Source: Catajapyx aquilonaris
Taxonomy: Eukaryota
Assembly (NCBI GenBank): GCA_000934665.2
Contig: JYFJ02002445.1
Coordinates: forward strand, 1 to 56,979
Direction of reading: 5' to 3'
DNA length: 56,979 bases
Shown here: positions 1 through 56,979 of the stretch, one piece after another
How the letters are laid out: every line of letters starts with the position of its first letter
Numbering within the stretch: the stretch's first letter is position 1
Notes under the pieces: generated by a model
Databases searched by the model: none
Seen by the model: the letters and a program-made list of their open reading frames with translations, nothing else
What the model was told of the DNA's origin: nothing
Made by a program: the position numbers and the translations under genes

Positions 1-34
1 CAACCACCACGTAGAAATGTAATGACACTGAGGG

Positions 35-128
35 GCTGGAGGAGGAGGCAGCGGGGGGAGGGAGAGAGAGAGGCAGCGGGGGGAGGGAGAGAGAGAGGGA
101 GAGGAGGGAGGGAGGGAGAGGAGGGAAG
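35..128. repeat. GA/GGGA-rich low-complexity purine tract
   Basis: Runs of GAGA, GGGA and a duplicated GGCAGCGGGGGGAGGGAGAGAGAG unit. Confidence 0.85.
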
Positions 129-317
129 GAATATGGTTTCCAAGGCAACTCAACAGCATTATTAGAACACAGGGGGCCAACTTCCAAAGTCCTTTACGCC
201 TCCTGTGGCCCAGGATGACCTCGGAGGTAAATTCCAATGCGCTAAGAACCTTCCCGGTAAAAAACTACCCCCGGTGATACCCCTGGGGCATATGTGGAGG
301 CCTCCGTATGGATCTGT

Positions 318-2754
318 TTAGGTGACAGACATCCAGACAGATATAGGTCTTGAAATATGTATTAGATTATCATTGGCACCTGTTCTCCAGGAAACGAACT
401 TCTCGGCGACGAAAACCAAAGTGATACAACAGTAGATAATGAAGGTGCCCAGGAAAAGGCCTTTCATCTGATTGTAATTCAGCGCAAGTGAAGGAGCTGG
501 CAGGAGATATCGCCTGTTCCTGGCCTCATAAACTTTGATGTCATACAGTGCGTCGAGGTTGTACTTGACATAATATCCCAGCAATCCGGCAGCCTGCATG
601 CGCAGAATAATGCAATCAAACCTCGGTAAGAGGATGTCGTGCTTAGCAAACATTGCAGATACCAGAAACGTTGTCGCCGTGAAGTCCAACCAGGTGAATG
701 GCATGTTTCCAGCCATGTCCAGGTGTTCATAAGCCGCCTCCATTAAGAAGAACGAGGCACTGATGCAGGAGTAGTCCTCCGTTAGCGTGCTCAACACGCA
801 TTCCTCAAGGGTGTCCCTCAGTTCCATGGAGTCAGCCAGTCTTCTGTGGCTCTCGTAAGCCGAATCGGCCAACAGGACCTGGGCTATTAGCCCATGAATA
901 GCCAAGCTTCCCCACCTCCATCCAGGTCGTGTTGTCAAATCATCAATATCCCTGAAACATACAAGTTTAAGATCGCAAGAGTGGGCTGACAGGGAATAAT
1001 AATTGATTGATTAGTCATTCCAGGGGATGTGAACAAAGTCGGCTGAATTCAAAAAGATCAAGGAATATCCTAACTTTGTGGCCGAGTTTTAAAACTATTG
1101 TAGGTTTACCTGGGAAGTGTCTCGTGATCCGGATTGGCCAGAAACCCGATCAACTTGGCGGTGTATCCACAGGTGATGACCACAGCGAATGTCCACCAGA
1201 GAGAGAGGAACATCCTGGCAGAGTGTGACATCGGGACAAGGTTTGGGTTCTCCTCGATCAGGGTCAGGAGGACATAGGTCAGGGAGTAAGGGAAGAGGGG
1301 AGGGGAGGGCTTGGGGAAGGGGGAGGTGACCTTCTTGGTGGTGACCAGGAGGAGAAGCCAGAGGAAGAGGCTTCCGATGATGCAGGAGATGGCGATCAGG
1401 AGCCACATTCCATTGGTGTAAGGGTGGATTATCACGTCCCAGGAATCGACTATTCGCGGCTGGCGGAAAAGAGCGGATCCGTATGAATTAATGAAAGGGT
1501 AAACATACTCTGCCACTTCCAAGGGACGTGTGAATATCACGGTGCCAGGAATAAAGTCGTATTCCCCGTACAGCAGTGACCCAACCATTCCCATCCACGT
1601 CCCGTCTTCCATCTTTGGGTCGATGGACACCGCGTTTTCCATTGCTGTCACTCGAAAGTCGAAATTTATGAAGGTGCTCAAATCCAAATACACGAGCTCA
1701 CCCGCGAGGAGGTATTTCCTCTGGAAGAACCGCTGCAAGATTGTGTCGTGATCCACTTCCACCTCCGTGGGATAAACACCAGACAGTGTTCTTCCCTGGA
1801 GGTCAAGTGTGAAATCTGGGAACAACTGGGTCACCATAGTGGCGTTTGAGTCTATCTCTACCATTTGAGGCTCCCCATTGTTGCAGAAGAAGCAGGTTGA
1901 TGAGAGTGAGAAGGTGTCCGTATCCACCACAAGCTTGAATCTGAAAAAAAAGGACATTCACGTTTTCCAAGTATCCTGCAACTGGTATCCCAACAAACTG
2001 GCTGCTGCTAAATTTGCTGCAAGTTTTGTTTTTAACAATTATATACAGTATTCGTTGTAAACAGTAAAGGACTGCAAAAATTGGCCACCACTCTCAGGAT
2101 AATTAATATTAAAATTCTGCAAGGTTCTTAGTGCCTGCTACTTCCATTTCAATGCAAAGATTGCCAAATCCCCATCGATCATCAAGGTCTTCTTGACTTA
2201 AGAGGATCGTAATTAACTGTTGCTCACCTGAGGATCCGTGAGTGTTGATGAGTGAGGATCTTGTCATGTCCACCATTCCTGGTGAAGAAGATGAAGCGAT
2301 GTTGACGAGTGTTGAGAAGAACAATCGCTGCAGTTTTCTCCATCAAAAGTTCGAAGTTCTCGTGACGAAGGAAGAAGACAAAGAAGGTGCAGTGAGCAGG
2401 AAGATGGGCGGTCGGACGATGCAACCAGTCGAACCAGTAGGTCACAGCTGAGGTGTGGTTGGCCGTGGGGTCATCAGGAACCTCGGTGACACTTTCAGCT
2501 TAAGAGTGGTCAAGCCGGATGAGCGGCATAATCATGCGTCCTTTCTCATAAATAATTTTGAGCCACTGACTCAGATGAGGAGGAAGAGTGAAGTAATCGT
2601 GAGCTAAGACAATCATGCAGGATGACTCCAGCTGCGATTCAATCCTCTCCAGAAGGTCAACCTCTTGTGTTACAGTTACGTTATCCAATGTGTTCAAGAA
2701 TGCTTTGACCGCAACGTTTGTCAGCAGCAGGAAGGTGATCAAGAGCTTGGACAT
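318..2754 (-). pseudogene. Divergent ionotropic receptor IR-A; full-length 3-exon frame with one in-frame TAA at codon 85 (pseudogene, null allele or readthrough candidate)
   Basis: Exons 2754-2228, 1940-1110, 951-318, with GT-AG phase-2 introns; total 1992 nt = 664 codons. Signal peptide MSKLLITFLLLTNVAVKA, S1 motif DGTWMGMVGSL, M1/pore, M2 GYTAKLIGFL (iGluR SYTANL equivalent), S2 and C-terminal TM LNYNQMKGLF. TAA at 2502-2500 where paralog IR-B has GAA. Confidence 0.88.
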
Positions 2755-3419
2755 CTTAACCAAAATCACGTGTGCCTAACTTCGTCCAAGGTCAGGCTGG
2801 TCAGCGTCTGCTGAAGTAGTCAGTTGAGTCAGAACGACCTCTCAAAAATGAAGTTTATAAGCACTCAGTCATTGATTTGTAAGACTTTACGTAACCTGTT
2901 TACCGCCGAATGGGTAATGCTTTTTAGCATGCAATTTTTAAACACATCCGTCAATTTTTATCATTTGTTTGTCATATGGCAGTGACTCAATAAATGAATA
3001 TTTCCTGTAAAGAGGGCCACATAGGCCTATTTTTAAATACGCTAATTTTACGCAGTTAGACTTGGACTGAATTTGAATCAGTTATTTAAAGATTCTCCTT
3101 TAGATTTTCCAAAATATTTTGTTAAGGCGGTTATGAAACTACAGGGTGCCAAATGTGCCAATTTTTGAGCATTTTTGCTTCGTATGCTTTCTTTTCTCGC
3201 CGCAAGGGAAGTGGATAATGAGTTACGGTCCTCTCACATCTGACGGCAGTACTGGCATCCTCAGTGGGAAGAGTTGGTAAGCAGGATTAGCCGCGACATT
3301 CAACACTGAACCAGGGGCTAGGCCGAGAACGTCAAAAGAAAGTGGCGGGGAGAATGAAACCAGTTTTTGATAATCTAATATTATTTTTTAAATTTATTAA
3401 AATAATCGCGGCCATCACC

Positions 3420-3468
3420 CTCGACCCCCACGGAGAAGGCTTCGCGACCCCCAGGTTGGGAACCACTG
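3420..3468. mobile_element. hAT (Charlie-like) terminal inverted repeat remnant
   Basis: AGGTTGGGAACCACTG (3453-3468) is the reverse complement of the Charlie-type TIR CAGTGGTTCCCAACCT, preceded by GCGACCCC subterminal motifs. No partner end found. Confidence 0.55.
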
Positions 3469-3864
3469 ATAGTTTAATACAGACACTGTCAAGTTCCATT
3501 GGCTGTTTATGATAAAGTGAAGTTATGAGCAGTTAGAAAAAAGTTATCCGAAAGGGTCCAAATAATTATTTAGATACATGTGTCCGAGTGCTTGCGAGTA
3601 GAGGCGGTAGAGATTGTGAATTTCTGTTCATACAATAATAAATAATTTGGGTTTTTCAAAATTGCAAAGGTATGGGTATATGTTGAGGTGGGCAAATGCA
3701 CCTTTCCCAGCCAATGCAAAGGTGGGATTGCAGATTGGTTGCAGGGTATAGGGAATCACAGATATGTGAATGCACGGAGGAACGGGTGAGGGTGCGGGGG
3801 GGGGGGTGGATATGATTGGCATCATCACTGGCAATAAGTCCGAATCGATTAAAAATATGGTGGG

Positions 3865-3948
3865 CACTGCAGGCCGCAGGCCTAGAAAAGAGCGAGCGCA
3901 GCGCGTGGTTTTCTAGGAAAATGTGAGCGGAGCGAGGGTTTTCCTAGT
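3865..3948 (+). mobile_element. Helitron-like 3' terminus
   Basis: GCAGGCCGCAGGCCTAGAAAA..GCGAGCG..GCG..GGTTTTCTAGG..GAGCGGAGCGA..TTTTCCTAG|T, with hairpins ending in CTAG-T. A related copy lies at 43504-43599. Confidence 0.55.
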
Positions 3949-4021
3949 ACAGTAAATAAAACAGGGTTTACAGTTGTTAATAGTGGTCATCGATTTTAAT
4001 TTTCCAGTTCATTATTCATTA

Positions 4022-6410
4022 TCATTGGCACCTGTGCTTTGTGCTCCAGGAAAAGAACTTCTCGGCGACAAAAACCAAAGTGATGCAACCGTGGATAATG
4101 AAGGTGCCCAGGAAAAGGCCTTTCATCTTATTGAAATTCAGCGCAAGTGAAGGCGTTGGCAGAGATATCGCCTGTTCCGGGCCTTATAAACTTTGATGTC
4201 GTACAGTGCGTCGAGGTTGTACCTGTCGTAATATTCCAGCAATCCGGCAGTCTCCATACGTAGAATAATGCAATCAAACCTCGGTAAAAGGATGTCGTGC
4301 TTAGCAAACATTGCTGAGATCAAAAACTTGGTTGCCGTGAAGTCCAACCAGGTGAATGGCATGTTTCCAGCCAAGTCCAGGTGTTCATAAGCCGCCTCCA
4401 TTAATAAGAACGAGGCACTGAGGCAGGAGTAGTCCTCCGTTAGAGTGTCCAATACGCATTCCTCAAGGGTGTCCCTCAGTTCCATAAGGTCAGCCAGGCT
4501 TCTGTGGCTCTCGTAATCCGAATCGGCCAACAGAGCCTGGGCTACTATCCCATGTAGAGCCAAGCTTCCCCACCTCCATCCAGGTCGTGTTGTCAAATCA
4601 TCAATATCCCTGGAACATACAAGGTGTTTCTCTGCACAAGTTTACGATCCCAAGAATGAGCGGACATGGAATAATTGATTGATTAGTCATTCCAGGGGAT
4701 GTGAACAAAGTCAGCTGAATTCAGAAACATTTAGGAATATCCAAACTTTGTGGCCGAGTTTTTAAAACTATTGTAGGCTTACCTGGGAAGTGTCTCGCGT
4801 TCCGGGTTGGCCAGAAACCCGATCAACTTGGCGGTGTATCCACAGGTGATGACCACTGCGAATGTCCACCAGAGAGAGAGGAACATCCTGGCAGAGTGTG
4901 ACCTCGGGAAAAGGTTTGGGTTCTCCTCGATCAGGGTCAGGAGGACATAGGTCAGGGAGTAAGGGAAGAGGGGAGGGGAGGGCTTGGGGAAGGGGGAGGT
5001 GACCTTCTTGGTGGTGACCAGGAGAAGAAGCCAGAGGAAGAGGCTTCCGATGATGCAGGATATGGCGATCAGGAGCCACATTCCGTAGGTGTATGGACGG
5101 ATTATCACGTCCCAGGAGTCGATTGTTCGCGGCTTCCGAAAGAGAGCTGATCCGTAGGAAGTAATGTATGGGTAACCATAGTCTACCACTTCCATGGGAA
5201 TGGTGAATGTCAAGCAGCCAGGAGCAAAGTCGCATTCCCCGTACAGCAGAGACCCGACCATTCCCATCCACGTCCCGTCTTCCATCTTTGGGTCTAAGGA
5301 CACTGCATTCTCCATCACTGTCACTTGAATGTCGAAATTCATGAAGGTTCTCAAATCCAAATACACGAGCTCACCGGCGAGGAGGTATTTCCTCTGGAAG
5401 AACCGCTGCAAGATTGTGGCTTGATCCACTTCAAAGTCCACGGGACAAATACCTGACAGGGTTCTTCCCTTAAGGTCAAGGGTGAAATCTGGGAACAGCT
5501 GGGTTACCATAGTGGCGTTTGAGGCTATCTCTACCATTTGAGGCTCCCCATTGTTGCAGAAGAAGCAGCGTGATGAGAGTGAGAAGGTGTCCGTGTCTAC
5601 AACAAGCTTGAATCTAAAAAAAGAGAGGACATTTACATTTTCCAAGTAGCGTGCAGCTGGTATCCCGACAACTGGCTGCTGGTCAATTCGCCGCGAGTTT
5701 TGTTTTAAACAATATACAGTATTCCTTGTAAACAATAAATGACTCCAAAAATTGGCCATTATCTACCACTCTCAGGAAAATTAAAATTCTGCATGGTTCT
5801 TAGTGCCTGCTATGGCCATTTCAATGTAAAGATTGCAAATCCCCCATCGATCATCAAGGTCTGCTTGATTTATGACAATTAATTAACTGTTGCTCACCTG
5901 AGGATGCATGAGTGTTGATGAGTGAGGATCTTTTCCTGTCCACCATTCCTGGTGAAGAAGATGAAGTGATGATGACGGGTGTTGAGAAGAACAGTCGCAG
6001 CAGTTTTCTCCATCAAAGGTTCGAAGTTCTCGTGACGAAGGAAGAAGACAAAGAAGGTGCAATGAGCAGGAGGATATGCGGTCGGACGATGCAACCAGTC
6101 GAACCAGTAGGTCGCAGCTGAGGTGTGGTTGGCCCTGGGGTCATCAGGAACCTCGGTGACACTTTCAGCTTCAGAGTGGTCAAGTCGGATGGGCATAATC
6201 ATGCGTCCTTTCTCAGAAATCGTTTTGAGCCACTGACTGAGATGAAGAGGAAGAGTGAAGTAATCGTGAGCCAAGACAATCATGCAAGATGATTCCAGCT
6301 GCGATTCAATCCTCTCCAGAAGATCAACCTCTTACGTTATCAAATGTGTTCAAGAATGCTTTGACCGCAACGTTTGTCAGCAGCAAGAAGGTGATCAAGA
6401 GCCTGCACAT
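4022..6410 (-). pseudogene. Ionotropic receptor IR-B pseudogene (recent tandem duplicate of IR-A)
   Basis: Exons 6410-5898, 5613-4783, 4609-~4022, colinear with IR-A including introns and upstream DNA. An 11-bp deletion near 6333 gives MCRLL...FDNVRG*. A 1-bp deletion near 4162 changes RYLLPAPS to RYLCQRLHLR*. Confidence 0.9.
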
Positions 6411-7000
6411 CTTAGCCAAAATCACGTGTGCCTAGCTTCGTCCAACGTCAGGCTGATCAGCGTCTACTGAAGTGGTCAGTTGAGTCAGAACGAACTCTAA
6501 AAAATGAAGTTGATAAGCCTTTTTTTACGGAAATGCGTTTGGAACAATTTGGTACTTATTTGGTAAACTATTCCCTCTATAGTCCAAATGCCACTGGGAG
6601 GTTGTGGTTTGGTGATTAAATATACAATGGCTCTAAGGTTACCTATTGTAAGGGCACATTCAGACGTTGATTTGTAAGATTACGTAACCTGTTTACCGGC
6701 GAATGGATAATGCTTTTTTCATGCAATTTTTAAACACGTGCGGTCAATTTTTATCCCGCTTTGTTTGTCATTTGGCAATGACTCAATAAATGAATATTTC
6801 CTGTAAAGTGGGCTATACATAGGCCTATTTTTAAATACGCTAATTTACCGCAATTAGACATGGACTGAATTTGAATCAGTAATTTAAACATTCCCCTTTA
6901 GATTTTCCAAAATAATGTTTTTGTTAAGGTGGTTGTGAAACTACAGGGTGCCAAATGTGCCTATTTTGGAGCATTTTTTCTCCGTACGCTGTCACTAACT

Positions 7001-7166
7001 CAAGGGGTTAACCACTCGACTGTAAAGTGTACACTGGAGTACCAAATTCAAGATGTACCAAGGAGTACCAAAGAGTAAGGTACCTAAGGAGTACCTGGGA
7101 GTACCACTGCACGTGTCCAGCGAAGTACCCTCAGTACCGAAGTGATTAATCCGAGTTAATCCCTTG
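7001..7166. mobile_element. ~165-bp MITE (CAAGGGGTTAACCACT TIR; hAT/P-type)
   Basis: Starts CAAGGGGTTAACCACT, ends ..GTTAATCCCTTG, with internal GGAGTACC repeats. Inverted copy at 52621-52768. No TSD at this copy. Confidence 0.8.
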
Positions 7167-7425
7167 CTTTCAGCTTCAGAGTGGTCATGTCTGATGGGCA
7201 TCAGGATCATGCGACCTTGCTCAGAAATGTGTCCGAACCATTATTTTGTTGAGATGAGGAGGAAGAGTAGAATAATCGTGAGCCAAGACAATCATGCAGG
7301 ATGACTCCAGCTGCGATTCAATCCTCCAGCAGGGTGACCTCTTCATGCACCAATTCAGATTCGTCAAAAAGTGCTTTGACTGCTACTTTTGTCAGCAGCA
7401 GGAATGCAATGAAGAGCCTGGACAT
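7167..7425 (-). pseudogene. IR-C remnant (5' part of exon 1 only)
   Basis: ATG at 7425 (MSRLFIAFLLLTKVAVKA..), homologous to IR-A/B exon 1 up to ..HDHSEAES. 2-bp frameshift near 7325. Truncated exactly at the MITE. Confidence 0.85.
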
Positions 7426-7877
7426 CTCCAAGAAAATCTGTCCTTTGCTTTTTCCAAAGTATTCTCGAAAGCGACTGCTGAAGTGGTCAGTTGACAAAGT
7501 GATGCAATTTGTTTGCGGATCTTTTACGGAAATTCATGAGCAGTTATAGGGTATTTATTGCCTGGAGTCTTAACATGTGACATAATTTACGGAATAGACT
7601 CCAATACACGGAGTTACACAATGTGTTCTTGCTAGAAGCGCAGATTCAGTCATTGATTTTTAAGAGTGAGTCTCTAAAAACTTGTTTGCCTCAGAATTGG
7701 TAATGTATTTTTTCTTGCAATATTTAATCACATCCGGCAATTTTCCATCTGTGTTTGCCACACGACAAAAAAACTCCATAAATGAATATTTCAGTCAAAG
7801 TGGGCCACGTAGGACTGTTGTTTGGATAATGGGTATCAGACTTCGACAGAATTGGGATAATCTTTAACCCTTTCATT

Positions 7878-8057
7878 AGGGCTGTCGGCTGTGCGATATC
7901 CGAAATTACATATCGACTTTCGATACTTAAAAAATATCGAATCGAAGTCGATATATCGAAAATCGAAAAACTGACATCGGAAAATATCGAAAACCGACAT
8001 CGAACCGACATCGAAAAATATCGAACCGACATCGAAAAATCGCGATATTCGATACAC
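7878..8057. mobile_element. hAT-type MITE end with ATCGA/ATATCGA subterminal repeats
   Basis: TAGGGCTG start followed by many tandem ATATCGA/ACATCGAA motifs. Confidence 0.6.
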
Positions 8058-8169
8058 TTTACTAACCTGCATAGTGTGCGTAATTACAAGGCGCAACCAC
8101 TTCAATTTAATAAAGCCAACTTAAACAGTTAATGGTCGTTGTCAATTATTTATAATTATTCAATAACTC

Positions 8170-9012
8170 ATTATTCATTGCCAAAATTTTGGATCTGCTG
8201 TACTTTGAGCTCGGGGAAACCAACTTTTCGGCTACAAAGACCAAAGTGATGCAACCCTAGCTAATGAGGATGCAGCCCAGGAAATAAGGAATTTCATCTG
8301 ATTGAAATTCAACCCAAGTGATGGGGTTGACAGCAGATACAGCTTGTTTCTGGCCACAAAAACTTCGATGTCGTATCATACAATGCGTCGAGGGTGTACT
8401 TGTCGTAATATTCCAGCAAACCGGCCGCTTCCATACAAAGATTAATGCAATCAAACATAGGTATAAAAGGATGTGCTTAGCAAACATTGCAGAGAGTAGA
8501 AACTTGGTCGCCGTGATAATTATGCAACCAAGTGAAGGGCAAATTTCCAATCATGTCCATTTGTCCAGGTGTTCATAAGCGGCCTCCATGATGAATATCG
8601 AGGCACTGAGGCAGGAGTAGTCCTCTGTAAAAGTGTCCAATGCGCATTCCTCAATGGTGTCTCTCAATTCCAAGAGGTCAGCCCAGCTTTCTGTGGCTCT
8701 CAAAATCAGATTCGACCAACAGGGCCTGGCCATGTAGAGCCAGGCTCCCCCATCACGTCCGTCTTGGCGGTGTCGTCAATTCCTCAATGTCCCTGAAACA
8801 CACAAGGTCATACACATGTCACACATGGCATACAATGTGATGATGATGATGATGAGGATGATGATGACGACGACGACGATGTTACAAGTTAGACTTTTTA
8901 AAACTATCGTACCTGGGAAGTGTCTCGTGATCCGGGTTGGCCAGGAACCCGATCAATTTGTGGGACCATCTGGGTCACCATCTTTGACTCGATCCATTGA
9001 CTCTACCATTTC
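8170..9012 (-). pseudogene. IR-D remnant (degenerate exon 3 plus internally deleted exon 2)
   Basis: Translates to ..LLELRDTIEECALDTFTEDYSCLSASIFIMEAAYEHLD.. and ..TATKFLLSAMFAKH.. with several frameshifts. The 3' end of exon 2 (8912-8958) is fused to bases resembling the exon-2 5' part. Confidence 0.85.
8838..8881. repeat. (GAT)n(GAC)n microsatellite in the IR-D intron
   Basis: GATGATGATGATGATGAGGATGATGATGACGACGACGACGATG. Confidence 0.9.
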
Positions 9013-10539
9013 CAAGGGGTTACGGTATAGGTATAATTTTTGTGGCTACTGATTTCCTCCAATTTTTAATGGTATTCGATTTATGGAATTTTCTGTCTAT
9101 AAGGTCATATTTACTTTTTTTCCGAAACTGCTATTGGAATAGAGAAAACAAAGGCAACCGTGAATATTTCCCAAGCAAATAATATGAATGCCACACGAAA
9201 GTAAGACTATTCACGAGACATTGACATATCAATGACCTCTCAAGCTAAGGCCAAGGTCAAGTGAAGATTTTTCCAATGCCAATTTCATATTATTATTATT
9301 CCCTGCCTCTGAGTCATTTGAAAATATCATTACTAGGGGAATATGAACTGATATGACCCTCTTATTCCTCTTGCGCACATACGTAAAAGGGGAGGGAATT
9401 GGAAATACGTACTACATCATAGTACACATTGTAATTTTCGATAACAGTGGCCTACACAAATGGCCATTTTTACGGAAGTCCGGAAGGGTCACGTCGCTCA
9501 AAACGCAAGGTGGGGGTCAACTATTTTCCAGCCTAAAATCTGAAAGCGCCGCTAGACACACGTAATCGCTTCATGCATATGTAAAGGAGAGTCTAGCGCA
9601 CACGATAGGCTATGTCCGGTTATTATGGATTAACATGGATGGGTTATACAGCTCTAATTTTCTCCCTAGAAAAGATTTTTCGACACTTGTTCTCGCTAAT
9701 TTCGATTTTTTTTTTAATGTGCAGAAAAATTGACGGAAAGTTTATCACAACCAGTTCAGACTGAGTCATTGACCTCCAAGACTACTAGTAGACTGTTTAC
9801 CTCCGAAAGGGTTATGAATTTTTGCATGCAGTATTTATTAAAGGGTATTCGCCCATTTTCAATTCCACATTTGGCATATATGCTGGCAATGACCCAAGAA
9901 ATAATGTAAGTTCAACCGCACTTCCAAGGTCGCGCTTAGCCTACTCTGTACGTATGTAAAAATAGTAATATGTGCCAACATTGCGTTTTACAAAATCCGG
10001 CTCAAAATCTCCATGTGAAAATAAATATTTTCACAGCTAGGTTTCGGATCAACAAAATATGCACTTTTTTGTCAGTTGCGATCACAAACATTCCTTCCAG
10101 ATTGGAAACCAAGTGTGTACTTATTGTGCAACACACAACTTCTCACCTGAGTTTTTTTTTTTTTTTTGCAAGGGTGACCAAAATATTTTTATTGCAAATA
10201 TTTTATCGCGAAATCAACATCATATCAAAACAGTAAGTACTGAATTATTTCCTGCATCGTAACTGCTGTGTCGAGCAGGATATCTATTCAAGTCTAGATG
10301 AATCACATAATTATTATGTTTAGCTGCAATTGACTGAACCACCCATACTATTTTAAATTGAAAGCAAGCGTCATTAAAGGCAATTACAGTGCGTACTGAA
10401 AAAAGTGCGACATGGTCCAATTGATAGCTTCAAAGTGTGAAATCTTCCCACATCTATGACAGCACTGTAGCCATAGCCAGTACAGGACCGGTACTGTACA
10501 CTTCAAAATGCTTTTTTGTCCAAGGTCATATTCACACGA

Positions 10540-13500
10540 ATCACATTTCTGTTGGCACTGAGGGGATAGGTGGGAGGGTGCAAATCGGCCAATGGCGACC
10601 ATTGCCAGCCTCGACCTAGGAGAGTGAGCAGAACTGGGAAGGTACAACTGATGGCGTTGGCAAGGACAGCAATAAGTAGACGTACCGGTATGTCATAATA
10701 GGACTAATTAACATACATTTTTCATGAGGTTCATTAAGTAGACTTGTCCATGAGAATTAATTGCCCTAGAATGTGTGCCAATGGGGGGACAGTCAAATTG
10801 GGGTGAATTTAACTGCAGAATAATAATGTACTTATTAAATGCATTTTATGATGCAGGATTGGTACTGCTGGGATACAACTAAGCACCATCGTTGACACCA
10901 AGGACGTAGGCCACTGCAGCAGTCAAGTTAGTTGCAAATAAGGCACCCTGGACAAGGATGAGGCTCAATGGCCTTGGATGCAAACTGCAATTAACGGTGA
11001 GTTGCGGCATAAATACATTCGGTGAAAAGTCCTTTAAAAAATCCAGGCTGGGCATAACCTATACGTAAATTTTGAAGAATGCCCCATCATTTTGGAAATT
11101 CCAAAACATTGCGTTTACATGAGAATTGTATGCCATAAAATGATGCTGATTGCGCTATTTTGGTTTAAATGCTTTTTTCAAACTTAACTATAATAATGAT
11201 TAATAACAGACTAAATTATTTAAATATTTAAATATTATTGATATAAAATAATGTGACCAAAATACATGATACAAGGTGTCAAGTGTTTCGATTTTCTTGG
11301 AAAGTCATCACTCATCACACCTACTCTGGAAGAAATAAGTTTCAATTCGTATGTTGGCATGATTTACGATTAATACGCAATTATTAGAATTTTGTCACCT
11401 CGCTTCTACTACTTTTCCTTGTACTGACTGATTTATGCTTGACAGGTTCGCTATCATTACTCCGATGATGCCTACCACTACTTTGAGGCGCTGCACAAAA
11501 CAATTCATATAGGTGCGTACAATGCATCTATACACATACCTAATTATTTGCAGTTAGCTCAAGAAGCGTCACTTCTTTCTGACCAAGCTTGCCGTATCAT
11601 GCATGATGTGTGAACTTGGAGCATACCAATCTGTTTGTCATGTCTTTTACATGGTTGCTAATAGGGGTTCAGGTCAAAAATGACACAAATGTGTGTTGTC
11701 ACGTTTTTCCACCACACCCCTCAATTCAGCATTATTATTTGACTGCCAGTTATTATAGGCCGACATTGCCGGCAAATTGAGGTGTTTTCCATTCACTTAA
11801 ATTCATGGGAATGTTGCAAAATTTGCAGATCAATTTCACTGCCCAATTTCACTGTGAAATGGATGGGACACACACCCACTTGCTTGAAGTGTTGACTGCC
11901 ATTGGGTGTCCTGGCCAGTGACCTTATTCCCAAACTTTTAACTCTTCTACAGGAGCTGTCCTCGATGTGGTCTTCTGCTTAGCCGACTGCTGAACTGCCT
12001 ATTTCATATATCAGATGCTCCAACCTTGACTGCCCTTCACCTAGTCTGGAGAGCAATTAATACATGGTAAGCATTACAGCTGTAACCTCCTTTTGCATTG
12101 CACGAGTCCTGGTCGTATTCCGAGTGGCTGACATTATCTTTGCATTGTTATTTTGGACTGGAGCCAGAAAATGACTGTCATTATGAAGACTTTGAAAGGT
12201 TGCATAAGCTTGATTAGTGCCTCAAAATTGAAATTTTGCTTTTGCATGTCATTGGATTAATTATTACTAGGCTGCAATAAGTACAGTGGAAATTTTCCTG
12301 AATCTTTTACATTCAGTTATCTCCATGGAATATCCTTGAATTTTTTGAAGTAAGGTCACACATTTACTGTTCCAAGTTCACCTGATTAATAGTCGGCAAT
12401 GTCAGTACAGTGTTGTTAGCTGCCATGATCAGTTAAGAGCATTTGCATGGTTACAAGTTAAATATGTGATGTCATTACTACTGCATTCTAAGGCTGATTG
12501 GGGAGATTTCAAGATTGCATGTGATGCTACGTCATAAGCAACAATCACATGTAGTGCCATTTTGGCTTCAGAATATGTCAATTTGCAAGATTTCTTTCGC
12601 AAACAATCACATTTCTGTAATAATCTGCCATGTAGTATGTAATTTGTAGAAGCATGTAATTTAGCATTACATGCTCCCAGTTAATGTATTATTTTCAAGC
12701 CACATTACAGCAGAAATTTGTATTATTATTCACAGATGTGAATAGTGGCAACTTAATGTGCAGTGTTGAAGGCAATAAAAGTAACTATTTACTATTTAAA
12801 TAGTACTATTAGTACTATTTTAACTTTTTAGTACTATTTAAATGAATATATTTGGCTGACACACATACAAAGGCACGTTCAAAAACTGAGTTTCAATTTT
12901 TCACAGAAATATTTGTCCAATATATTGCTGTTTCAGCTCTATTGCCTTAAGCTGCTTATTATTAGTCAGTTACTCTTGAGAAGTTACTTGTAATGGTTAC
13001 CAAAAGCACTAGCTGCTAATATATTAGGCCGATTGGAATCACAATCATGTCCAAGCTCTTGAATTTCAAGGCATTGAATTTTCTATTTCAAAATGACTGA
13101 ATGAAAAAATTGGCATCGACCTTGAATGATTGAATTCATTTTTGCAGCCTTTATGAAGGATAGATACATGCAACCTAGTATTAGTAGCTTAATCTTTTTG
13201 ATAACCACTAAATTTAACTGTGAAAAAGTCACTGCATGGCAATAAAAGCATACAAGTACCACAAAGAGGCAATGATCACCCTCAGCGAGAGTTGAAGTAT
13301 TACTCTCATTTGACCTGTGCTCAATCATTACACTTTGCAGATGATGCATCTGATTGATTGGTCTCTGGACATCACCTGCCTGATTCTGCCAAACCTACAA
13401 TGACTTTGGCCTCATCCTAATCATCTTCTGGAATCAACCGATGCGAGGTGCTGGCATCATCCGAGGCCTCAACCCTTCATTTGCCATCTACTATCCTGGC

Positions 13501-15400
13501 AGACCAGACATGGGCATGGTAAGCATTATTACAATTGTACACCTCATGTGTTGAAGTCCTGAAGCAGTCCATACATTAGGCAATCAATATGGAAGCCGGT
13601 GCTTGGTCAGTGAGAACAGTAGCTTTTAGAAGGAAATGTTAATTGCCCGTTCATTTTGAAGGCTGCAGCTAACCATTATTATGAGGAGTTTAAATAAAGA
13701 TTAAGTATTGCATTAACACCATACAACATCAGGTGCTTGTTGTGGCCATTTTTGGTAGGTGGTCACATACAGAGTTTGTCCGAAATGCATATTTTCTTCC
13801 TGTGATGTCACATTATCTGAGTCGTCGTCTTGTCTGTTGAGCACCTGTGGGAGCAAGTGGGAGTCATTTGACCTAGCCACCCGTTTGTTGACGTCATGTA
13901 TCTACAAGTGAAATCAGCTGCATTGCACAATTATTGCCATGTCTGTACTAACACATGATCCTAATTTTGGCCTGTAATAGGCTATTGATCAAGTTTCTGC
14001 TACCACTGTAATGTTTGAAATGGAATCATTCAGTCTTCACTCCTACATAATATGACGAAATCATTCCAATATGACTGATTGTTCTGCAAGGTCGTCATAA
14101 TTAGGATTTGCAGTTGTTCATAATTTTTTCTCGTTTTTTTCACAGGAGGTAAGTTTTGGGACAGCTCATTTCAGCATGGAGAATCGGCCTTGGGGAGTGC
14201 AGATGCAACATCCACTACACTTCGCGGAGGAGGATGCTTTGGACCAGTCTTTGGAGGCACAATGTGACAATCCCACTTGGTTCCACAGACAGCTGATTTT
14301 CATCCCAATCCACATCTCCAATCAGATGCGTCAAACTCATCTTGGTTGTTCTTCGACCATGTTTTTGCAACTCAACACCCATGGTGAGCATCATATACTT
14401 GTACCTTTGTGCTGCTGGTATCCCAAATTGTTTGGCAGTAATTTTTTAGCACTACAATGGGATCTCTCTCATTACTGAGGCTTATACTTGATGGGAGGAT
14501 ACTGAGTAAATTTGTTGTAGCTGTAGTATGCCTCACATTCATGGTGTAATGTTAGTTTAATAAAATATGGGAAGGCATTAATTTTTGTGAGCCCTTTCAC
14601 GTCAGATTTCCAGATGGTAAAATGGGTTTTTCGATGGGTTGAATTGCATTTTGTGACATGAAAAAGGCAGAGAACTGTTGCAAAGTGGAGGAAGATTATT
14701 GTTTGAAACTGATCAGTTTAATTAGATATCTAAATGGTCATTTTCATTAATAAATGTGTCATATCAGGCTGCAATGTTGTAACAGTTGGCTATTTACCGA
14801 TAGTGCCCCAAGCCTTGATAACTGAAATCGTTATTTAGCCATGATATGTGACTAATTAAGTGCATAATTGGCCAATACTTCTCAACGCTTTTTACTCAGC
14901 AGATTTAGATTCCTCTTTTTATGATAACAAAGGTGATGTCATTGGCATTAAATATTTTATAGCGGGCCTATACGCCACAGCTGGCGCGGCAACAATGCGT
15001 GTGCCAATGATATATTAATTCGAAGTATGTTGTTGATTAAACAAATTTGCATTATGAAGGCACTTCATGAAAATTGTTCTTGCTGGACAAAGTCTGGCTT
15101 AAGGATTAATCATCTGCAAGTCAAAAATTTAAGTTCAGCTGGCCTTGTGGTTTGATATTCGAAGTGTTTCAAGGTCAAATTCTGGTGAAAAGTGCAGTGC
15201 TTTAAAATTTCCCACTTGCATCAGCTAGTGTCCATTTTAATTACCAAGCCTACTTATCTGCCAAATAGTTTCTATCAATTGTTTCCTTTTCTTTCTTTCT
15301 AGATAATGTCAATCATCCTGGAAAGTATGCAAGGATCAAGCAGCCTAACAGTTACTTTGAAGATCCTGGAAAAGAGCAGTCAGAAGAAGATATATTATTG
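10540..15400 (+). ncRNA. Putative spliced long non-coding transcript
   Basis: GC-richer blocks bounded by AG/GT: donor at 10688; exons 10857-10996, 11446-11512, 11953-12066, 13341-13518, 14146-14148; acceptor at 15302. Exon 10857-10996 has stops in all three frames. Predicted only. Confidence 0.4.
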
Positions 15401-15451
15401 TGAACATCTTTATTGCTATTTTTTGTACAGTGTAAGAAATAAAGTGTGTCG

Positions 15452-15663
15452 TTGCCTCTCCCCCTCTGCCTACTGATGGCCGGGGAGAAACGATGGATGG
15501 GGGCCCATGGGCAAATGTAAGCTACGTTGCCCTCTCCTATCCCCCAGGGCAAGCCCTGGGGGGATAGGGGAAGGAGAGGGCAACGTAACTTACATTGTCC
15601 CACGTGCACCCCAACCATCGAAGCCTCACCCTGACCAACAGCAGGCAGAGGTGAAAGGGGCAA
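15452..15663. repeat. GC-rich ~210-bp imperfect palindrome
   Basis: TTGCCTCTCCCCCTCTGCCT..ATGTAAGCTACGTTGCCCTCTCC..CCCAGGGC-AA-GCCCTGGG..GGAGAGGGCAACGTAACTTACAT..AGGCAGAGGTGAAAGGGGCAA. Confidence 0.85.
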
Positions 15664-16733
15664 GGGACTGGAGTGAACGAATGAGACTCTCTCACTGGAC
15701 TCTGAAAAAAGTTTACAGAAAAAAAGGGGAGGGGCTTGAAGATAGGCTCCGCGACAGCGGACCATGCGAATGCAGGGGGACGGCCGGGGCCGCCCGAAAT
15801 TACGCCCGGACGACCCCGGCCTTTTTTCGACGACTAAAACTGCAAGTTTCCCCCCCCCCTTCGACGTCATGCACTTGGCACGACGTCGAAGGGGGAAGCC
15901 TAAATGCTGGCGGTAAATCGACCTCTCTTCAACATCATGGGCCAAGAAGTATCAACACATGATGCCGAAAATTGGAAGATTTGTAGGGGGTAAATGGAGT
16001 TGGGAAAGGATGCTGCTGATGACTGGCACCATCTGGGCTGCAAATGACTGGAAAGAGAAAAAAACAAATAGGGATGCAAGACAAATGCTGATCATCAGTC
16101 AGGACTGGCTTCCAGGATGGCACCATTTCAGCAACAGGAAGCAAATTACTGGCACTGAAAAGAGAACAAATGAAATTTTTTAATCCGAAAACATACCATA
16201 GAAAAGGGTCAATGCAATTACACGGAAATTGAACGTATTGCTTCCTGTGCACAGAAATTAAACAAATTTTAGCACCCTGACATTGATATTTCCCAGCCAA
16301 AAAAAGTTTAATTGACAACATGATCTCGTCCGTTTTCATCGAGAGCAATGCCCAAGCTGATAACGGTCAAGTTGAAGACATCTGTAGCAGAATTGAGTAA
16401 GTGGAAATGCTGTAAAGACTAGGAGCGCCCCCCATTTCCCAACAGAAAGCAGATACATTCAGAATAGTCATTTTATTGCGGTGAGGTCATTCTCTCACTA
16501 GCCAACATTGCACAGGAGTCAACACTCAAATCCACGCAACTGCATTGAGACCTTGATCTTCATGATACTGACCTACAGCAACATCTCGTTATGGGCATCA
16601 TCCCCTGGAAATCACTGCTGCTCTTCCTCTGGGCGAAAGATTAATCTGAAAAGCAACAGAGATGCAAGAATGTAAATCAAATCAGGTGAAACAATTAACA
16701 TGTGGAATCCATTGTTATGCAAGACCCAATATA

Positions 16734-17139
16734 CACGCAGTGCCGAAAGGTCATGCGATAGAAACGTGAAACTTTTGAAGTGACGCACCACCCTGGCGTG
16801 TATGCCCTGGTTTTGTCGTGAGGCGGCAGGGTGCTGAACACAGCTCATGGCACTGCTTTATGACGTGGGAAATTCCAGCAGGCTAATGCAGTTTCATCAG
16901 CAGGTCCAGAATTTATTGGTTCAAGGAGCAGTCTGAAGAATGATGTGGCCAGACTGAATCCTATCCAGCATTTATGGGACGTGGTGAAGAGGTCCAAAAT
17001 CCTGCACCTTCAAGAATCCAGGAAGCTGTAGTGGCTATCCAGATGGCATGGCTCAACTTATGGAATCAATGCCACGTAAGAGTTGCTGCACTTCACAGGG
17101 CTAGAGGATACCTATCCCATGACTTTTGGCACTTGAGGG
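16734..17139 (+). mobile_element. Internally deleted Tc1-family element
   Basis: TA-flanked imperfect TIRs (CACGCAGTGCCGAAAGGTCATGCGATA / TATCCCATGACTTTTGGCACTTGAGGG). Residual transposase text FQQAN, LNPIQHLWDVVKR, AIQMAWLN, MESMPR, RVAALHRARG. Confidence 0.85.
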
Positions 17140-17635
17140 TAATGCAGCATGCATAAAAATATGCACATTAATTCAAAATTACTGCTCAAACTGGCCCAGA
17201 AAAATAATTTGCTGATGTTAGGAGCTATCAATAACCATGATGGTCGCAGTGGTGCAGCAGCAGTGAATTGATCAACATATGACAGTGGGTAAGCAATTAG
17301 AAAAGTTCCAAACGATCAATATGCCCCCACGCTATGCATAACCCTACTGGGAGACACTTGATATCGCGAACAGCTATGGGCGATCAACAGTAAATTATAA
17401 TGACTGGTACAACTGGGAATGCGAGTCTCCTTAATTCCATTCAATTCTCTTAAGAGAGTGACTGAGCTTCAGTGCTGCATTGTAAATGACATGACTAATC
17501 CTCTTCCTCATTTCACAAAAAATAAACCTATTATCCAGCATTACATTTTAGTAATGACCCTTGGCATCTCAGGCATGAATTTACACCTTTCTTCTAGGCC
17601 ACTACACTTGCCCAATGGCAGTCAAGTTTCCTGCT

Positions 17636-19733
17636 GTACCACCCCTGGAAAATGGCCTGGCAGTGCTCATTTGTAGAGGGGGAAAAAAACGCTGCCTTGA
17701 AAACATGAAATCTGACAGATGGAAACCATGAGTTTGAGAAGCATTTTATATCTTATAAGTGGTAGCCTTCTCACAAAATGTGTTGTTACTTGTGTATTTG
17801 TTGTAGCTCCATAGCGAAATTGGCATTTAATGAAATGTCTACTGAAATTGGACACATGCTGTAGTGCAATCTCCCATGAAGAATTACAGCATGTGTCCAG
17901 AAATATTGGGACTGTTCGCGAAGTGTCAGCAGCTGGTTGGACTGATTCCGTAATCCAGAACTTCTACCCGGTGTACACATGAGAAGCTGAGCAAAACCAG
18001 AAGGTGTGGAGGGCATCAGGAGATGCAGAGTGCAGGCCATACCTGCCCATGACCTGGACGAAATGTGAATGTCTGGAAGTCCAGGAGTTGGTCCTGACTA
18101 TTGAGCCAATCCAGGTGACTGACTGTACGGAAAGGTTGTAATCCATACTGTGATTGCATCAGGAGTCAGCATTCTCATGACCAATTTGGTCATCTCCAAG
18201 TCATATGCAGACTCCTGATGCAATCACAGTATGGATGACAAACCTTTCCGTACAGTCACCTGGATTGGCTCAATATAGTCAGGGCCAACTCCTGGACTTC
18301 CCGACATTCACATTTCGTCCAGGTCATGGGCAGGTATGGCCTGAACTCTGCATCTCCTGATGCCCTCCACGCCTTCTGGTTTTGCTCAGCTGCTCATGTG
18401 TACACTGGGTAGAAGTTCTGGATACGGAATCAGTCCAACCAGCTGCTGACACTTCGCGAACAGTCCAATATTTCTGGGCACATGCTGTAATTCTTCGCAG
18501 GAGATAGCACTACAGCATGTGTCCAATTTCAGTAGACATTTCATGAAGTGCCCAATTTCGTTATGGGGCTGCGACATATTCACTGCGAAGCACACGACAC
18601 TTGATTGAACCTGCAAACTTTGCAAGTTAAATAGCAATGGCAAGGTCATTGTGACATTACATGGTTATGTTTTACTCCAATAAGGCTCAATTTCGCGATG
18701 AAAATGCACATAATCTGCATTAGTCTTTTAGTCAAGTCTTACCTTCAATGGCATTTTTCTCATTACTAATCTGCTTATGATTTATCAGTATCTTGATTGA
18801 TGGCTATTCTGTCGCTTCCCAATATAAGCAGGGCACCACTGCACAATGCCAGTCAAGTTCACCTATCCGAAAATCACCTGCATGTCTAGGTCACAAAAAT
18901 ATGAATTATTCGAAAATGAATCATGTTTTAACACACTTGTATGTAGACCCCAACATCTCTTCCATATGCCTCATTAGAATATAAATTACATTATAACAAA
19001 AATGTTACAATATACCACTTATAATCTAATGTTATCTATAGTCTAAGTCTACTATCTATAATTAATTCTAATAAATGCCATAATCATACAACTTGTATTA
19101 TAATGTTATCTAGTCTCCTATCGATACCTCAAGTCTAATAACAAATTGTTATAATCATACAACTTCTATACTAATGAGGCATATGGAAGAGATGCTGGGG
19201 CCACAAGGTGTTATTAAAACATGATTCATTTTCTACTAATTCATATTTGTAAGATGAGCATGCAGGTGATTTTCATGCTAAGTGAACTTCACTTGCTTTG
19301 GGAAAGTACAGTGGTGCCCTGATTGTATTGGGAAGAGATTTAAATAGCCACTAAAAAGACACCGCTAAATAATAAGCACATTATAGTGTAGTTATGAGAT
19401 AAATGTCATTGAAGGGAAGACTAAACAGAAAGACAAATGCACGGTACCGTGCATATTCATCGCGAAATTAAGCCTTATTGGAGTAAAACATAGCCATAAA
19501 ATAATGTCACAATGCTCGTTAACTTGCCAAGTAACCATTTCCTCACATGTTCAATCAAGTGTCCAAGTATGATGAATACACAAGTTAGTAACAAGCACCA
19601 CCACATTTTGTGAGAAGTGCATACCACTTAATAGGTAAAATGCTCAACTCAGTTTCCATTGACCAGACTTACATTTCCAGTGCAACTTTTTATATACAAA
19701 TTAGCACTGCCAGGATATTTTTCAGTGGTGGTA
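17636..19733. repeat. Branched inverted-repeat complex (outer stem closing two long hairpins)
   Basis: Outer stem 17636-17797 / 19575-19733. Hairpin A 17799-18172 / 18205-18576 (~94% complementary by hand count). Hairpin B 18596-~19007 / ~19139-19563, more diverged. Confidence 0.9.
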
Positions 19734-22700
19734 TACTCGTATGCACATCTGTACAAGTTACGGGTGGCTTGTCAAAGCATAATTAACTTTTGATTGTCAA
19801 ATGTCTAAATATATTACAGTATTCAAGGCACATGCTTTTGACGAGAGCAACCCTCAAACTGAATATCCCATTTCAACTGACCTTATTAGATTAATTAAAA
19901 TTTTAAGCACCTGTTGATAACTACGCTTCTTCATTTTAATGCACAAGTTAATCATTCTGAACCACAACAGCAATTCACATTGATGTCTAGAAACCTCCAT
20001 CACATGTTCCCTGGGACTGGGTCTCAAAATATTAATCAGCCACTATTTTGCACTGAAATTGGTCAAATGTCTCTGCAGCAGCCCACTAGACAAGCCTCAC
20101 ACCAGTGCTCTGATTGTCTAGGGCGAGTTTTCAGCAGTGATTCCTAATTGATGCAGCCACCAAACACTAATCAGATTGCAGGCCTATGTTTGAATGAACT
20201 TGACATAATTATATCACTTCTCCCAAGTTGCCATCACATTGCGATCCTTCAACTCAAACTGTACGTGGATACTATTTCCCCTCAAGACGCGACGCGTTGT
20301 AATGAAAGCAAGAGAATAGGACTCACCAATAAGTGCGGCAGTGTTGACATATGAAGTCACTCGAAGAACCATAATATTGCGCTGGGGGCAGGCGATGAAA
20401 TGAGATGACCATGTCGGTTGTTGGAGTGTCTCAGCCCAAGTCTCAGCCAAATGAGTTGTCCATCGTAGCAGTCCGTCTCTAGAGCAGCACAGATCTTTGA
20501 GGCTGTTTCTGCAAATAAGGGCGGATTGTATGAGATCAAAAAGTTAGGCAACAAGTTACTAATAAACTACAAGTGGGTTCAGGGTCTCTTAGCAGTGAAA
20601 AAGTACAATTTCGTTTCAACTATAAAGGGGATATTCCACACCTCCAAATTTTCAGGGAAAATGCAAATTATTTGCTATATTTACAGCACTCGAGCATAGG
20701 TAGGCTGCACCTTCATGTAATATTGCTTATCAAGTTGAGTCCAGGAATCCAGCTTAATATTCATTCACCCCCATTTTGTCAGTGATACTAAACGCTCACT
20801 ATTCACCAAATAATATATACTCTCCAAATATTACTAAATCTCGTTAGCTCCAGATGTAGAACTATCATTCTGTTAAATGCACGTATTTTGTGATATCTTA
20901 ATGAGAACTTAAATTGATGTGAATATAGTTTAACTGCAATGTTCCAGTTGATAGATCCTCTTCTGATGAAAATGTTTTGTTTTTTTTGCTTCTGATTGCA
21001 AATCCAAATTCAACAATAATGGACATACAGCCATTAGGACTTGAATCCTAAGCACACTAAAGCCACAGACATCTTAAGTGCCAACAGACTGCGCATGCAG
21101 ACAAAATGTCCCACTTCATTTTAAAAATTAATGACATCAATTCTGAATTCAATTGTGCCTATCCCTGTAATACCATCTGAATCTAATTATATCTGCCATT
21201 ATTGATATTCAATCTCCAATCTCCACTGAGCATGGGCCAAATTTTCCTTCAGTGGTTACTATACTTCACTTTCGCCTTTTCTGAGAAATCCCTAAACCTA
21301 TATTGCACCATTCACTAGTGATCAGGACAGAACAGGCAGTCATTTGCAAAGTGCAAGTACTACCGTAATCTACTCTACACAGGCCAATTATTTGAAGAAA
21401 AAAAACCCTGCCAACTGATGGGAGGATATTACTGATTTGCACGTTCTTCTGCTCAAACAGCACATCATCCCAATATAACCAATGATGGGATAATTGCCCA
21501 ACAGAAGCAGGCCAATATTATTGCTGACGTTATACATACACAGCGTGACTCCAACAATGTCAACAGCACAACTATACCCCAAGGCTTGTGACTTCAGTGC
21601 TTCATTTTATCAACAGTCGAAAACCCATCCATTTTGAAACCCATCCCTTGTTGCTCTCCCTCAGGTTCAGATTCAGCTATGTTTAATGTCACCATGGCTT
21701 ATGCAAGTGAAAAAAAAAATCCAGAGAAATGCTCACCAGATAATAATGGTTCTATCTGACCGAAGACCATCGAGATGCTGCGATGAAAGACCAATGATCA
21801 TGTAGTCATTGTAGAGGATGCTGGTGATGCTTGCTGAGGGCTGTGAAGGCGGCGGCAGCATGGTAATGTAGGCCTGTCGGCTGTCAGACCATAATCTCAA
21901 GGCTGCACCTGCATGCATAAAATAAAGCATTTTGTAAAACATGTCAAACCACAATTACTCAAGTACAAATTTTGATATAATAATTATATCATAATATCAT
22001 AATTATTACGAATGTCTGCAAAAGAGCACAATTGTCCTATGTTCAACTCAGCCCATCAGCCAACAATAGATTCAACTGTAAATGTCCCCAGAGTATCAGG
22101 ATAAAATATAATAGTGATATTGAATATAATTATGAAATATTGCTATTTGCAAAGAGGCATTTTGAAGGGAATTAAATTTGTCAAATATAGCAATATAGGA
22201 CTTATTTTCTAAATGGCCAACAATTCAGCTTATCAAAACGATCTGTACCAACATGATTGTAGCTAACGCCAGCGCCAGGTAACAATGCAAATTTACCAAC
22301 CGCCGCCATTACATGTCGGTGATCATCTTTGGCGTAAAATGGCCTACTTACTGTTAGTGCCTTAGGGGTAGCATAAGGTCAAAGCAAATTTGGCAATTTA
22401 ATCGCAATTTTCTAGTGGTTTTTCTTTTAATTCCCATTACATTGTGGACACTATAGGCAGGATTGAGGCAATTTGACTGATGGGTGCTTTTGTAGTACAC
22501 AGCCTTCGCAAGTAACCCCCATCTAAATGGTGTGCACGTACCTGTACTCATATTGCAGTTGTCTGTAGACCTGGCGAGAAGCACGCACGTCCGCCTTCTT
22601 TGGAGATCAAGATGAGAAAGAGGGAGCTGCACCAGGGAGTACCTGGCTGCAGCCATGGGGAGGTTGGGTGGGATCAACCAAGGGTGATATCCCCCANCTA

Positions 22701-23448
22701 TCTCTATGGTCAAATGCCTGGGTGCACACCTCAGCATGACCTGTTACTATACAAGTAGGTTGCATATACCGGGCTTGGTATGCAAGCGAGCCAAAGTATG
22801 AATCAATATAGGCACCGACATAGTCCATATTTGAGTAAACAAGCATTAATATTACGATTATTTTATCCAATAAATCGATTTACCAATCTACTCTACCCCA
22901 TTCAGCAGCAAAATTTCGTTGTGTTTGCACAGCTTGTTGCTTTTTTGAATTAACTTTTCGGACAGTTTACATCGGCAAATTTATTACGCTGTGTGACATT
23001 CGCGCACATACAATGGCTTCAAAAATAGTGAATTTGCAACTAGCACTAGCAAATTGCGGGATTTTTTTTTGTTTATAATGCAGTATAACTTCTAAATAAA
23101 GTCACTGTGTTGATAGGTATTGATCACCAGTTTGGATTAATATCCATGAGAGAGATTTTTGATTAGAACATATCAAGAGATGCACTGGTACTGCATTATG
23201 TCATGTATCTGCTAGTGTCTATACACTAATCATATCTGATAAAATAATCATTACAGTTTTGGACTCTAAATATATTTTTAATGGACGTGATTATGTACAC
23301 GACTTGAACATAGGCTATATTCCAGTTTTGGACATATGATAATTCTCCAGCAGACATAAAGGTAAGATTTAAACAAATGTTAATGAGGTTTATGCTTCAT
23401 TCCAGAACAGACAATAAAACAGAACAAGTTCTCCAGGTAATATAATGT

Positions 23449-23456
23449 CATTATTG

Positions 23457-23514
<58 letters not shown>
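23449..23514. repeat. (TTA)n microsatellite
   Basis: About 18 perfect ATT units. Confidence 0.95.
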
Positions 23515-23515
<1 letters not shown>

Positions 23516-23853
23516 TCGGCCCTTGGAGCATGATTGTGCTCCATCGGGCGACGTCCCATTTTACATTACAAGGTCATGTATAAACAAAGCATACCGTTCA
23601 TTCCTTCCAGCCCGTGAACAAATAGTTGTCATCTCTTAATGACGTCATAGAGAGATATCCCCAAATCTTAACAATAATATTGTATCGCCCTTTTTAAAAA
23701 TAAATGAACTTTGTAAAGAAGATGCGTTTCGCACGTATTAACACTGTAGTGTGTATTGATCCTACAAATAACAATAATCGTAAAATAACGACTCCCATAT
23801 GCAGCCTATACATAACAAAGTGCAAACTCATATTTGCAAGAAAACTATTGTTT

Positions 23854-26016
23854 CTACTGAACTTCCATAATGTTTGTGTTTTTAAAATACCGGTAACGCT
23901 TTACTACAACCTCAATCACAAATGAGGGAAAAGCCAAAATTACGTAAATGAACATTAAGCTGTAAAAGAGACCTTTCATTTGCTTGACATTCAACGCCAG
24001 AGAAGGCACTTCTAACAGGTAGCTCCTCTGTCTAGCTTCCTTCACTTTCTCCAGGTAATGAACTCTGAAAGTGTACTGATCATAAAATTCTACCATGCCA
24101 GCAGCATCCAAACGAAAAAGCGCTTTATCGAAACGTGGTTTAAGAAAATCATGCTTTGGAAACACCATCACGCAATAAAATTTTGTCGAAGTGTCATCCA
24201 CTCTGGAAAATGGATAGTTTCCGTTCATGTCCAAGAAATCATCAGCTGCCCTGATGAGATATCTTGCAATGCTCATGCAGGCGTAATCATCATGAATAAC
24301 TGAGAGGAGACATTCATCGAAGGTGTCTCTGGATTCAATGTTGTTGGCCAGGTGCTGAAGGCTCTCCACCTCAGCTTCCCCGAAAAGTATCTTGCCAAAT
24401 ATTGCATGAAGAGCCAGAGACCCCCACCTCCATCCTGGTCGAGATGTCAAATCAGCTACGTTTCTATTTGATTTATATGGAGATGAGAACAATGATTTTT
24501 AAATATTGATAAAAGAAGTGTCTTACTTAGGTAGGTCCTCATAAATCGGGTTGGCCAGAAACCCGATCAACTTGGCCGTGTATCCACAGGTGATGACCAC
24601 AGCGAATGTCCACCAGAGAGAGAGGAACATCCTGGCAGAGTGTGACATCGGGACAAGGTTTGGGTTCTCCTCGATCAGGGTCAGGAGGACATAGGTCAGG
24701 GAGTAAGGGAAGAGGGGAGGGGAGGGCTTGGGGAAGGGGGAGGTGACCTTCTTGGTGGTGACCAGGAGGAGAAGCCAGAGGAAGAGGCTTCCGATGATGC
24801 AGGAGACGGCGATCAGGAGCCACATTCCCTTGGTGTACGGCCGGATTATCACGTCCCAGGAGTATAGGATTCGGGGTTTGCGGGTGAGGTAAGTCAAAAC
24901 AGCTGGGTCCTCTACAAATAATCCATAGTCGATCACTTCAAGAGGATTAGTAAAAGCTACAGATATGACACATAAGTCAGCCTTCCCATACAAAAGTGCT
25001 CCGATCATTCCTATCCATGTGCCATCATCCATTTTGTCTTCAATAGAAATAGTATTTGTCATAACTTCAATCTTCAATGAAAAATTCATGTGTCTAGTGA
25101 AGTGAAAATAAAGGAATTCCTGGAGGTGTACGAATTCTCCCTTTTGAAACCTATCCATTACGATGCTGTGATCCGTTTCCAACGTATTAAACGGATAAAT
25201 ACCCCGAACAGTTTTTCCTTGTAAGTCATAAGTATAATCAGGAAACAACTTATCAAGACTGGTGGTGTCCCAGTCAATATTGACTATTTGCCCTTCCCCC
25301 TGGTTGCAAAAGAAGCAGTTTGACCAAAGCAACGATGTCTCCACATCTACCACCAGCTTGTTCCTAGAATACAAGAACGTCATAACATCAAATCAAAATT
25401 TAGTTTTTAACTATTAAGCATTTTGACATTTTTGCAAGTGTACATAGATTAGGTCTTACAATTAAACCTACTTCAATACTGATGAATGTTGATGACGAAG
25501 TATCTCCTCCACCCCTCCATCCCTGGTGAAGAACATGAAGTGATGTTCGAGTGTGTTGATCAGAACACTGGCCGCAGTGGTCTCGATCAGTAACTCGAAG
25601 TTTTCATGTTGGAGGAAGAATGCAAAAAGCGTGCAGTGGGCATGATGCGTGGCACTAAGACGATGCAACCAGTCGAACCAATAAGGTTCAGGAGTCGAGG
25701 TCAGATTGGCCGTTGATTCATCCAGCACTTCAGATTCCTCTTCAGAATTCAGGTGTGGTAGTTGAATTGTTAGGATTGTCTGGTTCTTGCTTGCAAAAAT
25801 GTTAAACAATTTCGATAGAAGAAGTGAACTGTTGTAATCATGAGAAAAAACGAGGAGGCATGGATCATCAAGTAGTGGTTGAATGTCTTTCACCAGAGAA
25901 AGTGCACGATGCAATGTTATGTTGTCGCTTTCGTTGAGAACAATTTGATATTCTGTACATGGTGCAATACACAATGGAAGGAGGTAGACAATGGTAACCC
26001 GCACTATACTTTCCAT
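23854..26016 (-). CDS. Divergent ionotropic receptor IR-E (intact, 663 aa)
   Basis: Exons 26016-25472, 25363-24527, 24463-23854 (1992 nt, open), with the same two phase-2 introns as IR-A. Signal peptide, DDGTWIGMIGAL (S1), GYTAKLIGFL (M2), RLDAAGMVEFY (S2), LNVKQMKGLFY (M3). Confidence 0.93.
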
Positions 26017-26951
26017 AGCACCTAGTTCCAATAGACACACTGCAGGGTATTACAAAATATAATGGCATGGAATGGTATGGCATTCCAAATAGTTTCATAT
26101 TTATGAAATTAATTGATTCTATCTGTTTCCTATAGCTTATTAATATTGCACTGCCATAATGTTTCTTAATTTTCGTATGGAATTATTCGATATATGGGCT
26201 CAGTGGTTCACTATTAATACAGATGAGCATATTAATTCAATGTTTGTCATGACTGTCAAATGACAATACACTTATATAAATTATTTACTTCTGCCCTGAA
26301 AATTCATGAGCTATACTTCCAGAATGTGCATTTGACTCTGAAAGTTGTTTGGCAAGTATAACGGTATTGTCAATATATGGTTTAGATGCCATTAATATTC
26401 CATCGTTATCGAGGGTTATTAATTGAATCATAATATAGCCATATTGCATAACGCAATGTGGCTGCTTGGCATTGATATAGTGCAAAAGACTAAAATGTTC
26501 CCAATGACAGTCTGTACCAAACAGTAATAAAGACCATCCATATTCATTACTATGTGCCACAAAAATTGACAAACACTGTTGCCTGTGAGGCAACGAACCC
26601 ATTCTATCTGCGTGTCTCTTAAAATTACAATCATTATTCTCAGAAATATGAAAACTGGTTGGTACAATGGTGTTGTCATTTAGTAGTAAATAATTTATAT
26701 TTCAACGTCACTTAGCATGATATTTAAATTTCAACAAATTAATCGTATTATTTTTGTCATGACAAGATTAGGAACAATGTAAAGGTGTTATTTATGCACT
26801 TACAAGTCAGTGTAACTGCTAATTAGTAATTTCTCTAACAGCAGCACATCTTACTAGTACATGTATCCGCAAGTTTCTCCATCAAAAATGCATGAAAGGC
26901 CCATGATTGCAAATATTAATATTAATCCATAGAATTATATGAAGTGCATAT

Positions 26952-27016
26952 GAAGCAACTCAGCTATCAACTGCAGGCCAATGTTGAACACAACGTTCAT
27001 GCACATCCTCACCAAA
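26952..27016 (-). pseudogene. Orphan fragment of SLC22 exon 8
   Basis: GAAGCAACTCAGCTATCAACTGCAGGCCAATGTTGAACACAACGTTCATGCACATCC is nearly identical to 27839-27896 (RMCxNVVFNIGLQLIAELL). Confidence 0.75.
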
Positions 27017-27387
27017 GTACCAAAGTAGTCCGCATAGTTACTTTCATTTAAATGATAAAATAAGTAAATTTATTTTCTGTAATTGGTCATTTATTCTGAT
27101 GCTGATCTCATCGTAGGCACATAGTGACCCCCAAAAAATTATGACTAACTTCTATGCAAGAATGATGATGATTGTGAAATTGTATCGGTATGGACTGAAA
27201 CGTGGAATGGACGGGAATGCCTTTGGTGTCTTTTTGTTCCTGAATACATGTAATACCTGGTAATACTGTGTGATTATAGTTTGATTCCACCCTATACCGT
27301 GTCACATACCATAACATGTTATGACGTATCACGCCGAATCGCTCTCTTCCTAAAATACAGGCACCAATCACATCGTAGTCTTATACA

Positions 27388-30300
27388 CTATAGGGAATCA
27401 TCTGCTGTCCTGTTTATGGATACCACGTTTGGGTCTCTAGAAACTATGATTGGTGCTGGACATGCTTCCTCCGGAGACATCAATGGTGTCGTACACTGAC
27501 CAGTTCCGGCCGGCCGCTCTTTCCTGAGAAATAAAGCATGACTTATAGGAAAGATTAATTCCATATCCACAATTAATAATACCTTATTGGCAGGCAGTCG
27601 CAGAGATGCTGGTCCTTCCCAAACTGCTCTCCGTCCTCCAGAGTGTTGGGCAGGTTGGTCCCTAGTGTCTCCGGAAGCATCATGCACAAGAGTCCTCCGA
27701 AGATGGACAGAGCTCCCAAGATGAACAGCGGGACACCCTTCCCAAGGACGGCCAGGTAGACGATGACAGGTGACACAATGCTTCCAACATAGCCCATGAT
27801 GTGGATGGTGCTGACTCCTTGTGCTCGAAGCACTGTTGGAAGCAACTCAGCTATCAACTGCAGACCAATGTTGAACACAACGTTGATGCACATCCGACCA
27901 AATATAGCCAGTGTTGCCGACAGAAGCGGTAAATCTGAAAGTTTAAAACTCATAGTCTTTCCGAGCTTTGCCTCACCATGTATAAATGAAACTACCTCTT
28001 GGAACAGCGATGGCTGCGAAAGAAAACAATCCTGAAAGACAAAGAGAACCGACGGCCAACCACCGTCGTCCCCATCTGTCCAACGTCAGTACGACGAAAA
28101 TGTCGGCTGGAAACTCTGTCGAAGATGCGATAGTGAATGTGATGAATATGCTGAAGCCCAAGTTGCCCACATTACGAGCATGACCATCGTACTCCACGGC
28201 TATTATCAACCTGCAATATGAATTAACATGAGTTTACATGTCAAATGTCAGTAGCAGATTTGTACTGACCAAACGATAGTCATCACAATAGTATTTCGTC
28301 TCAGATTTGGAGTCTTTAGCAGGTCTAAAAATGTGTACCGTCGATCTTGTTCCGTTTTTCTCTCAGCTTCAACATGATCCTGCAAACAATTTAATTAAAG
28401 TAATTATGCATGGTGGGCAGTTAGAGGGATAATCCTGGCAAACACAAAAAATTGCATTTAATCCATTATAATTGCACAGAATATTTGTAGATGCGTTACA
28501 AACAAAGGCTAATAAATAAATTAGATGCAATAAATTGCATTCCTCTAATTTATTTATTTGTTGTCTTTTGTAACATAATTATCTACAAATATTCTGTGCA
28601 ATTTAAATACCATTTTAATGCTACTTTAATTTTGCAACCTGTATGCAATCTTAAGCAGTTAAAAACAGTTCAAAGTGTTGAAACAACAATCTATACCTGC
28701 TACATAAACTTCCATAGTGATAGTCCTTATCGTACTCTACTTACTATGAACATGTTGTACGTATTGTCATCTATCTTCTTTCCGTTCCACTTCTCAAATC
28801 TCCTGAGGATCACCATGGCCTTGTCTGTCTGTCCCTTAGAGATAAGCCACCTGGTGAAACAAGGTCATTGCATAATAATTACAGGATGACCATGTGCGAT
28901 TGCCGTTTGTATATACCTGGCGCTTTCTGGGACAATCCAATACGCCAATATGGACACAGCCATGGGAGCCGAAAGGGACAGAGTGAAAATTCGCCAGTCA
29001 CGAATGTAGTACGCTGCCCAGGGTACGATCAGGGTACCGGCTGTGTAGAAAGTGGCGATGGACAGGTTGGCCACCAATGTACGCCATTTGGGACCCACAT
29101 ACTCCAAAGCTGCAAAGAACAGCACTAAGCACTTGCTGTACCAACACCTATAGGTATATGGACTCACCGAGAATGTACATCATTGTCATGACGTTGTCAA
29201 AAGACATTCCTATTATGAATCGAACTACTAGGAACACGTAGAAGTTCGATGCCAATGCGGTGAAGCATCCAGCCATGCAGGCCAAAATGTTGGTGGCCAG
29301 CAAAGCAGGGACACGACCCCAGTTGTCTGCCACGAAACCAAACAACAATCCTCCAGTGATGGCCCCCATGAAGAACACAGACTGTGCGATTGTTGGTTTG
29401 GTCGCCTCATCGCAAACCCAGTTGTTCTGCAAATAATGTAACAATTAGAAGTGTGTCGCACAAAAGACAACTTGACTGAAAGTGTTCAGTAGGCCATAAT
29501 TAGATTACAAAAGGGCACAGGTCCATCAATACACTATTACAAAAAATAAATTGTTTAGCCCAGAAACTACTTAAATTAAAACAACATGTAGAAAGCATCC
29601 TCTAAGAATAAGCGATCACTTCTTTACCCGCACAAGTAATTATATTCATATCAGGATTTGTGCCGTTTTTTGCTGTTTTGTTGCGAAAAGAGTAACCTCA
29701 GAAGTGATGGTTTCGTACGGAATCTCCGAGAAATCGTACTCCCAATCCTTGCAAGTGGTGATGGGCCAGGTGCTGTTTGGAACCAGGTTTTCTTCTAGAA
29801 CCTGGGTGTAGTTGACTGCGTACATGCTGCACTTGCTGAAGGTCAATGTATACGAAAACATGTCCTCTCTCTCCAAAGGTATGCTCAGGTTTTTTCTGCA
29901 GTGTAAATAAATTATGACAACTCGTGTCAATGGTATACAGTTTGTAAGAAACAGGACATACACAGTTATTCTAATGCATGGTATTAAATTAAAATAATAA
30001 AATAATAATTGTAATATTTTATTAATAATAACCATGACTTAGTTAAATACATAACCTTTCATATATTATTATGAAAAAATATTAAGCTGTGATCATAATA
30101 TAACAGGGCACGTGTTCCACGGACTCAAAAGTGCGATCTTGACATAACACACTGCGTCACAGTCATAAATTATATTTTATGTACTTCTTGCACAACCCTT
30201 TTGTGTTAGTGCCATTAAAGCTATTTATACATTCATTGTTTACACACCATTTGACTTCTACAAAATGCGCATGGCTATGTTGGAATATTTGGGCACATGT

Positions 30301-30620
30301 TTTCTGTCGCGCATCAAAAAGGCACATTTTTTATTGAATTGTTCAGGGTCAATGATATCACTCGCCTTCAGTGCCACATGGCCCCGTTTGCCATTCCATC
30401 ATGTGCTAGCAAGTATTAAAATATATTATTCTCACCTAAGAGTAACAGTCAGATTTTGAAGTTCGTCCACCCTGCACCAGTGATCCGGCGTGAGAGTAAT
30501 GAAAAGCTGGCTGAAGTACACAAACGTCACAAAAATGAAGAACGGACACTGCATCATGAACAACACCTTCTGGTAAAATCCAAACTCTCCCAACTGAATC
30601 AAAAGCTCGTCGAAATCCAT
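27388..30620 (-). CDS. SLC22/MFS organic cation transporter (carcinine-transporter-like family), copy B, 584 aa
   Basis: Exons 30620-30436, 29895-29697, 29426-29168, 29109-28917, 28850-28745, 28379-28270, 28210-27996, 27934-27583, 27523-27388 (1755 nt, all GT-AG). Motifs MDFDELL..GEFGFYQK, NWVCD, ADNWGR, PESARWL, LDRWGRR, AELLPTVLR, LPET. Confidence 0.93.
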
Positions 30621-31293
30621 CTCTTTGCTATAAAGAAAACTATCCTTATTGCAATGTATGTGCCATGTACTGTTGGACACTTGCTGACCAGAAATGAGAC
30701 ATTCGGCCAGTCTTTGTCCACTACTCCGGTGCAGTAGGTCAGAAGCACATGTATTGATCACTAGAAGCCGGGCTAGGGGGACGACCATGCATACTATTGG
30801 AGAAGGGGGAAAGAGAGGGGCTGTGCTTACGTGACGTGTGTGCGAAGCAAGTGTCAATGATTTATATTTACATGACAATACGCTGTTTCTAAGGGGAGTA
30901 ATGTGCATGCAAATTGATCGTTCGTGGGTACCCAGATTGATTTTTTTTTTGCGAACTGGCAAAACTGTTGGTTGCGAAATGCGCATGCTTTGTATTGAGC
31001 GTGGGAATTTCATCTGGACAGTATGATTCATGCAGGTCTTGACAGAGGAAGATACTAAGGAGGAAAAGTCTTAGCTAAATGATTGATATGACCTGATGGT
31101 AAGATGCATAATGTTGCCATTATTATTCTGCATGTAGAAGCAATTGGTTGGTACACAGGTGAATTATTATCAGCAGTCAATGTCAGCACAATGTCATTTA
31201 TTTACATACAAACCAAACATATTTCCAGGTTCAAACGGGCGTCTTTGTCTATGGTCGTTGTGGTTGCGTGATGCGGTAGGTGTGAACCCAAGT

Positions 31294-34200
31294 TCATACT
31301 GATGAATCTGCTGTTGGTTCAGCTTTCTTACGCTGAAGTACAGATGGAAGTGTAGGGTCATCAGACACAATGCTTGGGATTCTGTTCGCTTCTTCTGGGG
31401 TCAGAAGAGGCGATGTGACCTGACCTGCGTTACTAACCACGTCTTTTTGGCGATACCTGCAAATTTAAATGTGGTGTCAACAATGAAACCTGTGGATCTT
31501 CCTAAGTGCACAGCGAACCTTGGCAGACAGTCGCAGATACGCTGGTTTTTTCCAAACTGTTCTCCTTCCTCCAGAGTATTTGGGAGGTTGGCTCCAAGTG
31601 TCTCAGGAAGAAGCATACACAAGAGTCCTCCGAAGATGGACAGAGCTCCCAAGATGACTAGTGGGACACCCTTCCCGAGTACGGCCAGGTACACGATGAA
31701 CGGCGACATTATGCTTCCAACATAGCCCATGATGTGTATGGTGCTGACTCCTTGTGCTCGAATCACTGTCGGAAGAAGCTCAGCAGCATACTGAAGACCA
31801 ATGTTAAACACGACGTTGATGCACATGCGGCCCATGATGGCCAGAAACGCAGACAGTATCAGCAAATCTGAAGGAAATATTAACTGTATTATTTATTACA
31901 ATTAAAATAATAAACGTAGAATATTGTCTAACGTTTAGGAACAGCGATGGCGGCGAAAGAAAACATTCCGGAAAGACAAAGAGCAGCAACAGCCAACCAC
32001 CGTCGACCCCATCGGTCCAATGTAAAGACCACGAGCATGTCTGCTGGAAATTCAGTCGACGATGCGATAGAGAAGGTGATAAAGATGCTGAAACCCAGGT
32101 TGCCCACGTTACGAGCATGACCATCGTATTCCAGTGCAATTATGAGCCTGCAGAACATCACACTTATTACATGTTGCACTTCATGGAGTTATAATCATTG
32201 CTTTTTACCAAATTGTTGTTAGCACTAATGTGGTACGTCGCAGATTTGGCGTCTTCAGTAGATCTAAAAATGTGTACCGGCGATCTTCTTCCATTTCTTT
32301 TCTATCTGCTTCGACTTGAGCCTGAAATAAATACATTGAATAAAATAATAATAATACAGTGGAAGTGGCTTATAGCAAAAAAAATGCAATTGAAAACGCT
32401 ATTTGAGACAAAAATATCCATCAATTTCCATGAGGAAATATGTCGATCTATTATTTTTTAAACTCTTTTCTTACTAAAAACCTTCGATATGTGTCGTTGT
32501 CCACTTGTTTTCCGTTCCATTTTTCAATACGTTTGATGATTTTCATGGCTCGTTCCGTTTGGCCTTTAGAGATGAGCCACCTAACAAAAAAATCATGTAT
32601 TTCACACTTAATTACAGAATCTGTTTTGGTCAAAATAATATAGATCATTTACGTTGTGCTCTCTAAATTTTCATCTTACCTCGCGCTTTCCGGAACTATC
32701 CAATAGGCTAATATAGTAACCGCTATTGGAGCAGATGTGGACAGAGTGAAAATGCGCCAGTCACGAATGTAGTACGCTGCCCAAGGTACGATCAATGTAC
32801 CGGCAGTGTAGAAAGTGGCTATGGACAGGTTGGCCACCAGTGTACGCCATTTGGGACCCACGTACTCCATAGCTGCACGAAGAAAACATTTTTTAAAAGT
32901 CTTTCGCACTCTCTATGGACAGGTACTCACCGAGAATGTAGATCATAGCCATGCAATTGTCGAAGGACATCCCGAAAATGAATCGGACCAACAAAAACAC
33001 GTAGAAGTTGGATGCCAATGCGGTGAAGCATCCAGCCATACAGGCCAGCATGTTAGTGGCCAACAATGCAGGAAGACGACCCCAGTTGTCTGCAACAAAG
33101 CCGAACAACAATCCTCCAGTGATGGCCCCCATGAAGAACACAGACTGGGCGATTGTTGGTTTGGTAGCCTCGTCGCAAACCCAGTTGTTCTGCAAGTGAC
33201 ATAACAATCGAAAATATCGCACCAGATTATGCAGTGATGTGTGTCCACTATATTGATTGTTAAAAGGCGCAAGTCCACCAGTATACGCTATTACAAAAAG
33301 TAACCTCAGAAGTGATGGTTTCGTACGGAATCTCCGAGAAATCGTACTCCCAATAATTCTTGCATGTGGTGATGGGCCATGTGCTGTTTGGAACCAGGTG
33401 TTCTTCCAGTACCTGGGTGTAGTTGACCTCATACATTCTGCACTTGCTGAAGGTCAGTGAATCACTGAACATGTTCTCTCTCTCCAGAGGTATGCTGAGA
33501 TTTTTCCTGCAAACAATTTTTTTTTCATCTGTTATTGGGAAAAAATCATGTTACAAGTACACTGCTGCACTCATACCAAGGGCAAAAAAACAAACATTTG
33601 TCAAGTAATTTTTTTCCATGTATCTTACTGGAGCCGCTACAGAACCATTACGCCCATTAGAACAGCAGACCTTGTGAAGTGCCTCTCATATGTAAATCTT
33701 CCCAATATAGGTCTGTCATAATTTTTGATATGCATAAGCAGTTATAATTGGCCTGAGATTGTTGTTCTCGTCTAGATACCAGAAAGCTCAACGTCATTCT
33801 CTAACTGGCAGTTTTATTGTATGGAAATACAATCTGTCTTCTAGAGCTATTAATTAAGCAATTTTAATATTCTAACTTCCAAGTAATTTCCATTTACGTT
33901 GACATGTGCTTATGACCCTGCATTGTACTGTACACACCTCCTTGCCTTATCAATGTGCAGACATGCCCTTATCTTGAGAGCTGCTGCCGACAAGTCCTAT
34001 CGCCTATTGATATACTGTACTGTAGTAGCTAATAGTGTAGCACAAGTGCCTGCAAAGCTGCATGCTTTAACATTATCACCTCTTTGATGTACAATATTTT
34101 TGGACGAAATGAATCATTCGTTAGCAACTGTCAGTAACCACACATTACACTATAAAGAAATGTGGCATCATTGCAATCTATAGAGCTGAAACTCTTTTCA

Positions 34201-34430
34201 CGTGCCAAGTTGGCGAAAAAGACTATAGAGTTAAAAATAACTCACCGGAGAGAAACACTGAGATTTTGAAGTTCATCCACCCTGCACCAGTGATCCGGCG
34301 TAAGAGTGATGAAAAGCTGGCTAAAATACACAAACGTCACAAAAATGAAGAACGGGCACTGCATCATGAACAACACCTTCTGGTAAAATCCAAACTCTCC
34401 CAAGTGAATCAAAAGCTCGTCGAAATCCAT
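31294..34430 (-). CDS. SLC22/MFS organic cation transporter, copy A, 594 aa
   Basis: Exons 34430-34246, 33506-33305, 33189-32931, 32872-32680, 32580-32475, 32321-32209, 32147-31933, 31867-31519, 31456-31294 (1785 nt). Same motifs and intron positions as copy B. Confidence 0.93.
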
Positions 34431-35676
34431 CTTTGCTTATGATCACAGTCCGCACTGTTCAGCCCCACAAAAATTAACCTCCGCACAACTTAAACGAGGG
34501 TTAATTCCGAGTCCTTGACGTCACCACAAACACTTAAAGAATGTGAATGGCCGCCATCAAATTCGAATATTTCAGTTGCTGCTCCAAAAATGTGAGTGTT
34601 AACACATAGGAGCACATATCCAGACTGTGATGCACCTGGTTAGGTTCAAGGGGGGTGGGGGAAACTTATAGATGCGGCGGAGGGGGATGACCTTTATTCT
34701 TAGTTGACGACTTAAACGTGACTTTGACTTCAATGTTTATGATAAGATGTAGGCTGATGATTAGCTGGGTAAATAAAGACCACGATTGGATGTGCAACCT
34801 GTACAGAATACGTTAACCCAATCTATATTTTGATTGACCCTCAACTGATGGCATTGTTGGGATGACGAGGTTGTTGGGAACTGATGACATTGTAGGTCAA
34901 TCTATGTAGGCCAATGCCCATTTTCTGAAACGTTCAGGGGGGGGGACATCTGTGGTCATTTATTATGGTGAATAATTATTATTATTATTTCACAATTTTA
35001 TTTATGATCATAAATAAAACTTTTTTTAAAAATTGGGTAGGCATTTGGTATTAATAAACCAGGGGTCCAATTTTGGTCTCGTGGCTAGTTACTTCTAACT
35101 TAGCAGTAGTACCAGTGTTGTCAATGGTATACTGCTAAGTTAGCAGTAACTATCTGTGGGAGGAAAATTCCACCCCATGAGACCAGAGATGATAACTTTT
35201 TTAAAAGACTGATCTGCCTCCTAAAAATTGGAAAGTGATGCTCAGAATCAGAAATTTCCCTCGTATTTTAACGGTTAAAGGATAATAATGATAATTGATA
35301 TTACTCGTGATGTTGGGGCACTCATAACATATCTACTTTTTTTCCGGTGACGCAAAAAAATGTGACTTTTATCGCCAAAAAGTTGTCATTTTGGCGCTAA
35401 GCAAGAAGTGTACAGGATCATTGTTAAGTCAATACGCGGTAACCTTTTTTCGCTTCGACAAACTTGAAGTTCTTATGAAAGTCAAGGTCATCAGTAATAA
35501 TATTGATGACGCAACCTTGACTGGAGCCTAAGGAAGCAGCTTAATTGCACAATTATTGTGGAATTCAGTTGCTTCCTTAGCTCTTCCGCAATGGCACATT
35601 TAAAAAAATAGTGTTTTTTTGTTTTCGTTTTTTGTTTTTTGTTTTGGTAGTAGGCCTATGTGGGTAAGGACAGAAA

Positions 35677-38600
35677 ATGTATAGGGAATTGCGCTTCAGT
35701 ACGCTGCCCCATACTGCTGAGTTGAGGATTACGACTATGGGCAACGACGGAGTCAAAGATGTCTCAATGGCCAAAGGTGCAGAAGGGGACACTGAAGATA
35801 TTCGGTCCTTTCTATCAGGAAGAGACGTCCTTGTGACCGGAGCCACCGGATTTGTTGGGAAGGCTCTTCTGGAGAAGATTCTGAGGTCGTGTCTTCATGT
35901 GGGCACCGTCTTCCTGCTCATTCGACCGTCCAGAGGAAATAATGTAGAAACCAGAAAGAAAGAATTGCTCAGCAGTCAGGTACTTTGAGTCCCTTCACAC
36001 ATTTTAATTCATGCAGATTTGCAGGCGGGGTTCAAAAATGTCATAAGAAGCTTATTACATTAAGTTTATATCATATTTTGTAATAATGCATGATAGTAAT
36101 CTGCCAATAATACACAACATATTTGGCACAGATTACATAATATACGGTAAAATTTGCTCTACCTAACATTCCTTCAATTTCACAGCAGAATGCAAAAGCG
36201 TGAGATGCCATGGATTGGATTCGTCATTAATATTATGGGTTGACATAGGCGTGATTTTATTTGTTCTTAGAATTGTTTTTTGAGATATTATTTGTTCAGG
36301 TGAAATCAATCGACCTTGGGAGTATAGCTATTTTTTATCTCAAAAAAGACGAATTGAATGGTTTTATGATTGTCCTGGCAGCAGAAAAACAAGTAAGCAA
36401 ATTGCCACATGGATTACTTGCTTTTGCATAGATGATAATTTATTTACTGGGTACCATTTGCGAATTTTGCGTTTTCAAATGCCGTGTCACGCAGAAAATG
36501 CACGCAGAAAATGCACGCAGAAAATGAAAAAAAAAAACCTGAATGACTTCCATTATTAATAATTTATGAATCCAGAACGCCTCCACCAATATAATGAAAG
36601 GTATATCGTATATGACCACATACTATTGCAAGATAATAAATTAATAATCGAAGTATCGAAGCACTTCATTTCCTTTCCAACCTATTGCATTGTACACTTT
36701 TTATCTTTTGGTGTTACGTATACACCACCACCAAAGGTGGGCATTAGCTCCTTTAATCAGCTAACAGCTAATAGCTGAACTAACGTTTCGCTAGCTGATT
36801 AGCTGCTTCCGCTAACTTTTCAGGTCGCTAGCTGACTAATTAGCTCTCACTAAATTAGTGCCGCACTGCAGCTAAATACAATCAGCTAACAAAATTAATC
36901 CGTGTTCCTGCTGTGTCGATGTCTGTTACTTTTTAAAGTTGCATTGTTTCCACTCCAGGCAGGGATTAATATAGACCAGTTTATGAGTGGCCAGGGTTGG
37001 GGACTTCAAGGCCCTATGGTGGAATCTGGGAAGACCGAAAGGGTAAGGTGAAGGTGAGGATCCGGGTCATAGGGTGGTATGCAGGCCACTTTCCCGCCCA
37101 CTGGTGACGCACGAAAATTGAACGTCTTTCTTTCAATGTCCAAAAATGTGGTGAACCAGCCAAGTGAGTCAACCAATAGCAATAGTCGATCCAGTCAGGG
37201 AAGATATGAACTGTAGCATGGGGGGGTTTGCCAGAAACATCTGCATTTCCTCAGGTTAAACACAGGGGGCGAAGGGGTATAGGCTGGGGGGAGAGCCATT
37301 AGCCCCCGCTTTTGGACATATTGAGGGCCAAGAGAGCCAGCTTCTCTGATGAAAATTTTGAGAGGCTGATTTTTTTGAAGGCTAATCAACATCATCTTAA
37401 TACAAACTAACCAACCCGAAATCTGAGTGGAACTCTGTGTAGTGTTTGTTGGTTGTAAATACGCTCGCAACGTACTGCGATAGTGAGTAGTGTACAAATC
37501 TGTCTTATACAAATCTGTTGTCTTTTTGTCTGTTTGTATTTTTTTTTCTTTACGCACATTTTCAGCTATTTGACCTGTTTGCATGCCCACCTACTATGTG
37601 TTGGCAGCCGTTTGGTACTATCACTGCGGTGTGCGGAATTATTGTTTAAAACTCCCTTTTTTGCCGCCGCCGATATACATTGTACTCATATTACAGGGCT
37701 AGGTGCCGGATTGTAAATTCTGTTCCTGTCTACCTGGCCAAAACTTATTTTCTGATCACTTTGGTGCGCGGATTACATTATAGCTACCAGTTTTTTAAAT
37801 ATAAATTTTGCATTGCCTGTCTTTGGAGCTTTTTCCTATTTGGATTTGTGTATTACTTTTTGTATGGAACAGTAAATAACTAAATAAGCCGTATGTGTAG
37901 CAATGCTCTCTAGGCTTTATCAGCTCAGGTCTCGTTTTTAAGGGTCATTGAGCAAAAAAAGAGACGAAGTTAGCTGTTAGCTGTTAGCATTAGCTCTAAC
38001 TAATTTTCTAGCCATTTAGCATTAGCTATTTAGCAAATCCAGTTTTTTATAGTTAGCTGATCAGCTGTTAGAGAAGCTGATTTTTCGGTTAGCTGTGCCC
38101 ACCTTTGACCACCACCATCAAAGTGTGATGCTGCACATTGAGTAGATAATTATGTTGTCCTTGATAAAATTGGCTTCTTTCTCATCTTCTTTACGTTTTC
38201 ATGCAGGTATTGAGTCGAGCCTTGAGAGAGCAACCCGACTGCACGTCAAAGGTGGTGGCAGTGGAGGGTGACCTGTCCTGTGTCAACCTGGGAATGTCAC
38301 AAGAATGGTGGGACCGACTTCAGAGGACAGTTTCAGTCATCTTCCACGTTGGGGCCTCGGTCAGGATGAGCGATCCCCTCCTGGAAGCAGCACGAGTCAA
38401 CCTGGGTTCGGTTCACCACCTGGTCAACCTTGCCCGGGGCATGCCCCACCTGCGAGCCTTCGTCTACGTCTCCACCGCCTACTGCAACCACGACTCTCCG
38501 GACAAGCCAATGGTCAAGGAGAAGGTCTACCCATCCCCTTGCTCTCCAACACTCATGCTCAACCTGATGGACACTTGCAACCAGGAGCAAATGGAGATGG

Positions 38601-39673
38601 TCCTGCCCAGGCTCAGAGGTCAGAAGAGCAACACTTACGTCCTCACTAAGTCTGTGACAGAGAATTACCTGCAGGAAGCATGCATTGCATACGGACTGCC
38701 AGTGGCCATCGTGCGGCCATCTATAGGTGAGATTAACTTTGCACTTCTTTTTAAATTATTACATAACTTAATATGTAGGCTACTAGATGTAGTGAATGTG
38801 AATCTTTCAGTGGTATCGTCTCTGTCGGAGCCGGAGGCTGGATGGGTCGAGTCCCTGTCCGGTTCGCCTGCGATGATGGCAGCTGCAAGCCAAGGAGTGA
38901 TGAACTCGGTCCTGTTGGACCCAAACAAGTTGGCAGACTTCGTACCAGTTGATCATCTGGCCAACAGTCTCTTTGCTGTATCCTTGCGTCTTCATCACCT
39001 GGCGAATAGTCAAATAACATGGGAGAAGCCTCTGGTACTTCACGTCACATCTGGAACTGTCAATCCTCTCTCCTTTGGCCAGTTTCTCCGAATCGCATGG
39101 TCTCACGCGTCAGATATGCCGTCTGAGGATCTGATACTACCACCGTGGCCAGTGTACCACGCCACAAAAATAGGGTATCAATTACATCGATTTTTCGCTC
39201 AGTTACTGCCCAGCATGTTCTTTGATATTGCGAAGGTGAGTAATGTTAGTTAGATAATAATTTGCTGGATATGATAGTACACAGATGACCATTATGAATA
39301 TTCACTTCTGTCTTTCGTCATACAGTTTCAGTTCCGCCTCTTACGTATTCAGAGTCGCTTGCACATTATGTCCTGCCTGTGTGCCCCATTTGTAACGGAC
39401 GACTGGTTGTTCGAAACGAGTCAGATGAATGACCTGTGGCAATGGCTGTCTCCCCAGGACAGAGCCCTCTTCCCTTTCCATCCGTCGCTCATCAACTGGG
39501 ACACACACATCAAGGACTACGTGGCAGGTGTCCGTCGATTCATACTCAGACAGAACCCTTCCACTATACCAGCTGCTCGCAAACGACTCGCTCGGATTCG
39601 GACCATACTCTGGTCTACTGCCATCTGCTGCGTCCTGATGATCGTAGGAGTTGTAATCAACAAGACGCAGTGA
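35677..39673 (+). CDS. Fatty acyl-CoA reductase (FAR; NAD_binding_4 plus Sterile domain)
   Basis: Exons 35677(or 35737)-35979, 38207-38726, 38811-39235, 39326-39673. Rossmann TGATGFVGK, VEGDL, FVYVSTAY, catalytic NTYVLTK, IVRPSIV, DFVPVD, C-terminal INWDTHI..GVRRFIL and a TM tail. Confidence 0.93.
36732..38107. mobile_element. Non-autonomous hAT-like element in FAR intron 1
   Basis: TIR CAAAGGTGGGCA / TGCCCACCTTTG, 8-bp TSD ACCACCAC on both sides, and arrays of TAGCT/AGCTA subterminal repeats at both ends. Confidence 0.9.
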
Positions 39674-39884
39674 TGTCAACAACAACGACTCCGACCAGTC
39701 CGATTCAGTCCAGGAATATCCTGAGATGCACTGATTCAAGACATTCATGGACATAATAAACAATTGATGGCAAACCACCAGGAGGAACAAACGACTACTT
39801 TTGTCTTGTAAATTGTTCTCGCTTAATGTAATAAACATGCTGCCATTACAGATGGCTTCAATGACCCTTACTCCAATACACTGC

Positions 39885-40947
39885 TTAAAAGAGGCAGTTG
39901 ATCAGGTCGCACATGGCAGCCGGATACTTCGTCGCGTATGTCTGTGGCCACGACGAATGTTCCGTCAGCTTCTTCACGTTCAGATGGGCGAAGGCCAAGC
40001 AGGCCTGTCTCAGCGCCTGGCAGTGGTACTCGATGGCCAAGTGCAGCACTGGCACCACGTTGTCCGTCTCCAGGGTACGGGCCAGGTGTCTCTCGCACGC
40101 GGTCTTGAGTCTGGCCAAGTCGTACTTGTCCGCTGCCACCAACAGATCCTGGACCACTTCAGACATGTTCGGAGGTTCCTCGTCCGTGTACAGGAAGTGA
40201 ACCATCGCTTCCAGGACTGGAGGACCCACGTCCGGGATCACCACTCGACCTGTCCTCTTCTCCACCATGTCGTGGTTGAACATGGCTTCGAACACTGGGC
40301 TTCGAGCCTGCAGGACCAGCTTGTGGATCGGGATTTCCTTACCATCCGAAACCAGGGTCATGATGGTTGAATCAGGCTCCATCATGGTGTCCCCTGGTCT
40401 TGGACGAGGCCTCATGTCGTTTGCGACTCCAACAATGATGTCTCCCGTGCACACTAAGCGCAGTGTGTCACCTGAGATCAGACAACAACAGTTGGCATCA
40501 ACTGTAACCCATTGTATTGCAGAGAATTGACAAATACTGACCTGAGACAAGGTCATCCCTTGTGTCGAGGACATCGGTTGAGATGAACTCCGGATAGCCT
40601 TCTCCTTGATGCCCGAAGAAAGGATGCGCCTCTTGCGACCGGAGAAGGTGATCGCGATTTCCAGTGCTCTTCAGTGCGAATGAGCAGTTCTGGATGAAGT
40701 ACCTGCGACTTCCTCCTTCTGAAGGGATGTATCGGAGGTAGAAAGAGACGTGGTCCGATCGACGGGGACAGCGGATCATGAGCTGCCATTTCGTGCGTTC
40801 CTTGCCCACTCGGATGTTGAATGAATCGGACGACAGTTCCTTCAGGACGTCGGCGTCTCTCAAGGCTGTGAAGTTCTTGATTGTCCATTCGAAGGAGAAA
40901 GGCTGCAGGTCGGCATCGTCGATGTGAGCTCGCTTCTGAGCTGCCAT
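39885..40947 (-). CDS. MATH-BTB (speckle-type POZ protein-like) Cullin-3 adaptor, 330 aa
   Basis: Exons 40947-40542 and 40471-39885 (993 nt). MATH: FEWTIKNF..SDSF..KWQL..VSFYL..GYPEFI. BTB: HKLVLQARSPVFEAMF..M.E..IPD..FLYTD..LLVAADKYDL..LK..CE. Confidence 0.92.
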
Positions 40948-41244
40948 CTTTTATGGGATCGTTACTTACTACACACGCAATAAGCAAAACTAATTAGATT
41001 TTTCCTGAGGTTCCGGTATGCTATAATAAACTTCACCTTGTATATGCGACAAAATGACAGAAATTCCCTATAAGAACGATTTCTCCGTCTTCTGTAAATC
41101 AGTGAATCCGTTTGACTAAAATGTCCAACTTGTCAATAGTTTCGCTTGACAACCAAGTAAACAACTGTATTTTAGCATGCAACAAACATTCACACATGAA
41201 CAAATTGCACTTAAAATGTTAATGGAAATCTATAATATTAAAAT

Positions 41245-41600
41245 CCTTGCGTTGCTTGACCGAGCCCTCTGATTGGTCCGCCCCCGTATTGTTGCCGCCA
41301 CCTCCTCCCATTGGCCCCCGTCCATTGTTGCTGCGACGTATCCATGGCGCACTGTTACCACGACGCCTCCGATTGGCTCCCGTTCCGAGCATGCGCAATG
41401 GGGGTGGAACACGTCCAGTTGCATGTTGAGATCCTTGAGAGAAGGTCGCTTTTTTTCGTCTCTCCCGCCGCCGTCATCGTCACGCCGGACCCTTTTCCCT
41501 TCCCCACCTACCATACCTGTCCCCCCTTCGCCGCGGATCACTGGTGGTTATTGAAAAATGGCCGTAGGCACTGGCGGAGACGGGTGGAGAATAATGTAAG
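41245..41600. promoter_or_regulatory. CpG-rich promoter-like island with three CCAAT boxes and GC boxes
   Basis: ATTGG at ~41272, ~41310 and ~41372; CCGCCC at ~41278; high CpG density; 300-650 bp upstream of the MATH-BTB start codon. Confidence 0.45.
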
Positions 41601-42636
41601 TTCGAAATTCGAAATTTACCATTGCTGATCGGGCTGATTAGGAACTGCTTAGGCCTACCCATGCGCGGTGCTTTCACAGATGGGAAGTACACAGTACACT
41701 GTCTTCGAGGCACTTCTTTCAGTGTATAGTGTCGGAAACTGACTACCGTCGAATGCGTAGAATCGAACGTAAGAAGCCGGGTTGCAAATCTCGCGCGTTC
41801 GAATTATTAGCCTGGAACGTACTATATTGTTGGACTTCCAGACAGCCAACTGGCAGGTTGTTTATTTATACAGTCAGTGAGGGTTATTGAGTTGGCACAA
41901 CCGGCAACCAACAATAGAATCCAATATTACACTGTACTCCCGATTATATCAGGGTGCGGATAATACGTGCATCGCCATAATATAAACATTTACGTCCGAA
42001 AAAAATGTCTCGAATTTTTGTCCCACTGCTAGATAGTGCATACTGATAACTCAACAGTAGTGGTACGGAAATTCCACCCAATATCAATATCAATGTCTCA
42101 CCAACGAAAAAAATATATACCATACTTTCTCTAGAAGGCAAAGTAAAAATCTATGGTAATTGGTAAGCTTTATTTTTTGGATTAACCAAGCAGCATGCTC
42201 TTTGTACAGTAGTACATCAACAACCTGTGAATAGCTCCCTTTCTTCCAGGATCATTCTCCGATTGTCCGAGTTTCCCAATTATCTGGCAACACCCGTGCT
42301 GTCATTAGCTTGGATAATAATCTGGAGTACAGTGTACCTATGTGTACAAACTGTAGGGTCGCCCAGCTGTATTGTTGTATAAACACTGGGTAAGCTCTGT
42401 TCGCCACCTTGAATCGCACCCATCATTGGAACCACAGATGGGAACTGTATTTTCAAATTGCGCACCCTTAACCCTTTCACAAGTTTTTGGCAGGTTTCTG
42501 GGCCGTCTCTTTCCTTCTTTTTGTTCAAAATTCGATGTAGGAGTGATATTAATGAATAACAACTTAGAGCCGAAATTAATCATTAAAATTCGTGGTGGTC
42601 CTTTTGATTGTAAAATGCCGGAGAAAAATTCATATA

Positions 42637-43169
42637 CAGGGTGTCCCGCAAAATAAACTTTTTAGTATCGTCCGGCTCTCAGAAAGTCGATAGGCCTCAC
42701 AAGTTCACTCAGTGACTATGGTACATTGTTCTTATGGTTACATAATATTACCACAACACTGTACTATGATAAACTCCCAAGGGTCGGGGAGGTGTAGATG
42801 GCCGAGATGGTAACGTCTCGGCTTGCTGAGTGAAAGGCCCCCAGGTTCGATCCCCGCCTGGGGAACTTTCCTTTCACCTGCGTCAGGAGGGTCTCTGACC
42901 TGCACCAAGGAGGTGTCTGGCAACCTAACCTCCTGGGGACCAGCACATGACCCCTTTACAGATCTTGCACTTGCACCTATGTTCCCTCCCCAAAAATCCC
43001 TACCCCTACCCTACATCCTTGACTCCTTGCACCGGATATTGAAGTTAAAATCTAGAAAAATTGAGTGAAATGGTGGTATTCCACCCCCCTAAAAAGGCTC
43101 CGCCTTATCACGGGGTAACTTTAAAAAAAAACTGCCAAGTCCAAGAGTCCATACTTTACGGGCACCCTG
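42637..43169. mobile_element. Tc1/mariner-type MITE hosting a SINE
   Basis: TA|CAGGGTGTCCCGCAAAATA ... TACTTTACGGGCACCCTG|TA. Confidence 0.7.
42786..43131 (+). mobile_element. tRNA-derived SINE (family 1, copy 1)
   Basis: A box TGGCCGAGATGG, B box GGTTCGATCCC, A-rich tail. High similarity to 47653-47995. Confidence 0.9.
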
Positions 43170-43503
43170 TAGTACTGAGGGAACATGTTTACATAAACGA
43201 TCACGTGGGAGCAACGTGACCATGGCATATACGACTCAACTTGGCGGGAACAGGGGGGAGGGGGAGATCTGGAGTTGCCATGGTACTTGAGTCACAATCC
43301 AAGAGATGGCAGGAGCATATTGAACCGAGTTTGACACTGAAAAGTTCGCCTTCTCTATGCACATCCTCCAGGGCTAAATTCACAAACCATCAGGACATCG
43401 TAATATTATGATGTATTAGCCGTCAAAGGTTTAATATAAGGAGGGGGGAGGGGAGTATGATGAGGATAATTGTTGGGTGAGAATCATTAAGAACATGGCC
43501 TAC

Positions 43504-43599
43504 ACCGCAGGCCGCAGGCCTAGAAAACAGCGAGCGAAGCGAGTGGTTTTCTAGGCCTGCGCCCTAGGAAAAGGCGAGCGGAGCGAAGATTTTCCTAGT
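43504..43599 (+). mobile_element. Helitron-like 3' terminus (second copy)
   Basis: GCAGGCCGCAGGCCTAGAAAACAGCGAGCGAAGCGAGTGGTTTTCTAGG..TTTTCCTAG|T, matching 3865-3948. Confidence 0.55.
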
Positions 43600-43654
43600 T
43601 ATGATTTATGACCTCTTCTATGATCCCTGAAAGTGGCATATTCCAATCAAAATG

Positions 43655-44145
43655 TGTACCACATTTGAGCTTTATCTTTGAGACAATATATGGCTTGATT
43701 CCTTCTGCGATATATGGCATTTAGTTTGCATTTTTGAGCAAATAGTACAATCATAAAAAATATTAATTGTGCACTGATGCATAGTTGAGGCAAATTGTGG
43801 CCGCGGCACCAATGCTGGACCTGTTTCATTTTGAGAGCCCACTATCAGTTCGAGACTTTAGGGGGTTGCTCCCCTAATTTTTGACATTGTCGGAAGGCTG
43901 GCTACATTTTACAATAACTTGGGTTTTCCATGTGTTCATGAATCACTACCGATAAGATCATGTCCTTCTCAGTAAGCCAGCTGTGAGTCATTCTTGGAAT
44001 GCAGTCTTGGCCCTCTTGGCCCCAACTATATAAGCATCAGTGCATAATTTATTTTTTCCTGTTCATGCTATTTGCTCAAAAAATTTAAACTAAACGCCAT
44101 TAATCGCGGATGGAATCCAAGGAAGATGTCCTCAAATGTGAATCT
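43655..44145. mobile_element. Degenerate foldback/MITE
   Basis: TGGCATTTAGTTTGCATTTTTGAGCAAATAG..TGCACTGATGC pairs with GCATCAGTGCA..CTATTTGCTCAAAAAATTTAAACTAAACGCCA. Confidence 0.6.
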
Positions 44146-44160
44146 CGTAGGTGCTATATA

Positions 44161-44866
44161 CAGGGTCATCGAAAAAGAATGTCCCAATTTGAAAACTCTA
44201 TCACTGGAAAACTTGTGGACATATCTTAATTATTTTAGTTTCGAAATGCTCAGAAGTGTCTAATGTTTTGGCCTTACCATAATTTGCTTTGATATCAGCT
44301 CCATTTGTCGCTCGAAAAATTTAAATACGGTAATCGGTGGCGTGCCAAACCCACTCAGGCATGTCGCATGTCGGCTGCTACCATTGTGATCCTATTCCAT
44401 AGGTGCTGGTGATGACGGATCTTTTCACCACATCAAAAAAGTCAATCGGGGTTAATTTCTGGGCTTCTGGAGGGGATAAGCATGGCAAAACTTCTCCTTC
44501 AAGACTTCGCACACTGGGAGGCTGAACAAATTAAACTTTCCTACGGCAGTTCGTTTCATGGATGAGGCTACTTTTTATGTGAATCATCAAGAACAATGTG
44601 TGTGATGTAAAGACCCAAGATATCCATTACCTAAGGATAGGATTGCAACAGTAACTCCAGATATGATTGATAGGGCTTGGCACAACACCCACTACCGCCT
44701 TTTTAATCTGCCGAGCGACACATGGATCATATCAAAACAAACTAAGGTGAGACCAAATCTTTAGACCTTTCTTAGCATTTCAAAACTTAAATCATTCAGA
44801 TATTATGTCTACAAGTTTCCAAGTTATGGGGTTTTAAAATTGGGACATTCTTTTTCAATGACCCTG
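44161..44866. mobile_element. Deleted Tc1/mariner element
   Basis: TA|CAGGGTCATCGAAAAAGAATGTCCCAATTT ... AAATTGGGACATTCTTTTTCAATGACCCTG|TA, with TIRs longer than 60 bp. Residual PELTPIDFF motif on the minus strand. Confidence 0.88.
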
Positions 44867-45060
44867 TATTTTCAATGTTATAGCAAAACTATTGGCATTG
44901 GTTACAAAAAGTGCCCAAGTCACCGTCCGAGGGTTAAGTATCTATTGTATCTGCTAATTAAGTAATATTACATGAGAGCTAAACTAAAAATTAAAAAAAA
45001 TAAATTCATGACCATGAAGTCGCTGCAACAGTCATTACATTCCCATTACAATATGCTGTT

Positions 45061-45350
45061 AGGGCGACATGGTGGCGGAGTGGTTAATGCCTCAGCCTTC
45101 CACCTCTAAGGTCCCAAGTTCGATCCCCGGGTCGGACGGAGGATACTTATGTGGATAGAGTTTCGATGGGTTCTCTCCGTGTTCGCGGGGGTTTTCTCGG
45201 GGTTCTCCCGTTTCCTCCCACAATCAAAATCCATGACAGCGCAGGCAATTATTAAAGTCGGTATTTAAAAGATGATCCCCTAAGAGGCCCAAGGAGGCCT
45301 ATCACGGGGTATCCATTATTATTATTAATTATTATTATTATTATTATTAC
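45061..45350 (+). mobile_element. tRNA-derived SINE with V-domain-like core and (ATT)n tail
   Basis: A box TGGCGGAGTGG, B box GTTCGATCCC, core GTTCTCTCCGTGTTCGCGGGGGTTTTCTCGGGGTTCTCCCGTTTCCTCCCACA resembling the V-SINE domain. Possible TSD TATGCTG. Confidence 0.85.
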
Positions 45351-45371
45351 AATAATTATGCTGAAAAACGG

Positions 45372-45720
45372 GGAGACGGAGTGGCGCCGTGGTGGCGCCG
45401 TGGTAACGCGCGCGCTCACGGAAGTTAAGGTCCCGGGTTCAATCCCCACCCGGGGTTCCCACCATCTTTCGTGCAGAGTTGGGCCATCTCTGGCTTCGTT
45501 TCGGGTGGGAATTTCCGCTAGACTAACCCACCCGGGGGAGTTCACAAAATGACCATATAACCACATTGCACTTGCACTTTGCACATCCCCTCCTAATTAC
45601 CCTTGGAGCAATTAAGTATATCCATGTACATCACTCCAAACCCCAAATGGTGGTAATCCACCCCCCTAGAAATGACCTATCGGCCAGATAACGAAGTACA
45701 ACTAAAAAAAAAAAAAAAAA
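45372..45720 (+). mobile_element. tRNA-derived SINE (family 3)
   Basis: A box TGGCGCCGTGG, B box GGTTCAATCCC, poly(A) tail, 12-bp TSD GCTGAAAAACGG (45360-45371 / 45721-45732). Confidence 0.9.
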
Positions 45721-46162
45721 GCTGAAAAACGGCACCCACTCTTACATTATTTTCTCCTTAGCAAAGTTTGAGATGAATTCAAACACATTTTACACAATTA
45801 ACAGGTTTTTTTCTGGTCTCCCATGGGAATTGCACTGTGACATATCTTACTAATTCATTAGGCTCCTGAAAAAATCCTGCCTGGGGTGCTGCTGCATGAC
45901 ATATTGCCACCTGCTTAATTTGGAACAATGATTATAACAAAATCAATAAGAAGTTGTTCAGGACCCCACATCGGCTAGGTCACTCTGGGGATTTATTAAT
46001 TAGCCTATACCTGGCCTATACATATTTGAACTTTGTCCGTGAACCACAAATGACCAAACTCATGTCATATGATTTTAATTGGTTCCACAATACTTCATGT
46101 TGTCTCTTAGAGAGAATGAGGCGTTTGCCTTTCAACAACACATATTTTAAACAGTGAGACCC

Positions 46163-47512
46163 TTAACCTAAAATCACTGGAATGACTTCCCTTGTCATCA
46201 AGTCATCATTAATTGTCAGTGTTTGCAAAGCTTCCAGTGTTATATCTTGAAAAAATCGGTTGTATCCATATGAAACAGTTGCTGCACCGTTCTTCAAGTG
46301 GAGGTTCCTCAACTGATTACTGGATATAATATGTCTGACATACTTCTGGGGCATGGTGTTATCCACAACAAAACTTTGGATCTCTTGAAAGGCACGAGGA
46401 GTTGGGTACTGATGCAATTGGGTGAAGTCGTTAACTTGAGCCTCAAAAGATTTTAGGCTCGGGAAAATCTCCCCAATGGCTGCCAAGTTGACTCCACTGC
46501 ATGAATATAATACAAGGGAGTGTATTTGTGGGAAGGATACATTTTTCCCCGGAATAAATATGGAATCGAGTCCATCCAAAAGACATAAAGTCAAGCTGGA
46601 CAGCTGATTCATGCAATTGTCCAACAAGCAGAGAAGGCTGGAAGCTGAACCGAGTCTAAGCTTTAAACTCTTGAGCTTGGTTAGTTTTTTTACTGGACTT
46701 AAATCAGCAACTCCATTCAGATTTAGGTTCAGACTCTCCAGGTTTGGGAAGTAGGTTGCAACCTTTTCAACAATTTCAGATTGTTTTGCATTAACGGGTG
46801 CGAAAAAGTTCTTCAGACAAAGGTAAGGTTGTTCACATAGTGCGAGAACATCCTGCACATCATGCAACTCCAATATTTCTAATCTGGGAAGTTTCTCCAG
46901 GAGGACTATTCTACAGCTGGAATTGATCAATGGAGTGGTTCTGATTTTTATCAGATGGTTGTAAATGCCTAAGTCAGAGAAATCAGGTTTTGCCAGACAG
47001 CAATATACATTAATTTGGCCAAGGCTATCAATCTCTTCCAGAAGCGGACAGTTTTCCACTATTGTTGTCACGAGATGGTGGCAAAACGTTCGGGGAATTT
47101 GAATAGAGACCAGCTTATTCAGCTTGGGGAATGGAAGCAATCTGTCAATGTCAATTGATTCGTCATTATTGCCGACGTCATGAAGCACTTGTAAATCGCT
47201 CGTGACATGGAGACTGGAAATCAACCGGCAATACCAATTTGCTGAGAGTGAAAGATGACCATTCCTCACAATCTTAGTGCACTTGTCATGAAAAGCACTA
47301 GCAATGTTGAAGTCTTCCTCCAACATTGAACACAGCCTCAGAACCTCCGCCACGTAATCATTTGCAAAAAGGTTTGGGATGCTACACACATATTCGCCGA
47401 CAATCTCATCTTCATGTTGGCCCCTGCTTCTTTTGCAGGCTTGTAATGCATTTTCAGCCAAGGTGCGCAGTGTCAACTGCTCGAGGCTTAGTGGCTGCTT
47501 CCTTCTGGGCAT
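46163..47512 (-). CDS. Single-coding-exon LRR protein with N-terminal BC-box-like motif (PRAME/ZYG11-like architecture); frame stays open past the TAA to 46016
   Basis: ATG at 47512 after acceptor TTCCAG; MPRRKQPLSLEQLTLRTL. LRRs ENCPLLEEID, KLPRLEILEL, FPNLESLNL, LTKLKSLKL, FPSLKSF, QLRNLHL. Confidence 0.8.
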   Translation of the reverse strand: MPRRKQPLSLEQLTLRTLAENALQACKRSRGQHEDEIVGEYVCSIPNLFANDYVAEVLRLCSMLEEDFNIASAFHDKCTKIVRNGHLSLSANWYCRLISSLHVTSDLQVLHDVGNNDESIDIDRLLPFPKLNKLVSIQIPRTFCHHLVTTIVENCPLLEEIDSLGQINVYCCLAKPDFSDLGIYNHLIKIRTTPLINSSCRIVLLEKLPRLEILELHDVQDVLALCEQPYLCLKNFFAPVNAKQSEIVEKVATYFPNLESLNLNLNGVADLSPVKKLTKLKSLKLRLGSASSLLCLLDNCMNQLSSLTLCLLDGLDSIFIPGKNVSFPQIHSLVLYSCSGVNLAAIGEIFPSLKSFEAQVNDFTQLHQYPTPRAFQEIQSFVVDNTMPQKYVRHIISSNQLRNLHLKNGAATVSYGYNRFFQDITLEALQTLTINDDLMTREVIPVILG

Positions 47513-47652
47513 GGTTCCTGGAAAGAAGAGAGTACACGTCACGAAAAGTGCAATTTATGTCCAACAGTACATCAACAAAGGGTTCCTGGACCAATATTAC
47601 AAACTTTTAGACTTTTTCTCCTGAAAAAAAGGTCTTCTAGAATGCCTCTATC

Positions 47653-47995
47653 GGGGAGGTGTGGTGGCCGTGATGGTAACGTCTCGGCTTGCTGTGTGAA
47701 AGGCCCCAGGTTCGATCCCCGCCTGGGGAACTTTCCTTTCACCTGGGTCAGGAGGGTCTCTGACCTGCACCAAGGAGGTGTCTGGCAACCTAACCTCCTG
47801 GGGAACAGCACATGACCCATTTTCAGACGTGCACCTTGCACCCATGTTCCCTCCCCAAAAATCCCTATCCTTTCCCCATGTCCTTTCATCCTTGCACCGG
47901 AGTCAGAAGAAAAAATAGAAAATTGAAGCAAATGGTGGTATCCCACCCCCCTATAAGGGCCTATGGCCCTAGCACGGGGTAAAAAAAAAAAAAAA
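47653..47995 (+). mobile_element. tRNA-derived SINE (family 1, copy 2)
   Basis: Same head and body as 42786-43131, poly(A) tail, TSD GCCTCTATC (47644-47652 / 47997-48005). Confidence 0.92.
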
Positions 47996-48959
47996 GGCCT
48001 CTATCCATCTGCCTGTGGACAGGTATCAGCGCCTAAACCGCACGAGATATCGAAAAAGGGTTTTCCGATTCAGCATGACCAAAATACTGTAGGTTCATGG
48101 TCAACTTCTGGTGACCTGCCACATCTGGGTTCACTCTATCTGGCGAGGTCAAGTCTACAGGCAGGTTACCATATGATCTAGAAATTCATGTCCTTGGGTT
48201 CCTTGGCAACAGGAAATGAGATTGACAACATTCTATGCCATTGTTGCCCAATTAGAACTGCATCATGTCGTATTCCGTGGTATTCAAGGAAGATTTCCGC
48301 CTCATTTCCCCAGCTGATGGAGAAAAAACATTAGGTTTTGTCAGCGACATAAGCTGCAGGTTTTTGACGGGAATACATCTTTAAAATCGCAATGGTACTG
48401 GGGGACATGCATTAAAAGTTGACCGTTCCAAAAATTGGTGATAATGTTTCGTTACCGTTACAATCACATATATCTAAGCAGTCCTCCATGTACTGTCTTC
48501 TAGCATCTTGTGTGTAATGTTGCATATGTATGGGTCGTGTCGTTGTACTATAGTACCCAGTGACTCATCCATGCACTTGGCCGTCGAAACTTTCTTTCCT
48601 TGTCTGTACTCTCTCTGTCGTTCTGCACTTTACTTGTTGAGCTCCTTTTATTCCTTACGAGCTGGTTTTTCGTCTCTTATGCTTTTCTTGTATTCCTGTC
48701 GAGCTTTCGCATGCAATTTCAACGACATTATGAATTTTTCACTTTTCACCAACTTTACGCTTGTGTTTTTCAGTTTAATTAGATGGAAAAATCAAACCAA
48801 GTTTTTCTTCCTACTTTAATCCAAAACTGCGAACCTGAGTTTGAACCCTATGCATTTGCAATTATTGCAACTGAAAATGGTCAAATAAGGCACCATGTTG
48901 CTTTGAGAGAACTAGTAAAACTTCTGGCATTGACAAGAGTGGTTCAATATTAAGATTGC

Positions 48960-49743
48960 ATTAATGTTCAATTGAACTATGGAATCGGAAAACAAGCGAT
49001 GTCCCCTCAAAAATGAATTGGCACTTATGCACTTGTTGCTCTGAGCCTCTGTACGCCAAATGGCCGCAGGCACACGAAATTCGGGTGGTAGGTGCACTTG
49101 GCGAATCCATGACGATACAAGGTGTCATGAAACCAATATCACTGATGAGTGAGGAATGGGAGAGGTGTATTTGACTCCCCATCCTCTGGGCACCCCTGGG
49201 TTCTTGGCCTGTTTTCCGATTCCCATGCGAGTTCGAGGCCACATTGACCCCTCTGCAGGTCACAGTGATTGTCGCACCTGGACCACATCAACATGGTATT
49301 TTTCTTGTGGCAAATGCAAACCAATACCTGATAGTGTCACGAACCGAATCGCATGAACGAGTCAAATGCGGCACTGGTTTATCTGACCCCCCTCCCGTTT
49401 TTGATGTCGCTAATGTGCGACATATGCTTCTACATGTTGCTAATGGCATCGCCAACCAGCTGCGTACATAGGCATGAATGTGGTGTACACAAAGTATAGT
49501 CCATTGGTCATCAGAAACGGGAAGGGGTTCGTATGAACCAGTGCCGCATTTGACTCGTTCATGCTATTGGTTTCGTGACACCTTGTATCGTCATGGATTC
49601 ACCAGGTGCACCTACCACCTGAATTTCGTGTGCCTGCGATGCTCTGTTTGGTTTACAGATAGGTTCAGAGCAGTGCGTAAGTGCCAAGTGATTTTAGAGT
49701 GGATATCCCTTGATTTCCTATTCCATCATTCAATGAAAGTAAT
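48960..49743. repeat. Long foldback with a ~200-bp asymmetric insert
   Basis: GCAGGCACACGAAATTCGGGTGGTAGGTGCAC..GAATCCATGACGATACAAGGTGTCATGAAACCAATA pairs with 49565-49637. Inner stem GCATGAACGAGTCAAATGCGGCACTGGTT pairs with AACCAGTGCCGCATTTGACTCGTTCATGC. Confidence 0.85.
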
Positions 49744-49799
49744 ATTTCATAAATTCAATGACTGTGATATGCTACAAGTAGCACAGTACCTACAGTACT

Positions 49800-52585
49800 C
49801 TAAACAGCAAAAGTAATGTAGCGATTGTTTATGTGTTTTTGTGTTTATCTGTTGGTCATCCTGGGCGCTGCCAGGTTACAGATGTGTTTATTTGGCAATG
49901 TTCCGGAATCCACAACACTATGATCACCGGTCACGGTCGCAGTCCCTTGGCCACATAGTCCGGGTGTCGGGAGGCAGGCGGGGGTGGGAGCGGCGTTGCG
50001 TTGTCTGGTGAAGGTGAAATGGTGTTTATTTGGGGTGATGGGGGGAAGGGGGGCGGAGGGACCGGTGGGGCGGATGAGGCAGTGGCCACGACCTGGGCAA
50101 CATTCCCCCGGGCCCGGGGCGTCAAGGCAAAACTATACAGGGTGAAGGGAAACTCGTGGACAATCGCCAGGTAGAGTGTTAGTACTCACAAAACTAATAC
50201 AGGGATGTGCAATTAGTTTTGGGCGTTGTTGCATACTTAATGTATGCGGCGCCGTTAAAGTTTCGTGACATCATATCCGCCTGCCTCATTCAAAGAGGCA
50301 AAGGCAGTCTGAAGCCCTCCACATAATCCAGCCTTGTGACACCCTAACTCATCGTCAATGTACAGTAGGTGAATACGGTAAGAATCCAGGTGCGACACCC
50401 ATGCTCATTGTCGTTGCCTCCCTCATTAGCTGACATGCTGTGACATGATTCAGTACTGTATTGTACTACTGCGGTATTGTAGTGCTATTGACAGTACTGT
50501 AATGTCAGATATTCCCCGGCTGACCTGCAATGCCAGGGACAACCCAAGGACGGGGGGTGAGACATGGCCCTAGCACCCCGTCCGGTCAAAAAATGCGAGT
50601 TTGGTCTGATGTGGACCACTCGAATAGGTACCCTGGTCTTCACAGCTGTCCTCCTGGAAAGTCAGGCGCATGGAGCCAGGCGTGTCAGCCGGGTCAACTG
50701 GGGGGAGGAAAGGACGAGGATGGTGTTGGAGGCAGAGTACAGCATTTTATTACCCAAGAAGGTGCTCAAAATGTCTACCGTGCATACGTAGGCAGGTTTG
50801 GTTGGTTTGGTTTATTGAGAAGAAGCCAAAGCAACTATGGCTATCTGGCTATAGAAGACGCAAAGGTGGGTCAGATGGAGAGAGAAATGAAGAGGAAAAA
50901 GAAGAGAGGTCTCCTATCCCAAAGACCTGTGGCCCTAACAGTAGACGAAACTACCACCGGCATAGCTCTTGGGGTCATGGGCGAAACACAAACTCCACAA
51001 CCACAATAAGGTGGAGATACCATCAGGGGGGGGACGTAGGCAGGTACACGCACAACGCGTAACGCTCCCCTGTATGCGTTGCAGCATACCCCTGTCAATA
51101 TATTGTCATCTTACCGAAGCAGGTTGGTGTAGTGGATATGGAGTCCGCCTGCTAATCGGGTTGGCCTGGATTCGAATCCCGGGGCCGGCGACCCTGACCG
51201 TGGTTTTCTGTGGTTTTCCACGGTCCTCCCAGGATAATTCCGGGGTCGTTTCCGTAAAAACACGCCACAGCCGCTTCCTTCCGTCCCTATCCTATCCCAA
51301 AAAGCAAATAAAATGAAAGCAAAGAGTTCCAGTCAAAAAAAAAATTTCCCCCCTAAAGAGCCACTGGCTGATAACGGGGTATGAATTATTATTAATTATT
51401 ATCAGATTATTATATTGTCATCACTGCTGCATGTAATTTAGCCACAAGGTCTTCCAGGTCACGGGGTGAAGTCCTGTAGACTAGCTCGTTGAGATGTCCC
51501 CACAGGAAAAAATCCAATGGATTAAGGTCTGGGGACCTGGTGGGCCATGGCATGGCCACTGGTCCCAATATGGTCTGTCCAGCCACTCTCAGACATGTCT
51601 TCCGTAGGGCGGCAAAACACCATCATGCTGGAACCACATTCTTCGACGTACCTCCAGCAGGATGTCTCCAACAGCTCGGGTAGCACACTTCTCAAGAATA
51701 CCAAATAGTTGTCCGCAGTCAGTCTCCGTGGGAGGAGGTAGGGCCCAATGAGGATGTCTCCTACGATTCCAGTCTAGACATTGACCTGCCATCTGACCTG
51801 GTAGCTGCCCACGTGGACGAGGTGAGGGTTTTCAGCAGCCCAGTAGTGGCTGTTGTCATAGTTGTATATCCCCATATGGGTAAACCACTTCTCATTGTTC
51901 CACAAGATGCGTCCGATGAAAGTGGCATCTTCTTCGTCCTGGTGTAGCAGCCACTCGCAGTACTCTTGGCGGCGTGGGTAATCTTGCGGCTGCAGATTCT
52001 GCACATGGGTGTAATGATATGGGTGGAGACCCTCGTCATGTAACACGTCGAAGACAGCGTGTTGATCCTGGCGGAGACCACCCCCGATGGTATCTTCACC
52101 TTATCGTGGTGGTAGGGTTTGAGTTTCTCCCACGACCCCAAGAGCTATGCCGGTGGTAGCTTTGTCTACTGGTAGGGCCACCGTAGTCGGACACTGCATG
52201 CAGCAGTGACGACAATTGACAGGGGTATGCTGAAACAAGTACAGGGGAGGTGGGGAGCATTACCCGTCGTGCACGTACCGGCCTACGTGTGCACAAGGAT
52301 GGCCACTTCCTCATCCACCCCTCCGGTCCCTCCCGCCCCCTGCCCCCCCTCACCCCAAATAAACAATGTTTCACCTTCACCAGACAACGCAACGCCTCTC
52401 CCACCCCTGCTTACCTTCTGAGACCCAGACAGTGCAGCCAAGGGATCGCAGCCGTGACCAGTGATCATAGTGTTGTGGATTCCGGAACATCACCAAATAA
52501 ACATATCCGTAACCTGGTAGCGCCCAGGATTACCAACACATAAACACAAAAACACATAAACAGTCGCAACATTACTTTTGCGGTT
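49800..52585. mobile_element. Rearranged Tc1/mariner (DUF4817/maT-like) fossil with ~290-bp inverted segments
   Basis: 49800-50088 is the reverse complement of 52300-52585. Minus-strand transposase relics at 51420-52080: LHDEGLHPYH..QNLQPQDYPRRQEYCEW..ILW, NSHYWAAENPH, VNV*TGI..LIGPY, FQHDG, PDLNPLDFFLWGHL..LVY. Confidence 0.8.
51111..51410 (+). mobile_element. tRNA-derived SINE (family 4) with (ATT)n tail
   Basis: A box TGGTGTAGTGG, B box GATTCGAATCCC, core GGTTTTCTGTGGTTTTCC..CAGGATAATTCCGGG..GCCACAGCCGCTTCCTTCC common in insect SINEs. 12-bp TSD TATATTGTCATC. Confidence 0.9.
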
Positions 52586-52620
52586 AATAGTAGGCCACCT
52601 ATACTTTATATGGGGAAATG

Positions 52621-52768
52621 CAAGGGGTTAACCACTTCGGTACTCCGATGTACACCTGCAGTGGTACTCCCAGGTACTCCTTGGGTACTTTACTCTTAGG
52701 TACTCCTTGGTACTCCTTTAATTTTGGTACTCCAGTGTACACTTTACAGTTGAGTGGTTAACCGCTTG
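52621..52768. mobile_element. MITE (same family as 7001-7166) with 8-bp TSD
   Basis: TIR CAAGGGGTTAACCACT / AGTGGTTAACCGCTTG; TSD GGGAAATG (52613-52620 / 52769-52776). Confidence 0.9.
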
Positions 52769-53244
52769 GGGAAATGTTGTTGGAAACCTGTTGTAACCCA
52801 CACATCAAAATTATTATAACATACCCTACATTAAGGGGAATGATAGGAAATTATAAAATTGTTCACCTTGTATCATTAGTGGAGAAATTTTAAGAATTAT
52901 TATCACAAGCTCCTCCTATTTCCTGTACAGTACACCATCTTTACTTTTACTTCAAGTGTGAAGTTATTACTTGAATCTTATCAAATCATACAAAATAATA
53001 AATTCAGCTCCCTTGTTCTGACTGACATTGTAAGTATTGGTCTACAAATTGTTACCTGTTGTTCTGAGATGGAGCAGGGAATTGTTGCAGTCCTTGGAAA
53101 CCACTTTCCTCCAGCAGAAGGCAGAAGAAATCTTCCCTTTCCAGCTTCAGGATTCAAAGCTGACAGGCTCTGGAAGTAGAACAAAATGAGACTTTAGGAC
53201 CAAAATCTTCAGCAAAGTTGCTACCCTTCGTAGGCTATGATAAT

Positions 53245-53745
53245 AATATGATTAGCAGAATAGAGTGAGGGAAAAATAGTGCCACGAAACTGAATCCATA
53301 CCGGGATGTTCGACACTCATCACTCCACCAAGAGCCGTACAGTGACCGGGAAGTACTACACCCCTCACATGCAACTCACCCCAAACATAGAGTGGTTTTT
53401 CATTCCATGGAATATCGAGTGAAAGAGAATGTGAGCGGACCAAGGAAGTGCACGGAATCTCAGTACACTGAGTTCTCATAATATGCAACACACCTCTACA
53501 TGTCTAGAACAATGCATGTGACACTGGACTGAAGGAATCTGGAACCCGGTGTACCTAGATTCCGTGCGCTTCCTTAATCCACTCATATTCCCTTTCACTC
53601 GATATTCCATGGAACGTAAAACCACGCTACGTTTCAGGTACCGCTCACAGTACGGCTCCTACTGGAGGGAGGAGTGTGGAACCACCAGGTATGGGTTCAG
53701 TTTCGCCGGAACTCTTTTTCTCGCACTCTATTCTGCGAATCATAA
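53245..53745. repeat. Diverged ~500-bp foldback (likely an old MITE)
   Basis: TTCCATGGAATATCGAGTGAAAG..AAGGAAGTGCACGGAATCT pairs with AGATTCCGTGCGCTTCCTT..CTTTCACTCGATATTCCATGGAA. Outer pair GCAGAATAGAGTG / CACTCTATTCTGC. Confidence 0.8.
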
Positions 53746-53914
53746 TCGTAAGTTGCGTGCATCACAAATTTGCTTTCCGCTAAACATAGTGTGGTTTTAC
53801 GTTCCATGATTGTCTGGAAATCAAATCCATGATATGTTTTTTTCGGCGGGGGAGGAGGGGGGGTGTCCAACTGTTGCTTGCCATTCAGTAGTCGTTCAAG
53901 TCAGGGGGGTTGTA

Positions 53915-54836
53915 GGGTAAAGCAGGGCAACTGCGGCATTCCTTCTAATATATGGCACCAGGTGGTTGGAACTAGTGAAAATAACGTAAACGTTCACGAC
54001 GACCTTTCCCCACTCTGCCAAAAGTAGCATCATCTTCTCTTTTTTGTCACATTGATGAAAAATTGCCGCCACGGTCAAGATGGCATTTTAACTTTTCTGG
54101 CGAGCATGTAAGTATCTTTTGCAGAATTTCTGATGCGTCTTAAATCGCATGCTGCGTAACCACTCCGGCACTGTATATGTAAGAGGTTAAGGTGTACTAT
54201 CATGCTGCTCTTGTTCAGTTTTGGCAGAATAATTAGGATGGTTTTTAAAAAGGCTGCTGCACTTGCCCCTAATGAGGCATCTTCAGGGGCAAGTGTGTAC
54301 CCAATTAATACAGCTACGTAGATCTAAATGGAATATTGGAGGAATAAAGTTAGTGGTCGCCCAAAGAGGCGACAAGACATTTTTTTGTGGTCACCAATGT
54401 CCAATGGATAGTCCGCGACAGGCTAATTTCGAACACTGGTGTGAAAACACCAGACTTATTGCATTTAAATCAGATAATTCCAGTATTGTTGGCCAACCTG
54501 TTGCGGAGCAGTGAATAAAAGTTTATCCTGAAAGAACTAGTTGGTAAACTGGTCCTATGTAACCCGAAAAATGTTTATTACTGCATGACAGAATTCCAAA
54601 GTCGCACTTACCCCATGTCTCGGGGCAAGTGCATCACTGTGCACCACATGCATATTTTAATTATTTTCTGTAGCATCCACATAGATGAATGTTGTACAAT
54701 AGGTCATTTTGAAAGCCAATAAGGTAAGGTATATTGTCCATTACTTTTTTTCCTCACTTGCTAATTACTGAGGAAGTAGCATATGCCTTTAAACTGCACC
54801 TAATCAAAATCCGCCTGCACTTGCCCCTCTTTACCC
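53915..54836. mobile_element. pogo/Tigger-like non-autonomous element
   Basis: TA|GGGTAAAGCAGGGCAACTGC ... GCACTTGCCCCTCTTTACCC|TA, with internal GCACTTGCCCC/GGGGCAAGTG repeats. Confidence 0.75.
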
Positions 54837-55936
54837 TACCACCTGTCCACCTGGTATGTTGACAGTTTTGTCAAATCTTTCTGTGCACACTAATATCATG
54901 CATGGGCAATCTGTAATTTCGTTACTATAGGCTTCGTTCAATAAGGGTGAGTTTTGTTAATACTGAAAATGCAACTACGTAGTGTGGTTTTGATTTCCAC
55001 GATTCAATTCCAGTCAACTGATTACAACAGTGCCAAAGTAATAAAGAAATGAGATGAAAAACAATGTTGCATGATGACCTGTTCATTTGAGGCAGACTCA
55101 GCTGACGTGCCTGTGCACTGCAAGAGTGAGGCAAGGGCAAGCCCCCAAATACAGTGAAACCTGCCCATAACGGACCCTGGGTATAGCAGAAACCTATACA
55201 TTGCAGTATTTTTTCTGCGAAGTCTTACGTATAGGACATGCAATGTATTTTTTGACGGATATTACGAAACCTGCCCAACACGGAAACTGAAGGAATTTTT
55301 GTCTCCCTTCAAAGAAAATATAGGTTCATAACAGAAATCAAAGGGTTCACATTGTCTCTTGCGAGTCACAAAAATAGAAACTACAGCCGGGTTCACTCCC
55401 GACCCTACCAGGAGGCCTCTGAGGTCTGAGTAACCCTTTTTGGTCCATCCTTTCACCATAATGTAACTCCTAATTTCTGGAATTGCGATCGACCACGATC
55501 GAGATGGTGACTCGTGGTTCATAGGTGCCCTGCCTTCAAGTTCATTGTTCAGTCAATTTTTAAATTTCGGGGAAGAGGAAGGGGTTGACAAAGGCTCAAC
55601 GCATTACTTGTGTCTGGGCAGATGGTCCAAAAGAGCAGGCAAAATTAATAGCCCAAAAACTTGGTATGGCAAAACTTGGTGTTTCAAATGGGTGGCTGGA
55701 AAGTTTCTGCAACAGGCACAAAATTTCGCGGAAAAAAGTATGTGGTGTGTATGTGGGCTGATTTTGTACCATGTTGAAGGTAAGGTATTTTTGGGGTTTT
55801 AGATTATTTCACCATTGAAGTTCCCAGGAAGTATTTCAGTTGTATACAGAATGTGAAGGAGGTTGCAATTGGGAAATGGTTTGAACGTGGCCAGTTTAAA
55901 ATGTGCAATTAGGTTATCTTGCAGGCCTATACTTAA

Positions 55937-56228
55937 CTCTGGAACCGTGCCGTGGGGTCTTTTAGAACCCCAAAGAAATTAAAATGCATTAAAATTACAA
56001 TTACAATTAACTGTTTGCCATTTTTTAAAAGTATATAAAGGAAGTGCATGTTTATTTTATTTTGAATTAGGGATCATTTTAGGCATTGTTCAAAGAATGA
56101 TTGCATATAGTCAATACATTGAAAAGTATTATATATATAAAAATTCATGAAAATTAAAATATGGCATGGGGTCCTAAAAGACCCCATGGCACGGTTCCCG
56201 TAACTTTCAGGCACGTCAAGGTTCCAGG
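55937..56228. mobile_element. piggyBac-like MITE
   Basis: TTAA on both sides; terminal CTCTGGAACC / GGTTCCAGG; asymmetric internal IR GGAACCGTGCCGTGGGGTCTTTTAG / CTAAAAGACCCCATGGCACGGTTCC. Confidence 0.8.
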
Positions 56229-56979
56229 TTAACTCACGGTAACAGTAGTGATGAGGGTAGGAAAGACGAGTTGCTCTCCCCCTCTTTCACAATAACAACC
56301 TCTCCGTAGCTTCTGGTCCATTTGGAATTTTTCCCCCCAAGGTTTTCTTTATTGTGTGATTGGCTGTGGAAACACATCCATAAGCCTATACTCAAAGCTG
56401 ATGTGATTTTCCCCACCAATTGTTTGACTTCCATAATATATTATGAAGAAAATAATTAATCTTGGTCGTGGATGAATGGTGAATGCGACTGTGCTTGATG
56501 GGGACTCTCACCAACATTCTCCTTACTTGCTCCATACGTACCGGTACCTCTCATCATGTCAGTGTGCCAGTGCCGGCCAGTGCGCTTCGATTCACCCAGG
56601 TCCAGTTGTCGCCTTGTATTACTTGTTGGGTGCACACTCCTCACACTCACTCCTCTTCTCTTCTCCTGACTCTCCCTTGAATAACACCAGACTGGTTCCA
56701 ACCAGAATTTGGGGCAACCAGACCCAGGGTAGTCCCTGCTAAGACTACACAATAACCAACACATGATTAGAGTGACATCATAATAAATTATTATGTCAAC
56801 ACATCTACCACGCAACTCACCCTTGAAATGTTGGGAAACGAGACAAACACAGCAGAAAACATTAGGAAAGAACCCGATGAAAGAATTGATGACTTTCCAG
56901 TTGCACGCCCCTAGCGGCCAAATTTGGCCTGCCATCAAAATGGCGGCGTTAGCTATGCAGAGGCGGGATTTTCCTATCC

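Follow-up and report, generated by a model that had tools for sequence, protein, structure and literature searches.

Concerted evolution confined to one domain is well known from protocadherins and immune receptors. In a different arrangement, found at some insect gustatory receptor loci, at UGT1 and at the protocadherin locus, many variable exons are spliced to shared constant exons. For the variable exons of the clustered protocadherins in fugu and zebrafish, regional gene conversion has been described (PMC1852091, which cites Noonan et al. 2004 on this subject). There, paralogues agree at more than 99% of positions in one part of a single coding exon, including the synonymous ones, and this part is set off by a discrete boundary; GC content at third codon positions (GC3) is raised in the homogenised part, and the same argument from synonymous sites is made. 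For ionotropic receptors (IRs), Croset et al. 2010 attribute gene birth to non-allelic recombination and retroposition, and the term "conversion" does not occur in the available text of that study (PMC2924276). Potential gene conversion among gustatory receptors (GRs) receives only a mention in the available portion of a spider-mite chemoreceptor paper (PMC5203786), and in the corresponding portion of a 2024 review the term gene conversion stands in the reference list only (PMC11526382). Among the hits listed by full-text literature searches, no title or abstract dealt with domain-restricted concerted evolution in IRs.

The DNA analyzed here, referred to as the window, is a contig of 56,979 nucleotides from Catajapyx aquilonaris (JYFJ02002445.1). 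It holds IR genes that have diverged strongly from one another and nevertheless share an almost identical tract, termed the cassette. The genes are best explained as ionotropic receptor genes that belong to a large family specific to this lineage, and the tract as the module that forms their channel (M1, pore loop and the helix after it). Regional interlocus (non-allelic) gene conversion probably keeps this module near-identical among dozens of IR paralogues. Coordinates of all features are listed in Table 1.

Table 1 Features of the IR locus, given as positions in the window.
Feature	Position	Strand	Basis and remarks
IR-A gene	321..2754	(-)	Exons 2754-2228, 1940-1110 and 951-321; splice-site reading and translation; 663 codons
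Cassette copy, IR-A	1134..1411	(-)	276/278 identical to 24551-24828; codon alignment
Wider homogenised block, IR-A	1130..1444	(-)	Megablast; extends into the SWDVII...GMW stretch ahead of M1
IR-B gene	4040..6431	(-)	Recent duplicate of IR-A, likely pseudogene; A/B nucleotide alignment
Cassette copy, IR-B	4807..5084	(-)	5 differences from IR-A, 7 from IR-E
Two IR fragments	7178..8968	(-)	tblastn; exon-1-like piece 7178-7437; exon-2 end and broken exon-3-like piece 8215-8968
IR-E gene	23857..26016	(-)	Exons 26016-25472, 25363-24527 and 24463-23857; frame intact, about 661 residues
Cassette copy, IR-E	24551..24828	(-)	Pairwise identity and codon alignment
Read-multi-copy, family-wide homogenised zone	24540..24879	(-)	Word depth of read contigs
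G-quadruplex-type motif, seven G-runs	24699..24740	(+)	Regex scan; also at 1282-1323 and 4955-4996

The locus resembles the fish protocadherins (PMC1852091) in that a large neuronal receptor family carries a near-identical part of a single coding exon, with a discrete boundary, a divergent part that bears the diversity, and raised GC3. In the protocadherins, homogenisation affects the 3' end of the exon; here it affects an internal membrane channel module of an IR family, bounded on both sides. The block is also short (~280-340 bp), pseudogenes take part, and some copies lie 23 kb apart, with many more probably elsewhere in the genome. The genes share with the IRs in the accessible parts of Croset et al. 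2010 (PMC2924276) a clustered arrangement, lineage-specific divergence, the presence of pseudogenes and ligand-binding parts as the most variable regions; recombination there, however, is a source of new genes and does not homogenise one module. With the constant-exon loci they have in common a variable recognition part joined to one uniform remainder, but whereas those loci have a single constant part that splicing joins to each variable exon, every gene here physically carries its own copy, which is kept uniform at the level of the DNA. The kind of process is known; what is new is the IR family, the embedded module with two boundaries, and the scale.

The models of IR-A and IR-E both comprise three exons on the minus strand with matching intron phases and 663 codons (for IR-E with the stop codon counted). 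Exon 2 matches the Pfam family PF00060 (Lig_chan) with 41.5 bits in IR-A and 40.8 bits in IR-E, against a cut-off of 30.8, over profile positions 3-95 of 146; in IR-A the match extends over residues 183-274 of translated exon 2. The S1 lobe model PF10613 (Lig_chan-Glu_bd) scored 18.9 and 19.1 bits on exon 2 of the two genes, below its cut-off of 30. The exon-3 translations of both genes, which would hold the S2 lobe and the fourth helix region, matched no Pfam family; by eye, the translations show a hydrophobic stretch close to the C-terminus. Language-model neighbours, used as leads only, belong to the PF10613 (Lig_chan-Glu_bd) and PF00060 (Lig_chan) clusters and are mostly from Arthropoda. 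Only about 176-181 residues precede exon 2, which is too short for the amino-terminal domain of an ionotropic glutamate receptor (iGluR). Judged by eye, the position of the S1 arginine is presumably occupied by leucine in these IRs. The genes are read as ionotropic receptors (probable variant iGluRs), in agreement with the preliminary description of this DNA.

Two of the three genes with a cassette look like pseudogenes as assembled. IR-A has one in-frame TAA at 2502-2500, where the A/B nucleotide alignment shows GAA in IR-B. In IR-B, 11 bp are missing from exon 1 (near 6333) and 1 bp from exon 3 (near 4162); both deletions appear as frame changes in tblastn, amounting to two frameshifts. The two genes are 91.8% identical over 600 bp. 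In the fragment at 8215-8968 the cassette is reduced to its last few tens of bases.

Between IR-A and IR-E, the cassette is identical at 276 of 278 bases, the two differences being G/C at 1160 and T/C at 1390. The preliminary description had put the count at two differences, synonymous sites included, and at five between IR-A and IR-B in the same tract; both counts are reproduced here. It had further described the introns of IR-A and IR-E as unalignable and their N-terminal and ligand-binding regions as strongly diverged. Intron 2 indeed differs in length between the two genes (952-1109 in IR-A, 24464-24526 in IR-E) and yields no alignment, and the coding sequence outside the tract is only about 57% identical. 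In megablast, the similarity extends somewhat beyond the 278-base tract: 1130-1444 of IR-A matches 24547-24861 of IR-E with 97.8% identity over 315 bp, and 4803-5119 of IR-B matches 24547-24863 of IR-E with 96.5% identity over 317 bp. Below 1134, the ungapped identity of IR-A and IR-E falls to chance level, 24 bases from the 3' end of exon 2. Above 1411 it decays over ~35 bases, the first 36 bases beyond the tract holding 5 differences. The tract is therefore flanked by diverged sequence on both sides, with edges at 1134 and at about 1411-1444, a structure with which a single crossover is incompatible. When the window was searched against itself with blastn, the tract turned up in three places only, namely in IR-A, IR-B and IR-E, besides a 71-bp remnant at 8896-8960 that is 85.9% identical to 1087-1157 of IR-A. 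The product of the tract, GMWLLIA...GYTAKLIGFLAN, begins with M1, continues with a proline-rich linker that includes the pore loop, and closes with the next membrane helix, M3 of iGluRs, called M2 in IR naming.

Synonymous and non-synonymous divergence in exon 2 was estimated by the Nei-Gojobori method, separately for the tract and for the sequence upstream of it. For IR-A and IR-E, the upstream part gave a pS of 0.735, a dS of 2.9 and a dN of 0.41, against a dS of 0.014 and a dN of 0.005 in the tract, where one synonymous and one non-synonymous difference were found in 92 codons. The dS fell from 0.29 upstream to 0.044 in the tract for IR-A and IR-B, and from 2.5 to 0.059 for IR-B and IR-E. 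In 20-codon windows across the rest of exon 2, IR-A and IR-E are 46-75% identical, and their third positions 25-60%. As a codon control, we considered degenerate codons that specify the same residue in IR-A and IR-E. Outside the tract 117 of 250 such codons are identical, inside it 83 of 84 (binomial P=1.9e-26), which excludes chance and protein constraint as explanations. In other conserved motifs, located outside the tract, synonymous change is of the ordinary extent; RPGWRWGSLA, for instance, carries 6 differences in 30 bases between the two genes. The earlier claim that synonymous sites are frozen and that protein constraint does not suffice to explain it is thus borne out for the tract, and for the tract only.

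The tract also inverts the relationships of the three genes, as had been claimed before. Sites at which IR-A and IR-E agree against IR-B stand to those at which IR-A and IR-B agree against IR-E as 5:2 in the tract, a test on 7 informative sites in the three copies of the window, and as 25:178 over the remainder of exon 2 (Fisher P=7e-4). This site-pattern test and the codon control were chosen over a three-sequence fragment test of the GENECONV type because only 7 sites in the tract are polymorphic. GC3 reaches 0.80-0.83 in the tract, compared to 0.48 upstream in IR-E and 0.61-0.62 upstream in IR-A and IR-B.

To follow the cassette beyond the window, contigs derived from four DNA runs (X1-X4) of one sample and one study were placed on positions 24200-25200 at an identity of at least 90%. 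This sample may be the one that was assembled, which makes the runs independent of the assembler and not of the data. Word depth reached 774-3795 in the bins from 24540 to 24879 and 18-43 in the flanks, with 106-160 contigs per run. The ratio of mean depth in the block to that in the flanks was 59, 66, 79 and 55 in X1 to X4, although word depth summed over contigs does not amount to a true copy number. Low complexity was rejected as the source of the peak, whose highest bins (24574-24675) are not in the G-rich run. Among the 160 contigs of X1, 34 were at least 99% identical, 63 were 95-99% and another 63 were 90-95% identical. Just outside the block, depth was 1-2.5 times the single-copy level, and over the flanks it held at 1-2 times. 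Since a block at 55-79 times the depth of its flanks is joined to single-copy sequence, the cassette is common to dozens of paralogues, at the depth of contigs of at least 90% identity, and not to IR-A and IR-E alone. Loose contig ends were found at 24530 and 24548 before the block and at 24848, 24863 and 24888 behind it, and their sequences differ among one another. Read from their consensus, they resemble splice donors and S1 coding sequence of other genes, which would make the other copies of the cassette IR paralogues as well. In two of the four runs, a contig joint skips 24710-24832, with a short side of 31 letters.

Single positions within the block are consistent with subtypes among the copies. 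At 24601, most of the depth carries T, as does IR-B, while IR-A and IR-E have the minority letter A. The letters of IR-B at 24829 and 24831 account for about 41% of the X1 depth, and we count IR-B as holding the majority letters at all three positions. From these variant letters it follows that the recent duplicates IR-A and IR-B hold different cassette subtypes and, consequently, that at least one of the two was overwritten after the duplication.

The same contigs bear on the question of whether the identity of IR-A and IR-E was produced by the assembly. An assembler or gap filler could have written the same path through a high-coverage repeat of ~340 bp into both genes and so have exaggerated their identity. 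In all four runs, contigs from the IR-E flanks stop inside the cassette at 24558 or 24576 and restart at 24834 or 24839, and in none of the runs does a contig span the block, the contigs being short-read and breaking at the cassette edges. At 24807, the second A/E difference, all placed contigs carry T, and the private C of IR-E occurs in none of them. These observations, together with the age of the runs (2014) and the shortness of their contigs, speak for such an artefact, and the interior of each individual copy, IR-A and IR-E included, is left unconfirmed by the reads. However, IR-B keeps four private letters, none of them listed at a tenth or more of the read-contig depth, which indicates that the assembly did resolve copy-specific variants. 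Words anchored in the flanks, moreover, can reach the two A/E differences, which are only 21-26 bases away from the edges. A contig exact to 24683-24758 or 24693-24753 (61-76 bases) has 11-14 times the single-copy depth, so that about ten or more genomic copies are truly identical there. The family-wide pattern would stand even if IR-A or IR-E were fully artefactual. Taken together, we consider an assembly artefact an unlikely source of the A/E identity.

High copy number and sharp depth edges at ~24540 and 24879 would also be expected of a gene fragment spread by a transposon, or of the recent amplification of one chimeric gene. In IR-A, IR-B and IR-E, however, the cassette lies in frame between S1 and S2, within one exon and without terminal repeats, and the loose ends of the other copies, with their apparent IR coding sequence and splice donors, differ among themselves. 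A recent burst of whole genes cannot give flanks that are old on both sides, as the saturated dS shows them to be. A mobile element or recent burst is accordingly a highly improbable origin of the pattern.

Selection acting on the nucleotides themselves would freeze synonymous sites if the tract had a function as DNA or mRNA, e.g., as a small-RNA target, a splicing or localisation signal, or in a homology-dependent control of receptor choice. Such a function would suit a block that is common to dozens of genes and ends near the end of an exon, and the mechanism of conversion is not directly visible. A search of 24300-25100 against Rfam gave no match at E values up to 1, and the tract RNA folds no better than expected (z -0.24; 79 of 200 shuffles fold at least as well), so that an embedded RNA function was rejected. 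The apparent pseudogenes IR-A and IR-B retain the tract, many copies differ by 5-10%, as seen in the 90-95% class of X1 contigs, and raised GC3 and the inverted tree are expected from conversion, not from constraint.

Comparison with more distant relatives points in the same direction. A scan of a protein library gave 1033 hits at E<=0.001, the best of which is only 28% identical, and a separate search among longer proteins found no close relative. Among the 150 best of the 1033 hits, identity over the whole exon is about 28%, while identity over the cassette reaches at most 35.4%, with a median of 26.6% (110 matches of at least 70 residues). By this measure, the cassette protein shows no deep conservation among these 150 best relatives, an additional argument against selection on the tract as such. 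In metagenome contigs, a protein-pattern scan gave 160 pattern matches, none of which was confirmed, and an exact 34-base cassette pattern had no match. Overall, nucleotide-level selection seems a quite improbable reason for the low synonymous divergence.

Gene conversion thus remains the preferred explanation. The preliminary description had read the pattern as non-allelic gene conversion, and the low dS limited to the tract, the inverted tree and the diverged flanks on both sides support it. It had also proposed that the ligand-binding lobes vary within the family while the channel module is kept uniform, an idea that the read depth not only supports but enlarges. Its case for IR-A and IR-E holds as far as conversion is concerned; instead of a private event between these two genes, however, the data point to pool-wide homogenisation of a block of ~315-340 bp. 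Because the apparent pseudogenes IR-A and IR-B keep the cassette, selection on their products is not needed to maintain the tract.

In the mechanism we propose, the channel module, as the most conserved stretch, would alone be similar enough to pair. Each conversion would renew the identity, making the process self-sustaining, and GC-biased repair would raise GC3. Where conversion ran on into the ligand-binding parts, mismatches would stop it or selection for diverse receptors would eliminate the product. The introns diverge freely, as do the parts for the N-terminus, S1, S2 and M4. A G-quadruplex-type motif lies in the cassette centre on the template strand of the genes, where it encodes the proline-rich linker, and may favour breaks. 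Three of the six plus-strand motifs of this type detected by the regex scan of the window lie inside the three cassettes, and a DNA fold with the G-quadruplex option uses the cassette motif; a role in breakage or recombination is speculation.

A uniform channel might also be favoured by selection, for instance through the fit to a co-receptor. Co-receptor compatibility as the purpose of the uniformity is not favoured by the pseudogenes, nor by M4, which would also contact partner subunits and yet lies outside the cassette and has diverged. More tentatively, and with more doubt than confidence, the cassette could be viewed as a "constant region" of which each gene physically has its own copy. 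A conversion hot spot that sustains itself, is biased towards GC and may have been seeded by the G-quadruplex would hold one channel module uniform in dozens of IR genes. Selection would retain it since all tuning subunits must fit the same co-receptor pore, and ligand specificity would evolve by swapping and diverging lobes around an invariant channel.

If the homogenisation is real and family-wide, the channel region, which is the best-aligning part of these receptors, would distort IR phylogenies as well as estimates of gene birth and death in this lineage, and IR trees should use S1 and S2 only. Short-read assemblies of such families can then misassign variants inside the cassette. As pseudogenes take part, they can donate variants to working receptors. 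Under the same premise, the family would represent a natural experiment to tell the regions of an IR that have to remain uniform from those that are free to vary.

Within the cassette, the near-identical channel-module tract of the ionotropic receptor (IR) genes, the copy in IR-E carries a private C at window position 24807. This base was found in no aligned contig from the four short-read DNA runs, all of which carry T. The C reflects either a rare variant lost by the contig builder, an assembly error, or a strain difference. A joint from 24709 to 24833, skipping 123 bases, was present in one contig per run in two of the four runs, the short side of the joint comprising 31 letters. This joint could stem from a cassette copy at another genomic site that has undergone a deletion; alternatively, it could be a graph artefact. 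As to the assembly itself, the sole N in the window lies at 22697, 1.2 kb past the 3' end of IR-E (23857), which hints at a scaffolded short-read assembly.

Outside the cassette, the stretch encoding the YWFDWLHR motif in IR-A (2416-2439) differs from exon 1 of IR-E at only one of 24 bases, and beyond this motif the first exons of the two genes are diverged. Homogenisation may have produced a second patch here, a very short one, or the match may be due to chance. IR-A also contains one in-frame TAA (2500-2502, minus strand), where its recent duplicate IR-B reads GAA; the remainder of the IR-A reading frame is open. Possible readings of IR-A are a pseudogene of recent origin, a null allele that is segregating, and read-through of the stop codon.

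The features neighbouring the receptor genes are listed in the table below. In the transporter region, Pfam Sugar_tr scored 37.4 bits on 32893-33453, and the score of MFS_1 was under its cut-off. The tandem transporter genes share 77% identity over 816 bp and thus show no homogenisation of the kind seen in the IR genes. The direct repeat may be a repeat element close to the transporter genes. The fatty-acyl reductase-type and MATH/BTB/BACK genes are ordinary animal genes adjoining the receptor cluster.

Features neighbouring the receptor genes (window coordinates)
Feature	Position	Strand	Detail
Transporter genes, major facilitator type, two in tandem	27301-28400 and 31520-32327		
Direct repeat	30431-30622 and 34241-34432		192 bp, 93.75% identity
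Fatty-acyl reductase-type exon	38168-39253	+	Pfam NAD_binding_4, 152 bits
MATH + BTB + SPOP-type BACK gene	39885-40950	-	adjoins fatty-acyl reductase-type exon
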